Source: Gemmatimonadota bacterium
GTDB taxonomy: Bacteria; Gemmatimonadota; Gemmatimonadetes; Palauibacterales; Palauibacteraceae
NCBI GenBank assembly: GCA_965207805.1
Contig: OZ242312.1
Coordinates: 1,268,050 to 1,332,049 of the forward strand
DNA: 64,000 bases
Direction: 5' to 3'
Part shown: piece after piece, positions 1 through 64,000 of the stretch
Layout of the letters: each line of letters begins with the position of its first letter
Numbering within the stretch: position 1 is the first letter of the stretch
Notes under the pieces: generated by a model
Seen by the model: only the letters and a program-made list of their open reading frames with translations
What the model was told of the DNA's origin: nothing
Databases searched by the model: none
Position numbers and translations under genes: made by a program

Positions 1-739
1 TGTTGAAGCCCCCTTCGCCCGACGCTTCCAGGATGCCGGCAGTGAAATCGGTATCCGGCGCCAAGCGCGTGATCTCGCCGAGACCGAGGGTTTCTCGGTG
101 CGGGTTGATTGCCGCGAGGATGTCCTCCGATCTCGGTGCGGCGACATCAAGATGGAGGCGAAGAGCTTCCTCCGCCCTTTCGAGGGCGCTCTGCGTTTGT
201 CGTGCTGCAGCAGTGAGCTTATTCAAGACGGTCTTCAGCACCCCACGGGTCTGCCCGATGGACTCCAGCTTCAGAAGCTCCTGAATCTCCTTGGACCGCT
301 GCGCGGCCTCGACGATGATGTACTTGATGATCTCTCGACGTGTCAGGGTCAGCTCGGGATGATCGGCGACCTCTTCGATGATGCCCCTCATCTCGGGGTC
401 GTCGGGAGTGAGTACGAAGGCCTGCGGAGTCTTTACGTTCCTGGTCAGGACTGCCGATTTCTCCAGCTCAGGGACGTAGAAGCGAAGCGAAACCTCGGCA
501 GAGGCGGGATCATGGCGGCGATCCACATGGGGACCGTGGGTCTTGACGCTCAGTCCACGCGTGCCCTTGCCGGAGAGCCGCGACATCACCCCCGTCAAGG
601 CAAATTCAATGGCATCGACGATTCCGCTCTTGCCCGATCCATTCGGTCCGGATACGACGAAGTTCTTCCGGTCGGGCTTGACTTCCAGATCGCGGATTCC
701 CCTGAGTTCCCGAATCGCCACCGACTCAATCTGAATCAA
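1..739 (-). CDS. SMC/RecF/SbcC-like P-loop ATPase, N-terminal part (runs off window start)
   Basis: Not in the ORF track. Manual translation from TTG at 739 gives MIQIESVAIRELRGIRDLEVKPDRKNFVVSGPNGSGKSGIVDAIEFALTG (Walker A GPNGSGKS). GGAGG lies just upstream. Confidence 0.85.
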   Translation of the reverse strand, partial: MIQIESVAIRELRGIRDLEVKPDRKNFVVSGPNGSGKSGIVDAIEFALTGVMSRLSGKGTRGLSVKTHGPHVDRRHDPASAEVSLRFYVPELEKSAVLTRNVKTPQAFVLTPDDPEMRGIIEEVADHPELTLTRREIIKYIIVEAAQRSKEIQELLKLESIGQTRGVLKTVLNKLTAAARQTQSALERAEEALRLHLDVAAPRSEDILAAINPHRETLGLGEITRLAPDTDFTAGILEASGEGGFN

Positions 740-911
740 GGCTCGCCTCCTGCGCTGCCCTCTCGAAGATGGCCACGAAGTCGTTGGCCTTCGGCTTCTT
801 TTCCGCCGCGAGGAGGGTACGCAGCTCCTCGACGGTTACCTCGCTCACGGTGTCCGACTCCGAGAGTTTCGTGTAGAACGATTCGAGAATCTCGTCCAGT
901 ACCTTGCCCAT
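726..911 (-). CDS. Small acidic helical hypothetical protein coupled to the ATPase
   Basis: 61-aa ORF with GGAGG RBS; its 3' end overlaps the ATPase start. Confidence 0.7.
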   Translation of the reverse strand: MGKVLDEILESFYTKLSESDTVSEVTVEELRTLLAAEKKPKANDFVAIFERAAQEASLDSD

Positions 912-1160
912 ACGCTATTCCTCCGATTGAACTCATCGCCGGGCCATTCCGGTGTCGGATGGGAGGGTCAGCTTACCATGGACAATCGCTCCCAACCAGC
1001 AGCCCGTGCCGGAGTACCGGAAGGGTGTCGAGCACCGCTCCCAAACGGAGGAGGAGACGTTCGCTGACCGGCTGGCCGGCGGCTGGTCGGCATCCGCTAC
1101 GCAAGGACCGGAGGCGGTCGCCGTAGGCGTACAATCGCCTTCCCGCGAGGGATCGCTGGC

Positions 1161-1251
1161 TCGGTAGCAACCAAGGGTCGGGGTCAGGGGTGCGCAAACC
1201 CGCCCACCCCCGAACCCGTACCGAGCCCTTGGCGAGGGGGGTCGCTACCGA
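1161..1251. repeat. Nested inverted repeats forming a ~90-nt hairpin
   Basis: tcggtagcaacc (1161-1172) pairs with ggtcgctaccga (1240-1251) at 11/12; ccaagggtcgg pairs with ccgagcccttgg; inner gggtcaggggtg pairs imperfectly with cacccccgaaccc. Confidence 0.6.
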
Positions 1252-1708
1252 CCGCGGCCTCGCGGCCACTGTGCCACGGGCGACCGGGCGGGGCAGCCGC
1301 AAGACGTTGCTGCGGATCACGATGCGAGGGATGTACGTTGCGCACCGCCGGAGCGACGAAGCGCGCATCGGACCCCGACGTCGTTTGCGCACTCAGGTAC
1401 GGCTCTAAGCGGGAGCGCCGGGACCGACGGCGACCGGTGCGACCGCAACCCGGAGCGCGGAACCGCTCCCGGAAAGCTTTTCGCCGGTAACTCGTCGAAA
1501 ATCGGGGATCCGACTCGGGACGAAACCGGCTCAGACTCCTTACGCCGTCCTGCTCGATCAGGTTTCGGGCGGATCGTTGCGAACGGCTGCCGGAATCTGC
1601 GGACCGGCCTGCTTGGGCGAGGTGTACTGCCCCGCACCTCATATCATATCTTGGAAAGGGCTCCGGCAGGCCAGCGGGGCGATCCGGAACTGAAACGTGC
1701 GAGTTGAG

Positions 1709-3274
<1,566 letters not shown>

Positions 3275-3289
3275 GGTGAAAGAGAATCC

Positions 3290-3712
3290 ATGAAGCTCCA
3301 ACTCGACAGTCTCAGGAAATCGCTCCAAGCTCTCTCCGAAGTCGCAACCGTGAGCGGCAACGACGAGCGCATGGGGCAACTGACCGACATCGAGCGGGTG
3401 GCGATCCGTGCGGGGGTCGTTCAGCACTTCGAGATCACCTATGAACTGTGCTGGAAGCTCATGGCCCGTTGGCTCAGCGCGAACGTCAGCCCGGGTGTTG
3501 CGGACGGCGTGACGCGGCGTCAGCTGTTCCGCCTCGCCGCCGAGCGGCGGCTGATCCAGGATGTCGGTAGGTGGATGGGCCACCATGAAGGACGAAACGC
3601 GACATCGCACATCTACGACTTCGACAAGGCCGACGCGGTCTACCGGGCAACGCTGGACTTCGTGCATGACGCGCGTGCGCTGCTGCGGGCGTTGGAAGCC
3701 CGGAATGACTGA
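3290..3712 (+). CDS. HEPN-domain ribonuclease toxin (HepT / HI0074-like)
   Basis: GVVQHFEITYELCWKLM and RNATSHIY (RX4HXY) motifs; directly upstream of an MNT domain. Confidence 0.9.
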   Translation: MKLQLDSLRKSLQALSEVATVSGNDERMGQLTDIERVAIRAGVVQHFEITYELCWKLMARWLSANVSPGVADGVTRRQLFRLAAERRLIQDVGRWMGHHEGRNATSHIYDFDKADAVYRATLDFVHDARALLRALEARND

Positions 3713-3736
3713 CCTGAGCCGCTCCGGACGCCCGGC

Positions 3737-5388
3737 GTGAGTGTCGTCCCCAACTTGGACCTGCGGCCCGATCATTGGGCCATCGTCCGCGACGCCCTGC
3801 GCCGACACGTTCCGGATCGGGAGGTGCTCGCGTTCGGGTCGCGCGCAACGTGGACCGCCAAGGATTACTCGGATCTCGATCTCGCAATCATGGGTGAGGA
3901 GCCTCTCTCGCTGCGCGCTTCGTCGGCCTTGGATGAAGCCCTTGTCGAGTCGGCCCTACCGTTCCGGGTGGACATCGTGGATTGGGCGAGCACCGACGAG
4001 AGCTTCCGCAGAGTCATCCGACGGGGTGCGGTGTCCGTTCAGGCTCCGACCGTGACTCCCGACGTGGCTCAGCGAGTTGGGATCCGCTCGACGACACCAG
4101 TTGCAAGGGGGTCATCGGGACGAGATACGAAGGAAGACAACGGCGGACTGTTCAGTCCCACGTTCCCGGAGCACTGGCGCCCCAGCCCACTCTACGCCAT
4201 GGCAACTTGGGTGAACGGGCTGGCCTTCAGGAAGATTCAGTTCTCGGATACCGGGCGGCCGATCATCAAGATCGCTGAACTCAAGGGCGGAATCAGCGGG
4301 CAAACGAAGTTCACGCAGCAGACGTTTGACGAGTCGGTGCGCGTTCGGCCCGGAGACCTCCTCTTCTCTTGGTCGGGTCAACCGGAGACCTCCATCGATG
4401 CCTTCTGGTGGAGGGGACCAGAGGGATGGCTGAACCAGCACGTCTTCCGGGTGACACCGGAACTCGGACTCGACGTCACATTCTTCTACTACCTCTTGCG
4501 CTACCTGAAGCCAAACTTCGTTCGGATCGCAAGAGACAAGCAGACAACCGGCTTGGGCCACGTCACGAAGCGCGATCTCAAGAACCTGCGAGTGGCTTCC
4601 CCCGCCCGCCCCGAGCAACGCGCCATCGCTTACGTCCTCGGCACGCTGGACGACAAGATCGAGTTGAACCGCCGGATGAACGAGACGCTGGAGGCGATGG
4701 CGCGGGCGCTGTTCAAGTCGTGGTTCGTCGATTTCGACCCGGTCCGGGCCAAGATGGAGGGCTGGGACGCGGGCTTGCCGCGAGACATCGCCGACCTTTT
4801 CCCCGACCGGCTCGTGGATTCGGAGTTGGGGGATATCCCGGACGGATGGAAAGTAATGCCACTGGGAGATCTGGTCGAGCTAGCGTACGGAAAGCCACTC
4901 CCTAAGAGGAAGCGGAGACCAGGGTGTGTTCCGGTATACGGATCTAACGGCCAGGTCGATTGGCACGATCAGCAACTCGTCGATGGACCAGGAGTGGTCG
5001 TAGGCCGCAAGGGGAATCCGGGCTTGGTCAGGTGGAGTCTAAAGGGATTCTTCCCTATCGACACGACGTTCTACGTAGTGCCGAAGGACGAGGGGCTAGG
5101 GATGTTCTTTCTATTCCACCTCTTGCGAACGCAAGATCTCCCGTCGATTGCCTCTGATTCCGCTGTCCCGGGCATGAATCGGAACCTCGCCTACATGAAC
5201 CGAGCCGTCGTGCCGTCCAAAGATACCGTTGGCGTGTTCACCAAGACCGTGAAGGCCATTTCCGCACGTCAGTACGGATTACAGCAGGAATCCCGCCCCC
5301 TCGCTGGCCTTCGAGACACCCTCCTACCCAAGCTCATGTCAGGGGCAATCCGCGTACCGGGTGCCGAGAGGCTGGCGGAATCCGTCTC

Positions 5389-5392
<4 letters not shown>
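3737..5392 (+). CDS. hsdS: Minimal nucleotidyltransferase (MntA-like) fused to type I R-M specificity subunit S
   Basis: First ~100 aa carry [16 protein letters not shown] (GSX10DXD). Then two target-recognition domains, the spacer [44 protein letters not shown] and C-terminal [12 protein letters not shown]. Confidence 0.92.
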
Positions 5393-8539
<3,147 letters not shown>

Positions 8540-8704
8540 CCTCAGATCTGTCGGGGCAGAAGGCAAGGGATTACCTATGCAGCGTCGTGATCGGTGCGTC
8601 CCGCCATCGACGGAGCCCAGTTACGCCGGAGGACAGGCAATGGAGAGATAGCCCTGCGGAACAAGCCGGGGGCGTTAATTCCGACGATGACGGCAGGATT
8701 TGCG

Positions 8705-9328
8705 ATGCCTGAAGCGAATGACGTGTCACACCGTGCCAAGTACGCCGAGTGCATGGAGGAGATCAAAAGGAGGATGCTGGTTGTTGACGCGTTCCTGAAC
8801 GGATCGTGCAACGCCCTGTACCTGAAGACGACGGTGGAGTCCATCTACTTGCAGTTCCGAAAGATCCTGGAATTGATCGCCATGGCCTCGATCTCCGCGA
8901 GTCCCGAGTACATGGAGCGATACAAGCGGTTTCGGCGTCACTACAACGGGAAGCGCATTCTCGAAGACTTAGAGAAGGTCAACCCGCACTTCTACCCCCG
9001 GCCAACCAGACAGATCGTGGATCCGGATACCGGAAAGGTCGTGAAGGTCGTGGATGTCGAGTCCGGCTACCTCACCAAGGGTAACTATGTGGAGCTTTAT
9101 GACATCTGCGGCGATCTGCTTCACGCCGAGAGTCCGTATGCCGTCGAAGAGCAGAACATCGAGTTGCGTTTTCGGGAATCGCCTGAATGGAAGAACAAGA
9201 TCGTGACGTTACTCAATCATCATCAGGTTCAACTCGCCGATAGCCGAAGGCAAGTCTGGGTTCTGATGGAGGCGAGGTCGGACGGCAAAGTACATGTGTG
9301 GGACTTCGAGGCGGTGGAGCGCGCATGA
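8705..9328 (+). CDS. Hypothetical protein, possibly HEPN-like (island cargo)
   Basis: Protein-like helical composition with LQFRKILELIA and LYDICGDLLHAESPY; lower GC; ATGA overlap with the next ORF. Confidence 0.7.
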   Translation: MPEANDVSHRAKYAECMEEIKRRMLVVDAFLNGSCNALYLKTTVESIYLQFRKILELIAMASISASPEYMERYKRFRRHYNGKRILEDLEKVNPHFYPRPTRQIVDPDTGKVVKVVDVESGYLTKGNYVELYDICGDLLHAESPYAVEEQNIELRFRESPEWKNKIVTLLNHHQVQLADSRRQVWVLMEARSDGKVHVWDFEAVERA

Positions 9329-9600
9329 GCGGTGAGTCGTGGACGATCATCTCATGTACGATCGCGCTGGCAGCCGCTTTTTTTGGTGTCCACTTCACCT
9401 ACCTCGTGCCGACTCTACAGGACATGCGGCGTCACACACGGGACATCCAAGGTGAAGTCGCGCATCTCAGGGAGCGGATAGCGAGGCTGGAAGCACGGAT
9501 TGAGTCTGGCGGCTCAAGACCAATCCCGCCGAGTTGGAGCCCTGGCGTCCCAGACGAACCACCAACCCGCCAGATCGGCTTCACCTCGGAAGACGAATGA
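9325..9600 (+). CDS. Small membrane-anchored coiled-coil protein
   Basis: N-terminal hydrophobic helix then EVAHLRERIARLEARIE heptads; starts at an ATGA overlap. Confidence 0.65.
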   Translation: MSGESWTIISCTIALAAAFFGVHFTYLVPTLQDMRRHTRDIQGEVAHLRERIARLEARIESGGSRPIPPSWSPGVPDEPPTRQIGFTSEDE

Positions 9601-9810
9601 AGGAAACCCGATCCGGTGGCTGCGTGCGCCGGGGCCGTCTCGCAAGAACCGCCGACACGGCAGCCGCCAAGGGCGAGTATTCCCGCCACTAGGTCCATCG
9701 TTCCGGCGATTTCGACGGAGATTCAAGCAGGTATTGGCGAACGGCAAGAGTTGCAGATCGTGCAGTCCTGATTAGACTTACGTGATCTCTTGCCGTGATT
9801 CAGACCTTGG

Positions 9811-10455
9811 ATGATCCGCTGGTGCATCGGTCGAAACTACCGGGCGGACAACCCGGTGGACCGGGCGGTCGTTGCGCTGCCGAAGGCGAACGGCCACACG
9901 ACAACCCACCACCGCGCGCTCCCGCACGGAGAGGTCGCCGCCGCACTCCGTGAGGTTCGCCGGACCACCGACACGCACGCTTCGGCGGCTCCGTGCGTTG
10001 AACTGATCGTCCTCACCGCCGTCCGTCCCGGAGAGGCGCGGGGCGCGCTTTGGGACGAGATCGACATGGAGGCGGGCGTGTGGACGATCCCGGCTTCGAG
10101 GATGAAGGCGGGCCGCGAGTTCGCCGTTCCGCTCAGCACCGCAGCTCTCGACGTGCTCGAACGGGCGCGCAAGCTGTCGGGCGGATCGCCGCTGGTGTTT
10201 CCGTCGCGTACCGGCGAGCCGCTGCCGCCGAAAGCGCCGCTCAGGGTGCTCAAGCGCGCCGGGGTCGCCTCGACGCTGCACGGGTTCCGGTCGAGCGCCC
10301 GGTCGTGGATGGCCGAGACCGGCGTTCCTGCGGAGGTCGCGGAGGCCTGCCTTGCCCACGTCCCGAGAAGCCAAGTCGTTCAGGCGTATCAGAGGTCCGA
10401 CCTGCTGGAGCGCCGCGCCGAAGTCATGCAGGAGTGGAGCCGCTACGTCACTTGA
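9811..10455 (+). pseudogene. Tyrosine recombinase/integrase (P4-like), catalytic domain only
   Basis: LTAVRPGE (R), RMK (K), HGFR (HxxR), LAH and AY catalytic residues. Only 214 aa, so arm-binding and most core-binding domains are missing. Confidence 0.85.
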
Positions 10456-10556
10456 TTTCGAGAGGCCGCCCGAAGGGATACCTTGGTTGACAAGTAGGTG
10501 AGAGAGAGGCGGCCCAGACTGGTCGCTGATTCCATCCGGTTCGTGGGAACGCCGAA

Positions 10557-11102
10557 ATGCAGATCAACCTGAGCGTCGAGGAGGTCCGGGAGTTTTCGAG
10601 GCGCTACAAGGAGGAGGACGGCGGGCAGCTGCTCGAATTGGACGAAGCCCTACAAGAGTCACTGAAGGATGCTCACCTTCGCGGCCACATCACGCGACGA
10701 CAGTTGCTGGACGTGGCGGAGTGGAAGTCAGGCAAACGAACCCTCCATCACTGCAAGAAGAACACCCCGGAGGAAGTCAAGGAATGCTCTGCGGTTGCGT
10801 TCGGTGCTCGCACGGATCGGCTTCGCATTCATGCGCTAGTAGCACTTCAAGGGGTTTCATGGCCAACCGCAAGCGCTGTCTTGCACTTCGTGTTCCCGAG
10901 TCGATTCCCGATGTTGGATGTCCGCGTGATGCGCACCGTGGGGAGAATCCCCCCCGACTCGAATCAGCCTCCAAACTACACGATCCCGCTGTGGTCCAAG
11001 TACGCCAAGTTGTGCCGGGAGACCGCTGGAAGGTACGGCGTGACACTTCGCGACCTCGACCGGGCTCTGTGGATGTGGGACCTCTGCAATCATCCTCAGT
11101 AA
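10557..11102 (+). CDS. Helix-hairpin-helix DNA glycosylase-like protein (OGG-fold-like)
   Basis: EWKS, LQGVSWPTASAVL (HhH), FPMLDVRV (catalytic Asp position) and LRDLDRALW motifs. Confidence 0.65.
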   Translation: MQINLSVEEVREFSRRYKEEDGGQLLELDEALQESLKDAHLRGHITRRQLLDVAEWKSGKRTLHHCKKNTPEEVKECSAVAFGARTDRLRIHALVALQGVSWPTASAVLHFVFPSRFPMLDVRVMRTVGRIPPDSNQPPNYTIPLWSKYAKLCRETAGRYGVTLRDLDRALWMWDLCNHPQ

Positions 11103-11320
11103 CGCTTCCGCATTAGCGTACAGACCGGCAAGCGACAGAACCCAAGAAGAAGAGGCGGCGGAGGTGCCGCTGGCGGCGGTCGATGCGGCTTCCGGACGGC
11201 GCTGGACGCCGTTGGACGTCGCCGTTTCGGCGGCTGTTGACACCGCCCGAAACGGTCGCCTGACTTCACGTCATGGCGACTCCGACGACCCCGGATTCCG
11301 CGCTCCGAAGGACGGTTTGG

Positions 11321-11420
11321 CCCGCTAATGCGGGAGAGCCAGCCCACCCTTTGGGGCCACGCTCCGCGAGTCCCCGGCAGGGGCTGGCGGGGGGCCGTGC
11401 CCCCTGTGACCCCCACAACG
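11321..11420 (-). promoter_or_regulatory. Putative ColE1-type origin of transfer (oriT)
   Basis: Immediately upstream of mobC. The minus strand reads GGGGTCACAGGGGGCACGGCCCC...GCGGAGCGTG...GGGCTGGCTCT, resembling the ColE1 bom layout with a CTGG^CT nic-like site; adjacent hairpin cccgc-taat-gcggg. Confidence 0.55.
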
Positions 11421-11433
11421 GAAACGGCGCGCC

Positions 11434-11772
11434 GTGAGCGCCGGACGCGCCGTCTGGGTGAAGGTCCGCGCCTCCGAGGCGGAGCGTGCCGAATGGCACG
11501 CCAAGGCGCGCTCGGCGGGCTTGACCCTGTCGGATCTGGTGCGCCGGTCGATCGGCCGGGTCCGCACGTGGACCGTGCCGCACGCCGAGGTCGAGCGCGG
11601 GCGCACCCGCGAACTGGCGCGCCTCGGGAACAACCTCAACCAGATCGCACGCTGGGCGAATACCCACAAGGAGGCCATCGAGGCCGTCGAGGTGATCGCC
11701 CATCTAGTCGCCATCGACCGCGCGCTCGGCGCTTTGGATCCCGCCGAGAGCCCGGAAGCCGATGCACATTAA
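11434..11772 (+). CDS. mobC: Relaxosome accessory protein MobC (MbeC-like, RHH)
   Basis: VKVRASEAE RHH start and ELARLGNNLNQIARWAN motif; overlaps the relaxase start. Confidence 0.93.
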   Translation: MSAGRAVWVKVRASEAERAEWHAKARSAGLTLSDLVRRSIGRVRTWTVPHAEVERGRTRELARLGNNLNQIARWANTHKEAIEAVEVIAHLVAIDRALGALDPAESPEADAH

Positions 11773-13291
11773 GTTCTTGGCGCGCGGAACCGGATCGGCG
11801 CGGGCTGCGGCCAAATACCTCCTCGGGGAGCGGGACGCGGCCGGGAAACCGCGCGAAGGCGTCGAGGTCCTTCGTGGCGATCCCCACCGGGTGGCGTCGG
11901 TGGCGGACGCCCTGGGGTTCGAGCACAGGTACACCTCCGGCGTGATCGCGTGGGCGCCGGAGGACGAACCGACCGACAAACAGATCGGCGCGGTTCTGGA
12001 CGCCTTCGAGGAGACGGCGTGGGCGGGGCTCGAACCGGACCGCTACGCGTGGGCGGCGGTGCTCCACCGAGAGGAGGGCGGCGGCGCCCACGTCCACGTT
12101 CTCGCCGCGCGATGCGACCTTGAGACCGGGCGCAGCCTCAACATTGCCCCTCCGGGCTGGCGGAGAACGTTCGACCCGCTCCGCGACGCCTTCAACCACG
12201 AGCACGGCTGGGGCCGTCCGGACGATCCGGCCCGAGCCAGGGTCGAGCAGCCCGGACACCGCGCGTACATCGAGGCGGCGCGACTGCGGGCCGGGCTCCG
12301 GCTCGAATCCTCCCCCCGCAACCTGATCCGGGACTACCTGATCCAGCGCGTCGAGCACGGCGCGGTGAAGGATCGCTTCGATGTCGTCGCCGCGCTGCGG
12401 GAGGCGGGCTTGGAAGTGCCGCGCCAAGGCAAGGACTACCTGACCGCGATGGACCCGGAGACTGGCGACCGTTGGCGGCTGAAGGGACGGCTGTACGCCT
12501 TTGACTTCCAGCCCGGACGATTCGACCGAGCGGCTGAGGAGGCGGCTGGAGAGCGGACGCGGGGAGACAGGGAAGTTGACCGCGAGCGAGCGCGCTCGGC
12601 GCGCCGGGAACTCGCGGCGCGCCGCGAGGAACGCGCTGCGTACCATCGGGCGCGATACCGCGGAGGCGGCCGCACGGATGCACACGTTGCCGCTGAAGGC
12701 TTGGCCAAAGCCGCTGATCTTCGGCCTGAACCGCTTGCTCGGCATCTCCGCCGGAAGCTGGGCGACGATGCGGTGGTGGTCGAGGAGCATCCAAGCCCGG
12801 ATCAAGACGGTGGCCGAATTGGACTGCGATATCGCGGAGACCCGGCGGACTCTCGCGAGAATCGAGATGGTCGCTTGGAGGATCGCGCTGCCGAAGATCG
12901 AGGACGAGCAGGCCGTGGTGCGGCCGTCGGGGACGCTGGACAAACCGCGCTGGACTTGGCGCGGACGGCCTGTCTGAAGGCCATCAAGAGAGCGAGGAAA
13001 CTGTATGACCGAGTTGGAGGGGCAGTTGACGGAGGCCTTGAAGAGGTTGTCCGGGCAGTCCGAAACGGAACGGCGGCGGCAATCCGAACAGGTCGAAGCC
13101 TTGCGGCGGCAAGTCGAGCGGCAGACCGAGGAGAACGCCACCTTGAGGCGGCGAATCGAGCGGCTCGACGAGCGAGTGACCGGCTTGACCGAGTATTACG
13201 AGACATCTGGCGTCGCGAGACCGCGCGGACGCGGCTGGTGACAAGGCCGCCCACGCGCGGGCCGGATCGCGATGCCGGGCCGAGCCGCTGA
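11762..13291 (+). CDS. mobA: Relaxase, MbeA/MOBP type
   Basis: MHIKFLARGTG, KYLLG (catalytic Tyr), YTSGVIAW, HREEGGGAHVH metal-binding motif, RWRLKGRLY. Confidence 0.92.
   Translation: MHIKFLARGTGSARAAAKYLLGERDAAGKPREGVEVLRGDPHRVASVADALGFEHRYTSGVIAWAPEDEPTDKQIGAVLDAFEETAWAGLEPDRYAWAAVLHREEGGGAHVHVLAARCDLETGRSLNIAPPGWRRTFDPLRDAFNHEHGWGRPDDPARARVEQPGHRAYIEAARLRAGLRLESSPRNLIRDYLIQRVEHGAVKDRFDVVAALREAGLEVPRQGKDYLTAMDPETGDRWRLKGRLYAFDFQPGRFDRAAEEAAGERTRGDREVDRERARSARRELAARREERAAYHRARYRGGGRTDAHVAAEGLAKAADLRPEPLARHLRRKLGDDAVVVEEHPSPDQDGGRIGLRYRGDPADSRENRDGRLEDRAAEDRGRAGRGAAVGDAGQTALDLARTACLKAIKRARKLYDRVGGAVDGGLEEVVRAVRNGTAAAIRTGRSLAAASRAADRGERHLEAANRAARRASDRLDRVLRDIWRRETARTRLVTRPPTRGPDRDAGPSR
12501..12977 (+). 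CDS. MbeB-like mobilisation protein overprinted within the relaxase gene (start uncertain, may be degenerate)
   Basis: Alternative-frame ORF inside the low-complexity relaxase C-terminus with a hydrophobic segment; same position as mbeB in ColE1. Confidence 0.45.
   Translation: MTSSPDDSTERLRRRLESGRGETGKLTASERARRAGNSRRAARNALRTIGRDTAEAAARMHTLPLKAWPKPLIFGLNRLLGISAGSWATMRWWSRSIQARIKTVAELDCDIAETRRTLARIEMVAWRIALPKIEDEQAVVRPSGTLDKPRWTWRGRPV
13005..13241 (+). CDS. mbeD: MbeD/MobD-like coiled-coil protein overprinted within the relaxase gene
   Basis: MTELEGQLTEALKRL N-terminus typical of MbeD; GAGG RBS; nested in mobA in another frame. Confidence 0.75.
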   Translation: MTELEGQLTEALKRLSGQSETERRRQSEQVEALRRQVERQTEENATLRRRIERLDERVTGLTEYYETSGVARPRGRGW

Positions 13292-13324
13292 GGGTGCGTC
13301 GGTGGAACCGGCGGGCGGGCCGGT

Positions 13325-13879
13325 TCATGCTATCGTGATCGTCGAGAGGCTGTCCAGAAACGCCCACCCGATGTACGGGAGGACGGCCCCCAGCCATTCG
13401 AAAGCCTCCGGATGGCCGTCCAGCCCGTCCTGCAAGGCTCCCATCAGCCACGGACCGTCCGGAGGGTCGCGGAACTCCGCGAGGTCGCATCCCTCGATGA
13501 ACCAGGCGGACGCCGCAACGGTCTCGCGCCATGCGTGCCGCGCGCCGTCGCCACCGCCTTCCGCCACCGCCACCGACACCGCAGGCCGCCCGTCCGGGGC
13601 AAGGATGCACGCCCGCAGGACGCGCGGGCCGTGCGGATGCGCGAGCACCTCCAGTTGCCACGCATCGTCCCGCGCCCGCAACGGCGCGGGAACGCCGAGC
13701 GCGCCCGCCCCCGCGATCAGCCGTCCATACGCGGGGGTCACCTCGTCGACCACCTCGGCGCGATCCGAAAGGCAGTAGTTCCCCATGTTGGCGGTCCAGT
13801 GTTCGAGCGTCACGGGTCGATTCCTCACCAAAGTGGTCTTGGACGGTCGGCTCCCCACCTCCGACCGAAGGCCCATCAA
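13325..13879 (-). CDS. Hypothetical protein (start uncertain)
   Basis: Most protein-like ORF between the relaxase and the island end; no recognised motif. Confidence 0.45.
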   Translation of the reverse strand: MMGLRSEVGSRPSKTTLVRNRPVTLEHWTANMGNYCLSDRAEVVDEVTPAYGRLIAGAGALGVPAPLRARDDAWQLEVLAHPHGPRVLRACILAPDGRPAVSVAVAEGGGDGARHAWRETVAASAWFIEGCDLAEFRDPPDGPWLMGALQDGLDGHPEAFEWLGAVLPYIGWAFLDSLSTITIA

Positions 13880-14196
13880 CCGTAAGGTAATCTCGCGCCG
13901 CCGGGCTCAAAGGCCAGGGTCGCGCGCCGGAGAGAGACGTGGTAGGATGAACCGCCTCACCGCTTCCCGTCCCCGCCACGATGGAGGCGAAACGGGGGAT
14001 GCTTCGGCGGTTGCCCCGGTCGACGTCGAGGGTGCACCCGCAGCGGTCGAGCCCACGGTTCGGTGGAAGGTTCACGTCCGCCGCCGTCCACTTCCGTCCG
14101 GTGTGTTCCGGGTCATATTTGTATATTCAAAGTGATACACAACCGAACTGGATACGACGTAAAGCAAAGTGGCGCTGCCGATTACATTTGTCGTGA

Positions 14197-15978
14197 TTAG
14201 TCCCCGCCGAACTCGGCAACCTTGAATCCCTCGCGAAGCTGCGACTCGGACACAACAACCTGGAAGGGCGCGTCCCGCCGGAGTTGGGGCGGATGAGGAA
14301 CCTGGAGTGGCTGGACCTGGCGCATAATCCGCGGCTGAGCGGTCCCCTTCCGTCGACGTTCGCGGACCTCGGGAGACTGGGGCGGTTCGAGTGGACGGGG
14401 ACCGGGCTTTGCGTGCCGGAGGATCCCGTCCTGCTGGACCAGTCGAGCCGCTGGCGCATGCCGCGTTGCGACAGGAAGGCGTTGACTGGTTCGCAGGCGT
14501 ACCTCACGCAGGCGGTCCAGTCGCTCGAATTCCCGGTACCGCTGATCGAAGGCAAAGCGGCGCTGCTGCGAGCGTTCGTGATCGCGCCACGGCCCACGGG
14601 CGCGGAGATCCCCGACGTGCGCGCGACGTTCTTCTACGGGGAAGAGGAGATTCACGCCGTCGATATCCCCGGGAAATCGACGCCTCTCCCCATCGATCTC
14701 GCCGAGGCGGAGGCATCGCTCGAAAAGTCGGCCAACGCCGACATTCCCGGATGGGTCGTAAGACCCGGCGTCGAATTGGAGATCGAGGTCGATCCGGCCG
14801 GAACGCTGGATCCCGGACTCGGGGTGTCGCCCCGGATTCCGGAGTCCGGCCGCCTGCGGCTGCCGGTTGAACGGATGCCCACCTTCGGCCTTACGGTGGT
14901 CCCCTTCCTGTGGAGAACCCAGCCGGATTCAACGGCGATCGACCTCGCCGCGGAGATGGCGGCGAACCCCGAAGGACACAGGCTGCTGTGGGAAACCATC
15001 GACCTCCTCCCGGTCGACGATCTGAGCGTCGAGGCGCACGAGCCCGTACTGACGTCGAGCAACGATTCGGACGCGCTTCTCGATGAAGTGGGCGCCGTCC
15101 GCGTCATGGAGGGAGGGCGGGGTTACTACATGGCGGCGCTCTCGGGCGAGGCCACTGGCGCCTGGGGGGTGGCGTGGATCCCGGGATGGACGAGCTACGT
15201 GCGTCTGGGCGTTTCGAGCCAGCCCGAGGAGGCGCTCACGATAGCGCACGAACTCGGGCACAACCTGAGTCTCTTCCACGCCCCGTGCGACGTGGGGGCT
15301 ACGCTGGATCCCGCGTATCCCTTCCCCGATGGATCAACGGGCGCGTGGGGGATCGATTCGCGCTCCGGCGAGGCCGTTCTCGTGCCGGCGACGACAGCAG
15401 ATTTCATGTCCTACTGCGTCCCGGCCTGGATCGGCGACTACCATTTCGGGAAGGCGGCGGCCTATCGCACCATAGCCGCGGCGTCCGATACCCCCGCACC
15501 GCCCACGGCCACCATGCTCCTCTGGGGCGGCGCGGAAGCCGATGGCACGCCGTATCTGAACCCGGCCTTCGCGGTCGACGCGCCCCCCGCGCTGCCGACC
15601 TCCGACGGCGAGCACGAGATCGTCGGACGCGCGGCCGATGGCCGCATCCTCTTCTCGTTGAGCTTCGACATGACGCCCGTCGCCGATAGCGAAGGGAGGC
15701 TGGGGTTCGCGTACGCCGTCCCCGTCCAGGGGGAGACGGCCGCCCTTCTTGCGGAGATCACGCTTTCCGGTCCGAGCGGGGCCGTAACGGTGGACCGGAA
15801 CACGAACGAACCGGCCGTCATCCTGCGCGACCGGCTCAGCGGACAGGTGCGCGGCGTGCTGCGGGACCTGCCGCAGTCCATGCGAACGCTGGCCGATGCC
15901 GTGACCGGACTCGACGTCGGGCCGGACGTCGAAGTCCTGTTCAGCCGCGGGATCCCGCCCAGCGACCGCAAACCGTAA
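14197..15978 (+). pseudogene. LRR + HExxH zinc metalloprotease (M66-like) surface protein, 5'-truncated
   Basis: Frame opens after an in-frame TGA at 14194 in mid-repeat (VPAELGNLESLAKLRLGHNNLEGRVPPELG). AHELGHNLSLFH zinc motif; no signal peptide. Confidence 0.8.
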
Positions 15979-16087
15979 GAACAGCCCTCCGCGGGCCGGG
16001 GGTAGCGTCTACATCGCGTTGCGCGGAGTGCTTGGCGCGGAGCAAGTTGGGGGCTCCGTTCGGCGATCCTTCGACCTGCGAGCTGCC

Positions 16088-18730
16088 ATGCGTATCGGCC
16101 CCGCTCCCGTTCTCGTTCTTTCCGTCGGCGTCATCCTCGGCTGCGAACCCGGCGACGGCGCGCCCGGCGTGGCCGGCGAGCCGGGGCTGCTCGAGTCCGC
16201 CTCGGCCCGGCCCGTAGCGCCGCTCCTCGACGAAGAGCCGCCGCCCGCGTTCGGCGCCTATCCCGGCGTGCGGCACGGCGGCAACTACATGCACAACTAC
16301 TACCTGCCGCCGGCACCGGGGACGACGCCGTGGTTCCCCACCTGGTCGCCGGACGGCGAGTCGATCGCGGTGGGGATGGCCGGCTCCGTGTGGGAAGTGG
16401 ACGTGGAGACGGGCGACGCCACCGAACTCACGCGCGGGGGCACGTACCACTCGTCCCCCTCCTACTCTCCCGATGGCCGCTGGATCGCGTACACGGCCGA
16501 CTACGGCGGCGAGCGCATCCAGCTTGAGATCCTCGATACGGAAACGGGTGAGACGCGCGCGCTCACGGACGACCGCTTCGTGTACGCCGACCCCGTGTTC
16601 TCTCCCGACGGCGGACGCCTCGCCTACGTGTCGAGCGCGCCCAACGGGTACTTCAACGTCTACATCCGGGACGTGGCGGACGGCGACTGGGCGGGGCCCG
16701 AGATCGCGGTCACGAGCGACAACTCCTACGGCAACAACCGGCTCTACTTCGGGCCCATGGACATGTATATCTCGCCCGCATGGATGCCGGACGGCGAGGA
16801 ACTCCTCCTCGTCTCGAACCGCGACGTGCCGCTGGGCTCGGGGAATGTGATCCGGGTCCCGGCGCGCGCGGACGGGATCCTGGAGGCGCAGACCGTGCTG
16901 CGGGAGCAGACGCTGTACCGCACGCGGCCCGACGTGTCGCTGCACGGCCGGCGCTTCGTCTACTCGTCGACGGCGGGGGCGGCGGACCAGTTCAACAACC
17001 TGTACGTGCAGCCGACGACGGGCGGGGAGCCGTACAAGCTCACCTTCTTCGAGCACGACGCCTTCCACCCGCGCTGGTCGCCCGATGGGGAGACGATCGC
17101 CTACATCACGAATGAGGGCGGCCTCCCCCAACTGGAACTCATCGAGACCTACGGCGGCGGCCGGCGGCGGATCGAGATCGGGGAGCGTACCTACGCGGGG
17201 CCGACGGGCATGCTCTCGGTCACGGTGCGCACGGATGCGAGCGGGCGGGACCCCGTTCCGGCGCGCGTCACCCTCCTGGGGCCGGACGGCAAGTACCACG
17301 CCCCGCCCGACGAATACGCGCGGATCGGCCAGCGCGGGCGCTATCCGGCCTTCCACACCGACGGGACGTTCACAGTCGCGCTCCCGCCGGGCGAAGCGGA
17401 CCTCACCATCGTGAAAGGCTTCGAGATCGAGCCGCAGCGCATGAAGGTGGCGATCGAGGCCGGGGAGACGGTGGACCTGGCGGTCACGCTGCACCGGTTC
17501 GCGGACCTCTCGGCGGACGGCTGGCACAACGGCTCCACGCACGTCCACATGAACTACGCGGGGAACCTCCACAACTCGCTCGAGAACCTGATGTTCATGT
17601 CCGCGGCGGAGGACCAGGACATCGTGAACGAGCAGGTGGCGAACAAGGACAACCGGATCCTGGACCACCAGTTCTTCGTGCCCGGGGGCGGGGAGCACCC
17701 GGTGTCGGCGGAGATGGAGGACATGGTCGTCATCGTGGGGCAGGAGTACCGGCCGCCGTTCTACGGACACGTGTTCATGTTCGGGATGCGCGACCACCTC
17801 ATCTCGCCCTTCACGACGGGATACGAGGGGACGGCGATCGAGAGCCTGTATCCGTCGAACACGGACATGATGCGGAAGGCGAAGGACCAGGGGGCGACGA
17901 CGGGCTACGTCCACCCCTACTTCGGCGACGTGGACCCGCTCACGTTCGGGCTGATGGGCGGGAAGGGGTTCATGGTCGACGCCGTGCTGGGGACGAGCGA
18001 CGCGCTCGAGTGGTCCACGGCTGAGCGGGCGGGGTTCTTCCCGCTCTACGCGCTGTGGAGCAACGACGTGCGGGTCTGCGCGACCGGCGGAGAGGACTCG
18101 ATCAGCAACCTGCACGCCACGCCGCTCGTGGGCGCCATGCGGACGTACGTGCGCCCGCCGGATGGGCGCCTGACGGCGGACGGATGGTTCGAGGGCCTGC
18201 GCGGCGCTGCGGCGTTTGTGACGAACGGGCCGCTCGTCGAACTCACGGTAAACGGGGAGATCCCGGGTTCCGTCCTGGATCTGGGCGCGGACGCGACGAG
18301 CGTCGAGGTGGAGGCCAACGTGCGGTCGATCGTGCCGCTGACCCGCGCCTGGCTCGTGCGCGACGGGGAGGATGTCCTCGAACTCGAACTCTCGGAGGAC
18401 CGCATGTCCGCCTCGTTCTCGGGCGACATCGAGATCGACGGCAGCGGCTGGATCCACCTGCGGGCGGAGGGAGAGCCGGAGGAACGGTTCCCGCTCGACG
18501 CGGCCTATCCGCAGGGGTTCACGAACCCCGTCTGGTTCACGGTCGGAGGCGAGGCGATCCGCGACGCGGCGGGGGCGCAGTACGGCCTCGACTGGATCGA
18601 CGAACTCGAACGCCAGGCGCGGGAGTGGCCCGGCTGGCGGTCGCAGTCGGAACAGGACCACGTCTACGCCCAGTTCGAGGAGGCCCGGGACGTGTACCGC
18701 CGGTTGCTGGCCGAAGCCGGCGGCGGGTGA
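16088..18730 (+). CDS. Lipoprotein: TolB-like PD40 propeller fused to CehA/McbA-type PHP metallohydrolase
   Basis: ILGC lipobox, repeated PxWSPDG motifs, STHVHMNY, GQEYRP, YVHP and GGEDS. Confidence 0.85.
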   Translation: MRIGPAPVLVLSVGVILGCEPGDGAPGVAGEPGLLESASARPVAPLLDEEPPPAFGAYPGVRHGGNYMHNYYLPPAPGTTPWFPTWSPDGESIAVGMAGSVWEVDVETGDATELTRGGTYHSSPSYSPDGRWIAYTADYGGERIQLEILDTETGETRALTDDRFVYADPVFSPDGGRLAYVSSAPNGYFNVYIRDVADGDWAGPEIAVTSDNSYGNNRLYFGPMDMYISPAWMPDGEELLLVSNRDVPLGSGNVIRVPARADGILEAQTVLREQTLYRTRPDVSLHGRRFVYSSTAGAADQFNNLYVQPTTGGEPYKLTFFEHDAFHPRWSPDGETIAYITNEGGLPQLELIETYGGGRRRIEIGERTYAGPTGMLSVTVRTDASGRDPVPARVTLLGPDGKYHAPPDEYARIGQRGRYPAFHTDGTFTVALPPGEADLTIVKGFEIEPQRMKVAIEAGETVDLAVTLHRFADLSADGWHNGSTHVHMNYAGNLHNSLENLMFMSAAEDQDIVNEQVANKDNRILDHQFFVPGGGEHPVSAEMEDMVVIVGQEYRPPFYGHVFMFGMRDHLISPFTTGYEGTAIESLYPSNTDMMRKAKDQGATTGYVHPYFGDVDPLTFGLMGGKGFMVDAVLGTSDALEWSTAERAGFFPLYALWSNDVRVCATGGEDSISNLHATPLVGAMRTYVRPPDGRLTADGWFEGLRGAAAFVTNGPLVELTVNGEIPGSVLDLGADATSVEVEANVRSIVPLTRAWLVRDGEDVLELELSEDRMSASFSGDIEIDGSGWIHLRAEGEPEERFPLDAAYPQGFTNPVWFTVGGEAIRDAAGAQYGLDWIDELERQAREWPGWRSQSEQDHVYAQFEEARDVYRRLLAEAGGG

Positions 18731-20349
18731 GCGGGAGGAGCCCGTACCGCACCGACCTCACGCCGCTCGAGTTCCTGCGGCGGAGCGCGTTCGTGTACCC
18801 CGACAAGGCCGCGGTCGTGCACGGGGACCGCAGCTACTCCTACCGCGAGTTCGAGCTTCGCGTGCGGCGGCTGGCGGCGGGGCTGCTCGGGGCCGGGCTG
18901 GAGCCGGGCGACCGGGTGGCCTTCCTGTCGCCGAACACGCCGCCCATGCTCGAGGCGCACTACGGGGTGCCGGCCGCGGGCGGCGTGCTCGTCACGATCA
19001 ACACGCGGCTCGGCACGGGCGAGATCGCCTACATCCTGGAGCACAGCGGCGCGCGGTACCTGTTCGTCGACCGGGCCCTCGAGAGCCTCATCGACGGGGA
19101 CGCGCTGCGCGGCCGCGGAGTGACGGTCGTGCCGATCGACGATACCGGGGCGCCCAACGACCCCTACGAGGCGTTCCTCGCCGCCGGCCCCGATTCCGGT
19201 CCGGAGTCCGCTTCCGGCTCGGCCGGGCTGCCGCCGCTGCCGGCCGGCCCCGCGGACGAAGAAGCCCCGATCTCGATGAACTACACGTCGGGGACGACGG
19301 GCCGTCCCAAGGGCGTCGTCTACACGCACCGCGGCGCGTACCTGAACGCGATCGGGGAACTCATCGAGATGGAGATGACGCCGGGCGCCGTCTATCTCTG
19401 GACCCTCCCCATGTTCCACTGCAACGGGTGGTGCTTCACGTGGGCGGTGACCGCCATCGGCGGCACGCACGTGTGCCTGCGGGAGGTCGATCCCGGCCGC
19501 ATCTGGGCGCTGATCGAGTCGGAGGGCGTCACGCACTACTGCGGGGCGCCGACCGTGCAGATCATGCTCGTCAACGATCCGGCGGCCCGGCCGCTGGAGC
19601 ACCCCGTGCGGACGATGATCGCGGGAGCGCCGCCCTCACCGACCCTGCTGGAGCAGTTGAAGGCGCTTAACTTCCACCCGATCCACGCCTACGGCCTCAC
19701 GGAGACGTACGGCCCCACGGCGACCTGCGCCTGGCACGCGGACTGGGACGGGCGCCCGCCCGCCGAGCAGGCGCGGTTGCTCGCCCGGCAGGGCCAGGGG
19801 TTCGTCACCTCCGATCTCATGCGGGTCGTTGACGAGGAGGGCGGGGACGTGCCGCGCGACGGCGCGACGATGGGCGAGGTCGTGATGCGCGGGAACATCG
19901 TCATGAAGGGCTACTACGCGCAGCCCGAGGCCACCGACGAGGCGTTCTGCGGAGGCTGGTTCCACTCGGGGGACCTCGCCGTGTGGCACCCCGACGGCTA
20001 CGTGGAACTCCGCGACCGGGCCAAGGACGTCATCATCTCCGGCGGCGAGAACATCTCCACCATCGAGGTCGAGCAGACCATCGCCGGCCACCCCGCCGTG
20101 CTGGAGTGCGCCGTCATCGCCATCCCCCACGACGAATGGGGCGAACGCCCCAAGGCCTTCGTCACGCTGAAACCGGAAGCCGACGCCACGGAGGCGGAAA
20201 TCATCGACTTCTGCCGGGACCGGATCGCCCACTTCAAGTGCCCCGACGCGGTCGACTTCGGCCCCCTCCCCAAGACCTCCACCGGCAAGGTCCAGAAGTA
20301 CATCCTCCGCGACCGCGAATGGACCGGCCGCGACAAGCGCATCAACTGA
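18727..20349 (+). CDS. Acyl-CoA ligase (AMP-binding; fatty-acid/DmdB-like)
   Basis: LTPLEFL, NYTSGTTGRPKGV, MFHCNGW, YGLTETYGP, WFHSGDL, PKTSTGK; GTGA overlap with the upstream gene. Confidence 0.93.
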   Translation: MSGRSPYRTDLTPLEFLRRSAFVYPDKAAVVHGDRSYSYREFELRVRRLAAGLLGAGLEPGDRVAFLSPNTPPMLEAHYGVPAAGGVLVTINTRLGTGEIAYILEHSGARYLFVDRALESLIDGDALRGRGVTVVPIDDTGAPNDPYEAFLAAGPDSGPESASGSAGLPPLPAGPADEEAPISMNYTSGTTGRPKGVVYTHRGAYLNAIGELIEMEMTPGAVYLWTLPMFHCNGWCFTWAVTAIGGTHVCLREVDPGRIWALIESEGVTHYCGAPTVQIMLVNDPAARPLEHPVRTMIAGAPPSPTLLEQLKALNFHPIHAYGLTETYGPTATCAWHADWDGRPPAEQARLLARQGQGFVTSDLMRVVDEEGGDVPRDGATMGEVVMRGNIVMKGYYAQPEATDEAFCGGWFHSGDLAVWHPDGYVELRDRAKDVIISGGENISTIEVEQTIAGHPAVLECAVIAIPHDEWGERPKAFVTLKPEADATEAEIIDFCRDRIAHFKCPDAVDFGPLPKTSTGKVQKYILRDREWTGRDKRIN

Positions 20350-20378
20350 CCGCCGCCTGGAGCCCGTCCAGGACCTGA

Positions 20379-20398
20379 GACGTTCCCGCGGGAACGTC
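20379..20398. repeat. Perfect 20-bp palindrome GACGTTCCCGCGGGAACGTC
   Basis: Read directly in the intergenic region upstream of the cytochrome c gene. Confidence 0.75.
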
Positions 20399-20472
20399 AG
20401 GGAGCTTGACGCCCCTCGCCCTCCGCGAAGATCATCCACGGGTTCGGGATCACGCGACTTCAACCCCTTCGA

Positions 20473-21261
20473 ATGCCTCCCATGTTCACGCCGGCTCGGA
20501 AAAAACTCCTGCTGGCCGTGCTGGTGCTCTCATTCGGAGTCCAGACGGGGCTGGTGTATTCGGACGTGCGCAGCGAGCCGCTGTCGAAGGCGGCGCGCGA
20601 AGGACGTGCGCTCTGGCAGGCGTATGCCTGTCAAACCTGTCACCAGTTCTACGGTCAGGGGGGATTCCTCGGGCCGGATCTGACGAATGCCGCGAGCCGG
20701 GTTGATTCGACCCGGCTCGTTTCGTTGTTGACGGTGGGGAGCGGGCAGATGCCGCCGCTCGGGTTCAGCGACGGAGAGACGGCGGCGATGGCGGCCTTCC
20801 TGCGCGAGATGGACCGGCCGGAGATCGGCCGTGGCGAACTGCGGATGGGGACGCCGGGGGAGGGCGCCGGGGCGCAGGCCGCGTTCGAGCGCGCAATCGA
20901 GGCGATGCTCGGGGCGGATCAGGACCTGGCCGAAGTCGCCGCCGGGTTCGAGGCCTACCGGATCCGGCCTTGCAGCGCGTGCCACTTCCCGTTCCGCGAC
21001 TCGCCCGTCGGGGCGCCGGACCTGTCGCTCGCCGCCGGGTCGCTCGCGCCCGACTCGCTTGATCAGGTTCTTGCCGAGGGCCGCCCCCTGCTGGGCATGC
21101 CGCCCCCCGTGCCACCGCTCGACGACGCGGACCGCGCCGCGCTCACCGCGTTCCTCGAGTTCCTGAGCGCGAACCGCGAGCAACTGGAGGCCGCGACGGA
21201 GGCGCTCGCGGCGGGCCGACGCCTCGACTGGGGCGCGCTGCCGTGGTGGGAGTACCCGTGA
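20473..21261 (+). CDS. Membrane-anchored diheme cytochrome c, NorC-like N-terminal domain
   Basis: TM helix, CQTCHQFYGQGGFLGPDLTN and GQMP axial Met, second motif CSACH. Confidence 0.88.
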   Translation: MPPMFTPARKKLLLAVLVLSFGVQTGLVYSDVRSEPLSKAAREGRALWQAYACQTCHQFYGQGGFLGPDLTNAASRVDSTRLVSLLTVGSGQMPPLGFSDGETAAMAAFLREMDRPEIGRGELRMGTPGEGAGAQAAFERAIEAMLGADQDLAEVAAGFEAYRIRPCSACHFPFRDSPVGAPDLSLAAGSLAPDSLDQVLAEGRPLLGMPPPVPPLDDADRAALTAFLEFLSANREQLEAATEALAAGRRLDWGALPWWEYP

Positions 21262-22658
21262 AGCCCTTCGCCGCCGGCCACCCCGCGCACCAGTTCGCCG
21301 TGCTGACCTTCCTCCGCGGCGGGCTCATTGCGATCGCGATCACGCTCGTGGGCGGCATCCTCGCCGCGTTCTACTCCGTGCCGTCGCTCGCCCCATGGTT
21401 CCAGCAGATCGGCCTCGACCTGCGCCAACTGCGGCCGATCCACACCGTCTTCGCCTCGGCCTGGGTCTTCCTCGGCGGCGTCGCGGTCGTGTACCGCTTC
21501 CTTCAGGACGAGGGTCCGCCGACGCCGGGCGACCGCTGGCGCCTCCGGGTCCAGGTCCTGACCTGGGCGGCCGCCGGCCTCGGGATCCTGATCACGCTCG
21601 GCCTCGGCATCGGATCGGGCCGCGAATACGTCGGCTTCCATCCCTTCTTCTCCCTCCTCATCCTCGCGGGCTGGATCTGCTACGCGTGGAACTTCTTCCG
21701 CCTCGCCGGGAGGCGGTTCTGGGAGCGGCCGGTGTACGTGACGATGTGGGGGGTGGGGCTGCTCTTCTTCATCGTCACCTTCGTGGAACAGCACATGTGG
21801 CTGATCCCGGGGATCTTCGGGGACCCGGTGCAGGACATGCGGATCCAGTGGAAGGCGACGGGCACCCTCGTCGGCAGCTTCAACCTGTTCGTCTACGGCT
21901 CGGTGATCTACCTGGGCGAGCGGATCTCGGGAGACCCCGCGTACGGGCGCTCGACGACCGCGTACATGCTGTTCGCGGTGGGACTGCTCAACTCGTTCAC
22001 GAACTTCGCGCACCACACCTATCACCTTCCGGGGCGGGAGTCGGTGAAGTGGATCGCCTTCGTCGTGAGCATGATGGAGATCATCGTGCTCGCGCGGGCC
22101 ATGTTCGACCTGTGGCGGGCGCTCCGGACGCCGAGCGACCCCGCGTTCTGCGCGGCCCGCGGCTCGTTCGCGGCGGCGAAGTGGTGGACGTGCGCGGTCC
22201 TGTTCGGTGCGATCCTCATCTCCGTTCCGCCCTTGAACGCGGTGATTCACGGGACGTATGTCGTCACGGGACACGCGATGGGGGCGATGATCGGCATCGA
22301 CACGATGATCCTGCTGGGGGCCGCGATCTGGATCCTGAGCGAGCACTTCCAGGCGCGCGAGGGGGAGGACGCGTGGGATACGCTCCACACGCCGGCCATG
22401 CGCTGGAGTCTCATCGGGCTGAACCTCTCGGTGGCGGCGCTCGTGCTCTGGCTGCACGTGGTGGGGACGGCGGTCGGCGTGACGCGGGCGGTGCACGCGC
22501 CGGGCGAGACCTACGTGCCGCCGGACTGGGTGTCGGCCTGGAGCGGGATCGGGTTCGCGGTCTTCGGCACGCTGTCGCTGGTCTTCTTCGGGTGGCTCCT
22601 CGCACAGCTCATGTCGCCCGCCTTCCGCTACTTCCGGGTGTCGGAGGAACGGGCATGA
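21258..22658 (+). CDS. Divergent heme-copper oxidase superfamily subunit I (NorB-like)
   Basis: About 12 hydrophobic helices, RPIHT, GREY, AHHTY, SMME and HGTYVVTGH motifs; several canonical ligands substituted. Confidence 0.82.
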   Translation: MKPFAAGHPAHQFAVLTFLRGGLIAIAITLVGGILAAFYSVPSLAPWFQQIGLDLRQLRPIHTVFASAWVFLGGVAVVYRFLQDEGPPTPGDRWRLRVQVLTWAAAGLGILITLGLGIGSGREYVGFHPFFSLLILAGWICYAWNFFRLAGRRFWERPVYVTMWGVGLLFFIVTFVEQHMWLIPGIFGDPVQDMRIQWKATGTLVGSFNLFVYGSVIYLGERISGDPAYGRSTTAYMLFAVGLLNSFTNFAHHTYHLPGRESVKWIAFVVSMMEIIVLARAMFDLWRALRTPSDPAFCAARGSFAAAKWWTCAVLFGAILISVPPLNAVIHGTYVVTGHAMGAMIGIDTMILLGAAIWILSEHFQAREGEDAWDTLHTPAMRWSLIGLNLSVAALVLWLHVVGTAVGVTRAVHAPGETYVPPDWVSAWSGIGFAVFGTLSLVFFGWLLAQLMSPAFRYFRVSEERA

Positions 22659-24646
22659 CGGCGTCGCGGGCGAGGAGCCAGCCGGGCGTGACGGGCGCGA
22701 GCGGGCCGCTGTGGACGCCGGATCCCGACTTTGCCGCGACGACGAACATGGCGCGCTTCACGCGCTACGCGAACGAGGCCTGCGGGGCGGCGGCCGACTC
22801 CCCGGAGGCGCTGTGGCGCTGGTCGATCCGCGAGCCGGCGGCGTTCTGGAACGCGGTGTGGGACTTCTGCGGCGTCATCGGGGAGCGGGGGGAACGCGTG
22901 GTCGTCGACTTCGACCGCCTGCCGGGGGCGCGCTGGTATCCGGATGCGCGGCTGAACTACGCGGAGAACCTGCTGCGCCGCCGCGACGACGGCCCGGCGC
23001 TCCTCTTCAGGGCCGAGGACCGCCTCCGCCGCGACCTCTCCTGGGCCGAGCTCTACGACACCACGTCCCGCCTCGCCCAGGCGCTGGACGCGCTCGGAAT
23101 CGAACCGGGCGACCGCGTGGCCGGCTACGTGCCCAACATGCCGGAGTCCATCGTGTACATGCTCGCCTCGGCGAGCCTCGGAGCCACGATCTCGACCGCC
23201 TCGCCCGACTTCGGCGTGCAGGGCGTGCTCGACCGCTTCGGCCAGATCGAACCGCGCGTCCTCCTCGCGGCCGACGGCTACTTCTGGCAGGGGAAGCGGT
23301 ACTCGAGCCTCGACCGCCTGCCGGAGATCGTGCGGCGCCTCCCCTCGGTGGAGCGCGTCATCATCGTCCCCCACACCGAGCCGGATCCGGACGTCTCGGC
23401 GATCCCCCACGCCGTCCTGTTCGACGACTTCATCGGCCCGTGGAGCCCGCGGGAGATCGAATTCCGGCGGCTCCCGTTCGACCATCCCCTCTACATCCTC
23501 TTCTCCTCCGGCACGACCGGGGTCCCGAAGTGCATCGTCCACGCGGCGGGCGGCATCCTCCTCACCCACCTGAAGGAGCATCAACTGCACGCGGACATCC
23601 GGCCGGGCGACCGCACCTTCTACTACACGACCTGCGGGTGGATGATGTGGAACTGGCTGTCGTCGGCGCTGGCGAGCGAGGCGACGGCGGTCCTGTACGA
23701 CGGATCGCCCTTCCATCCCGGGCCGCACGTCCTGTTCGACTACGCGGACGAAGTACGCATGACCCAGCTCGGTGTGTCCGCGAAGTTCATCGACGCGCTC
23801 GGGAAGGAGGGCCTCCGGCCGCGGGAGACGCACGATCTCTCCTCGGTGCGGACGATGCTTTCCACGGGGTCTCCCCTCGTCCCGGAGGGGTTCGACTACG
23901 TGTACCGCGACGTGAAGCCCGACGTCCACCTCGCCTCGATCTCGGGCGGGACCGACCTGTGCGCCGGGTTCGTGGTGGGACACCCGCTCCTCCCCGTGTG
24001 GCGGGGCGAGATACAGGCGCCGTCGCTGGGCATGGACGTGGATGTGTGGGATGAAGAGGGGCGGTCGATGCCGACGGGGAAGGGGGAACTCGTCTGCAAG
24101 GCGCCCTTCCCGTCGGTGCCGACGGGGTTCTGGGGAGACGACGACGGGAGCCGCTTCCACGCGGCGTACTTCGACATGTATCCCAACGTCTGGCGGCACG
24201 GCGACTGGATGGAGTGGACGGAACACGGCGGCGCGGTGATCTACGGCCGCTCCGACGCGACGCTGAACGCGGGCGGCGTGCGGATCGGGACGGCGGAGAT
24301 CTACCGGCTCGTGGACCGGATGCCGGAGATTCTGGAGTCCATCGTCATCGGGCAGCCGTGGGAGAACGACACGCGCGTCGTGCTCTTCGTGCGGCTCGCG
24401 GAGGGCCGGAGCCTGGACGAAGATCTGGAGGCGCGGATCCGAAGCGAGATCCGGGAGCACGCCTCGCCCCGGCACGTTCCGGCGCGGATACTGGAGGTGG
24501 CGGACATCCCGCGCACGAAGAGCGCCAAGATCTCGGAACTCGCCGTGCGGGCCGTGGTACTGGGAGAGTCGGTCAAGAACGTCGAGGCGCTCGCCAACCC
24601 CGAGGCCCTCGACGACTACCGCAACCGCCCGGAACTCCAGGCGTAG
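22655..24646 (+). CDS. Acetoacetate-CoA ligase
   Basis: LNYAENLL, ILFSSGTTGVPKCIVH, TTCGWMMWNW, SISGGTD, GRSDATLN; ATGA overlap with the NorB-like gene. Confidence 0.93.
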   Translation: MTASRARSQPGVTGASGPLWTPDPDFAATTNMARFTRYANEACGAAADSPEALWRWSIREPAAFWNAVWDFCGVIGERGERVVVDFDRLPGARWYPDARLNYAENLLRRRDDGPALLFRAEDRLRRDLSWAELYDTTSRLAQALDALGIEPGDRVAGYVPNMPESIVYMLASASLGATISTASPDFGVQGVLDRFGQIEPRVLLAADGYFWQGKRYSSLDRLPEIVRRLPSVERVIIVPHTEPDPDVSAIPHAVLFDDFIGPWSPREIEFRRLPFDHPLYILFSSGTTGVPKCIVHAAGGILLTHLKEHQLHADIRPGDRTFYYTTCGWMMWNWLSSALASEATAVLYDGSPFHPGPHVLFDYADEVRMTQLGVSAKFIDALGKEGLRPRETHDLSSVRTMLSTGSPLVPEGFDYVYRDVKPDVHLASISGGTDLCAGFVVGHPLLPVWRGEIQAPSLGMDVDVWDEEGRSMPTGKGELVCKAPFPSVPTGFWGDDDGSRFHAAYFDMYPNVWRHGDWMEWTEHGGAVIYGRSDATLNAGGVRIGTAEIYRLVDRMPEILESIVIGQPWENDTRVVLFVRLAEGRSLDEDLEARIRSEIREHASPRHVPARILEVADIPRTKSAKISELAVRAVVLGESVKNVEALANPEALDDYRNRPELQA

Positions 24647-24667
24647 CAGGGCGACGTGGCCGGCGGA

Positions 24668-25117
24668 TTATCGCGACCTGTCCGCCCAGGGGTTGACCAC
24701 TTCGATGCCCGTGTTCCGGAAGTCCCGCTCGTTCCGTGTGACCAGGGTGAGGCCGTGACGCGCGGCCACGCCCGCCAGCATCGCGTCCGGCAGGTGGTCG
24801 TCGAGCGGTTCGCCTCGCCGCCTCTTCAATTCCATGATGCGGGCGCAGGCTCGGGCGTCGCCGAGGGTCCAGTCGAGGACTCGTTCACGGAAGAGGTCGT
24901 CCAGAAGGCCCTGAAACCGCTCGGCCAGATGGTCCCGCCGCCGGCCGGCGTCCATGCGGCCGATTCCGTTGAGGATCTCCCACACCGTGACGGACGCCAG
25001 ACCGACTCCCTGGGCCCAGATCCCGTCGAGAAACCCGGCCACTCGCGCGTCGGGAGCCGGACGCATCATCTCCGAGACCACGTTCGTATCGATGAGCCAG
25101 CGGAGGGGTTGCCTCAC
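24668..25117 (-). CDS. vapC: PIN-domain toxin (VapC/FitB family)
   Basis: LIDTNVVSE, DAMLAG and TRNERDF motifs. Confidence 0.93.
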   Translation of the reverse strand: MRQPLRWLIDTNVVSEMMRPAPDARVAGFLDGIWAQGVGLASVTVWEILNGIGRMDAGRRRDHLAERFQGLLDDLFRERVLDWTLGDARACARIMELKRRRGEPLDDHLPDAMLAGVAARHGLTLVTRNERDFRNTGIEVVNPWADRSR

Positions 25118-25377
25118 CCTTTGCCCCCGCCTTCATCCTCAAACACGAACGGCCTGTATCCGTGGCGAGAAGGCTCAGGCAGCTCCACCCCGTACTCCGA
25201 CCCGAAGTACCTCTCGAAGACTTGCGAAGGTCTCGTCTCGGCGGCGGCATTCTCCCGCTTCTCGCGAATCAGGCGGCGAACGAACTCCTCCATTGAGATG
25301 CCGGTGTAGCGGGCCTCCCGGCGGAGCCAGGCCTTGTCGCCCGGATCGATGTCCCGGACGGTAATCGTGTTGCCCAT
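25114..25377 (-). CDS. RHH antitoxin (FitA-like)
   Basis: TITVRDID...SMEEFVRRLI; overlaps the toxin start. Confidence 0.88.
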   Translation of the reverse strand: MGNTITVRDIDPGDKAWLRREARYTGISMEEFVRRLIREKRENAAAETRPSQVFERYFGSEYGVELPEPSRHGYRPFVFEDEGGGKG

Positions 25378-25420
25378 ACGCTCCACTCCTCGAAACAGGT
25401 TGTCGGCAAACGGAAATTAG

Positions 25421-25447
25421 TGCTAGCAGATAGTGCTTGCAAGCACT
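25421..25447. promoter_or_regulatory. Putative FitA-type autorepression operator
   Basis: Palindromes TGCTAGCA (25421-25428) and AGTGCTTGCAAGCACT (25432-25447) upstream of the antitoxin. Confidence 0.65.
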
Positions 25448-25531
25448 GTATGTCTCTCCGACTCGCTGTCGAGTAGGGCCTTGCCGGCCGCATCCGATCC
25501 ACCGTCGGGGGGGCCGTGCTACATTGTTCGC

Positions 25532-26020
25532 ATGACATTTTCGACTGCCGGTTCCCCGGTGTCCGCCTCCCGCGGGAGGGTCTCGATTGGGCTCATCCTC
25601 GGACTTCTGGGTGCGTCGGGGTGCGGCGAGTCGGGGCTGGGGCCGGATGTGCCGGAAAACAACGTGGTTCTCGCGGGCAACGGCGATTGGGGAGACGATC
25701 CCTACGTCGCGAACTCGGCCTCGGTGGACGGACACGGATTGACGGTCGAAGTCTCATACGCGGGCGGTTGCCGGAGGCACATCTTCACGCTGGTGATCTC
25801 GGAGACGTTCCTGGAATCGGATCCGGTGCAGCTCCCGGCGGAACTCGTCCACGAAGCGAACGGCGATGCCTGCGAGGCCTGGCTGACCAACACCCGCGTC
25901 TTCGACCTCGACCTGGTCAGAACCCGCTACCGGCAGTTCTACGGACCCGGACCCGGCACGGTCGTGCTGCGGGTCGAGGGTCTGCCTGGGGAGAGCCTGG
26001 TGTATGAGTTCGCCGGATAG
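25532..26020 (+). CDS. Lipoprotein, NigD-like C-terminal beta-sandwich
   Basis: ASGC lipobox; VSYAGGCRRHIFTLV...FLESDPVQ...HEANGDACEA. Confidence 0.7.
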   Translation: MTFSTAGSPVSASRGRVSIGLILGLLGASGCGESGLGPDVPENNVVLAGNGDWGDDPYVANSASVDGHGLTVEVSYAGGCRRHIFTLVISETFLESDPVQLPAELVHEANGDACEAWLTNTRVFDLDLVRTRYRQFYGPGPGTVVLRVEGLPGESLVYEFAG

Positions 26021-26021
26021 C

Positions 26022-27149
26022 ATGGCGGTGAGGATGAGATCGGAGTTTGCCGGCTTGTACGTTGCGCGGGGGGTCGCGCTCGCGGCGGTCGGGGCGTTCG
26101 GCGGATTTCTCGCGGCGGGAGGGTGTGTGGCGCAGGAGACGGCGGATTCGGCGGGGGGCGGGATCACGGCAGTCGAGGGCCTCGCGCTGGGGCACTTCAC
26201 TCTGGAGGAGCGGCCCACGGGCTGTACGGTCATCCTCGCCGAGGACGGCGCCGTCGCCGGCGTCGACGTGCGGGGCGGGGCGCCGGGGACGCGGGAGATC
26301 GCCCTCCTCGACCCGGTGAACAGCGTGCAGGAAGCCCACGCCATCGTGCTCTCGGGTGGGAGCGCATTCGGCCTCGACGCGGCATCGGGCGTGGTCCGGT
26401 ATCTCGAGGAGCGCGGGATCGGATACCAGGCCGGGGACCATGTCGTCCCGATCGTCGCGGCGGCGATCCTGTTCGATCTCGGCATCGGCGGCGGGTCCGT
26501 TCGTCCCGGGCCGGAGTGCGGTTACGAGGCCGCCCGCGCGGCGAGCACGGCCGCGCCCGCCGAGGGCAGCGTCGGCGCGGGGGCCGGAGCGACGGTCGGG
26601 AAGCTCCGCGGCCGCGGCCGCGCGATGAAGGGCGGAATCGGCACCGCCTCGATCACCCTCGAGGACGGTCTCACGGTGGCCGCGGTCGTGGCGGTCAATG
26701 CGGTCGGAGACGTGATCGATCCGGCCACGGGGGAGGTCGTGGCCGGCGTCCGAACCGAGGACGGGACGGGCTTCGCGGACGCCCGCGCGCTGCTGCGGGA
26801 GGGCGAGGTGCGGCCTCCGGGCGACGCGCCGGGCGGCGACGCCTCCGTCGAGAACACGACGATCGGCGTCGTGGCGACGAACGCGACTCTCACGAAAGCC
26901 GAGATCACGAAGGTCGCGCAGATGGCGCACGACGGGCTCGCCCGTGCCATCTACCCGGCGCACACCCCGAGCGACGGCGACACCCTGTTCGGCCTTGCCA
27001 CCGGCACGCACACGGACGACGCAGGCGTGGCGCGGATCGGCGCGCTCGCCGCCGACATGGTCGCCGAAGCGATCCTGCGCGCCGTCCGCACCGCCACCGG
27101 CCTCCCCGGCCTCCCCTCCGTGTCCGACCTGGCCGACACCGGCAACTGA
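26022..27149 (+). CDS. P1/S58 (DmpA-like) peptidase, exported
   Basis: TGCTVI, VDVRGGAPGTRE, LSGGSAFGLDAA, NTTIGVVATN, HDGLARAIYPAHT, DGD. Confidence 0.92.
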   Translation: MAVRMRSEFAGLYVARGVALAAVGAFGGFLAAGGCVAQETADSAGGGITAVEGLALGHFTLEERPTGCTVILAEDGAVAGVDVRGGAPGTREIALLDPVNSVQEAHAIVLSGGSAFGLDAASGVVRYLEERGIGYQAGDHVVPIVAAAILFDLGIGGGSVRPGPECGYEAARAASTAAPAEGSVGAGAGATVGKLRGRGRAMKGGIGTASITLEDGLTVAAVVAVNAVGDVIDPATGEVVAGVRTEDGTGFADARALLREGEVRPPGDAPGGDASVENTTIGVVATNATLTKAEITKVAQMAHDGLARAIYPAHTPSDGDTLFGLATGTHTDDAGVARIGALAADMVAEAILRAVRTATGLPGLPSVSDLADTGN

Positions 27150-27188
27150 TTGTTGATGCAGTGATGCATGGACGTTATTCTCTTCACC

Positions 27189-27437
27189 ATGCGAACGACG
27201 ATTTCCCTCGATGATCGACTCAACAGGCAGGTGCGACGCGAAGCGGCCGCGCGAGGGATGAGTGTGAGCGCTTTCATCGCCAGAACCCTGGACGATGCGT
27301 TGAAGCGGCGCGAGGATACGGAGCCGTCGCCTTTCCGACTCGTGACGGTGCGCTCCCGACCCTGTCCCGGCGTCGATCTCGACCGGCCCAGGGCGCTGGA
27401 AACCGATGAGGATGCCGCTCGCTTCGGACGCCGCTGA
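27189..27437 (+). CDS. vapB: RHH antitoxin (VapB/CopG-like)
   Basis: MRTTISLDD N-terminus, GVDLD C-terminal motif; precedes a PIN gene. Confidence 0.85.
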   Translation: MRTTISLDDRLNRQVRREAAARGMSVSAFIARTLDDALKRREDTEPSPFRLVTVRSRPCPGVDLDRPRALETDEDAARFGRR

Positions 27438-27443
27438 TTCTCC

Positions 27444-27887
27444 GTGCTTCTTCCTGATGTCAACGTACTGATCTACGCACACATCGACGGCTCGACGCCG
27501 GAACACGAAGCGTATGCTCAGTGGGTCACTCGCATGGCCACCGGACCGGAACCCTTCGCCTTGTCCGTTCTCGTCCTTTCCGGCTTCATCCGTATCGCAA
27601 CCAACCGTCGGGTATTCGATCCTCCCTCCACCCTGGACACCGCGTTCGCCTTCGTGTCTTCGCTCACGGAGCGGCCGACTGCGAGAATCGTCGGTCCCGG
27701 ACCGGAACACTTCACGATCTTCGAGCACCTGTGTCGTGCGGCGGGGGCGACCGGAAAGTTGGTCGCCGATGCCCAACACGCTGCGGTCGCACTGGAACAC
27801 GGCTGCACGATGGTTTCGACCGATTCTGATTTTGCGCGTTTCCCGGACTTCCGATGGCAACACCCCCTGCGTCCTTCGAATGCCTGA
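27444..27887 (+). CDS. vapC: PIN-domain toxin VapC
   Basis: LPDVNVLIYAH, DAQHAAVALEHG, STDSDFARF. Confidence 0.93.
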   Translation: MLLPDVNVLIYAHIDGSTPEHEAYAQWVTRMATGPEPFALSVLVLSGFIRIATNRRVFDPPSTLDTAFAFVSSLTERPTARIVGPGPEHFTIFEHLCRAAGATGKLVADAQHAAVALEHGCTMVSTDSDFARFPDFRWQHPLRPSNA

Positions 27888-27920
27888 ACGCGGCGGCGTA
27901 GCCACACCGCTCGTGACCAC

Positions 27921-29354
27921 ATGACCGCCGGCCTCTGGGTGCTCCTGGCGTATGCTGCGGGGCTCGTTGCGCTGGGGGCGTGGATCGGGCGGCGGGTTGG
28001 CCGGGCGGGGAGCTTCTTCGTGGCGGACCGCAAGCTCGGGCCGGTGCTGCTCTTCGCCACCGTGCTTGCCGCCAACCTCGGGGCGGGCACGACGGTGGGC
28101 GCGGCGGGGCTCGGCTACCGGGACGGCCTCAGCGCGTGGTGGTGGGTCGGCTCGGCCGGCATCGGGACGATCCTGCTCGCCCTCTGGGTCGGTCCGCGCA
28201 TCTGGAAGGTGGCCGCGCGCCACGGACTCCTCACCATGGGCGACTATCTGGACCTGCGCTACGGCCGCTCCGTGCGGCTGCTGATCGCCGTCCTGCTCTG
28301 GTTCGCCACGCTCACCATCGTGTCCGGTCAGCTCATCGCCATGGCCGAGATCGTCTCGGTCGTCGCCGGAACCCCCCGCTGGATCGGCGCGCTCCTGGGC
28401 GGGATCGTCGTCATCGTCTACTTCAGCGCCGGCGGCCTCGTGGCGTCGGCCTGGGTCAACCTGGTGCAACTCGTCGTGCTGCTCGCCGGGTTCGCGGTCG
28501 CGATCCCGTGGGCGCTCTCCGACATCGGCGGCTGGACCGCAATCGAGGCCGCCGCCGCGCGCACGTCGCCGGACTACCTGAATCTGTGGCAGGGCGGCGG
28601 ATCCGGGTGGGTCTACATCGCCCTCCTCGCGCCCGCCTTCATCATCTCGCCGGGGCTGGTGCAGAAGGTCTACGGAGCGACGGGTCCCCGGGCGATCCGG
28701 ATCGGACTCCTCGCCGCCGGCGTCGGGCTCGTCCTGTTCGCCTTCGCGCCGACGCTGCTCGGGATGATCGCCCGCGTGTACGATCCCGCGCTCGCGAGCC
28801 GAGAACAGGCGCTGCCCATGCTCCTCGCCACCGCGCTGCCGCCCGCGCTGGGGCTCCTCGGCCTCGCTGCGGTGTTCTCGGCCGAGGTGAGTTCGGCCGA
28901 CGCCGGGCTGTTCATGCTCTCGACCTCTCTCTCGAAGGACCTCTACAAGGGATTCCTGAGACCGGAGGCGACGAGCCGGCAGGTGCTACGGGTGGCGCGA
29001 GGCGCCGCGATCGCCGGGGGGACGCTGGGCGTGCTGCTCGCCCTCTGGCTCGAGAGCGTGATCGCCTCGCTCACGATCTTCTACTCGATCCTCAGCGTGA
29101 GCCTCTTCGTGCCCGTGGCCGCCGGCCTGCACTCACGGCGCGCCGGCGTGCCCGAGGCGCTGGCCGCCATCGGCGCCGGCCTCGCCGCGCTGGGCGCCGT
29201 GCACATCTTCGCCCCCGCCGACGCGCCCGCCCTGCTCGACCGCACGCTCATCGGCCTCATCGTCTCCGCCGCCGCCTTCGCCCTCGTCGCCCTGGTCCGC
29301 GCTCGCCGAGGAGACGCCCGTCGCACGCTGGATATCGAGCGAGAGCAGGGCTAA
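27921..29354 (+). CDS. Sodium:solute symporter family protein
   Basis: About 13 TM segments, FFVADRKLG, TMGDYLDLRYG, SAEVSSAD. Confidence 0.92.
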   Translation: MTAGLWVLLAYAAGLVALGAWIGRRVGRAGSFFVADRKLGPVLLFATVLAANLGAGTTVGAAGLGYRDGLSAWWWVGSAGIGTILLALWVGPRIWKVAARHGLLTMGDYLDLRYGRSVRLLIAVLLWFATLTIVSGQLIAMAEIVSVVAGTPRWIGALLGGIVVIVYFSAGGLVASAWVNLVQLVVLLAGFAVAIPWALSDIGGWTAIEAAAARTSPDYLNLWQGGGSGWVYIALLAPAFIISPGLVQKVYGATGPRAIRIGLLAAGVGLVLFAFAPTLLGMIARVYDPALASREQALPMLLATALPPALGLLGLAAVFSAEVSSADAGLFMLSTSLSKDLYKGFLRPEATSRQVLRVARGAAIAGGTLGVLLALWLESVIASLTIFYSILSVSLFVPVAAGLHSRRAGVPEALAAIGAGLAALGAVHIFAPADAPALLDRTLIGLIVSAAAFALVALVRARRGDARRTLDIEREQG

Positions 29355-29388
29355 CCTCCCGGCCACTTGACGACGGAAAGGGCCGACC

Positions 29389-30360
29389 ATGCCGGAAGGG
29401 GCCTTCAACAGAGCCGTACGCCCAGCCTTGATCTGCATCGCAGCGGCCGCCAGCGCCGCGGGCTGCGGGGGCGAGGGGCAGCGGACGCTCTCGATCGCCA
29501 CGGGCAACACGAACGGGCTCTACTATCCGCTCGGCGGCGGCCTGGCGTCGATCTGGTCGCGGCACGTCGACGGCGTGAACATGAAAGCCGAGACGACCGC
29601 CGGCTCCGTGACGAACCTCATCCAGGTGGCCAAGGGCGAGAGCGAGGTCGGCTTCACGCAGGCCGACGCGCTCGCCGCCGCGCTGGCCGGCCGCGGGCGC
29701 TTCCCGGAGCCCATGCCGCTCGCCTCCCTCGGGAAGCTCTATCCCAACGTCGTGCACCTCGTGACGACCCGGAGCACGGGGATCGAATCGGTGCACGACC
29801 TTCGCGGACGCCGCGTGTCCGTCGGCCCGCCGGGGTCCGGGAACGCGGTCACCGCCTGGAACGTGCTCGAGGCGATGGGGATCGGGGAGTCCGACTTCAC
29901 GGTGCGGCAGCTCAACTACGCGCAGATGTCGAACGGGCTCAAGGACGGGACGCTGGATGCCGGATTCATCGCGGGCGGCTTGGGGATGCCCGCCGTGGTC
30001 GAGATCGGGGTCTCCCGGGACATGATCCTCGTCCCCTTCTCGGAGGGTGAGATCGCGACGATCATCCGATCCGAGCCCGCGTACAACGGCTTCCGCGTGC
30101 CGCCCGGCGTCTACCGTGGCGTCGACGAGCCAGTGCTCACGCCGACGCTCTGGAACCTGATCGTCGTCCACCGCGCGATGGAGGCGGGGCTCGCCTACGA
30201 TCTCACGCGCACGATGCTCGAGCGCCGCGAAGATCTCGAGAACATCTCCGGCGTGGCGAGCTTCATCACGCCGCCCTCCGCGCGCGACGTCGGCGACTTC
30301 CCGCTCCACCCCGGCGCCCGGCGCTACTTCGACGAAGTTCTGGACCCCGCCGCGCGTTGA
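29389..30360 (+). CDS. TAXI-family TRAP solute-binding lipoprotein
   Basis: AAGC lipobox, IATGNTNGLYYPLG, TAGSVTN, PLHPGARRYF. Confidence 0.94.
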   Translation: MPEGAFNRAVRPALICIAAAASAAGCGGEGQRTLSIATGNTNGLYYPLGGGLASIWSRHVDGVNMKAETTAGSVTNLIQVAKGESEVGFTQADALAAALAGRGRFPEPMPLASLGKLYPNVVHLVTTRSTGIESVHDLRGRRVSVGPPGSGNAVTAWNVLEAMGIGESDFTVRQLNYAQMSNGLKDGTLDAGFIAGGLGMPAVVEIGVSRDMILVPFSEGEIATIIRSEPAYNGFRVPPGVYRGVDEPVLTPTLWNLIVVHRAMEAGLAYDLTRTMLERREDLENISGVASFITPPSARDVGDFPLHPGARRYFDEVLDPAAR

Positions 30361-32225
30361 CGACCCCGCGGCCGCCGTGGCGGCGCATCCTCTTCGCCCT
30401 CGCGGTCGGGCTCTCCCTCTTCCAGCTCTGGCAGAGCACGACCGGCACGCTCTCGGCCACGCTCGGACGGCCCATCCACCTCGCGTGGGTCGTCGTCCTC
30501 ACCTTCCTCGCCAAGCCCTCGTGGACGGGGGAGGGGCCCGCGCCGCGCTGGAGCTTGTGGCTCGACGCGTGCCTGGCCCTCGTCGCCCTCTACTGCGGGT
30601 GGGTCATCGTGGGCTTCGACTACCGCGGGGTCGACCACATCCTGTACGGGCTCACGACGCACGACCTGATCGCGGGCCTGGTGTTCGTCATCCTCCTCTT
30701 CGAGGCGACCCGCCGCGCCGTGGGCTGGGTGATGGTCGCCGTGGGCCTCGTCTTCCTCCTCTACGCGGGGTTCGGGGACCTGCTGCCCGACGTCATCGCG
30801 AATCGGGGCTTCACGCTCGAGCGCATCCTCCGCTTCCAGATCTTCACGGGGGCGGGGCTGTTCGGGACGCCGCTGGGGATCGCGGCGGGGACCGTGTTCA
30901 TCTTCGTCCTCTTCGGCGCGTTCCTCGAGGTGACGGGGGCGGGGCGCTTCTTCATCGACCTCGCCTTCGCCGCCGCGGGCCGGTTCCGGGGCGGGCCCGC
31001 CAAGGCGAGCGTCATCGCCTCCGCGGCGATGGGGTCGATCTCGGGCTCGGCGATCGCGAACACGGTGACGACGGGCGCGCTCACGATCCCGATGATGAAG
31101 AAGCTCGGCTACCGCCCGGAACAGGCGGGCGGGATCGAGGCGGCCGCCTCCACCGGCGGCCAGATCATGCCGCCGATCATGGGCGCCGGCGCGTTCATCA
31201 TGGCGGACTTCACGAACACGCCGTACCGGGAGATCGTGGCGCTCTCGATCGCGCCGGCGATCCTCTACTTCGGGTGCACGCTCCTCTTCGTCCACCTCAT
31301 GGCCCTGAAACTGGGACTGCGGGGGATGAAGAACCCGCCGCCGGTGCGGCGCACGCTGCGCGAGGGCGTCCACTTCCTGCTTCCGCTCGGGCTCGTGGTC
31401 GCGCTCCTCCTCCTCAACTACTCGCCGCCGCTCGTGGGCGCGGTGGGCTGCCTCGCGGTCGTCGTCACGGGGATGGCGCGGAAGCGCACGCGGGTCGGCT
31501 GGCGCACGATCCTCGAGGGGCTGCGGACGGGCGCGGTGCTGGCGCTGCCGATCTCGCTCGCCTGCGCGACGGCCGGGATCGTCGTGGGCGTGATCGGCCA
31601 GACCGGGATCGGCCTCCAGTTCACCGAATCCGTCGTGCAGGCGGCGGGCGGACTGCTCTGGCTCGCGCTCATCTTCATCGCGATCGCCGCGCTCGTCCTC
31701 GGCATGGGACTGCCCGTGACGGCGGCCTACATCGTGATCTCCGTAATGGCGGCACCGGCGCTGGAGGGGCTGGGGCTCTCCCTCCTCGTCGCGCACATGA
31801 TCATCTTCTGGCTCTCGCAGACCTCGAACGTAACGCCGCCCATCGCGCTGGCCGCCTTCGCGGGAGCGGGAGTGGCGGGTTCGGCGCCCATGCGGACGGC
31901 GACCCAGGCGGTGAAGCTCTCCCTCGGCTTCTTCATCGTGCCCGCGATGATGGCCTACTCGGCGCTGATCCTCGTGGACGGCACCGCCGTGACGGACTTC
32001 GTCTTCGCCATCGTCTGCACCGTGGCGCTCGTGTCGGCCGTCGCATATGCGATCGAGGGATTCGCCATCGCCCAGTGCGGCGTCGCCGAACGCGCCCTGT
32101 TCGCGCTGGCCGGGGCCCTCATCCTGGTCCCGAACGCCGCGGCCAGGATCTCGGGGGTGCTGCTGGCAGCCGCGGTCCTCGCCCTCCACGCACGGAACGC
32201 ACGGAGGACACGAGGAACGACGTAA
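30357..32225 (+). CDS. TRAP transporter fused 4TM/12TM permease
   Basis: GGPAKASV, SGSAIAN, ASTGGQIMPPIMGAGAF, LGMGLPVTAAY, TPP. Confidence 0.95.
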   Translation: MTTPRPPWRRILFALAVGLSLFQLWQSTTGTLSATLGRPIHLAWVVVLTFLAKPSWTGEGPAPRWSLWLDACLALVALYCGWVIVGFDYRGVDHILYGLTTHDLIAGLVFVILLFEATRRAVGWVMVAVGLVFLLYAGFGDLLPDVIANRGFTLERILRFQIFTGAGLFGTPLGIAAGTVFIFVLFGAFLEVTGAGRFFIDLAFAAAGRFRGGPAKASVIASAAMGSISGSAIANTVTTGALTIPMMKKLGYRPEQAGGIEAAASTGGQIMPPIMGAGAFIMADFTNTPYREIVALSIAPAILYFGCTLLFVHLMALKLGLRGMKNPPPVRRTLREGVHFLLPLGLVVALLLLNYSPPLVGAVGCLAVVVTGMARKRTRVGWRTILEGLRTGAVLALPISLACATAGIVVGVIGQTGIGLQFTESVVQAAGGLLWLALIFIAIAALVLGMGLPVTAAYIVISVMAAPALEGLGLSLLVAHMIIFWLSQTSNVTPPIALAAFAGAGVAGSAPMRTATQAVKLSLGFFIVPAMMAYSALILVDGTAVTDFVFAIVCTVALVSAVAYAIEGFAIAQCGVAERALFALAGALILVPNAAARISGVLLAAAVLALHARNARRTRGTT

Positions 32226-32234
32226 CCGGGGGCG

Positions 32235-34100
<1,866 letters not shown>

Positions 34101-34256
34101 GCCGGCCTCGACTTCCGCGTACTCGTGGTTGGGGGGAAACGGCGGGGAATCGCGGGGACATTCTACGGTCGCCGGCGCCGGACGACAAAAACTGTGCGTG
34201 GCGGCAAGGGCGACACTAGGTTGCCGCGGCGATTCTGGCAGGGCCGGAGGTGCGAG

Positions 34257-34811
34257 CTGAGGACGAAAAAGTGGATGGCGGTGGCCGGACTGTCGGTCGT
34301 CTTCGTGTGGGTCTCGATCTGGTTCCGATTCCGGGAGGTCGAGCCGCCGCCGCCTCCTCCCGAGCCTCCCGATCTCCGAATGTGGGATTTCCTCGGCTGC
34401 CGGCATCTCCAGTTCGACACCTGGCTCCCGGATGAGGGTGGCGATCCTCCCGAAGCCGACCCGCCCGTGGTGCGGTCGCTCATGCTGTTCGCCGACTCCG
34501 TCGACGCGTACGGGAGGGAAATGACCGCCTACAAGGCCGTCCCTCTCGAGGGCGACGGAGATCTCTCCGGCTTGGAGACGCGCTGGTTCACGCGGGCCGA
34601 CACGCTCTGGGTCGTGTGGTCGAGTCCCGAGGTGCGGGGCGCCGTGGCGCTGCGCCGGGCGCGCGGAGAGATGGTCGGACGGGCGGTGGCGCGGCTACGG
34701 GGGCAGGCTGCGGCCGCGGCGGGTGACGGTTCGATGCAGGCCCGGGCGACGTCCTGGGAAGTGAACTGCCACTCCCTGCGCCCCGACCGGATCGGCCCCG
34801 TAGACCGCTAG
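34257..34811 (+). CDS. Hypothetical membrane-anchored/exported protein
   Basis: Basic N-terminus, TM helix, Pro-rich linker, globular domain. Start is CTG 34257 (GGAGG 6 nt upstream) or ATG 34275. Confidence 0.7.
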   Translation: MRTKKWMAVAGLSVVFVWVSIWFRFREVEPPPPPPEPPDLRMWDFLGCRHLQFDTWLPDEGGDPPEADPPVVRSLMLFADSVDAYGREMTAYKAVPLEGDGDLSGLETRWFTRADTLWVVWSSPEVRGAVALRRARGEMVGRAVARLRGQAAAAAGDGSMQARATSWEVNCHSLRPDRIGPVDR

Positions 34812-35206
34812 AGGAACGAGGGGTCGAAGCCCTCGGCGGCTTTGTCGCCCTCACTCTCCTCACGGACCAGGGTGAGGATCGCGCCCTGCGGTGCGACGAG
34901 GTACTGGGTGCCCTCGAAGGTGATCTCTACGGCGGCCTTCCGGAAGAAGAGGGCGTAGTCTCCCGGCCGCGCCTGCATCGGGAGATAGCGGGCCTCGGTC
35001 GCGCCGATCTTCCACGGTTCGTCGTCGAGTTCGGCGGGCGGCCCGACCAGAGTCCCGGGGCCGACGGCCACGACCGTCCCCGCCTGCACCGCCTGCTTGT
35101 CGATGGCCGTGGGAGGGAGGTAGAGGCCGACGTTCGTGCGGTCCTCACCCTCCAGCGGCTCGATGAGCACGCGGTCGCCGACGACGATGAGTTTCTTCTC
35201 GCTCAT
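34808..35206 (-). CDS. Co-chaperonin GroES (Cpn10) family protein, stand-alone
   Basis: VVGDRVLIEP, GLYLP, GTVVAVGPG; no adjacent groEL. Confidence 0.88.
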   Translation of the reverse strand: MSEKKLIVVGDRVLIEPLEGEDRTNVGLYLPPTAIDKQAVQAGTVVAVGPGTLVGPPAELDDEPWKIGATEARYLPMQARPGDYALFFRKAAVEITFEGTQYLVAPQGAILTLVREESEGDKAAEGFDPSFL

Positions 35207-35263
35207 GCGGCACGATAGGGAACCGTGGTGGCCCCGGACAGGTTCATCGGCCGGTTCGGGCTT

Positions 35264-36388
35264 TCAGCCGGTTCGGGCTCCCGTCGCCGGGTCGTCGTCG
35301 ATCTGCGAACGTTCGCTCGCGATGAAGCTGTCCACGCTCTCGGGCACGAGGAGGCTGTCGGCGATGCGGGCGATCTCCTCCGCCTCGCGCCACCGCGCCT
35401 CGAGTTCCTTCAGCTCCCCCTCCAGCGCCTCGCGCTCCGCCTGCTCGTGCGTCGCCATCTCGATCGCCAGCCGCATGTCCACCTTGAGACCCGCGAGGGT
35501 GCCGGGAAGCGGCTTCATGAGATTCTCGATCTTCTTCGCGGGAAGATCCGCCTTTCCCGAGCCGGAGAAATCGTTCATGGCGCGTCTGGCCGCCCCCGGC
35601 AGGAACGCCTCCGGGTGTCCCGCGTCCTCGATCCGCTCGACCGCGTCGCGGATTGCCTTCCGCGCTCCGCCACTTCGATTGGCATGGGCCATGAGCTGGC
35701 CCGCGAGGCCGATCGCTTCGCTCCCGTGAACGATCATGGTGTGTCGGCGGTTCTTGCGCTTGTTCGTCCGGTCCCACTTTCCCCACCCCGGGATGTGATC
35801 CACGCGCAGGTCCCATCCCGAGGCATCCGCGCTCGGTACAAGGCGGGAGGTGTAGAGGTGCTTTCGCTGGACGCGAATGCGGTCGCCGCGCTCGTCCCTG
35901 AGGCGGAGGAGGACGCGATCCCGGTACCAGGCTTGAGCCCCCTGGAAGAGCCCCGGGAAGATGCCGCCCATCGCGAACCCGGCGATCGTGCCACCGACGA
36001 CGACCGCGCCCGCCGCCGCTCCCACGGCCCCCGTGACAAGCACGGTGCGCCGCCGCCGCCGGCCGAACTGGTCGCCGTAGCGCCACGCGGCGAACTCCTG
36101 CCGGACGGGGTCGCCGACGCGGACGAGTTCGAGACCCTCCTTCAGCTTCGCGAGACCGATGTTGTCGGAGGCGACCCGCATGCGGGTGCTCTCGAAGGCG
36201 CGCTCGCAGGCTTCGATCGCCTCCCAGCGCGTCTCCAGCGGGGAGAGGTTCCAGCGCTCGCAGCGCCGGCACACGACCCACAGCCTTCCCTTGGCACCGT
36301 CGAAGGCGAGGCGGCGGCCGACCGGGAACTCCTCGATGGCCTCGTTCCGCGCGAGGTCGCCGTGGCAGAAGATGCAGGTCGTGTACAT
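35264..36388 (-). CDS. Hypothetical zinc-ribbon membrane protein, paralogue A
   Basis: CIFCH...CRRCERWN zinc motif, central TM segment, C-terminal coiled coil. Confidence 0.85.
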   Translation of the reverse strand: MYTTCIFCHGDLARNEAIEEFPVGRRLAFDGAKGRLWVVCRRCERWNLSPLETRWEAIEACERAFESTRMRVASDNIGLAKLKEGLELVRVGDPVRQEFAAWRYGDQFGRRRRRTVLVTGAVGAAAGAVVVGGTIAGFAMGGIFPGLFQGAQAWYRDRVLLRLRDERGDRIRVQRKHLYTSRLVPSADASGWDLRVDHIPGWGKWDRTNKRKNRRHTMIVHGSEAIGLAGQLMAHANRSGGARKAIRDAVERIEDAGHPEAFLPGAARRAMNDFSGSGKADLPAKKIENLMKPLPGTLAGLKVDMRLAIEMATHEQAEREALEGELKELEARWREAEEIARIADSLLVPESVDSFIASERSQIDDDPATGARTG

Positions 36389-37525
36389 TCAGGCGTTTTT
36401 CGTCGCGCTTGCGGGTTCGTTCGCGGGTTCGACGTCGGGCCGCGCGCGCTCATCCTCGATGAAGTCCTCGATGCTGTCCGGAACGAAGAGGTTGTCGGCG
36501 ATGCGGGCGATCTCCTCCGCCTCGCGCCACCGCGCCTCGAGTTCCTTCAGTTCGCCTTCGAGCGCCTCGCGTTCGGCCTCCTCGTGCGTCGCCATCTCGA
36601 TCGCCAGCCGCAGACCCGGGTTGAGGCCGGCGAGGGAGCCCGGCAGGGGCTTCCGAAGCCGTTCGAGCGCCGACGCATCCGCCCGGCGACCATCCCCCCA
36701 GGAGGGAGACCGGCGGGCCACCGAGCCTGAACGCCGGATGGCCTGTTGCGCCAGTTCCGCGGCTTCCGGGAGAAATGCCTCCGGATGGCCGGCGCGCTCG
36801 ATGCGGCGCACGGCACCGCGGATCTCGTCCTTCTTACCCCCGCGGCGGTTGGCCTGGGCCATCAACTGACCGGCAAGCGCGAGCGCCTCGCGTCCGTGGA
36901 CGATCATCGTCCTCCGCCTGTCCCCTCCAGCATGGCCGGGAAGGTGGTCGACGTGCAGCCCCCAGCCGCGTCCCTCGTCATCCGGCACGAGATGGGATGT
37001 GTAGAGGTGTTTCCGCAGAACCCGAACCGGCCCGCCGCGCTGGTCCCGGGTCCGCAGGATCACGCGATTGCGATACCACCTCTGCGACAGCCTGGTCCCG
37101 ATCCAGAGTCCGCCCAGGGAGACGAAGCCTCCCGCCCAGAGGGCCCCGACGGCGGCTGCCCCGGCGCCGGTGATGAGCATGGCCCGCTTGCGGCGCCGGC
37201 CGAACTGGTCGCCGTAGCGCCATGCCGCGAACTCCTGCCGGACGGGGTCGCCGACGCGGACGAGTTCGAGGCCCTCCTTCAGCTTCGCGAGGCCGATGTT
37301 GTCGGAGGCGACCCGCATGGGCGTGGTCTCGAACGCGCGCTCGCAGGCCTCGATCGCCTCCCAGCGCGTCTCGAGCGGCGAGAGGTTCCAGCGCTCGCAG
37401 CGCCGGCACACGACCCAGAGCCGTCCCCTCGCGCCGTCGAAGGCGAGGCGGCGGCCGACCGGGAACTCCTCGATGGCCTCGTTCCGCTTGAGGTCTGCGT
37501 GGCAAAAAATGCACGTCGTATACAT
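36389..37525 (-). CDS. Hypothetical zinc-ribbon membrane protein, paralogue B
   Basis: N- and C-termini nearly identical to paralogue A; GGAGG RBS before ATG 37525. Confidence 0.85.
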   Translation of the reverse strand: MYTTCIFCHADLKRNEAIEEFPVGRRLAFDGARGRLWVVCRRCERWNLSPLETRWEAIEACERAFETTPMRVASDNIGLAKLKEGLELVRVGDPVRQEFAAWRYGDQFGRRRKRAMLITGAGAAAVGALWAGGFVSLGGLWIGTRLSQRWYRNRVILRTRDQRGGPVRVLRKHLYTSHLVPDDEGRGWGLHVDHLPGHAGGDRRRTMIVHGREALALAGQLMAQANRRGGKKDEIRGAVRRIERAGHPEAFLPEAAELAQQAIRRSGSVARRSPSWGDGRRADASALERLRKPLPGSLAGLNPGLRLAIEMATHEEAEREALEGELKELEARWREAEEIARIADNLFVPDSIEDFIEDERARPDVEPANEPASATKNA

Positions 37526-37598
37526 TCGCCTCCAATGTCGTGGACCGGCTCGGTCGGGGATACCCGCGAACGACGCCGCTCTTCGTATACAGATTTGC

Positions 37599-37621
37599 GA
37601 TATAAAGATGATCTTTATATC
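37599..37621. promoter_or_regulatory. Putative PadR operator
   Basis: Perfect 11-bp inverted repeat GATATAAAGAT-G-ATCTTTATATC in the divergent promoter region. Confidence 0.75.
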
Positions 37622-37676
37622 TTGTCTCAACGGCTGGCTCGCTACGGACGCGGACCCTTCGACGTGGAGATGCAGC

Positions 37677-38003
37677 GTGCAGGCCACTCTCTCGAAACGA
37701 ATCAACGAACTACTCGTGCTCGCGGTCCTGGAGCGAGGACCCGCCCACGGCTACCAGATCGCGCTCTCCGTGGAGGAACGGACGGGGGGCGCCTTCTCGT
37801 TTCAGCACGGGACGCTCTACCCGATCCTGCACCGGCTCGAGACCGACGGGCACGTGCGCGGCAAATGGGGCGGGGAAGGCCGGCGGCGGAAGACGTACGA
37901 ACTCACCGACGCCGGTCGTGCCGAGCTGGCGGCAGGGGCGGCGCAACTGGAGCGCCAGTTTCGGGTGCTGCTGGAACTCTTCGGAGGAACCCATGCGGCC
38001 TGA
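37677..38003 (+). CDS. PadR-family transcriptional regulator
   Basis: LLVLAVLERGPAHGYQI, GTLYPILHRLE, RRKTYELTDAG; GGAG RBS before GTG. Confidence 0.93.
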   Translation: MQATLSKRINELLVLAVLERGPAHGYQIALSVEERTGGAFSFQHGTLYPILHRLETDGHVRGKWGGEGRRRKTYELTDAGRAELAAGAAQLERQFRVLLELFGGTHAA

Positions 38004-38760
38004 ACATCCGCTGGCCGACGTCGAACGGAATCTTGCGGTGCCGCCGCGCCGCCGCCTCGATCTGCTGGAGGAAGTCGATGCCGACGTGGAGGCGCTGCAG
38101 GCGGAACTGGAACGTCGCGGCTACGGGCCGGCGCAGGCACGCCGCGCCGCGCTCCGCCAGGTCGTGCCCCGCACGGAGACACTTGCACAACTCGAAGCGC
38201 AGCATGCGCCGCGGCTCAGCCGCTGGGCGCGGGGCACGGGGTGGATCGACCGGGCGGAACGTCTCGGCATCGTCGTGGCCACGGGTGTGGCCGGAGCGGT
38301 CGCGTTCACGACGATCCTCCGGTCCGGCCCGCTCGGCTCGGCAGCCGTGCTGGCCTGGCTCCAGGTCATCGTGATTGCCCTGCTCGCCGCGAACTGGACC
38401 CGGGCCGCCAAGCGTCTCTGGATCGCCGGCGACCTGCGGCCGGATCTGCGACGCCGGCTGTGGGAACGGCAGATCGGGCTCGTCGTCCTCGCCGTCGCTC
38501 TCGGGGCGCTGGGCGCCGCTTGGGAGGGATACAGCGCGTACGAAGCACTCGCGGCCGAAGATTTTGCCGTGCCGGCCATCGGGGACGCGGTCCGCCGCAT
38601 CGTCTCCTGCGCCGCCCTCGGGTTCGGAGCCGCCATCTTCGGGCTCTTCGGCTGGCTCGCGATCACCCCGCGCCTGATCAGCGACGAGACGATCGAGCGC
38701 CGCATCTCGACGTTCTTCGCCGGTTCACGGCTTACGTCGACCTCACCGACCCGGAGGTAA
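37993..38760 (+). CDS. PadR-associated membrane protein (helical N-terminal domain + 4 TM)
   Basis: GGAGG RBS, overlaps padR; soluble N-terminus followed by hydrophobic helices. Confidence 0.75.
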   Translation: MRPEHPLADVERNLAVPPRRRLDLLEEVDADVEALQAELERRGYGPAQARRAALRQVVPRTETLAQLEAQHAPRLSRWARGTGWIDRAERLGIVVATGVAGAVAFTTILRSGPLGSAAVLAWLQVIVIALLAANWTRAAKRLWIAGDLRPDLRRRLWERQIGLVVLAVALGALGAAWEGYSAYEALAAEDFAVPAIGDAVRRIVSCAALGFGAAIFGLFGWLAITPRLISDETIERRISTFFAGSRLTSTSPTRR

Positions 38761-38762
38761 GG

Positions 38763-39131
38763 ATGTCCTTCTTCGACTCACTCGGACTCATTCAGTATCC
38801 GATCTGGCTTGTCCTGGCGCTCATGCTGGTGCAGATCGTACGGGCCACGATCGACCTGTTCCGCCCCGGATCCCCGACGGCAGTCCTGCGTATCCACTCC
38901 ATCCTGATTCTGGGCGGCCTCGCGGCGTGCCTCGGCGTCCTCGGGTCGCTGATCGGCGTCTGGATGGTGGCAGACCTCATCTCGCAAGTGAACGAGGTGA
39001 GTGCGAGCCTGACATGGAGTGGGATCCAGGTGACACTGGGATCGTCCGTCGTCGGTTTCCTGATCCTTGGCTTCGCGTCGGTCGCCTGGCTTGCTCTGCA
39101 ATACGCGAGCGGACGCCGGGATCCGGCATGA
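38763..39131 (+). CDS. Small MotA/TolQ/ExbB-like 3-TM protein
   Basis: LGVLGSLIG and GIQVTLGSSVVG helices; GGAGG RBS. Confidence 0.7.
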   Translation: MSFFDSLGLIQYPIWLVLALMLVQIVRATIDLFRPGSPTAVLRIHSILILGGLAACLGVLGSLIGVWMVADLISQVNEVSASLTWSGIQVTLGSSVVGFLILGFASVAWLALQYASGRRDPA

Positions 39132-39138
39132 CGCGCTG

Positions 39139-41283
39139 ATGCGGCTCCCGACGCTCGTCGTTGCAGGTCTTGTCTTCGGGACCGGCGCCTCTGCCCCGGG
39201 GCCGGAGGAAGGCTTCGGGGGTCTGTCGCGGCGCGACTCGGCAGGGGTGGCGATTTCCGACAACGCGTCCGCCGACGCGCAGTTCGCGGGCGGGGCGGTG
39301 CACATCGCGGATCTCATGACGCCGGACAGCGCGCTCACGGCGCTCCCCTGGGGCGTGGTCGCGGATCCGACGGCCGAGCGGGTCTACGTGGCGGACGTGA
39401 CGAGCGCGCGGGTCGCCGTCTTCGACGGCACGGGGGCCTTCGTGGAAGAACTGGGCCGCGCGGGAGAGGGTCCGGGCGAGTTCCGGGGTGTGTCCGCACT
39501 GACCTTGGCGCCGGAGGGGACGCTCGTGGCGCTGGATGCGCGGCGGGGCGTGCTCAGCCGCTGGTCCCGGGACGGGGAGTTCACGGGCGAGGAACGGCTC
39601 CCGGCGAACTACTGGGGGCCCGGCTTCGCGGTCGGCGAGGGCGCGGCGGCGGACTGGTTCGCGACCGTGGGTTCGACCACGGCGGGTATGTCGATGGACC
39701 AGACGTTGGCGGTGCACACGCCGCGCGGAGCCGAACCGGTCCACGTCGTGCGGCGGGAACTGTCGCTGATGGAACTGCCGTGCGCGTCCATGCCCGCCCC
39801 GAAGGTGTTCGCGCCGGACGCGGTGTGGGCGAGCCGCGGCGACACGATCTGGTTCGCGAACGGGGACGGGTTCCGGATCGACGGCTACGCGCGGGGAGAG
39901 GTCTTCGCCAGCGTGCGCCGGGCGGCGGCCCCGGCGATCCCGGTCACGCGGGCGATGGCGATGGCGTCGCTCTCCTTCGGCCCGGGCCCGTACGGGAGCC
40001 TCATGCGGCAGTGCGGGGTGACGGCCGGGGAAGTGGTCGACGCCACCGGGTACGAAGAGGTGCTGTCTCCCATCGTCGGGCTCACGCCCGATCCGGCGGG
40101 CGGCCTGTGGGTGTCGCGACGCACGGACGGCCTTATTCCCGAGGTCATTGACATCTTCGGGGCCGGAGGCGGATACCTGGGGACGCTCGACATCCCGGCC
40201 ATCCCCGTCGGGTTCGCGTCGCCGTCGCGGCTGGTGGCCGTGCGGCCGGTGATGGAGACGGGAGAGATCCGGGTGTCGCTGTATGAAGTCGGGACGAACG
40301 CGGCGGCGGTTGGGGCATCGGGCGCCCGCGACGGCCGCGGGCTCGCCGGGGGGAGCCCGCCCGGGCGGATCGGGTCGGTACTGCGCGGCGGGTCCCGACA
40401 ATCGCCCTCCGCCGCGGCGGAGGGCCCTCCCCGCCGTTCCCCGGAGCCCAACCCGGCGGGCCTGCGCGAGTTCAGCGACTGCGACCTCTGTCCGGTCATG
40501 GTGGAAATGCCGCCGGGCGGGTTCGTGATGGGAAGGGCCGAGGGCGAGGACCGGCGCCTGGGGCTCGACCGGGAGCCGGATCGGCCGGAGTTCAGCCGGG
40601 AGCGGGAGCGTCCCCGCGTGCGGATCGAGTTCGGACACCGGTTCGCCATCGGAAAGTACGAGGTGACGTTCGACGAGTGGGACCGCTGCGTGGCCGCGGG
40701 AGGGTGCGACTACCGGCCCACGGACCGGGGATGGGGCCGGGGCGACCGTCCCGTGATCCACGTCTCTTACCTCGACGCCGAGATGTACCTCGCCTGGCTG
40801 ACGGAGGTCACTGGCCGCCCGTACCGGCTGCCGAGCAGCGCCGAGTGGGAATACGCGGCCCGCGCCGGGACGACGACCGCCCGCTGGTGGGGGGACGAGG
40901 TCGGGCGCGGGCACGCGGTGTGCGAAGAGTGCGGGCTCGAGTGGGAGGTGGGATCGACCGCGCCCACGGGGTCGCTGCCGCCGAATCCGTGGGGCCTGCA
41001 TGACATGCTCGGCAACGTGTCCGAACTCGCGGCCGACTGCTGGGTGGCCACCTACGACGAGGTGCCCACCGACGGCTCACCTGTCCGCGAAGCGTCCCGC
41101 CACTGGAGCGAGGGCCGCTGCCTGCGCCCCACCTGGAGGGGCGGCGCCTTCAGCTACTTCCGCTGGACCGTGCGCTCGGCGTGGCGCAGCGGCGGCAGCA
41201 TTCTGGCCACCGCCGAAGAGCGCCACACCCACCCCCAGGTCGGCGGCGGCACAGGCTTCCGCGTCGCCCTCACGCTCGACTGA
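39139..41283 (+). CDS. Secreted 6-bladed beta-propeller fused to an FGE-sulfatase (SUMF1/EgtB/PvdO-type) domain
   Basis: GRAGEGPGEF propeller motif; YEVTFDEW, RPVIHVS, RLPSSAEWEYAARAG, NPWGLHDMLGNVSE, GFRVA. Confidence 0.87.
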   Translation: MRLPTLVVAGLVFGTGASAPGPEEGFGGLSRRDSAGVAISDNASADAQFAGGAVHIADLMTPDSALTALPWGVVADPTAERVYVADVTSARVAVFDGTGAFVEELGRAGEGPGEFRGVSALTLAPEGTLVALDARRGVLSRWSRDGEFTGEERLPANYWGPGFAVGEGAAADWFATVGSTTAGMSMDQTLAVHTPRGAEPVHVVRRELSLMELPCASMPAPKVFAPDAVWASRGDTIWFANGDGFRIDGYARGEVFASVRRAAAPAIPVTRAMAMASLSFGPGPYGSLMRQCGVTAGEVVDATGYEEVLSPIVGLTPDPAGGLWVSRRTDGLIPEVIDIFGAGGGYLGTLDIPAIPVGFASPSRLVAVRPVMETGEIRVSLYEVGTNAAAVGASGARDGRGLAGGSPPGRIGSVLRGGSRQSPSAAAEGPPRRSPEPNPAGLREFSDCDLCPVMVEMPPGGFVMGRAEGEDRRLGLDREPDRPEFSRERERPRVRIEFGHRFAIGKYEVTFDEWDRCVAAGGCDYRPTDRGWGRGDRPVIHVSYLDAEMYLAWLTEVTGRPYRLPSSAEWEYAARAGTTTARWWGDEVGRGHAVCEECGLEWEVGSTAPTGSLPPNPWGLHDMLGNVSELAADCWVATYDEVPTDGSPVREASRHWSEGRCLRPTWRGGAFSYFRWTVRSAWRSGGSILATAEERHTHPQVGGGTGFRVALTLD

Positions 41284-41313
41284 GAGCGCCCGCCCCGCGC
41301 GGCGCGACTGCGT

Positions 41314-44088
41314 TCACGGCATCCGCCAACGAGCGGGCGGCGGCACCGCATCGGCCGCCGCCGCCACGAGTCTTTCAATCGCGGATTCGAGCTGCCGCGC
41401 TCTTCGGCCGCGCGCAAACTGACGTGCCACATCTCTCCGGTCCGGCGTCCAACCGCGGGTCGCGATGCCGCGCGCCTGGAGCGAGTCTGCGTCGGGCACG
41501 CAATCCGGTCCGCCACACGCCGTCGCGATGTCTGACCCGGGGTCATTCTCTTGGACGTTCACGGTTACGGTTGTGGTGTCCGTCTGGCTGGCGGAGTCGG
41601 CCACGGTCAGCTTCACGGCATACGTCCCCTGAGCATCGAACACATGGTTTCGCGTGCTCACCGTGTCCACGGCCACGGAATCGCCGTCTACGTGCCACGC
41701 GTAGCTCGTGATCCCGACATCGTCCGTGGAACCGGACCCGTCGAACGTGCAGTCGAGCTCGGAGCACTTGACGACGAGGCCGGCCGTAGGCGCGTAGTCC
41801 GGAACCTTCACCGTATCGGCGGAAGTGGCGGAGGCCCACCTCCCTTGTTCGTCCTCCACGGACAGCGTGATGACATAATTGTCAGGCTTTCTGAACGTAT
41901 GCCGCAACGTGTCGCTCTTGCCCGACGCGAGCACGACGCCACTGGCGTACCAAATATAGCGCGTGATGCCGCTGTCGTCGGACGATTCGGATCCGTCGAA
42001 CAGACAGGTCGGGACTTCGCAGGTCACGACAAGGTGAGCTGCGGGCGGCTCGTTCGTCACCGGGGGCAGTGGCGGCGAACCGGGATCTGGGGTGTCGATA
42101 CGGCTGGGGGAGGAGTCTGGAAGCGCTGGACGCTCCAGATCCGTGCTGTCCCCCAGTCGGTACAGATTACCGCGCCAAAGCCGCCGAACGTGGTTCGATG
42201 ACCAAGAGAGGCTGTCCTGGTTCTGAGCCGTGGGATGGAAGTTCTGCGGCGGAACCCAGTCTTCCGGCGGATTGATGCGCTGCTCAAAATACGTGGAATC
42301 GCTCGTGATCGTCGTGTCGACGCGCGCCTCAAGACACCAGATCAAGTGATCGATGCCTGACGGTGCCGCCGTCACAGTGTCCCGCGACACGCGGCACGAA
42401 GCCATCACGTCCATTACCGTACTGATGTCCAACTCGAGCACGTCGTGCGTCTCGTTGGCCGGATCGAACAGGTCATAGAAGAAGGCCGTCACTTCCCCGT
42501 GGTACCGGCTCCCGTCAGCGCGGCCCCCGTTCGAATCGGGCTTCGGCGTGAACTCGACATACGATACGTTCCCCTCACTGTCGTACTTGACGCCTCGGTT
42601 GTTTTCGTAGTCCTCAGCGCTGTTGTAGTGGTATCCGGGAGTGTTGTACGCCGGCTCCGTTCGTAGCGCGTGGTAGTCGGCCCAGCCCTCCTGGTAGGCG
42701 CACACCATCGACTCCTCCGTGTACGCGTGATGCTCGGCGCAGTCGTCGTCGAGGTCATACAGCCCACCGAGCCGCGCGTGGTGCAAAGCATGGCCATATT
42801 CGTGGGCGAACACAAAGCTGCCCCAGCGACCCCAGAGACACTTGGGATCCCCGCCCCGGCCCTCGATGACCGTAATCTGGTCAGAGTATGGGAGGTACCA
42901 GCAACTGTTGATGTGACCGGGATGGACGGCGTCGGGATTGATCCGAACCGTGATTGCCGTGCGGGCCGGAAAGAGGCTGCGCGACTCCTCGATCGAGTAC
43001 TGCGCGTTGATCCAAGTTCTGGCCTCGGCGCCCGGCACGTGCAGGTCGATCGTCCGGCCGCACAGATCGTCGCTGGCGACAAATCCCATGTCGGGCTCCG
43101 GCAAGATTTCCAGCTTGTCGTCACTCAATCCCAGCCGTCCCCGTCCTACGAACTCAGTGCCCGCGCTGCCCGGGCACGGGATCACGAAGTCGCCGGTGTC
43201 GCTCGACCTGCCCGCGTAGCTCCCGAGGATGGAACCGGAGGGGGTCTGGAGGTCCAGCTCATACGGGACGCCGGGAAGGCGCCGCTGGTCGGTGAAGTCC
43301 AAGTCATAATATTGGACTTGGAAGCAAAGCTCCCGGCTTCCGCACTCGCCGATGGCGGACGAACTCGCGAGGCCGGCAGCACCGTCCTTGGCGGGGCGGG
43401 AGGGCGGTGGGGGCGCGTTCAGGCGACGCGCGGGCCCCGGCTGCCGGCGGAATCCGGGCGGAAGCAAGGCAGGGTCGAAGTCGCGGAGAACGCGCCCGCC
43501 ATCGTCGTGTACGAACAGCCAGAGATATTCGTGATTCACCCGCGCGACCCGGCCGGACGCGCCCGTGGGATGCAGGTCGGCGACGCGGGCACTCGCGTGA
43601 ACCCGGTAGACGCCGGGCGCGGGAATCTCGAGCGCCGTCGTCTGCGTCTCCACCGCCCCGGCGGTAACCGCGCCGCTGGACTCCACCACCGCCGGGATCT
43701 TACGTTCCAGTGTCGTCTTGTACGTCTCGGTCCAACCGGATCGCCTGGCGAATTCGATCTCCGGGAGCGTGAGGCGGAAATCGGCCTCCGACGCCGCGAA
43801 CCTCGCGGTGTACGTAACGGCCACATCGATGCGCGTGCGGGGCTTGAACGTCCCGTTCGCCTTGATCGAGATGTCGAACCAGGCCTGCGCGGCCAGGTTC
43901 TCGGTGACGCCGCGGGAGCCCGCGCGCAGCGGGGCCGAGGGCCGGTGGGCGGCATCCGGTGTCCGCGCGGCGCGCGACGCCGGTCCCGCGACCGTGTTCG
44001 AGTCGTCTGAACATCCGGCCACGATGGCCGCGACAAGGAGTGCGAACGCCGCACGATGCCCGTCTTGGATGTTTAGCGGAATACGCAT
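41314..44088 (-). CDS. Large lipoprotein with HExxH zinc metalloprotease motif and two PKD domains
   Basis: VAGC lipobox, FAHEYGHALHH...QEGWADY, two FDGSxSxDDxGITxYxW repeats. Confidence 0.85.
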   Translation of the reverse strand: MRIPLNIQDGHRAAFALLVAAIVAGCSDDSNTVAGPASRAARTPDAAHRPSAPLRAGSRGVTENLAAQAWFDISIKANGTFKPRTRIDVAVTYTARFAASEADFRLTLPEIEFARRSGWTETYKTTLERKIPAVVESSGAVTAGAVETQTTALEIPAPGVYRVHASARVADLHPTGASGRVARVNHEYLWLFVHDDGGRVLRDFDPALLPPGFRRQPGPARRLNAPPPPSRPAKDGAAGLASSSAIGECGSRELCFQVQYYDLDFTDQRRLPGVPYELDLQTPSGSILGSYAGRSSDTGDFVIPCPGSAGTEFVGRGRLGLSDDKLEILPEPDMGFVASDDLCGRTIDLHVPGAEARTWINAQYSIEESRSLFPARTAITVRINPDAVHPGHINSCWYLPYSDQITVIEGRGGDPKCLWGRWGSFVFAHEYGHALHHARLGGLYDLDDDCAEHHAYTEESMVCAYQEGWADYHALRTEPAYNTPGYHYNSAEDYENNRGVKYDSEGNVSYVEFTPKPDSNGGRADGSRYHGEVTAFFYDLFDPANETHDVLELDISTVMDVMASCRVSRDTVTAAPSGIDHLIWCLEARVDTTITSDSTYFEQRINPPEDWVPPQNFHPTAQNQDSLSWSSNHVRRLWRGNLYRLGDSTDLERPALPDSSPSRIDTPDPGSPPLPPVTNEPPAAHLVVTCEVPTCLFDGSESSDDSGITRYIWYASGVVLASGKSDTLRHTFRKPDNYVITLSVEDEQGRWASATSADTVKVPDYAPTAGLVVKCSELDCTFDGSGSTDDVGITSYAWHVDGDSVAVDTVSTRNHVFDAQGTYAVKLTVADSASQTDTTTVTVNVQENDPGSDIATACGGPDCVPDADSLQARGIATRGWTPDRRDVARQFARGRRARQLESAIERLVAAAADAVPPPARWRMP

Positions 44089-44617
44089 ACACGTCCTCTC
44101 TGGGGATGGAAAAGTGTGAGGATGGAACGAGACTATATAGTTGAGTTGCTGTCCCCCAAGCCTCCTGCAAATCGGGGATGCGATCGATCAAGCCCGAGTC
44201 GGCTTAGTGAAAAAAGACCGTACTTCCCGTTGTCATATATAATAAATCGCAACTTCAACCCTTGGTCCGCTCGTCAACTACGGCGATACGGACCTGGAAA
44301 GTTACACTCACTATATTTCACAGTACACGACAGTTATTTATATCAGTCTTGGCGTTCCTGTCGCTACGGTCACTGTAACTGCCGCGAATCGTAGTCACAG
44401 GAGAGTTTCGTCCAAAACGCTAATATACTACCGCGTGCTGTACGGCTTCCGCCCTTTCTTGATCGGACGTGTCAAGGCGTTACATCGTGGAGCGCAAGAG
44501 TATGATGCCTGAACCTGCAAGAGTCAAGCTCAAGCGTGCGGTTTTGGCTTGGAAGGCCCGGAAAAGCTATGGTCATGCTGTGATCCGGCAGGGAGTCGCC
44601 GAGTTAAGGGGGGCAGT

Positions 44618-46468
44618 ATGATCAGGAGCGGAGGATGGGAGCTGACTCGGTTGGCGCTGCTCGTGCCGGTTCTCGCCTGCGGGGGGACGCGGCCGGCCGA
44701 CCCGGAGCCCGCCGACCCGGAGCCTCCCGCCCCGCTCGTGGCCACCCGGCTGGTGGTACTGCCCGCAACGGTGATGCTGTTCGCGCTGGGGGACGAGGCG
44801 CTCTTGTCCGCGCGGGTTCTGGACCGGCAGGACAACGTGCTGGGGGGCGAGCGGGTCTCGTGGAGCACGGACGATCCGTCGGTGGCCGCCGTGGACGGGA
44901 CGGGCGTGGTGACGGCGGTGGACAACGGATCGGCGACGGTGACGGCGGCCTCGGGGAGCCTTGAGGGGACCGCAGCGGTTACCGTGATGCAGCAGGCGGT
45001 GCGGGTGGAAGCGCCATCGGCACCGGACACGCTGCGCCGGTACGGCGACACGGTGCGGGTGGCGGTGCGGGCGTTCGACGCGAACGGCCATCCGGCGCCG
45101 GTGGGGGCGCTGGAGTGGACGACGAGCGACTCGTCGGTCGCGGCGGTGGACGGGACGGGCCTGGTGACGGCGGCGGGGAACGGGTCGGCGACGATCTCGG
45201 CGGTGGCCGGGCAGGACACTGCGGCCGTCGAGGTGGCAGTGTATGACCGGGAGGGGGAGGACCGCGAGGTCCTTCTGGCGCTGCGCCGGGCCATCGGACC
45301 CCGCCGGTTGGAGCGCCGGGGGTGGGATCCGTCGAAGTCGATCTCGACCTGGTGGGGCGTCACGACCGAGGAGGAGGGGCGCGCCACGCGCGTCGTGGAG
45401 CTGTCGCTGCCGGACGAGGAATTGGGGGGGGCGTTGCCGCGGGAACTCGGGCGTCTCCGCTCGCTGCGGGTCCTCCACCTGCAGGAGAACAGCATTCGGG
45501 GCGTCGTCCCGCGCGAGGTGGGGATGCTGCCGCACCTGGAGAGCCTGCGGCTGGACCGCACGTTGGTCGAGGGTCTGGAGGGCCCCTTTCCGAGTCTGAG
45601 GGTCCTGAATCTCGCCGAGACCCGGATCGGTTCCTCCTTCCTGCTCGGCCACCTGCCGAACCTCAGGTCGCTGGATCTGAGCGGGAACGACCTGCTCTTC
45701 TTTCCGGGCAACGTGTTCGAGATGCGGGATCTCGAGGTTCTGCACCTCAACTGGCACTGGTTTACCGGCCAAATCCCTCCTGAACTCGCCAACCTCGAGA
45801 ACCTCAGGGTGCTGGGGCTAACCGGGAGCTACTTGCCCATCCGGAACATGTATCGTGGCATGGACAGCACCATCCCCCCCGAACTCGGCAAGCTGGCCAA
45901 CCTCGAGGAGCTGTACTTGGGTCGGAACCGACTGCGTGGCACGATCCCGCCCGAACTCGGCGACCTCGCCAACCTCCGCGTGTTGAACTTGGCCTACTCC
46001 GCCGCTCCGAGGCGGGGGGACCCCGCCGGCCTCGAGGGCCCGATTCCGCCGGAGCTCGGCAACCTCGCCAACCTCGAGGAGTTGCGGCTGAGTGAAAACC
46101 GGCTAACCGGACCTATCCCGCCGGAGCTCGGCAACCTATCCAATCTCAAGGAGTTATGGTTGAACAGTAACCAGCTGACCGGTCCTGTCTTGCCCGAACT
46201 CGGACGGCTCGTGAAACTGGAGAGGCTGGAACTCAACCACACGGAGTTGAGCGGTCCGTTCCCGGAGGCGTTCGGCGACCTCACCCGCCTCGAGGTGCTG
46301 ATGCTCGGCAGCACGCGCATGAGCGGACCGCTGCCCCGGGCCGCCACACGGATGACGGCGCTCAGGACTCTGTCCTTGGTGCCGACGCTCTGCGTGCCGC
46401 GCGACTCCACGTTCGACGCATGGGTGGAGGGAATCATGTGGTTCACGGGGACCCGCTGCCGCAACTGA
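44618..46468 (+). CDS. Lipoprotein with Ig-like (Big_2) repeats and plant-type leucine-rich repeats
   Basis: VLAC lipobox, two WxTxDxSVAAVDGTGxVTA repeats, multiple GxIPPELGNLxNLxxLxL repeats. Confidence 0.9.
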   Translation: MIRSGGWELTRLALLVPVLACGGTRPADPEPADPEPPAPLVATRLVVLPATVMLFALGDEALLSARVLDRQDNVLGGERVSWSTDDPSVAAVDGTGVVTAVDNGSATVTAASGSLEGTAAVTVMQQAVRVEAPSAPDTLRRYGDTVRVAVRAFDANGHPAPVGALEWTTSDSSVAAVDGTGLVTAAGNGSATISAVAGQDTAAVEVAVYDREGEDREVLLALRRAIGPRRLERRGWDPSKSISTWWGVTTEEEGRATRVVELSLPDEELGGALPRELGRLRSLRVLHLQENSIRGVVPREVGMLPHLESLRLDRTLVEGLEGPFPSLRVLNLAETRIGSSFLLGHLPNLRSLDLSGNDLLFFPGNVFEMRDLEVLHLNWHWFTGQIPPELANLENLRVLGLTGSYLPIRNMYRGMDSTIPPELGKLANLEELYLGRNRLRGTIPPELGDLANLRVLNLAYSAAPRRGDPAGLEGPIPPELGNLANLEELRLSENRLTGPIPPELGNLSNLKELWLNSNQLTGPVLPELGRLVKLERLELNHTELSGPFPEAFGDLTRLEVLMLGSTRMSGPLPRAATRMTALRTLSLVPTLCVPRDSTFDAWVEGIMWFTGTRCRN

Positions 46469-46609
46469 CCGCCGCAAGGCCGCCGACCCGGTTGCACCCC
46501 CCCCGCAACCCGTTCTAGACTGAATCCCCCCGGCCGACGGGCGGCCGGATGAGTCCCGTTCCGGGAGCTCCGCCGGCGCTCCCGCCGGCACAGGATCAGG
46601 AGTGGCCGC

Positions 46610-47077
46610 ATGAAGCGCATCTCCATGACCGTGAACGGGGTTCGGCACGAGGCGGACGTCGAACCCCGCACCCTCCTCGTTCATTTCATCCGCGAACAAC
46701 TCGAACTGACCGGCACCAACGTGGGCTGCGACACGTCCTCGTGCGGCGCCTGCACGATTCTGATGAACGGTCAGTCGGTGAAGTCGTGTACCGTGCTCGC
46801 CGTCCAGGCGGATGGCGCGGACGTGACCACGGTCGAGGGGCTCGCGAGCAACGGCGACTGGCACCCGGTCCAGAAGGCGTTCCACGAGAACCACGGCCTG
46901 CAGTGCGGGTTCTGCACGCCGGGCATGATGATGGCCGCGGTGGGATACCTGGATGAGAACCCGGCGCCGACGGAAGGGGAAGTCCGGCTCGCGCTGGAGG
47001 GCAACCTCTGCCGGTGCACCGGCTACCACAACATCGTCAAGGCGGTGCTCGCGGCCGCCGACGACATGGGCTCTTAG
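46610..47077 (+). CDS. coxS: Molybdenum hydroxylase [2Fe-2S] subunit (CoxS/CutS-like)
   Basis: [27 protein letters not shown]. Confidence 0.92.
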
Positions 47078-47092
47078 GGGAGGAGAGAGAAC

Positions 47093-49459
47093 ATGGCGAC
47101 GGCTGAGAAATACGTTGGCGGCGGGGTCCCGCGGAAAGAGGATCCCAAGCTTCTCACGGGGCAGGGCCAGTTCCTGGAAGGCCTCACGCTGCCCGGCATG
47201 CTTCATGCGGCGCTCGTGCGCAGCCCGCACGGTTCGGCGCGCATCAACTCGGTGGACGTTTCCGAAGCCGAAACCGCCGAGGGCGTCGTCGCCGCGTACA
47301 GCGGGGCCGACCTCGCCGATGAATGGGCGGCGGGGCTGCCCATGGCGTGGCCCGTGACCGACGACATTCGGATCCCCGACCACTGGCCGGTGGCGCAGGA
47401 TGTGGCGCGCTACGTGGGCGACGCGGTGGCGGTCGTCGTCGCGACGAGCCGCAACGCCGCTCTCGACGCAGCGGAACTGGTGGAGGTCGACTACGGGGTG
47501 CAGGAGGCGGTCGTGGACGTGGAGGCGGCGCTGGCCGACGACGCGCCACGCGTGCACGAGTCGTTCGACGACAACAAGAGCTACACCTGGGCGCTGACGA
47601 ACGGCGACGTGGACGCGGCGTTCGCGAAGGCGGACGTCGTGGTCAGCGAGCGCTACACGCAGCCGCGGCTGATCCCGAACGCGATGGAGCCGCGCGCCGT
47701 CGTCGCGCAGCCGGTCCCCTCGACGGGCGACTTCACGGTGTGGTCGACGACGCAGATCCCGCACGTGGCGAAAGTCCTCTTCGCGCTCACCCTCGGAATC
47801 CCCGAGGGCCAGATCCGGGTCATCGCGCCCTCCGACGTGGGCGGCGGCTTCGGATCGAAGCTCAACGTCTATGCCGAGGAGGCGCTCTGCATCGCCCTCG
47901 CGCGCCGTCTGGGAAGGCCGGTCAAGTGGGTCGCGGGCCGGAGCGAGGGCTACCTCGCCACGATCCACGGCCGGGACCAGGTCCAGAAGATCGAGATCGC
48001 GGCGACCTCCGACGGCGACATCCTCGGATACCGCGTCAACATCGCGGCGGCCATGGGCGCCTACCTGCAGCTCGTGGCACCGGGGGTTCCGCTCCTGGGC
48101 GCCTTCCTCTACTGCGGCTGCTACGGCGGCGAAGCGTACCACTTCGAGTGCACGGGCGTGTTCACGAACACGACCCCGACGGACGCCTACCGGGGCGCGG
48201 GCCGGCCCGAGGCCACCTACGCCATCGAGCGGGCGATCGACTCGCTCGCGCGGGAGGTCGGCGTGGACCCGGCGGAAATCCGGCGCAGAAACTTCCTCCC
48301 GGCCGGCGACATGGTGCAGAGCCCGGGCGGGCTCGCCTTCGACTCGGCCGACTACGAGCCCGCGCTCGACCGCGCGCTGGAACTGCTCGACTACGACGGG
48401 TTCCGGAGCGACCAGGCGGAGCGCCGGGCGGGAGGGGGCGGCAAGCAGATTGGCGTCGGATTCTCCTCCTACGTGGAGATCTGCGGGCTCGCGCCCTCGC
48501 AGGTGCTGGCTTCGCTGAAGTACGCAGCCGGCGGCTGGGACGCGGCGACGGTGCGCATGCTGCCGACCGGAAAGGCGGAAGTCGTGACGGGCAGCTCGCC
48601 GCACGGGCAGGGGCACGTGACCTCCTGGTCCCAGATCGCGGCGGACGCGCTCGGGATTCCGTACGAGGACGTCACGGTCCTCCACGGGGACACGCACGTG
48701 GCGCCGCACGGGATGAACACCTACGGGAGCCGCAGCCTCGCGGTGGCCGGGGTCGCCGTGCACAACGCGTGCGACCGGGTGGTCGACAAGGCGAGAGGAC
48801 TCGCGGCGCACCTGCTCGAGGTCGCGCCCGAGGACCTCGAGTACGAGGCGGGGACCTTCTCGGTGAAGGGGGTGCCGGACCGCACGAAGTCGATGCCGGA
48901 ACTCGCCTTCGCGGCGTGGACGGCCCACAGCCTGCCGGAGGATTCCGAGCCGGGGCTCGAGGCGAGCTGCGTGTACGATCCGCCGAACTTCACCTTCCCC
49001 TTCGGCACGCACGTGGCCGTCGTCGAGGTGGATACGGAGACCGGCGCCGTGGATCTCGTCCGCTACATCGCGGTGGACGACTGCGGGCCCGTGATCAACC
49101 CCGTGATCGTGGACGGCCAGGTACACGGCGGCGTGGCGCAGGGGATCGCGGCGGCGCTGTACGAGGAAGCGACGTACGCGGAGGACGGGACGCTCGAGAC
49201 GTCGTCGATGGTCAACTATCTCGTCCCGTCCGCGGCGGAGTTCCCGTCCTTCGAGACGGATCGAACGGTGACGCCGAGCACCTCGAACCCCATGGGGGTG
49301 AAGGGGATCGGCGAGGCGGGGACGATCGGGTCGGCGCCGGCGGTGATCAACGCGATCGTGGATGCGCTCTCGCACCTCGGCGTGACGGACGTCCCGATGC
49401 CGGCGAGTCCGGAACGGGTCTGGCGAGCGATTCAGGCGGCCCAGGGAGGTGAGGCATGA
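47093..49459 (+). CDS. coxL: Molybdopterin-binding large subunit, form II CoxL / xanthine dehydrogenase family
   Basis: VGGGFGSK, AYRGAGRPEA (form II motif), GQVHGG, KGIGE. Confidence 0.9.
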   Translation: MATAEKYVGGGVPRKEDPKLLTGQGQFLEGLTLPGMLHAALVRSPHGSARINSVDVSEAETAEGVVAAYSGADLADEWAAGLPMAWPVTDDIRIPDHWPVAQDVARYVGDAVAVVVATSRNAALDAAELVEVDYGVQEAVVDVEAALADDAPRVHESFDDNKSYTWALTNGDVDAAFAKADVVVSERYTQPRLIPNAMEPRAVVAQPVPSTGDFTVWSTTQIPHVAKVLFALTLGIPEGQIRVIAPSDVGGGFGSKLNVYAEEALCIALARRLGRPVKWVAGRSEGYLATIHGRDQVQKIEIAATSDGDILGYRVNIAAAMGAYLQLVAPGVPLLGAFLYCGCYGGEAYHFECTGVFTNTTPTDAYRGAGRPEATYAIERAIDSLAREVGVDPAEIRRRNFLPAGDMVQSPGGLAFDSADYEPALDRALELLDYDGFRSDQAERRAGGGGKQIGVGFSSYVEICGLAPSQVLASLKYAAGGWDAATVRMLPTGKAEVVTGSSPHGQGHVTSWSQIAADALGIPYEDVTVLHGDTHVAPHGMNTYGSRSLAVAGVAVHNACDRVVDKARGLAAHLLEVAPEDLEYEAGTFSVKGVPDRTKSMPELAFAAWTAHSLPEDSEPGLEASCVYDPPNFTFPFGTHVAVVEVDTETGAVDLVRYIAVDDCGPVINPVIVDGQVHGGVAQGIAAALYEEATYAEDGTLETSSMVNYLVPSAAEFPSFETDRTVTPSTSNPMGVKGIGEAGTIGSAPAVINAIVDALSHLGVTDVPMPASPERVWRAIQAAQGGEA

Positions 49460-50325
49460 TTCCCGCGTCTTTCGACTACGAGCGCGCGTCGTCTCTCGAT
49501 GAGGCGCTGAATCTGCTCGCCGAGGGCGGCGAGGACGCGCGGCCGCTGGCCGGCGGACATTCGCTGCTTCCGCTCATGCGGCTGCGCCTCGCGCGGCCCT
49601 CGCTGCTCGTCGATATCGGCGGGCTCGAAGAACTGCGCGGCGTGCACTCCGATGGGGACTCGGTCGTCATCGGCGCGCTGACGACGCATCACGAGGTGGC
49701 CGGCGCGTCCGAACTCACGGGCGGCAGCGGCCTTCTGGCGCAGGTGGCGGAAGGGATCGGCGATCCTCAGGTGCGGCACCGCGGTACGCTCGGCGGTTCC
49801 GTCGCGCACGCGGATCCGGCCTCCGACCTGCCGGCGGCGCTGCTCGCGCTCGATGCCGAAGTCACCCTCGCGGGGCGCGGCGGCACGCGCTCGGTGGCGG
49901 CGGCGGACTTCTTCGTCGGTCCGTTCATGTCGGCCGCGGCGGATGGGGAGATCGTGACCGGCGTCCGGGTGCCGACGCGGGAGGGCTGGGGCAGCGCCTA
50001 CCGGAAGTTCCAGCGCCGCGCGCAGGACTGGGCGATCGTCGGCGTGGCCGCCGTCGTGAACTGGACCGACTCCGGGATCGCGGGCGCCGCGATCGGGCTC
50101 ACGAACATGGGCGGCACGCCGCTGCGGGCGCCCGGGGTCGAAGCGGCCCTGGCCGGCGCGTCCGAGAAGGCGCAGATCCTCGCCGCGGCGTCGAAGGTGT
50201 CGGAACTCGAGACGCCCCCGGCGGACGAGAACGCAAGCTCCGAGTACCGCGCCCACCTCGCGCAGGTGCTGATCGCGCGCGCGGTGGCCGAGGCCGCCGG
50301 CTGCCCCGGAATGCAGGGAGGCTAG
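49456..50325 (+). CDS. coxM: FAD-binding medium subunit (CoxM-like)
   Basis: LAGGHSLLP, IGDPQVRHRGTLGGS, HADPASD. Confidence 0.92.
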   Translation: MIPASFDYERASSLDEALNLLAEGGEDARPLAGGHSLLPLMRLRLARPSLLVDIGGLEELRGVHSDGDSVVIGALTTHHEVAGASELTGGSGLLAQVAEGIGDPQVRHRGTLGGSVAHADPASDLPAALLALDAEVTLAGRGGTRSVAAADFFVGPFMSAAADGEIVTGVRVPTREGWGSAYRKFQRRAQDWAIVGVAAVVNWTDSGIAGAAIGLTNMGGTPLRAPGVEAALAGASEKAQILAAASKVSELETPPADENASSEYRAHLAQVLIARAVAEAAGCPGMQGG

Positions 50326-50539
50326 CGGCAAGTCAACGGAGTCGAGGACCTGCCGGCCTCACCGAATCGCGTGGCCGTCCAGCCCTACGCTGGCGGCCCG
50401 GGCGTCATCGCGCGCCGCAGGGCCGCCACGCATCCCCCCTCCCGAAACGCTCCTCAGGCAAGGAGAAGCGCTTCCATCCCCCCCGATTGCGGGCTCCGTG
50501 CGGGGTGGATGTGTGCATATTGTATGTATATCGCAGTGG

Positions 50540-50581
50540 TTTAGTGCTAAAACGAATGGCGAATAGACAATAACGTATTGT
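50540..50581. promoter_or_regulatory. Two short inverted repeats in an AT-rich promoter region
   Basis: TTTAG-TG-CTAAA (50540-50551) and ACAATA-ACG-TATTGT (50567-50581) upstream of the Asp-rich peptide gene. Confidence 0.4.
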
Positions 50582-50761
50582 TCATATCTGGAAATCCGAG
50601 GCCAGGTCCTCTTGTTCCTGACGGGCTCGGCTTGCGCAAAGACTGCGACGCCAAAGACGGTCCGGCGACTCGCGGCAGGAAACGCGGGCTGGCATCCTTG
50701 TCTCGCGCGACACATAATAGGCTGGTGGCTTCTTGCCCCACCTTCATCTTTGGAGGATGCC

Positions 50762-50983
50762 TTGGAAGACCGGGAAGGCCTCAAGTCGACCGATATTCGA
50801 GTCCGCGACGTTCCGCGCCGGTCGTTTCTCGAAACGGCGCTGTACCTGGTCGGGGCAGTTGGCCTGCTGGGTGCATGCGGCGAGACATCGACATCCGATA
50901 CGGGAGATCAGGACGGCGATCCGGTCGATCTGGATCCCACCGATTCCATCGACACCGATGGTGACCCCGTGGATTCCGACTGA
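50762..50983 (+). CDS. Small Tat-exported lipoprotein precursor with an Asp-rich repeat tail (candidate RiPP precursor)
   Basis: GGAGG at 50752-50756 before TTG 50762. 73 aa: PRRSFL twin-arginine motif, hydrophobic region, LGAC lipobox, then CGETSTSDTGDQDGDPVDLDPTDSIDTDGDPVDSD. Confidence 0.8.
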   Translation: MEDREGLKSTDIRVRDVPRRSFLETALYLVGAVGLLGACGETSTSDTGDQDGDPVDLDPTDSIDTDGDPVDSD

Positions 50984-51066
50984 CCGGGCACGGTGCCGTT
51001 TGCGGCCGTGACGTTCGTCTGTCGGAGTCGGCCCAGCCCGCATCTTCCCCGTGACAGCTACTCCAG

Positions 51067-52305
51067 GTGAATCCGCTGATCACGCACCGTCAGACCGACC
51101 TCCAACCCACCCCCTTCGATACCGCGAACCCGCTCGCGTGGATTCTCGGGTTCGACCCCGCGGAAATATCGTTCATCGAGAAAGTCATGGGCGTGCGGGT
51201 GCTGCATTGCCGTGACCTGCGCGAAGGCCGGTTCCGGAGTCTGTTGTCCTTCGAGAGTCTTGACGCCGTGCTCGGCACTTTCGGACTGAGAGCGCCTCAA
51301 ATTCGTGTGGTTCGTCTTGATTCGGACATCGTACAGTCCGACTATTGCCGCGATGCTCTTGTGGACCCCGCGAAGGTCGCGCGGCTGTTCGCGGATGGGG
51401 CCACCGTCATCTTCGAGGCGCTGCACGATCGACACGAACCGCTCGGCCGGCTCTGCGGCGCCTTGACAGCGCACTCCGGAGCCAGAACTCAGACCAACAT
51501 CTACCTGACACCGCCGCGGGCGCAGGGATTCAAGCCCCATTGGGACACCCACGATGTGTTCGTGCTTCAAGTAGAAGGGTCGAAACGGTGGCGCCTTTAT
51601 GACGGCGGACGGCTCGCGCCGCTGAAGTCGGAACGGTTCGACCCGGCGATTCACGAACCGGGCCCCGTCCTGGCCGAGTTCAGGCTGTCGGCCGGGGATG
51701 CGCTCTACGTTCCTCGCGGAATCATGCACGCGGCCGAGTCGCTGGACGATACGTCTCTCCACATCACGCTCGGAATGATTGCCTACACATGGGCTGAATT
51801 TGCCACGCACTGCTTCGCGGAGCTTGTCGAACGGTCGCCACCGTGGCGCGAGAATCTCCCGTACGGCTTTGCCGCGGAAGAGGCAGACGGGTTCCTGGGC
51901 ATCGGAGGTGCCCTTTCGGAGCGGCTCTCGACGGTCGGCAGTGAACTGGACGCGGCGACCGTCCTTTCCGCAAAACTGGACGATCTCCGGAACGGGATCG
52001 CGCGGCACGGCGCGGACTACCTGGCGCAGGCCGCGGGGGCGGAGCTCCTGACGCCGGATGACACCGTTCAAGCCCGTCCGCTTGTACATGGCAGAATCGA
52101 AATACGTGACGAGAGGGTCGTTTTCGTCGCCGCCGGCCGGGAGCTGGATTTCCCGAAGAGGGCCGAACGGACCGTGCGCCAAGCAATATCGGGGATGCCG
52201 CTGCACGTTACAGGCTTCGTCGACGATCTCGATTGGCCCGGTCGAAAAGCCGTGCTGGAGACGCTGGTCCGTGAGGGTTTCTGTTCCGTTATGCGCACCG
52301 CGTAA
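51067..52305 (+). CDS. JmjC/cupin 2-oxoglutarate-Fe(II) protein hydroxylase (ROXA/YcfD/NO66-like)
   Basis: NIYLTP...GFKPHWDTHDVFVLQVEGSKRW (HxD and 2OG-binding K), LYVPRGIMH (distal His), SLHITLG, C-terminal winged-helix-like end. Confidence 0.92.
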   Translation: MNPLITHRQTDLQPTPFDTANPLAWILGFDPAEISFIEKVMGVRVLHCRDLREGRFRSLLSFESLDAVLGTFGLRAPQIRVVRLDSDIVQSDYCRDALVDPAKVARLFADGATVIFEALHDRHEPLGRLCGALTAHSGARTQTNIYLTPPRAQGFKPHWDTHDVFVLQVEGSKRWRLYDGGRLAPLKSERFDPAIHEPGPVLAEFRLSAGDALYVPRGIMHAAESLDDTSLHITLGMIAYTWAEFATHCFAELVERSPPWRENLPYGFAAEEADGFLGIGGALSERLSTVGSELDAATVLSAKLDDLRNGIARHGADYLAQAAGAELLTPDDTVQARPLVHGRIEIRDERVVFVAAGRELDFPKRAERTVRQAISGMPLHVTGFVDDLDWPGRKAVLETLVREGFCSVMRTA

Positions 52306-52306
52306 G

Positions 52307-54028
52307 TCAGCGCCCCCCGGCAGGGCTCGCGGGGCGGGGCGCCACGGCGGCGCCTTCCCAGTCGGGGTCGGCGGCCCCGATCCAGGTGCGGGTGGCGGCG
52401 TCGTACTGCAGGCCGTGGATGCGCCCGAACGCGCCCTGCCGCGGCGTGGGCGTGATCTCGAATCCCATCTCCCGGAATTCGTCCATCGAGGTCCCGGACC
52501 AGCCATCCTCGGGGCCCGCTTCCACGGAGAAGCCCGCGAGCCCGTCCGGGCCCATGTCGGGATGCACGCGGGGGGCCGCGAGGGCGGCGGGTAGCGCCAA
52601 GCCGTCATCGATGACCCGCGTCACGGCCTGGACGACCGCCGAGATGATCCGGATGCCGCCGGCGGCGCCCAGGACGAGGAACGGTTCGCCGTCATCGAGG
52701 ACCATGAAGGGCGTGATGCCGGACCGCGCGCGCTCGCCCGGCTCGCTGATCCCCAGGTAACCGCCCAGCGTCACGGCGTAGAGGAAGCCGAGGCCGGGGG
52801 TCGCGACCTTCGCGCCCATGCCGGGGCCGATCGTCTGCGTGAGCGCGATGGCCATGCCGTCTCCGTCCGCGGCGGAGAGATGCGTCGTGTGGCTATCGTC
52901 CGGCGGAAGGTCCAGGCCCTCGACCGCGCCGGCGAACCATGAACTTCCGGTTCCGCTCGCCGCCCAGGGTTCCGCATCGGCCTCCATCGCCGCCTCCACG
53001 GGCACTCTCACCTGCTCGGAGAGCTCTCGGGCGAACGCCTTCGACGTCACGCGCACGGCGGAGGAGTCCGAACTCGGCCGGCGGTATTCCGTCATCGCGA
53101 TGGCGAGGGACTGGGCGATGACCGAAGCCCACGCCTCGTCGCTCATGCTGCCGGGATCGAAGACCTCCGCGATTTGGAGAGCGAGGATCGCGACCGCGCC
53201 GGAGGCCGGGATGTCGGAACCCACGATCTCGAACCCGCGGTAGGATCCGCGCACGATCCGCGAGTCCTCCGCTTCGTAGGCCGCCAGCGCCTCGCGGGTC
53301 AGGAAGCCGCCGTTCGCCGCCATGTCGTCGGCGATGCGGCCGGCGATCTCCCCGCGGTAGAAGGCGTCGCCGCCGCCGAGGGAAATCGTCCTCAGCGTCG
53401 CGGCCATGTCGGACTGCACGAGCCGGTCGCCTGGGTCGTAGGGCGATCCGTCCGCCCTGAGGTAGTAGCGCCGGGCGCCTTCGGACTCCGCCACCTGGTC
53501 GCGCGATCCCGCCTGGCGGCGCGCCTCTCCCGGCAGCAGCCGGAAGCCATGCGCGGCATAGTCGATCGCCGGCGCCATGATCGTGGTCAGCGGGAGGGAT
53601 CCGTACTCCTCGTGCAGGCGCATGAGGCCCGCGACCGACCCGGGCACGCCGACGGTCGGATAGCCGTAGGCGGCGCGCGGCGCCGTGGCCGGGTCGTATC
53701 CCAAGGGAACCGACGTCGTCCCGTCGATGCCCGCGACCCCGCCGTCCGGCGTCCGGATCAGGATCTGGTTGCGCCCCCCGATGCTGTTCATGCTCGGCTC
53801 GACCACGGAGATCGCGAACGCGGCGGCGACGGCCGCATCCGCGGCGTTCCCCCCGAGCTCGAGCATCAGGGCGCCCGCGGCCGCGGCCAGCGGCTGCGCC
53901 GCCACGACGACCCCGTCCGCCGAGCGCGCGACCTGGGGTGCACTCTGCGCGCCCAGACCAAGCGGAACCGCCGCGAACGCGAGTACCGCGAGCATGGTCG
54001 TGCCGTACATCCGGATGCCTGGCTTCAT
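52307..54028 (-). CDS. ggt: Gamma-glutamyltransferase family protein, exported
   Basis: GGNAADAAVAAAF, VGVPG, HTTHLSAAD (catalytic Thr), GAAGGIRI, signal peptide. Confidence 0.92.
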   Translation of the reverse strand: MKPGIRMYGTTMLAVLAFAAVPLGLGAQSAPQVARSADGVVVAAQPLAAAAGALMLELGGNAADAAVAAAFAISVVEPSMNSIGGRNQILIRTPDGGVAGIDGTTSVPLGYDPATAPRAAYGYPTVGVPGSVAGLMRLHEEYGSLPLTTIMAPAIDYAAHGFRLLPGEARRQAGSRDQVAESEGARRYYLRADGSPYDPGDRLVQSDMAATLRTISLGGGDAFYRGEIAGRIADDMAANGGFLTREALAAYEAEDSRIVRGSYRGFEIVGSDIPASGAVAILALQIAEVFDPGSMSDEAWASVIAQSLAIAMTEYRRPSSDSSAVRVTSKAFARELSEQVRVPVEAAMEADAEPWAASGTGSSWFAGAVEGLDLPPDDSHTTHLSAADGDGMAIALTQTIGPGMGAKVATPGLGFLYAVTLGGYLGISEPGERARSGITPFMVLDDGEPFLVLGAAGGIRIISAVVQAVTRVIDDGLALPAALAAPRVHPDMGPDGLAGFSVEAGPEDGWSGTSMDEFREMGFEITPTPRQGAFGRIHGLQYDAATRTWIGAADPDWEGAAVAPRPASPAGGR

Positions 54029-54195
54029 GGATCCTCCGTCGGTTTTGCGGTCCCCGGCAGCCTGTAGCAAAGCCCTGCCGTTTGGGCGGCGCTGCATCTC
54101 GCCCGCGGGAAACTTGCGCCCGGTACGGGCGGTGACTAGGGTCCGGATCGTCTTGACAAGACTGTTAAACGATTTGGACAACGCGAGGATCACGA

Positions 54196-54885
54196 ATGGT
54201 TCCGCAAGCTCCGGCCGCGACCCGGCCGCCGGATACCGAGACCCGGCCGCCGGATACCGAACAGAGGATCTTCGACGCCGCGCTCACGGTCTTCGCCCGC
54301 AAGGGACGGGACGGCGCGCGACTGCAGGAGATCGCGGATCACGCGGAGATCAATCGCGCCCTGCTGCACTACTACTTCCGCACCAAGGAACAGCTGTACG
54401 AGGCCGTGTTCGAGCACGGGTGCCGGCAGTTCATGGCCGGGCTCAGCCAGTCGCTGCAGGCGGAGGAAGGGGTCGAGGACAGCCTGCGCGCGTTCGTGTA
54501 CGGCTACATCGACTACATCTACGAACATCAGGACATGGCGCGCCTCATGCTGAACGAATGCCTGTGCGGCGGCGGCGTCCTGGAGCGGCACCTCACCGCC
54601 GCGATCGCGGCGCGCGAGGAGGTGCCGGGACTCCTGCTCGAGGACCGGCTGCGCGCGGCGATCGGCGCGGGCGAGATCCGGGAGATCGACCTCCGGCACA
54701 CGCTGCTCACGATCGTGTCGGCGTGCCTGTTTCCGTTCGTCGCGCTCCCGACGGTGCGCCTCTTCCACTCCCGTGCCGTGGAGGACTTCGACCGCTTCCT
54801 GCAGGAACGAAAGGCGCACATCGTCGATCTCCTGCTGGCGGGTCTGCGGCCGACCGAAGGCGTCCGGGGGGAGGCGCTCGCGTGA
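54196..54885 (+). CDS. TetR/AcrR-family regulator
   Basis: RIFDAALTVF...IADHAEINRALLHYYFRTKEQLY HTH; heads the efflux operon; TTGACA at 54153. Confidence 0.93.
   Translation: MVPQAPAATRPPDTETRPPDTEQRIFDAALTVFARKGRDGARLQEIADHAEINRALLHYYFRTKEQLYEAVFEHGCRQFMAGLSQSLQAEEGVEDSLRAFVYGYIDYIYEHQDMARLMLNECLCGGGVLERHLTAAIAAREEVPGLLLEDRLRAAIGAGEIREIDLRHTLLTIVSACLFPFVALPTVRLFHSRAVEDFDRFLQERKAHIVDLLLAGLRPTEGVRGEALA
54219..54260 (+). repeat. Exact 21-bp tandem duplication (in frame, TRPPDTE x2)
   Basis: GACCCGGCCGCCGGATACCGA at 54219-54239 and 54240-54260. Confidence 0.9.
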
Positions 54886-56444
54886 GCGCCGCGGCGATGG
54901 CGTCCGGGATCGGGGCGCGCCGTTTCCGTCGCGCCGGCGGGTTTCTCCTGCTCACAGTGGCCGGCGCGTGTTCGTTCGCGCCGGGTCCGCGGCTCCCGGC
55001 CACGGTGGCGGAACTGCCCGCCGCGTACGATGCGGAGGCTCCCCCCGCCGAGGCGGGGCCCGAGGCCCGCGACTGGTGGCGCGCGTTCGACGACGCGACG
55101 CTGGACCGCCTGATCGAGACGGCGCTCGTCGCCAACCTCGACCTGCACGAAGCCGTCGCGCGGCTGGAGGAACTGCGGCACCGGTACCGGATCGCGCGGG
55201 CGCCGCTCTTCCCGGCGCTGACGCTCGACGCGAACGGCAACCGGTCCAGCACGCCCGCCAACACGGGGCTCGGGTCGCAGTTCGGGGGCGACGACGGCGG
55301 CGAGAGCCCGATCCCGGGGCTCAGCTTCAATTTCCCCGACCGTTTCGAGTTCACGACGTACTCGGCCTCGCTCGGCTTCGCCTACGAACTCGACTTCTGG
55401 GGCCGGCTGCGCAACGAATCCGGGGCGGCGGTCCGCGACTTCCTCGCCTCGCGCGCGGACGCCGAGACCGTGCGGCTCACGGTCATCGCCTCCACCATCT
55501 CGACGTATCTCGAGGTCGTTTCCGCGCGCGCCCAGCTCACGATCGCCGAGGACAACGTCGATCTGCTGCGGGAGCGCGCCGAACTCACCGGGGAGCGGTA
55601 TCAGGCGGGCGTCACGAACACTTTCGAACTCTACGCGATCCGGCAGCAGTACCGGACGGCCGAGTCGAACCTGCCGGGCCTGCGCACGGCCGTGGACGAT
55701 GCGGAAGGACGCCTGGCCCTCCTCGTGGGACGGTACGCGGGGATGATCGAGGACCTGCTGCCGCCCGAGGTCGCGCCGGCAGTCGATACGACCCCGATTC
55801 CCGGCGGGCTGCCGGTGTCGCTGCTCGAGGACCGGCCCGACGTCATGGCCGCGTTCGAACGCGTCGAGGCGGCGCGCCGCAGGGTGGGGGCGCGCCGGGC
55901 CGAGCTCCTTCCCACGATCTCCCTGAACGGGGCCGTGGGGCGCCAGGCGGGCGAACCCGCGGATCTGCGATTCATCGACCAGTGGTTCACGAACCTCATC
56001 GGCGGCCTCGTCGCGCCGATCTTCCAGGGCGGCCGCCTGCGGGCCAACGTCGGGGCGGCCTGGGCGCAGTACGACCAGGCGCTGATCGCCTACGCCCGCA
56101 CGGTGCTGGACGCCTACCGGGAGGTGCGGACGAGCCTGCGGCAGTTCGAGAACGAGCGGGAACGGTACGCGCAGGTCATGGAGCAGGTCGCCGACGCCCG
56201 GGCCTCGCTGGAGAACCAGTTGGAGCGCTACCAGAGCGGCGTGGGGGACTACGTCGAGTACCTGGACGCGAGGGTGAACCTGAACGGCGCCGAAACCACC
56301 CGGGTGCTCGCCGAACGCGGCATCGGAGAGGCGCGGCTCGCCGTACACCGCGCCCTGGGCGGCGCGTGGGTGGCGGAGGACGTCGAGGACATCGAGACAA
56401 ATGAAGACCCGGGGGGCGCGGCGTCGCTCCCCGATCGGAGATAG
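54882..56444 (+). CDS. RND efflux outer-membrane lipoprotein (NodT/OprM family)
   Basis: AGAC lipobox, WWRAFDD, YELDFWGRLR, RPDV, ALGGAW; GTGA overlap with tetR. Confidence 0.93.
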   Translation: MSAAAMASGIGARRFRRAGGFLLLTVAGACSFAPGPRLPATVAELPAAYDAEAPPAEAGPEARDWWRAFDDATLDRLIETALVANLDLHEAVARLEELRHRYRIARAPLFPALTLDANGNRSSTPANTGLGSQFGGDDGGESPIPGLSFNFPDRFEFTTYSASLGFAYELDFWGRLRNESGAAVRDFLASRADAETVRLTVIASTISTYLEVVSARAQLTIAEDNVDLLRERAELTGERYQAGVTNTFELYAIRQQYRTAESNLPGLRTAVDDAEGRLALLVGRYAGMIEDLLPPEVAPAVDTTPIPGGLPVSLLEDRPDVMAAFERVEAARRRVGARRAELLPTISLNGAVGRQAGEPADLRFIDQWFTNLIGGLVAPIFQGGRLRANVGAAWAQYDQALIAYARTVLDAYREVRTSLRQFENERERYAQVMEQVADARASLENQLERYQSGVGDYVEYLDARVNLNGAETTRVLAERGIGEARLAVHRALGGAWVAEDVEDIETNEDPGGAASLPDRR

Positions 56445-56453
56445 GGCGGAGCG

Positions 56454-57758
56454 ATGGAAGACGGAACGCGGCAGACGCCGCACGAGGCCGGGGACATGGG
56501 GGCCGTCCCCAGGCCCGCGTTCATGAAGCGGCTGGCACAGGGGGCGATCGTCATCGGCGTGGGAGTGTTCGGCTTCGCGCTCCTGTTCGGCATGCGCGCC
56601 GAACCGGCGGAGGTGGAGCCGCCGCGCGTGATTCCCACGGTCAGCACGGTGCCCGCCCGGGTGACGCAGGGCGCGATCAAGGTGCGGGGCGGCGGCACGG
56701 TCCGTCCCAGCGCGGAGGTCACGATCGCGTCCCAGGTCGGCGGGCGCGTGATCTGGACCTCGCCCGCGCTCGTGAGCGGCGGGCGCTTCGCGGAGAACGA
56801 GCCGCTACTGCGGGTGGACCCGGCCGACTACGAGAACGCCGTCGAGGCCGCCGAGGCCGACGTCGCCCAGCGTGAGGTCGCATTGCTGGAAGCCGACGAG
56901 AACGCCCGGCTGGCGCTCGACGAATGGAGGCGGCTCGCCGCGCGCGAGAACCTCGACCCGACGCCGCCGAACGCGCTCGTCACCCGGCAGCCGCAACTCG
57001 ATGCGGCGGCGGCGGCCCTCCGGAGCGCCAGAGCCAGGCTGGAGGATGCGCGCCTGGCGCTGGAACGGACCTGGATCCGGGCTCCGTTCAACGGGATCGT
57101 GCGCGAGGAGACGGTCGATCCCGGACAGTTCGTCGCGGCCGGCCAGGCCGTCGGCCGTCTGTACGCGACGGACGCGGTGGAGATCGTCGTGCCGCTGAGC
57201 GACAACGAGGCCGCGCTGATCGAGCGCCTGTGGAGCGCGCGTGCGGGCGACGCCGCGACCCGCATCCCGGTCGAGATCGTGTCCGAGTACGGCGGGGTCG
57301 AGTACGCGTGGTCCGGATACGTGGACCGGGCGGAGGCGGCGCTCGACGAGCAGACGCGAACGGTCGACGTGGTCGTCACCGTCCCCGAGCCGTTCACGGC
57401 CCCGGAGGACGATCCGCGCCGCCCGCCGCTCCTCCTCGGCAGCTACGCGATGGTGGACATCGAAGGCACGAGCTTCGAGGAATACGCCGTCGTCCCGGCC
57501 GCCGCCGTCCGCGACGGCGATGTCCTGTGGACGGTGGCGGACGACACGCTGCTCATCATGACCCCCGTCGAGCCGATCCAGGAAGTGGACGATGAGGCCG
57601 TGGTGCTCGGGCCGATCCCGGACGGCACTCCGGTCATCGTCTCGATGCTCCTCTTCGTCACCGACGGCATGACGGTGCGGCCGGTTCAGTTGCTCGAGAG
57701 CGCCCAGCCGTGGGAGCGGGGCGCCAACGGCGATGAGCGGGAAGGAGACGGCTCATGA
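56454..57758 (+). CDS. RND efflux periplasmic adaptor (MFP)
   Basis: TM anchor, SQVGGRV, coiled-coil hairpin, IRAPFNG, DEQTRT. Confidence 0.93.
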   Translation: MEDGTRQTPHEAGDMGAVPRPAFMKRLAQGAIVIGVGVFGFALLFGMRAEPAEVEPPRVIPTVSTVPARVTQGAIKVRGGGTVRPSAEVTIASQVGGRVIWTSPALVSGGRFAENEPLLRVDPADYENAVEAAEADVAQREVALLEADENARLALDEWRRLAARENLDPTPPNALVTRQPQLDAAAAALRSARARLEDARLALERTWIRAPFNGIVREETVDPGQFVAAGQAVGRLYATDAVEIVVPLSDNEAALIERLWSARAGDAATRIPVEIVSEYGGVEYAWSGYVDRAEAALDEQTRTVDVVVTVPEPFTAPEDDPRRPPLLLGSYAMVDIEGTSFEEYAVVPAAAVRDGDVLWTVADDTLLIMTPVEPIQEVDDEAVVLGPIPDGTPVIVSMLLFVTDGMTVRPVQLLESAQPWERGANGDEREGDGS

Positions 57759-60700
57759 GGCGGGCGATCGGGTGGATGGCCAAACACGGAGTCGCCGCCA
57801 ACCTGCTGATGGTGCTGATCATCCTGGCGGGATTCGTGAGCCTCATCAGCCTGCCCCAGGAGACGTTCCCGGAGATCTCCCTCGACACGATCCAGGTACA
57901 GGTCCAGTACCCCGGAGCGTCGCCCGACGAAGTCGAGCAGGCGATCGTGCGGCGGGTCGAGGAGCGGATCGCCGGCATCCAGGGCGTCGACCGCGTGACG
58001 AGCGCCGCGTCGGAGAACGTCGGCATCGTGCTCGCCGAACTCTCGCTGGGCACGGACGAGTCGAAGACGCTGGACGAGATCAAGTCCGCCATCGACCGGA
58101 TCACGAGCTTCCCCGTCGATGCGGAGGAGCCGGAGGTCGTCGCGCTGACCGCGGAAGGCAGCGTCATGGAGATCGCGATTTTCGGCGATGTTCCGGAGCG
58201 GACCCTCAAGGAGATCGCGAACCGGGTCAAGGATGACCTCACCTCGCTGCCGACGATCTCCCTCGTCCGCGTCTCCGGCGTCCGGCAGTACGAGATCTCG
58301 ATCGAAGTGTCGAAGGCGGCCCTGCGCGCCCACGGGCTGACGCTCGACGAGGTGGCCGCGGCGGTGCGGCGCGGCAGCCTCGACCTTCCCGGCGGGAGCG
58401 TCGAGACCGACCGCGAGGAGATTCTCGTTCACATCCGCGGCCAGAACTACACCCGAGCGGACTTCGCGGACGTCGTCGTGCGGGCGAACGTCGATGGGTC
58501 GATGCTCCGCCTCTCCGACATCGCGGACATCCAGGACGGGTTCGAGCACGTCGACCTCATCAACGCCTACAACGGGCAGCCGACCGCCTTCGTCCAGGTC
58601 CTGCGAACGGGCGATGAGCGTGTCCTGGAGATCTCCGACGAAGTCAGCCGCTACCTGGAAGAGGAGTTGGCCGGCACCCTCCCGCGGGGCGTCGACTACA
58701 GCATCTGGCGCAGCGAAGCCTCGTACCTGCAGAGCCGGATCGACCTCCTCATCAAGAACGGCCGGCTGGGCCTGATCCTGGTACTCATTGCGCTGGCCCT
58801 CTTCCTCGACCTGCGCCTCGCATTCTGGACCGCGGTCGGAATCTTCCTCTCCTTCGCCGGCGTGTTCGCCGTGATGGCGTGGTTCGGGATCTCCATCAAC
58901 ATGATGACGCTGTTCGGCTTCATCCTCGCGATCGGAATCGTCGTGGACGACGCGATCGTGGTGGGGGAGAACATCTTCGCTGAACGGGAGAAGGGAGCGG
59001 CCGCGCTGCGGGCGGCGATCAATGGCACGAGACGCGTCTCCGTTCCCGTGATCTTCGCCGTGCTCACGACCGTGGCGGCGTTCACCCCGCTCCTCTTCGT
59101 GCCCGGAAGCCTCGGGAAGTTCCTCTACGTCATCCCCGCGATCGTGATCTCCGTGCTGCTGCTGTCGCTCGTCGAGGTCCTGTTCATCCTCCCCTATCAC
59201 CTCTCGCACCTCCCGGCGCCGGGCGCGAGCCGCGGGAAGGGAGGGTGGCTGGGGCCCGTGTACCGCCTGCAGGCACTCGTCCAGACGAACCTGCAGCGCT
59301 TTATCGACGGGCCGCTGGAGCGCTCCGTGCGCTTCGCGGTGCGGCGCCCGGGACTGACCGTGCTCGGAGCCGTCTCCTCGCTGATGATCGTGGGCGGGCT
59401 GGTGGCCGGACGGCATCTCCGGTTCAGCCTTCTGCCCGTGATCGAGGGGGTGGAGGTCGTCGCCTACATCGAGATGGCCGAGGGAACGACCAGCGAGCGC
59501 ACCGCGGAAGTCGCCAGCTACGTGGAGCGACAGGGGTACGCGGCGATCGCCGAACTCGAGGCCGAGCTGCCGGATGACGAGCCGCCGCTGGTCGAAGCCG
59601 TCTTCACGAGCGTAGGGGAGCGCCCGTCGCAGAGGGGAGGGCCCGGCATGAACGCCGAGGCGAGCTTCATCCGGTCGAACGTCGCCGAGGTCAGCCTGCG
59701 CCTCACCGACCCGGAGATCCGGGATCTGCCGGCCATCGAGGTCGAACGGGCCTGGCGGGAGCGCGTGGGGCCGGTCGCGGGCGCCCGGGAACTCACCTTC
59801 AGCTCCATCCTCATCGATCTTGGGTCACCGGTGCAGGTGGAGCTTTCCCATCCGGATACGGCGATGCTGAACGCGGCGGTGCCGGAGTTCACGGACCGCC
59901 TCGTGCGCATCGCGGGCGTGACGGAGGTCCGTGACGACCGGGGCCGGGGCAAGCGCGAACTGGAGCTGGAGCTCAGGCCCGCCGCCCGCACCCTGGGGAT
60001 CACGCTCGACGACCTCGCGCGCCAGGTCCGCGGAGCGTTCTTCGGGAACGAGGTCTACCGCCTGCAGCGCGGCCGCGACGAGGTGCGCGTCTACGTCCGG
60101 CTGCCCGAGTCGGAGCGGAACACGCTCGCCGATCTCCAGGACTACCGGATCCGCACGCCGACGGGCGGCGAAGCGCCGCTGTCGGAGGTCGCGGACGTGT
60201 CGTTCGGGATCGCCTCATCGACGATCAACCGGATCGACGGGCGCCGCATCGTGACGGTCACGGCGGATGTGGATGCCGCCGTGATCACGGGGCAGGAGGT
60301 CAACACGGAGATCACTTCGGCGATCCTGCCGGAACTGCAGGCCCGATACCCGGGCCTTCGCCACGGGTTCGGCGGAGAGCAGCGCCAGCAGACGCTCGCG
60401 TTCGAGGGGATCGCCCGCGGTTTCATGCTTGCCCTGCTCGCGATCTACGCGCTCCTCGCCATCCCCTTCCGCTCGTACCTGCAGCCGCTCGTCGTCATGG
60501 CCTCGATTCCGCTGGGGCTCGTCGGCGCCGCGATCGGGCACCTCATCATGGGTCTCGACCTCGGCATGCTCTCGATGTTCGGGCTCGTGGGCCTGTCGGG
60601 CGTGGTCGTGAACGACTCCCTCGTCCTTATCGACTTCATCAATGAACGGCACCGGGCGGGGCTTCCCATGTCGGAGGCCATCGTGCAGGGGGCCAAGGTC

Positions 60701-60967
60701 CGCTTCCGCCCCATCATGCTGACCTCCGTGACCACCTTCCTCGGGGTGTCGCCGATCATCCTCGAGCGCAGCGTCCAGGCGCAGTTTCTCTCCCCGATGG
60801 CGGTGAGTCTCGGGTTCGGGATCCTGTTCGCGACCTTCATCATCATGCTCGCCGTGCCCGCGCTGGCGATGATGAACTACACGTTCACGGTGCGGGCGAA
60901 GCGGGCGTTCGTTCGCTGGCGGCGGAAGCCCCGCCTCGGCCTGGCGGCGGGAGGGCTCGAGCGCTGA
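57755..60967 (+). CDS. RND efflux permease (AcrB/AcrD/AcrF family)
   Basis: [44 protein letters not shown]. Confidence 0.95.
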
Positions 60968-61872
60968 ACGATCTCTCGGGCGCCTGGCTGGCGTCGCTGG
61001 AGTCCGAAGCGATCGAAATCCTCCGCGAGGGCGTGGCGGCGGCGTCGCGACCCGTGATGCTGTATTCGATCGGGAAGGACTCGTGCGTGCTCCTGCACCT
61101 CGCCCGGAAGGCTTTCTGGCCGGCAGCGCCGCCGTTCCCGCTGCTCCATATCGACACGACGTGGAAGTTCCGGGAGATGATCGCGTTCCGCGACCGGACG
61201 GCGGCGGAAGCGGGCGTGGAACTCCGGGTTCACACCAACGGGGACGGGCTGCGCGAGGGCGTCAATCCGTTCGACCATGGAACGGAGCGCTATACCGATG
61301 TGATGAAGACCGCGGCGCTGCGGCAGGCGCTCGACGAGGGCGAGTACGACATCATCTTCGTCGGCGCCCGGCGGGACGAGGAGAAGTCGCGCGCGAAGGA
61401 ACGCGTGTTCTCGCTGCGCGATGCGGCCCACCAATGGGACCCAAGAGCGCAGCGTCCGGAGCCGTGGAACCTGTACAACACTCGCCTGGCTCCCGGCGAA
61501 TCCCTGCGCGTCTCCCCGCTCTCCAACTGGACCGAGGCGGATGTCTGGCGATACATCCGCGCGGAAGAGATCCCGATCGTACCCCTCTACTACGCCGCCG
61601 AACGCCCCGTCGTCGAACGCGATGGGCGGTGGATCATGGTCGATGACGACCGAATGCCGCTGCTCCCCGGCGAGGAGCCACAGCAACGCCGCATCCGCTT
61701 CCGGACGCTGGGCTGCTACCCGCTGACCGCGGCGGTCGAGAGCGACGCGGACACGCTCGATGCGGTCATTGCCGAGACGCTCGCGTCGGACAGCTCGGAG
61801 CGACGGGGGCGTCTCATCGACCACGACCGCGACGGCTCGATGGAGCTCAAGAAGAAGCAGGGCTACTTCTGA
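60964..61872 (+). CDS. cysD: Sulfate adenylyltransferase subunit 2
   Basis: [64 protein letters not shown]. Homology extends upstream of GTG 61033 to CTG 60964. Confidence 0.95.
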
Positions 61873-63749
61873 TGGCGCCGGAGACGCCGCCGACCCTTCG
61901 CTTCGTGCTCTGCGGCAGCGTCGACGACGGCAAGAGCACGGTCATCGGCCGACTGCTGCATGACTGCCGGCAGGTCTTTGCGGACGAACTCAAGCGGGTC
62001 GAACGGGATTCGGCCCGCTACGGCACGCAGGGGAAGGAGACCGACTTCGCCCTGCTCGTCGACGGCCTGCGGGACGAGCGCGAACAGGGCATTACGATCG
62101 ATGTCGCGTACCGGAACTTCGAGACGCCGCGCCGCCGGTTCATTGTGGCCGACGCCCCCGGCCACGAGCAGTACACGCGCAACATGGCGACGGGCGCCTC
62201 CACCGCCGACCTGGCCGTCGTCCTCGTGGACGCCCGCAAGGGAGTGCTGCCCCAGACGGCGCGGCACACGCGGATCGCGACCATGTTCGGCGTCCGCCAC
62301 GCGGTTCTCGCCGTGAACAAGATGGATCTCGTGGCGTGGGACCGGGACACCTTCGAATCGATCCGGGCCTCCTGGGGCGGGATCGCCGAGGAGATCGGTC
62401 TCGCCGCCGTCGAGGCGATTCCGGTCTCGGCGCTGACCGGGGCCAACCTCACCCGGAACGGCACGTCCGCCCCGTGGTACGAAGGCCCGACGCTTCTCGC
62501 CCATCTCGAGACGGTGGATGTCGAGGGGGCGAGCGCCGACCGACCCTTTCGGATGCCGGTCCAGTACGTGAATCGGCCCCACGCCGACTTCCGCGGATAC
62601 TGCGGGCGCGTGGCGGCCGGCGCGGTGGCGGTCGGCGATGCCGTACGCGTCTCGCCCGCCGGAACCGAGAGCCGCGTGGCGTCGATCGCGGTGGGAGACG
62701 GAACCCGCGACCGCGCCGCCCGGGGCGACTCCGTGACGTTGACCCTGGCTCCCGATGTCGATGTCACCCGGGGCGACGTCGTCGTGAGCGCCGACGAACC
62801 CGGCGAGGTGGCGGACCAGTTCCAGGCGCGCCTCGTCTGGATGCACGACGAGCCTCTCGCCGTGGGCCGTCCCTACGTGATGAAGCTCCAATCGCGGGAA
62901 GTGGGTGCCGCCGTCACCCGGATCAAGCACCGGCTGGACGTGTCCAACGGCAGTGAGTTGGCCGCTTCCGTGCTGCAGTTGAACGACCTCGGCACCGTCA
63001 ACCTCGCCACGAACCGTCCCGTCCCCTTCGCGCCCTTCAACGAGTCGCGCGCGCTGGGCGGCTTCATCCTGATCGATCGCGCCACGAACGCGACGGCCGC
63101 CGCCGGCACGATCCTCTTCCCGCTCATGCGGGCGGCGAACGTGACATGGCAGCATCTGGACGTGTCGAAGGACGTCCGCTCGCGGTTGAAGCTTCAGCGC
63201 GCCCAGTGCGTGTGGCTGACCGGGATGTCCGCTTCGGGCAAGTCGACGATCGCGAACCTGCTCGACCAGCGGCTGACCGTCGAGGGACGGCATACGTATC
63301 TTCTGGACGGCGACAACGTGCGCCACGGACTGTGTCGGGATCTGGGCTTCACCGAGGCGGACCGGGTGGAGAACATCCGGCGGGTGGCGGAGGTCGCTCG
63401 CCTCATGGTCGATGCGGGGCTGATCGTCATCGTCGCCTTCATCAGCCCGTTCCGGTCGGAACGTGACTACGCCCGCAGCCTGTTCGCGCCCGGCGACTTC
63501 GTCGAGGTCTTCGTGGACGCGTCGCTGGAGGCGTGCGCGGAGCGCGACCCGAAGGGACTTTACGCGAAGGCGCTCAGGGGAGAGATCAGGAATTTCACGG
63601 GAGTCGACAGTCCCTACGAACGACCCGAACATCCGGATCTGCGCCTGGACACAGAAAAACTTTCTCCGGAGGAATGCGTGGACCTGCTGACGGAGAAACT
63701 GGACCCCGAGTTCCCGACGCCGCCTTCACCCGTGACGGAGGATCGCTGA
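61872..63749 (+). CDS. cysNC: Bifunctional sulfate adenylyltransferase subunit 1 / adenylylsulfate kinase
   Basis: CGSVDDGKST, EREQGITIDVAY, DAPGHEQYTRNM, NKMD; C-terminal WLTGMSASGKST, LDGDNVRHGL, FTGVDSPYE. Confidence 0.96.
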   Translation: MAPETPPTLRFVLCGSVDDGKSTVIGRLLHDCRQVFADELKRVERDSARYGTQGKETDFALLVDGLRDEREQGITIDVAYRNFETPRRRFIVADAPGHEQYTRNMATGASTADLAVVLVDARKGVLPQTARHTRIATMFGVRHAVLAVNKMDLVAWDRDTFESIRASWGGIAEEIGLAAVEAIPVSALTGANLTRNGTSAPWYEGPTLLAHLETVDVEGASADRPFRMPVQYVNRPHADFRGYCGRVAAGAVAVGDAVRVSPAGTESRVASIAVGDGTRDRAARGDSVTLTLAPDVDVTRGDVVVSADEPGEVADQFQARLVWMHDEPLAVGRPYVMKLQSREVGAAVTRIKHRLDVSNGSELAASVLQLNDLGTVNLATNRPVPFAPFNESRALGGFILIDRATNATAAAGTILFPLMRAANVTWQHLDVSKDVRSRLKLQRAQCVWLTGMSASGKSTIANLLDQRLTVEGRHTYLLDGDNVRHGLCRDLGFTEADRVENIRRVAEVARLMVDAGLIVIVAFISPFRSERDYARSLFAPGDFVEVFVDASLEACAERDPKGLYAKALRGEIRNFTGVDSPYERPEHPDLRLDTEKLSPEECVDLLTEKLDPEFPTPPSPVTEDR

Positions 63750-64000
63750 TGGCGAACGGCCCCGGCCCGGACATCGCGAAGCTGCGGTTCGCGGCCGACG
63801 AACGCCCGCCGCGCGCGATGAGCCTCGTGATCGGCGCGCAGACGGCAATCCTCGTCTGCCTGCCCCTGGTGGTGGTCACGACGATCGTCGCGCGCGTCGC
63901 GGACCAGAGCGCCGAATACCTGTCCTGGGCGATCTTCGCGAGCATGGTGATCGGCGGCCTGCTCACGATCGTCCAGGCGAAGCGCTTCGCCGGCCTCGGC
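63749..64000 (+). CDS. Xanthine/uracil (NCS2)-type permease, N-terminal part
   Basis: TGATG overlap with cysNC; MANGPGPDIAKLRFAADERPP...GAQ...GLLTIVQAKRFAGLG resembles the NCS2 N-terminus; runs off the window. Confidence 0.7.
   Translation, partial: MANGPGPDIAKLRFAADERPPRAMSLVIGAQTAILVCLPLVVVTTIVARVADQSAEYLSWAIFASMVIGGLLTIVQAKRFAGLG

Follow-up and report, generated by a model that had tools for sequence, protein, structure and literature searches.

Which reaction is catalysed by a haem-copper oxidase homologue in which part of the canonical ligand set has been exchanged for other residues? The question is raised by two overlapping genes in a 64,000-nt stretch of Gemmatimonadota DNA (hereafter the window), for which a sequence-only reading had proposed a NorCB-like pair with a rewired active site. 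We analysed the products of both genes, their relatives and their genomic surroundings, and weighed the candidate substrates against each other.

The gene pair and its cytochrome c subunit

The upstream gene (20473..21261, + strand) encodes P0001, a membrane-anchored dihaem cytochrome c of 262 aa with Pfam and NCBIfam matches, and the downstream gene (21243..22658, + strand) encodes P0002, a haem-copper-oxidase subunit I homologue of 471 aa with a match to Pfam COX1, which belongs to the K-type clade of the 'N2Ored' family discussed below. Translation of P0002 starts at a GTG that lies 19 nt inside the 3′ end of the P0001 gene. In these frames third-position GC was 0.89 for 20473-21261 and 0.92-0.95 for 21243-22658, and the Pfam matches were to Cytochrome_CBB3 for P0001 (6.3e-18) and to COX1 for P0002 (4.4e-23, model positions 8-433 of 436); hence both ORFs are real. 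No NCBIfam model gave a name to P0002, which was likewise the case for four canonical cNOR controls, and a protein-cluster search gave generic cbb3 and NorB names only. The ORFs at 22628-24475 (- strand) and 22711-24054 (+ strand), and the 5′ part of the ORF at 21395-24646 (+ strand), were rejected as spurious high-GC frames.

A putative sigma-70-like promoter, TTGACG-18-GATCAT, which is a match to the consensus only, is located upstream of the cytochrome c gene (20406..20435, + strand). It was the single promoter-like site in 20200-24900, where shuffled sequence gave a mean of 0.2, and both hexamers were invariant in 7/7 loci (the window and six Palauibacter loci). At the other end of the cassette, the ATG of an AMP-binding gene (22655..24646, + strand; frame assigned by third-position GC of 0.91-0.96) overlaps the stop codon of P0002 in the sequence ATGA, and no terminator-like site was found between the two genes, which are probably co-transcribed. 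From an N-terminal motif, the product of this gene is putatively acetoacetyl-CoA-synthetase-like. It was present downstream in only 9 of 80 genome loci, seven of them labelled Palauibacter, one (L007) labelled only Gemmatimonadetes and one (L004) labelled Gammaproteobacteria, the last of which is probably mis-binned. The AMP-binding gene is a lineage-specific neighbour and stands outside the conserved module.

P0001 had been described as a NorC-like domain joined to a second CxxCH, and this description was confirmed. Domain 1 contains CQTCH at residues 53-57, Met93 and GQGGFLGPDLTN, and matched NorC structures in the PDB (4xyd_B, 1.6e-5; 3o0r_C, 3.1e-4); domain 2, likewise a class I cytochrome c, has CSACH at residues 167-171 and Met209. 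The N-terminal transmembrane helix was read by eye from the sequence. A cytochrome c homologue is encoded immediately upstream of the oxidase gene in 79/80 genome loci. Within the window's clade the partner is dihaem, with two CxxCH in 70 of the 76 partner ORFs and each haem motif at least 90% conserved, whereas the partner of the low-GC clade of the same family is monohaem (one CxxCH in 74/75). Moreover, in some relatives COX1 is fused to FixO-like and cytochrome c domains. The cytochrome c partner kept in 79/80 loci and these fusions both fit a reductase, and nothing points to two of the functions that had been offered earlier, sensing and pure electron transfer. As for the further suggestion of a different chemistry, the gene context of low-GC relatives (below) leaves NO as a possible substrate, which would be reduced at a site of another build.

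Fold and ligand residues of P0002

The AlphaFold2 model of P0002 (pLDDT 93.8, pTM 0.93) resembled, in Foldseek comparisons of the predicted structure, cbb3 CcoN (3MK7), its best structural match, at TM 0.80 and cNOR NorB at TM 0.78/0.82, with an overall range of 0.76-0.82. phmmer with P0002 alone gave no match in the PDB at E up to 1; the family profile placed cNOR NorB at the top (4xyd_A, 6.9e-24; 3o0r_B, 1e-16), followed by qNOR and cbb3 CcoN (3MK7, 1.3e-14). In a quick tree, which holds no cbb3, qNOR or NOD rows, the K-type proteins formed one clade (SH-aLRT 95) and their H-type sisters another (99), the two being joined at 94; together they were sister to four canonical cNORs, and the A- and B-like oxidases were separate (100). 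As in cNOR NorCB (3O0R, 4XYD), a twelve-helix NorB fold is combined with a NorC-like partner that carries GxG-aromatic-x-x-P-D/E-L. The NorB profile matches, the fold and the NorC-like partner thus support the description as a NorCB-like pair, and by its identity and architecture P0001-P0002 is very probably a membrane reductase of two subunits that depends on cytochrome c and belongs to the cNOR/cbb3 branch of the haem-copper superfamily.

All motifs quoted for P0002 by the earlier reading were found in the protein: RPIHT at residues 64-68, QWKATGTLVGSFN at 202-214, AHHTY at 256-260, SMME at 276-279 and TGHAM at 342-346. The register was taken from three alignments, one by HMMER against 3o0r_B and two by MAFFT (L-INS-i, G-INS-i) with four canonical cNORs from the same phylum. 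The three were concordant on the changes relative to cNOR, and the four cNOR rows aligned by MAFFT showed HLWVE, HH and HGH. Four of the six canonical haem-copper His are kept (all features that follow are on the + strand), namely the helix II ligand of the low-spin haem b, His67 (21441..21443; cNOR His60), the helix VII pair His257-His258 (22011..22016; cNOR His258/His259), and His344, the ligand of the high-spin haem b3 in the helix X motif His344-Ala-Met346 (22272..22280; cNOR His347). Glu279 of helix VIII (22077..22079; cNOR Glu280) and the columns of cNOR Glu135 (Glu128) and Asp198 (Asp198) are kept as well. The other two His are replaced by Gly207 and Met346. Gly207 occupies the column of the FeB His (cNOR His207) in the helix VI core Lys204-Asn214 (21852..21884), in which the Glu of HLWVE (cNOR Glu211) corresponds to a one-residue deletion and cNOR Glu215 is aligned with Asn214; Met346 lies in the column of the second low-spin haem b His (cNOR His349), so that the proposed change from HxH to HAM is correct. 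For helix VI the loss of the FeB His and Glu was likewise confirmed, but the pairing of cNOR HLWVEG with QWKATG was not, because all three alignments give another register; the loss stands despite this shift, as there is no His, Asp or Glu among residues 200-225. Mutation of the equivalent FeB Glu abolishes cNOR activity. The FeB ligands of cNOR are three His and one Glu (PMC11214002), and hence, with two of these four and one haem b ligand replaced, P0002 falls outside the standard NO and O2 reductases, in agreement with what had been suspected.

Two residues are new relative to cNOR and, judged from the alignments, are family-specific: Lys204, and Glu182 at the periplasmic end of helix V (21786..21788), which has no counterpart in cNORs, where a 5-residue gap lies beside that column. 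Glu182 was present in 79/79 family representatives. His67 was His in 78, His257 in 78, His258 in 76, His344 in 77, Met346 in 75 and Asn214 in 75 of these 79, and Gly207 was found in 61, Lys204 in 59 (His in the other clade) and Glu279 in 58 (the K-type clade; Ala in the H-type clade). Among the genome loci, His67, Lys204/Gly207/Asn214, His257, His258, Glu279, His344 and Met346 were each found in 80/80. The H-type sister clade shares with the K-type the His/Met haem b, GREY, Glu182, Asn214 and the one-residue helix VI deletion, and differs in having His204, Asp207, Ala211, an HHH triplet and Ala279 in place of Lys204, Gly207, Gly211, HHT and Glu279.

Could P0002 be what is left of a cNOR, decaying or without catalytic function? 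The absence of the ligands that define cNOR would agree with such a history. However, the replacement residues are fixed across phyla: a 16-residue signature was exact in 74 of the 80 genome loci and differed by a single conservative change in each of the remaining 6, and 79/80 metagenome loci passed the K-type regex. Carriers made up 21 of 301 sampled Gemmatimonadota genomes, and the frame had no internal stop in 20 of these 21; identity within the genus is 89-97%, the partner and the promoter-like element are conserved, and third-position GC of the P0002 gene is 0.92-0.95. Lack of conservation among homologues had been named as the mark of simple decay, and since the substitutions are conserved in all relatives examined, simple decay is excluded and we regard a relic of any kind as extremely improbable.

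Family membership and genomic setting

P0002 is a member of an already named, uncharacterised haem-copper family, the 'N2Ored' of Murali et al. 2024 (PMC11214002), and the family is therefore not new. Their criterion is a tree together with an HMM; here membership was judged indirectly, through their per-genome table, which was consistent in two independent lineages. Genomes of the KS3-K002 genus JAAXHJ01 are entered in Dataset S6 with A=2, N2Ored=1-2 and nothing else (PMC11214002), KS3-K002 is Palauibacterales (Palauibacterales paper), and the window's genome has exactly two A-type oxidases and P0002. The row for UBA2161 (PMC11214002) reads A=1, N2Ored=1, and isolate UBA2161 is the source of locus L078, whose oxidase is K-type. 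According to the same authors the family is a cNOR-related branch without the active-site Tyr and occurs mostly in Bacteroidota, with further members in Gemmatimonadota (KS3-K002, Longimicrobiales), Planctomycetota UBA1135 and Vicinamibacterales, which agrees with the taxa of the loci found here; it is listed in 293 GTDB genomes, and at least 591 genome stretches matched it in our analysis. The name states the authors' hypothesis, N2O reductase activity being only proposed, and the main text of PMC11214002 contains no active-site description for 'N2Ored'. A literature search returned no paper with 'N2Ored' as a whole word in its main text, and among the papers listed for Flexibacter canadensis and nitrous oxide reductase there was none that characterises the family.

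The host is a relative of Candidatus Palauibacter with a genome that is 98.65% complete. By the models searched, this genome has no nar, nap, nirK, nirS, nosZ or norQ: norQ (CbbQ_C) gave no match anywhere, and nirK, nirS and nosZ gave none over cut-off. Thus the lack of norQ, nirK and nirS that had been noted for the window holds genome-wide, and the window has no nosZ either. In the 80 genome loci the neighbours are housekeeping genes; there was no norQ/norD-type neighbour among them, and no accessory gene was conserved next to the cassette. NO-linked neighbours were absent from all 80 of these high-GC loci, including the window's own lineage, to which an NO context therefore extends by homology only (~24-33% identity, same signature). 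Carriers are mostly aerobes with A-type oxidases.

Gene context was also collected for 80 low-GC metagenome loci, 63 of which extend for 2 kb or more on one side or both. An Rrf2 regulator lies beside the cassette in 23 of the 80, with best scores below the NsrR model cut-off (38 bits vs 182), and a RIC/YtfE di-iron repair protein, over the TIGR03652 cut-off, lies in 11. The loci are related to one another, so that these counts overstate independence: at 70% identity RIC was found in 9 of 42 clusters, and at 55% identity RIC was found in 4 and Rrf2 in 2 of 12. Further neighbours were Crp/Fnr (8/80), COX3/NorE-like (6), haemerythrin-PAS (5) and VWA proteins (3), NirK (2/80) and, within 10 kb of the cassette, NosZ (4/80). 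In locus L171 the cassette is flanked by a nosZ fragment on one side and by Rrf2, NirK (479 bits) and RIC on the other, with no further NOR candidate among the scanned ORFs of 4500-18500. No nosDFYL-type cluster was seen among the recurrent neighbour clusters with scanned representatives. This gene context of the low-GC relatives suggests that the family is tied to NO handling.

Candidate substrates and the distal pocket

Taking together the fold, ligand pattern, conservation, partner, family identity and gene context observed here, we tentatively propose that P0001-P0002 is an NO reductase, at slightly less than even likelihood for the whole statement including the substrate. NO from outside would be converted to N2O, either in detoxification or to provide an electron sink. 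Electrons would pass from a periplasmic donor to the haem c of domain 2, then to the haem c of the NorC-like domain 1, to haem b (His67/Met346) and to haem b3 (His344). Since the residues at the positions of cNOR Glu135 and Asp198 are retained, protons probably enter on the periplasmic side, as they do in cNOR, and with such proton entry the reaction would be non-electrogenic. The distal pocket is rebuilt: His257, His258 and Glu279 are kept, the helix VI FeB His and Glu are gone and Asn214 is present, and Lys204, one turn above Gly207, may reach into the space left by the change from His to Gly. The distal site would then hold either a metal with two His and one carboxylate or no second metal. 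That the enzyme is a reductase lacking a three-His second-metal site, in which a pocket of Lys204, His257, His258 and Glu279, with such a metal or none, serves N-oxide chemistry at haem b3, is possible but doubtful. One FeB His and the FeB Glu are missing and the genome has no NorQ-type match, which speaks against NO as the substrate. A recognised NOR is also present in 20/53 'N2Ored' rows of Dataset S6 (PMC11214002; the first 53 rows, counted by hand and non-random), which counts against NO as well.

These co-occurring NORs would suit a downstream step, as expected if P0002 were instead a haem-based copper-independent N2O reductase (N2O to N2), the published guess for the family. In such an enzyme haem b3 would abstract the oxygen of N2O with Lys204 and the His pair, and the ferryl would be reduced via the high-potential His/Met haem b. 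Enzymes that reduce N2O at a haem are not known from biochemical work. Murali et al. 2024 (PMC11214002) base the proposal on a membrane-bound, acetylene- and sulfide-insensitive N2O reductase of Flexibacter (now Solitalea) canadensis, a species with one 'N2Ored' member; however, their Dataset S8 also lists nosZ and nosD for S. canadensis, so that the phenotype can be explained without a further enzyme. In the window's taxonomic family NosZ was present in 1 of 15 carriers and 5 of 8 non-carriers, and phylum-wide in 3 of 21 carriers and 112 of 280 non-carriers, as if the two replaced each other, but this complementarity is phylogenetically confounded, as 14 of the 15 carriers come from one sponge-associated genus. 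N2O-reduction potential has been ascribed to sediment and saline-soil MAGs (Palauibacterales paper). Moreover, a NosZ close to the cassette, as in the four low-GC loci, would be redundant beside a second N2O reductase, and the recurrent neighbours RIC, NirK and Crp/Fnr point to NO, with no nosDFYL-type cluster among those scanned. Because Rrf2, RIC/YtfE, Crp/Fnr, NirK and NosZ recur beside the low-GC relatives, we rank NO reduction above the published N2O reductase, which appears improbable. Other catalysis at haem b3 and the Lys-His2-Glu pocket, that is NO oxidation or dismutation, reduction of peroxide, nitrite or hydroxylamine, or low-level O2 reduction, is in our view rather unlikely. It would agree with a second-metal site unlike that of any characterised haem-copper enzyme, with the invariant Glu182, and with the setting in the window's lineage, where the neighbours are housekeeping genes only, the host lacks every denitrification gene searched and carriers are mostly aerobic with A-type oxidases. 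Canonical O2 reduction requires a His-Tyr cross-link (PMC11214002), which is not possible in P0002 because the helix VI His is absent; a dismutase would run without electrons from a donor, which is at odds with the conserved cytochrome c partner; and the NO-centred context of the low-GC loci suits some of the options (NO oxidation) and not peroxide or hydroxylamine chemistry.

The choice of substrate matters because microbial NO and N2O turnover sets greenhouse-gas fluxes and genome surveys overlook anything but recognised NOR and NosZ genes; 'N2Ored' is common and occurs in organisms otherwise scored as NOR-less. If NO is reduced, sponge symbionts and many marine Gemmatimonadota, Planctomycetota and Bacteroidota would be hidden N2O sources, the reaction would have a new catalytic solution and the printed label 'N2O reductase' would be wrong; if N2O is reduced, the same groups would be hidden sinks with a second, copper-cluster-independent kind of N2O reductase. 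For the mechanism, the enzyme bears on the question of whether a binuclear centre can do without its second metal.

Compared with known systems, P0001-P0002 differs from cNOR, besides the exchanged ligands, Lys204 and Glu182, in the extra haem c domain of P0001 and in having no norQ match in the genome. The fused relatives resemble cbb3 oxidases in carrying FixO/CcoO-like and dihaem domains; unlike cbb3, P0002 has no helix VI His and hence neither a CuB triad nor a His-Tyr cross-link, and from its residues its low-spin haem would be His/Met. NOD is a qNOR-derived single polypeptide of ~800 aa without a haem c partner, from which P0002, with 471 aa and a separate cytochrome c, is set apart by length and partner. 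nNOR and gNOR are B-family-related and have CuA-type partners (PMC11214002), whereas P0002 groups with cNOR (its closest solved relatives being cNOR, qNOR and cbb3) and its partner is a cytochrome c. nNOR is further defined by an active site like that of cNOR. The His/Met low-spin haem of nNOR (PMC11214002), the sole trait that it shares with P0002, is a precedent for the change to Met346, and gNOR, cited as the first haem-copper family with an active-site His replaced (PMC11214002), is a precedent for the loss of the His.

Ligand columns of the oxidase subunit and their conservation

The haem-copper-oxidase subunit I homologue P0002 (21243-22658, +; 471 aa) matched the Pfam COX1 model end-to-end but weakly (4.4e-23), and no naming model in NCBIfam matched it. 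Relatives were aligned (36 diverse sequences, then 77), and the family profile matched eight PDB sequences with E no higher than 1, of which cNOR NorB was the best (4xyd_A, 6.9e-24), followed by qNOR (3ayf), 3o0r_B (1e-16) and cbb3 CcoN (3mk7_A, 1.3e-14). An AlphaFold2 model of P0002 from the 77-row alignment had 12 long helices (pLDDT 93.8, pTM 0.93), and Foldseek placed CcoN 3mk7_A at the top (TM 0.80), then NorB 3o0r_B (TM 0.78/0.82), then qNOR; the geometry of Lys204 is one that we infer.

With 3o0r_B residue numbers counted from the profile alignment, His60, Glu135, Asp198, His258/His259, Glu280 and His347 of cNOR correspond to His67, Glu128, Asp198, His257/His258, Glu279 and His344 of P0002, while His207 is replaced by Gly207 and Glu215 by Asn214, and Glu211 has no counterpart, lying in an insertion in cNOR. 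The same register was obtained from MAFFT L-INS-i and G-INS-i against four canonical cNORs of the same phylum, which carry HLWVE, HH and HGH and thus serve as positive controls. Residues are assigned to cofactors after the cNOR structure; that FeB of cNOR is held by three His and one Glu is stated in PMC11214002. The sequence-only reading had described a NorCB-like pair with replaced ligands, which the cNOR columns and the NorC-like first domain of the partner bear out after one alignment correction: it had paired HLWVEG of helix VI with QWKATG five residues off, and its conclusion of ligand loss holds despite this error, as His, Asp and Glu are all missing from residues 200-225. Its change of the HxH pair to HAM was also recovered, since the cNOR His349 column is Met346 in P0002 and Met in 75 of 79 representatives, and we uphold its cautious view that this is no standard NOR or oxidase.

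Key columns were tabulated in these 79 full-length cluster representatives, query included, taken from 198 full-length proteins, and showed Glu182 (79), His67 and His257 (78 each), His344 (77), His258 (76) and Asn214 (75). The family falls into two sub-clades: the K-type, to which P0002 belongs, has Lys204, Gly207, Gly211 and Glu279 (58-61 of 79 by column), and the H-type has His204 (in QWH204), Asp207, Ala211, an HHH triplet and Ala279 (17-18 of 79). H-type representatives, found among P0222-P0273 and absent from the window, share the His/Met haem b and Glu182 with the K-type, and may retain a metal site made of three His and a carboxylate, displaced in register. In a quick IQ-TREE of 40 rows, composed without cbb3, qNOR or NOD, SH-aLRT was 95 for K, 99 for H and 94 for K+H; the K+H group was the sister of the cNORs, with A- and B-like oxidases outside at 100. 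A genome scan matched at least 599 stretches, at least 591 of which encode relatives; the best 80, labelled Gemmatimonadota, Planctomycetota, Acidobacteria and others, were all K-type, and a 16-residue signature was exact in 74 and had one conservative change in the other 6. The substitutions are thus fixed and selected across loci and representatives, and simple decay, which the sequence-only reading had named as the alternative, is scarcely credible.

The cytochrome c partner and the locus

Because the window has a G+C of ∼69% and spurious ORFs are abundant, true reading frames were told apart by third-position GC. By this measure an AMP-binding gene ends at 20349 and is followed by the dihaem cytochrome c P0001 (20473-21261, +; 262 aa), P0002, and a second AMP-binding gene (22655-24646, +), which from its N-terminal motif we take to be acetoacetyl-CoA-synthetase-like. 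ORFs at 22628-24475 (-), 22711-24054 (+) and 21395-22650 (+) gave Arg/Pro-rich translations and were rejected as high-G+C artefacts that overlap real genes read in another frame. A promoter-like site, TTGACG-18-GATCAT (20406-20435), precedes P0001 and is invariant in the window and six Palauibacter loci. The second AMP-binding gene begins at an ATG that shares an ATGA with the stop codon of P0002, coupling a respiratory-type module to this gene, and the position is kept in 9 of the best 80 of at least 591 genome loci (seven Palauibacter, L007 labelled Gemmatimonadetes only, and L004). Two peptidase-type genes nearby have no relation to respiration: in the product of one (16019-18730, +) a CehA/McbA metallohydrolase domain is joined to a TolB-like beta-propeller, and the other (26004-27149, +) encodes a Peptidase_S58.

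P0001 has an N-terminal hydrophobic anchor, recognized by eye, and two CxxCH motifs, so that the second motif reported earlier is present; it matched Pfam Cytochrome_CBB3 (6.3e-18), and its first domain matched NorC of the solved cNORs (4xyd_B, 1.6e-5; 3o0r_C, 3.1e-4). Among the same 80 genome loci, a P0001 homologue lies directly upstream of the oxidase gene in 79, the lone exception, L016, having just 381 bases upstream, and 70 of 76 partner ORFs have two CxxCH. Across the partner ORFs, conservation is at least 90% for the two haem motifs, the two distal Met, the NorC-like GxGGFLGPDLTN and the C-terminal W258/E260. Four relatives (P0155, P0162, P0182, P0196) are single proteins of ∼800 aa in which COX1 is joined to a FixO/CcoO-like domain and to two or three cytochrome c domains, and such fusions support the view that the two subunits associate physically. 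When the flanking ORFs of the 80 loci were clustered de novo, no other conserved neighbour emerged, and lineage-specific neighbours were housekeeping genes.

Family membership and host

That P0002 is a member of the named, uncharacterised N2Ored family of Murali et al., and hence not a new kind, is well supported, although indirectly. This family is counted in 25 NCBI genomes, 597 IMG sequences and 293 GTDB genomes (PMC11214002). In Dataset S6 of the same paper, genomes of the KS3-K002 genus JAAXHJ01 have A=2, N2Ored=1 or 2 and nothing else, and Longimicrobiales genomes and UBA2161 have A=1, N2Ored=1. These rows agree with the window's genome, which has exactly two A-type oxidases and P0002, with a Ca. 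P. denitrificans MAG carrying a 97%-identical copy on each of two contigs, and with the K-type locus L078 from isolate UBA2161. The main text of PMC11214002 gives no active-site description of N2Ored (its SI Appendix and Datasets S2/S3 may hold one), and the accessible text of the preprint version adds nothing on the family; new here are the residue-level signature, the K/H split, the difference between dihaem and monohaem partners and the fused forms.

The window spans G000:C1:1268050-1332049 in a genome of 4.02 Mb, a single contig with a completeness of 98.65%, and the nearest genome records among the matches listed are Candidatus Palauibacter MAGs (protein identity 89-97%), a genus placed in Gemmatimonadota, order Palauibacterales, GTDB KS3-K002 (PMC10469786). 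Four contigs bear the labels Gammaproteobacteria, Enterobacterales or Rickettsiales (L004, JAPPHB010000079.1; L038; L042; L063). The L004 copy is 96% identical to the Palauibacter gene and has the same flanking genes, and is probably from a mis-binned or mislabelled MAG.

Nitrogen-oxide genes and the likely substrate

The absence of norQ and nir genes noted earlier for the window extends to the host genome, which has no NorQ-type domain, no NirK over cut-off (an 86-bit partial multicopper match only), no convincing NirS (one marginal match of 25 bits, right at the Pfam cut-off) and no NosZ (CuA-domain matches of ∼25 bits only); for NarG and NapA, too, nothing scored over cut-off. The 86-bit ORF (G000:C1:461007-461372, outside the window; ∼386 aa) aligns with no more of the NirK model (cut-off 296) than its first cupredoxin domain, has conserved counterparts in 20 of the 23 related genomes that were searched, and is not a standard NirK. 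A molybdopterin oxidoreductase with weak NapA/NarG matches (G000:C1:105075-107102, outside the window) has one in-frame TGA, which could be selenocysteine, a boundary of two genes or a break. Across 301 sampled genomes of the phylum the family was found in 21 with E no higher than 1e-149 (another four matches, near 1e-31, were canonical cNORs); these carriers are mostly without any other non-A oxidase, three have NosZ and one has NirK over cut-off, and NosZ occurs in 115 of the 301.

To collect the low-GC clade, metagenomes were scanned with 22 aligned low-GC representatives of the K-type; 600 stretches matched, 548 of them encoding relatives. The best 80 had a mean G+C of 40%, 79 passed the K-type regex, and 74 of 75 partner ORFs encode a NorC-like protein with one haem. 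Neighbours within 8-10 kb of these 80 loci, which are related to each other so that counts include kin, and only 63 of which have at least 2 kb on one side so that frequencies are minima, included an Rrf2-family regulator (23; 9 of 42 clusters at 70% identity), a PTPS-like protein (18), a ∼600-aa soluble protein (13), the RIC/YtfE di-iron repair protein (11; TIGR03652, 221-246 bits, cut-off 204.7; 9 of 42 such clusters), a Crp/Fnr regulator (8), a 428-aa membrane protein with a DUF2249/DUF1858 protein (7), a COX3/NorE-like protein (6), a haemerythrin-PAS protein (5), NosZ (4, one cut by the locus edge), a VWA protein (3) and NirK (2; 479 bits in L171). None of these was found in the 80 high-GC loci (best 80 of at least 591). 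L171 runs from a nosZ fragment, further along, to cytochrome c, oxidase, PTPS-like, Rrf2, Rrf2, SufT-like, membrane protein, DUF2249, NirK, two small proteins and RIC, and in such an island the cassette takes the place of NOR. RIC and NsrR have established roles with NO. RIC and NirK are linked to NO and not to N2O, and the adjacent Rrf2 regulators would be tied to NO too if they are NsrR-type, an identity for which they scored 38 bits against a cut-off of 182.

Hence we tentatively read the cassette as a putative reductase that faces the periplasm and is fed by cytochrome c, with the reduction of NO at a rebuilt haem b3 pocket as its most likely reaction; some other chemistry is possible at a lower likelihood. 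The published idea that the family reduces N2O seems to us rather improbable. Complementarity with NosZ would suit it, as within the window's taxonomic family NosZ is present in 1 of 15 carriers vs 5 of 8 non-carriers; however, 14 of the 15 carriers are in one genus, and one habitat shift could give the same pattern. The printed label rests on the phenotype of Flexibacter (Solitalea) canadensis (PMC11214002), but Dataset S8 of that paper lists nosZ, nosD, nirK, napAB and qNOR in this organism, so that the phenotype does not require a new enzyme. The NO-linked gene context of the low-GC relatives, also new here, argues against the label as well.

Among the low-GC neighbours, the ∼600-aa soluble protein (L165:13192-15009, +, P0276; L171:6628-8436, -) has no Pfam or NCBIfam match, and the 428-aa polytopic membrane protein P0277 (L171:13090-14376, -), beside NirK, has a faint COX1 match.

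Follow-up and report, generated by a model that had tools for sequence, protein, structure and literature searches.

A putative two-gene module pairing a Tat-signal, Asp-rich lipopeptide with a ROX-type JmjC oxygenase in Gemmatimonadota and other bacteria

Within a 64,000-nucleotide stretch of a Gemmatimonadota genome (GCA_965207805.1, contig OZ242312.1; here termed the window), we found a cassette of two genes that probably forms a RiPP-type module, in which a peptide is modified by a JmjC oxygenase under the guidance of its leader, exported by Tat and anchored by lipid. That the peptide is a substrate of the oxygenase (gene 2 product) is the part of this reading that we hold with most assurance. 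Hydroxylation of Asp as the modification comes close to an even call without quite reaching it, and metal binding as the role of the product is proposed more tentatively still. The pair of peptide and oxygenase was found to occur in many soil and marine bacteria, and looks like an apparently undescribed route to a modified, membrane-anchored and possibly metal-binding peptide.

The cassette and its surroundings

The two genes are flanked by genes encoding a CoxM-type flavoprotein and a gamma-glutamyltranspeptidase (ggt). GC content was found to fall to 0.56-0.65 across positions 50300-52250 compared to 0.69-0.76 on either side. Thus, the lower-GC cassette between coxM and ggt that had been described in the initial annotation was confirmed, with both the GC dip and the two neighbours found. 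The order coxM-peptide-JmjC-ggt is conserved at the locus of a 76%-identical orthologue (L093), which weakens recent horizontal insertion as the cause of the low GC. The cassette is reduced to decayed fragments in two congeners, and this decay, together with its rarity within the phylum, indicates that it is dispensable.

The intergenic region upstream of gene 1 (50440..50761, plus strand; GC 0.56) holds an AT-rich stretch at about 50500-50620 and a 6-3-6 palindrome, ACAATA-ACG-TATTGT, at 50567-50581 (plus strand). A sigma-70-like site at 50689-50718 (plus strand) is a candidate promoter, with one such site found compared to 0.5 expected. The upstream region is unique in its own genome, gave no match in an Rfam search, and is shorter by about 280 bp at the orthologous locus L093. 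A terminator scan found none, and the 83-nt gap between genes 1 and 2 was predicted to fold as RNA no better than shuffled sequences (z 0.91), so no attenuator is claimed. No PepSY_TM, TonB receptor or transporter gene adjoins the cassette in the window; neither the TonB receptor nor the sulfotransferase that had been suggested as possible neighbours was seen beside it.

Gene 1 and its precursor peptide

Gene 1 (50762..50983, plus strand, stop codon included) encodes a 73-aa precursor peptide, as delineated by sequence, homologue profile and dN/dS. The open reading frame at 50612-50983 contains an in-frame TTG at 50762 that is preceded by GGAGGA, a Shine-Dalgarno-like site, at 50752-50757 (plus strand); the initial annotation was right that the ORF track started this gene too early. 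The GTG start of L093 aligns with another in-frame TTG, at 50750, and the start of gene 1 is therefore assigned to either TTG 50762 or TTG 50750, four codons apart. GGAG-type sites are also present ahead of the starts of the homologous peptides, which lie 18-31 aa before the twin arginines.

The precursor is arranged as an n-region (aa 1-18), P-R-R-S-F-L (aa 18-23), a hydrophobic stretch and the lipobox L36-G37-A38-C39 (50867..50878, plus strand). The signal/leader part (aa 1-38; 50762..50875, plus strand) was defined by alignments and by predicted removal at the lipobox. The core or mature peptide (C39-D73, aa 39-73; 50876..50980, plus strand) is 35 aa in length with 12 Asp, two DGDPVD units and a C-terminal D-S-D. 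The Tat signal, the LGAC lipobox and the Asp count, length and duplicated DGDPVD of the mature part agree with what had been reported before and can be read directly from the sequence. The twin-arginine motif ahead of the hydrophobic stretch appears to be of the Tat-substrate type (S/T-R-R-x-F-L-K), and C39 would become a lipidated N-terminus; TatC, LspA and Lgt are encoded in the same genome.

In a profile of 30 homologues, M1, R19, R20, F22 and C39 are invariant (the lipobox Cys in 30/30 aligned sequences). The n-region is conserved as D11-I12-x-x-x-x-V17-x-R19-R20-x-F22, and the leader motif h-x-x-x-[DE]-[IV]-x-x-x-x-[IV]-x-RR-x-F is common to homologues of different phyla; one relative (L025) carries R-K instead of RR. 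The cores differ among homologues in sequence and repeat number, with mature parts of 15-74 aa across the family, D-[ST]-D in 78/85 cores and an Asp content of 26.5%. The conservation of the small ORF, on which the earlier proposal depended, was evident from a dN/dS of 0.30 compared to L093 and from the 173 clusters of the peptide family in the protein collection. Pfam and NCBIfam searches with the peptide returned no family, and its ESM Atlas search was uninformative, with unnamed clusters only (best score 0.89). Other Tat lipoproteins of the same genome are weakly similar to the gene 1 signal (E 0.016 or worse).

Gene 2 and its JmjC oxygenase

Gene 2 (51067..52305, plus strand) encodes a 412-aa ROX-type JmjC Fe(II)/2-oxoglutarate (2OG) oxygenase that lacks a signal peptide, as assigned by Pfam, PDB, AF2 and Foldseek comparisons. 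The protein matches JmjC_2 (PF08007) with 98.1 bits compared to a curated cut-off of 22 (E 3.6e-28). By sequence its closest solved relatives are MINA53 and NO66, with YcfD also among the PDB matches, and its HxD...H triad aligns with that of MINA53. The catalytic residues (51538..51729, plus strand) are H158 (51538-51540), D160 (51544-51546), K173 (51583-51585) and H221 (51727-51729), all invariant in 20/20 homologues; the earlier description of a ROXA/NO66-type oxygenase with an intact HxD...H motif is thus upheld by both the Pfam match and the alignment. K173 we take to be the likely 2OG ligand, from NO66 numbering.

The AF2 model of the enzyme (pLDDT 87.5) was matched by Foldseek over its full length to NO66 (4e4h_C; E 6.6e-26, TM 0.71, 441 columns). 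The predicted architecture consists of the JmjC domain, a helical middle domain (aa 242-327; 51790..52047, plus strand) that corresponds to the ROX dimerisation domain by AF2 secondary structure and the NO66 fold match, and a C-terminal beta-beta-beta-beta-alpha-alpha winged-helix-like domain seen in the AF2 model (aa 333-409; 52063..52293, plus strand). The dN/dS of gene 2 was 0.14 compared to L093, which, like the value for gene 1, points to purifying selection. NCBIfam gave no family for gene 2 or for its acidobacterial homologues, and the gene 2 clade comprises 683 cluster representatives at E <= 1e-30.

Enzymes of this type are patchy in distribution, present in 4/301 sampled Gemmatimonadota genomes and in 15/201 genomes of one acidobacterial order, and the window's own genome has no other PF08007-type gene. 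Gene 2 does not, by this distribution, group as a housekeeping ribosomal hydroxylase, in line with the premise of the initial annotation. Context and distribution, as judged from sequence and models, argue for a substrate other than a ribosomal protein, the ribosomal targets of ROX enzymes being Arg of L16 and His of Rpl8/Rpl27a.

Pairing of peptide and enzyme across genomes

A small ORF with Tat signal, lipobox and Asp-rich core was found to adjoin the JmjC homologue in 75/80 genome loci, which amounts to about 20 independent lineages rather than 75, since 54 rows of this set are from one acidobacterial clade and many loci are close kin. The pattern scan alone detected the peptide ORF at 67/80 loci. 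Inspection by eye of 11 of the 13 loci missed by the scan added four whole peptides, one cut by a contig end and one frameshifted, and two further peptides at 1-3 kb from the JmjC homologue are included in the total. The remaining five loci comprise two that were not assessable and three without the peptide. In metagenomes, the ORF was present at 23/28 assessable loci, with nine of 37 loci set aside for having less than 200 bp of upstream sequence. As background, 458,581 bp of more distant flank contained two pattern-matching ORFs, both members of the same peptide family. The neighbouring Asp-rich peptide that the initial annotation predicted is therefore present beside close and distant JmjC homologues alike. 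As the same type of small ORF recurs beside a homologous enzyme across phyla, the pairing is not due to chance. At least five enzyme lineages (L023/L100/L102, L036, L061, L115/L126 and L125) have no such peptide nearby, and the same is true of a more distant enzyme copy (G445).

Among 61 related genomes, peptide-profile matches at E <= 1e-13 were found in four, and these were exactly the genomes with a full-length JmjC gene (4/4 compared to 0/57 of the others), the peptide always being adjacent to it. Weak matches (E 2.5e-5 to 9.5e-5) sit in ORFs of 303-634 aa. For five other genomes, the JmjC-adjacent copies scored at E 5.6e-13 or better and all other matches at E 0.003 or weaker. Two different cores accompany a single enzyme at four loci (L017, L018, L095 and L096). 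The clustering observed is of the RiPP type, with a short precursor gene beside a modifying enzyme, a conserved leader and a variable core.

Predicted complex of leader and enzyme

Modelling of the precursor with the gene 2 product gave a complex score of 0.63 (runs 0.63, 0.64 and 0.60), compared to 0.01 for the best of three controls. The mark set for this score was reached by 58/80 solved complexes and 2/110 mismatched pairs, counts that hold only roughly here because the complex was modelled from alignments of our own. The runs agreed in at least 45% of contacts, with a pLDDT of 45-48 for the peptide partner. In the predicted interface, peptide residues 6-30 lie against enzyme residues 357-363, 388-403, 244-255 and 299-309. 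Of these, strand 357-363 and helix 388-403 make contacts that include peptide residues 11-17, the expected errors starting at 1.1 A, while residues 244-255 and 299-309 are contacts of the middle domain. The leader extension and RR motif are modelled as a strand on the C-terminal winged-helix-like domain, in the fashion of a RiPP leader. This model supports binding of the N-terminal region of the precursor by the enzyme. The leader is placed confidently by the model and the core is not; with partner pLDDT below 50, the choice of target residue is a guess.

PepSY_TM neighbours and metal context

In relatives of the cassette, a link to metal appears through an adjacent PepSY_TM gene. A PepSY_TM-like ORF was detected by our own HMM next to 53/81 loci, and Pfam confirmed PepSY_TM for three of them (L016, L024 and L090; 8e-54 to 8e-50). 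Three separate JmjC clades show this adjacency, in gene orders that differ, and three His are invariant in 14 of the cassette-adjacent PepSY_TM proteins. The module of most acidobacterial relatives, and of some other relatives, includes PepSY_TM. That of the window does not, and the one PepSY_TM gene of its genome is 2.5 Mb from the cassette.

Characterised members of the PepSY_TM family are described as periplasmic metal reductases, and the family as abundant and mostly without known partners (PMC13038864, main text). The reductases FoxB, FsrB, FpvG, HiuB and CrpH belong to the same Pfam family as the cassette neighbour and have conserved His. They partner TonB-dependent transporters and diffusible siderophores or copper complexes (PMC13038864, main text), whereas the neighbour here is a ribosomal peptide that would be tethered.

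Proposed mechanism and alternatives

We propose that the long conserved n-region and RR-x-F would serve as the leader by which the JmjC enzyme recognises the precursor in the cytoplasm and that the same N-terminal stretch would double as the Tat/lipoprotein signal. The C-terminal winged-helix-like domain of the enzyme would take up the leader as an added beta-strand, and this docking would keep the acidic core close to an Fe(II)/2OG site, either that of the subunit which binds the leader or that of its partner. Oxidation of at least one core residue would follow, most likely by hydroxylation of Asp at C3 in D-[ST]-D / D-x-D units; the JmjC relatives ROX and FIH hydroxylate side-chain C3, as is known for the family and described in PMC11575548 (main text). 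Export would follow release, as the bound enzyme would cover the twin arginines. The peptide would be exported by Tat, Lgt and LspA would lipidate Cys39 and remove the leader, and the 35-residue polyanionic lipopeptide would remain attached to the outer side of a membrane and most likely bind metal cations there.

The RiPP/metallophore reading of the initial annotation is supported in part, by the conserved pairing, the conserved small ORF, the modelled leader binding and PepSY_TM in relatives. Its argument that so short a peptide would need Tat only if modified first is weak, since DAG-RiPPs are modified in the cytoplasm and have Sec-type signals (PMC13056109, main text). A more extended version would posit a widespread, undescribed class of ribosomal lipopeptides, in which the ROX-type JmjC oxygenase binds the leader by its winged helix, is also gatekeeper of the Tat signal and installs beta-hydroxy-Asp arrays on the core, and in which PepSY_TM reductases receive Fe(III), or a different cation, from the Tat-exported, tethered metallophore; taken as a whole, we find it doubtful.

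Of the alternatives, the one that survives best, although unlikely, is that the enzyme binds the signal region but modifies some other residue (Pro, Ser/Thr or a leader Arg, as YcfD does on L16) or mainly gates Tat export like the Tat redox-enzyme chaperones. The confident part of the modelled interface covers the n-region with the RR motif and leaves out the core, and Pro follows Asp in 28/85 cores, with both window repeats among them. We know of no ROX-family enzyme that acts on Asp. PDB entry titles give His or Arg as the residue hydroxylated by the closest relatives that have been characterised. By contrast, the catalytic triad and K173 are invariant, on which basis catalysis is retained, and the Asp-rich D-x-D units are the only feature common to all cores (85/85). 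A modified leader, moreover, would have a merely transient role, since the leader is cut off and degraded.

It is less probable again that the peptide is an unmodified acidic lipoprotein, serving as a cation-binding tether or PepSY_TM partner, with the JmjC enzyme only co-regulated and acting on another substrate such as a ribosomal protein. The window and most Gemmatimonadota-type loci keep the pair of peptide and JmjC genes in the absence of PepSY_TM, strong peptide matches occur only alongside full-length JmjC genes, the complex model beats its controls, and an enzyme found in so few sampled genomes of the phylum (4/301) is unlike a ribosome-maintenance gene. In its favour are the gene order in Acidobacteriota, where the peptide gene shares the orientation of PepSY_TM and the JmjC gene runs divergently from it, the lack of another PF08007-type gene to serve the ribosome in the window's genome, and the JmjC lineages without a peptide.

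Carriage of the signal-less enzyme across the membrane, with anchoring there via the small Tat-signal peptide, is very improbable. Tat exports folded complexes, the enzyme itself lacks a signal and a complex is predicted. However, the peptide is predicted to touch the enzyme through its signal region, which is needed free for the translocase and is later cut off, rather than through its mature part; the mature parts are disordered polyanions of 15-74 aa, and 2-oxoglutarate would presumably be absent for an Fe(II)/2OG enzyme outside the cytoplasm. Finally, long spurious ORFs abound in high-GC DNA and no family model matches gene 1, but that it is a chance ORF and no real gene is contradicted by conservation between phyla, in which RR, F and C do not vary, by Shine-Dalgarno sites, by the dN/dS of 0.30 and by the 173 protein-collection clusters, and has virtually no probability left.

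Relation to known systems

Gene 2 shares with the ROX enzymes (YcfD/RoxA, NO66 and MINA53; PF08007) the Pfam family, the three-domain fold and the HxD...H triad, at about 19-20% identity to the solved members in Foldseek structural alignments. It differs in being patchy and accessory, in its pairing with a small exported peptide, in a context that does not suggest a ribosomal substrate, and in a C-terminal domain predicted to bind a peptide leader. Among the bacterial PDB matches, a named function is given only for YcfD of E. coli and its homologue from Rhodothermus marinus, both of which are L16 arginine hydroxylases; YxbC of B. subtilis, also among the matches, is listed only as a putative asparaginyl hydroxylase.

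The DAG-RiPPs are RiPP-lipoprotein hybrids made by MNIO enzymes (PNAS 2026; PMC13056109, main text). An iron enzyme without a signal peptide modifies them in the cytoplasm, after which a lipobox signal directs them into the lipoprotein pathway, the same logic as proposed here, and in both systems the lipobox Cys at the leader/core junction would provide a lipidated N-terminus. The enzyme is an MNIO (DUF692) there and a JmjC protein here, so the cassette lies outside the described DAG-RiPP families and shares their logic only. The motif modified in DAG-RiPPs is a C-terminal Cys motif compared to the Asp-rich array of the present peptide, and their signals were predicted by SignalP 6.0 to be of the signal-peptidase II (lipoprotein) type, with no mention of Tat, twin, JmjC or cupin in the main text (PMC13056109).

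JmjC-type enzymes of RiPP pathways include BipG, an ornithine hydroxylase of the biphenomycins (PMC12707348, main text), and CzlI, a Phe hydroxylase of curacozole that depends on core-flanking sequence (PMC11575548, main text). Both have the JmjC fold, depend on Fe(II)/2OG and hydroxylate one residue in a precursor made by the ribosome, and they are likened to gene 2 by their descriptions. They operate in multi-enzyme clusters for cytoplasmic antibiotics with classical leaders, whereas here there are two genes, a signal-peptide leader and a product that would be lipid-anchored. The RiPP aspartate beta-hydroxylases CinX/DurX, YhhC, CanE and SmaO carry out Fe(II)/2OG hydroxylation of Asp in a ribosomal peptide, the reaction that we infer for the present cores, and SmaO acts on Asp in Gly-rich GD/DG surroundings like those found here (PMC12186529). 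The main text of that paper does not use the words JmjC or cupin, and its enzymes are set against gene 2 by description.

Folds like the RiPP recognition element (RRE) are noted for PF08007 proteins. RRE-like domains fused to JmjC are reported from fish and algae, with bacterial homologues of about 30% identity in RiPP-like contexts and no Tat/lipobox precursor described in the main text (PMC12710340); the predicted leader contact of gene 2 would be of the RRE kind. Ribosomal metallophores such as methanobactins and bufferins bind metal via modified residues; for metal binding here the context is indirect and consists of the polyanionic core and the PepSY_TM adjacency in relatives. The literature searched, which comprised few subscription journals and main texts without supplements, held no description of a module of JmjC enzyme and Tat/lipobox peptide and no natural Tat-dependent RiPP; the supplementary SSN/genome-mining tables of PMC13056109, PMC12710340 and PMC13038864 could still mention such loci.

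If the more extended version above is correct, the module would be the first case in nature of a RiPP that depends on Tat, and also the first of a bacterial ROX enzyme with a role that is peptide-directed and not ribosomal. If the proposed reading holds, a peptide-directed clade of 683 cluster representatives would widen the picture of bacterial ROX-type JmjC enzymes, and their conserved C-terminal winged helix would gain a concrete function. The first description of RiPP-lipoprotein hybrids dates from 2026 and concerns MNIO enzymes only (PMC13056109, main text). With a second, unrelated enzyme family on the lipoprotein exit route, and a signal of Tat instead of Sec type, the strategy would be shown to be general. 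PepSY_TM proteins would likewise gain a testable partner in a genetically linked, tethered acidic peptide. Among the hosts, which are common but poorly studied, are Vicinamibacterales and other Acidobacteriota, Gemmatimonadota and symbionts of sponges.

Other genes at the loci

Neighbourhood families were defined by cross-lineage BLAST and Pfam, because spurious ORFs in the high-GC DNA confounded an all-against-all clustering of ORFs from six frames. The acidobacterial loci were found to carry convergent genes for an M24 aminopeptidase P and a fumarase, which are likely plain synteny of close kin; the aminopeptidase is kept as a lead only, on account of the Cys-Pro at the start of 46/85 cores. 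A neighbouring protein of 354 aa, weakly CbiX-like, is encoded in five loci.

Organization of the cassette and its oxygenase

The cassette lies at 50300-52305, between a gene for a CoxM-type flavoprotein (49456-50325) and a convergent gamma-glutamyltranspeptidase (ggt) gene (52307-54193). Its GC content of 0.56-0.65, compared to 0.69-0.76 in both flanks, agreed with the initial annotation of a lower-GC, two-gene unit between coxM and ggt. The described twin-arginine motif, LGAC lipobox and 35-aa mature peptide with 12 Asp and a duplicated DGDPVD unit were likewise all present in the sequence of gene 1 (50762-50983). Read from a TTG codon (50762) preceded by GGAGGA at 50752-50757, the gene encodes a 73-aa product: an n-region of 18 aa is followed by P-R-R-S-F-L and a hydrophobic stretch, and the lipobox L-G-A-C leads into the Asp-rich tail, which ends in D-S-D. 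The nearest orthologue (locus L093, 76% identical) starts at a GTG that lines up with an alternative TTG at 50750, which leaves the start ambiguous by four codons. Upstream of gene 1, an AT-rich stretch (50500-50620, GC about 0.4 in a genome of 0.72) includes a perfect 6-3-6 palindrome, ACAATA-ACG-TATTGT, at 50567-50581. The stretch matched no Rfam family, had no second copy in the genome, and could be an operator or an insertion remnant. About 280 bp of the intergenic DNA upstream of gene 1 is missing from L093.

Gene 2 (51067-52305) encodes a 412-aa protein of JmjC_2/PF08007 with no N-terminal signal. The intact HxD...H triad reported earlier was confirmed, as H158, D160 and H221, together with K173, were invariant among 20 enzyme homologues. 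The closest solved structures by sequence were MINA53 and NO66 (E about 1e-20), followed by YxbC and YcfD. An AlphaFold2 model based on the 20-sequence alignment (mean pLDDT 87.5, pTM 0.81) divided the protein into three domains: a double-stranded beta-helix ending near residue 240, a helical one at residues 242-327 and, at the C-terminus (residues 333-409), one built from four strands and two helices. By Foldseek, the model matched NO66 over its full length (4e4h_C, E 6.6e-26, TM 0.71, 441 columns), followed by MINA53, YcfD and YxbC, with FIH far lower. The gene 2 product is a PF08007 member by sequence and fold and, as modeled, is a structurally complete ROX-type oxygenase.

Pairing of peptide and enzyme genes across genomes

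A profile of the 20 homologues was searched against one-genome-per-species contigs, and the best 80 of 458 confirmed stretches were fetched. The fixed ORF pattern required R-R-x-hydrophobic, a lipobox 8-40 residues on and, after it, a mature peptide of 9-120 aa whose Asp content was 15% or more. Of the 80 loci, 67 had a matching ORF no farther than 800 bp from the enzyme gene, compared to only 2 matches in the rest of the flank (458,581 bp), both of the same peptide family and 1-3 kb off. These two belonged to the 13 loci without a near match. The other 11 were inspected by eye and included four whole peptides missed by the pattern, one cut by a contig end, one frameshifted, two loci without upstream DNA and three with no peptide. 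The neighboring Tat/lipobox Asp-rich ORF, for which the initial annotation had proposed a search near JmjC homologues, was found in total at 75/80 of these best-scoring genome loci. In a metagenome set of 37 loci that partly overlapped the genome set (9 with less than 200 bp upstream), the peptide was present in 23 of the 28 with enough upstream DNA. Both counts are inflated by kinship and overstate independence, since 54 rows of a 100-sequence enzyme tree fall in one tight acidobacterial clade. Around 20 well-separated enzyme lineages carry the peptide, while at least five lineages, plus a more distant copy in genome G445, are without one nearby. Among peptide-bearing clades is nested a Gemmatimonas sp. 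enzyme clade (L023/L100/L102/L153) in which the 1.3 kb flanks on both sides of the enzyme gene had no detectable Tat/lipobox Asp-rich ORF, whether through loss or relocation of the partner or because this enzyme has another substrate.

Phyletic distribution and decay

The full-length enzyme gene was detected in 4 of 61 genomes of the window's order, and strong peptide-profile matches (E <= 1e-13) were found in exactly those four, each adjoining the enzyme gene. The remaining matches in the 61 genomes were weak, lay inside long ORFs and are generic Tat signals. Similarly, the strong matches in five unrelated carrier genomes (E 5.6e-13 or better) were the enzyme-adjacent copies, and every other match had an E of 0.003 or weaker. 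Sampling of 301 Gemmatimonadota genomes yielded the module in 4, and of the 201 genomes examined from one acidobacterial order, 15 had it. The order coxM-peptide-JmjC-ggt is kept in the 76% orthologue, and decayed cassette fragments occupy the same site after coxM in two congeners (L009 in G009 and L010 in G025), in which the cassette has decayed in place. Thus, the module is an old but dispensable accessory in the window's lineage. At L009 1493-1687, the remnant joins part of the peptide 5' end to an internal segment of the JmjC gene. Another congener, G028, contains the complete module and also an incomplete second JmjC copy (C3:78888-79715; L011, L012; 47-49% identity in two matching pieces within one 363-aa open frame), beside which no peptide was detected.

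A conserved leader with diverse Asp-rich cores

Start codons (with a GGAG-type site) precede RR by 31 residues in the majority of Acidobacteriota and by about 20-22 in the majority of Gemmatimonadota-type loci, compared to 18 (or 22) in the window; such n-regions are long for a Tat signal. A motif of the n-region, h-x-x-x-[DE]-[IV]-x-x-x-x-[IV]-x-R-R-x-F, is shared across phyla. The small ORF, taken as a genuine gene in the initial annotation, proved conserved: R19, R20, F22 and C39 were invariant in 30 aligned sequences, and a dN/dS of 0.30 over 71 codons compared to L093 (0.14 for the enzyme) revealed purifying selection. The cores are highly diverse: some have a variable number of TDSDQA repeats, others SDSDGSQ repeats or GDPxDxD units of the window type, and a Cys pair is frequent. 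Composition and spacing are what they have in common. Among 85 unique cores (26.5% Asp, 16.7% Ser, 12.3% Gly; median length 36, median net charge -10), D-x-D occurred in all 85 and D-[ST]-D in 78. Several loci (L017, L018, L095, L096) encode two different cores with similar leaders beside a single enzyme. In L013, precursor genes lie on each side of the enzyme gene (3312-3953 and 5225-5581). Such a combination of conserved leader, freely varying core and single enzyme is the usual logic of RiPP precursors. A large protein collection held 173 peptide-family clusters at E <= 1e-5; the 120 listed were of 68-138 aa, named at most 'hypothetical protein' and without a Pfam domain.

Predicted docking of the leader and proposed maturation

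In one complex prediction, with the enzyme alignment and the peptide alignment as partner, the score was 0.63 (runs 0.63, 0.64 and 0.60) compared to 0.01 for the best control; 58 of 80 solved complexes attain a score of 0.63, and so do 2 of 110 mismatched pairs, counts that are rough with custom alignments. The runs share at least 45% of contacts, and the partner peptide has a pLDDT of 45-48, its fold being uncertain. On the peptide side, the confident interface spans residues 6-30 (D-I-R-V-R-D-V, R-R-S-F-L and the beginning of the hydrophobic stretch), with the core unplaced. On the enzyme side, it involves two elements of the C-terminal domain, strand 357-363 and helix 388-403, together with helices 244-255 and 299-309. 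The lowest-error enzyme/peptide pairs (361/13, 359/15 and 357/16) run in register and look like an added beta-strand, the mode by which leaders are held by RiPP recognition elements (RREs). A 2025 survey (PMC12710340) noted PF08007 domains with RRE-like folds attached. The model supports leader-enzyme binding and, with the twin arginines covered in the bound leader, suggests that export would wait for release by the enzyme.

In the maturation route that we propose, the leader would dock on the C-terminal domain, the cytoplasmic enzyme would oxidize the core ahead of export, Tat would carry the product out, and Lgt and LspA, whose genes are present in the genome, would lipidate Cys39 and remove the leader. 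Our guess for the oxidized residue is Asp, because the Asp of D-x-D is common to all cores and C3 hydroxylation is the chemistry of the enzyme's nearest families. Other Fe/2OG enzymes are established as Asp beta-hydroxylases in RiPPs, among them CinX/DurX, YhhC, CanE and SmaO (PMC12186529). The earlier argument that use of Tat is explained only by prior modification is not compelling, as the signal-peptide RiPPs described in PMC13056109, where the word 'Tat' is absent, are modified in the cytoplasm and have predicted signal-peptidase I or II signals. RR-x-F may instead be conserved as part of the modeled grip of the enzyme on the leader.

The DAG-RiPPs (PMC13056109) share the logic of the module; however, DAG-RiPP families use an MNIO enzyme and the module a JmjC enzyme, so it is not a member. 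JmjC hydroxylases are already known in RiPP pathways, namely BipG (PMC12707348) and CzlI (PMC11575548). In a full-text literature search, with supplements and most subscription journals outside its scope, neither a JmjC enzyme with a Tat/lipobox Asp-rich precursor nor a natural Tat-dependent RiPP was found, the sole Tat-related match being an engineered display system. The peptide-JmjC module is unnamed and widespread, suggests a mechanism and lends itself to simple tests.

Neighboring genes in relatives

A gene for a PepSY_TM protein adjoins the module in 53 of 81 loci by our own HMM (L016, L024 and L090 were also matched by Pfam, 8e-54 to 8e-50), and 3 of the 37 metagenome loci also have one. 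In Acidobacteriota, the PepSY_TM gene is located after the peptide gene and co-directional with it, with the enzyme gene divergent; in L016, L024 and L106 it is divergent upstream, and in L025, L099 and L107 it lies downstream. The occurrence of three arrangements in three clades argues for a functional link rather than inherited gene order. Three His were invariant in 14 module-adjacent PepSY_TM proteins. According to PMC13038864, characterized PepSY_TM proteins, FoxB and others, are haem-dependent periplasmic ferrisiderophore reductases, and CrpH is a proposed copper reductase. No PepSY_TM gene lies beside the window cassette, the single one of this genome being elsewhere. A polyanionic, perhaps hydroxy-Asp-rich, tethered peptide adjoining a metal reductase points to cation binding as the role of the product.

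Further recurrent neighbors in Gemmatimonadota-type loci, an ECF sigma factor, an outer-membrane beta-barrel and DUF2914, have no clear bearing. In several of these loci, the module lies by an ECF sigma factor, a weakly Metal_resist-like protein, an outer-membrane beta-barrel and an acidic lipoprotein of 412 aa that fits no known family (in L018, neighbors at 75-644, 904-1539, 1563-2288 and 2266-3504). The JmjC gene is followed by a convergent Xaa-Pro aminopeptidase gene (AMP_N + Peptidase_M24) in acidobacterial loci (about 60), such as L090 (5682-7145, minus strand) and L034 (5133-7739, minus strand). Cys-Pro starts 46 of 85 mature peptides, and a cut between Cys and Pro would release the peptide from its lipid anchor; the adjacency could equally well reflect simple synteny among close relatives. 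A protein of about 350 aa, weakly CbiX/chelatase-like (E 0.0015-0.085), is encoded beside the JmjC gene in five loci of three phyla (L020 1308-2372, L021, L025 6222-7103, L048 5398-7200 and L075 5439-6476).
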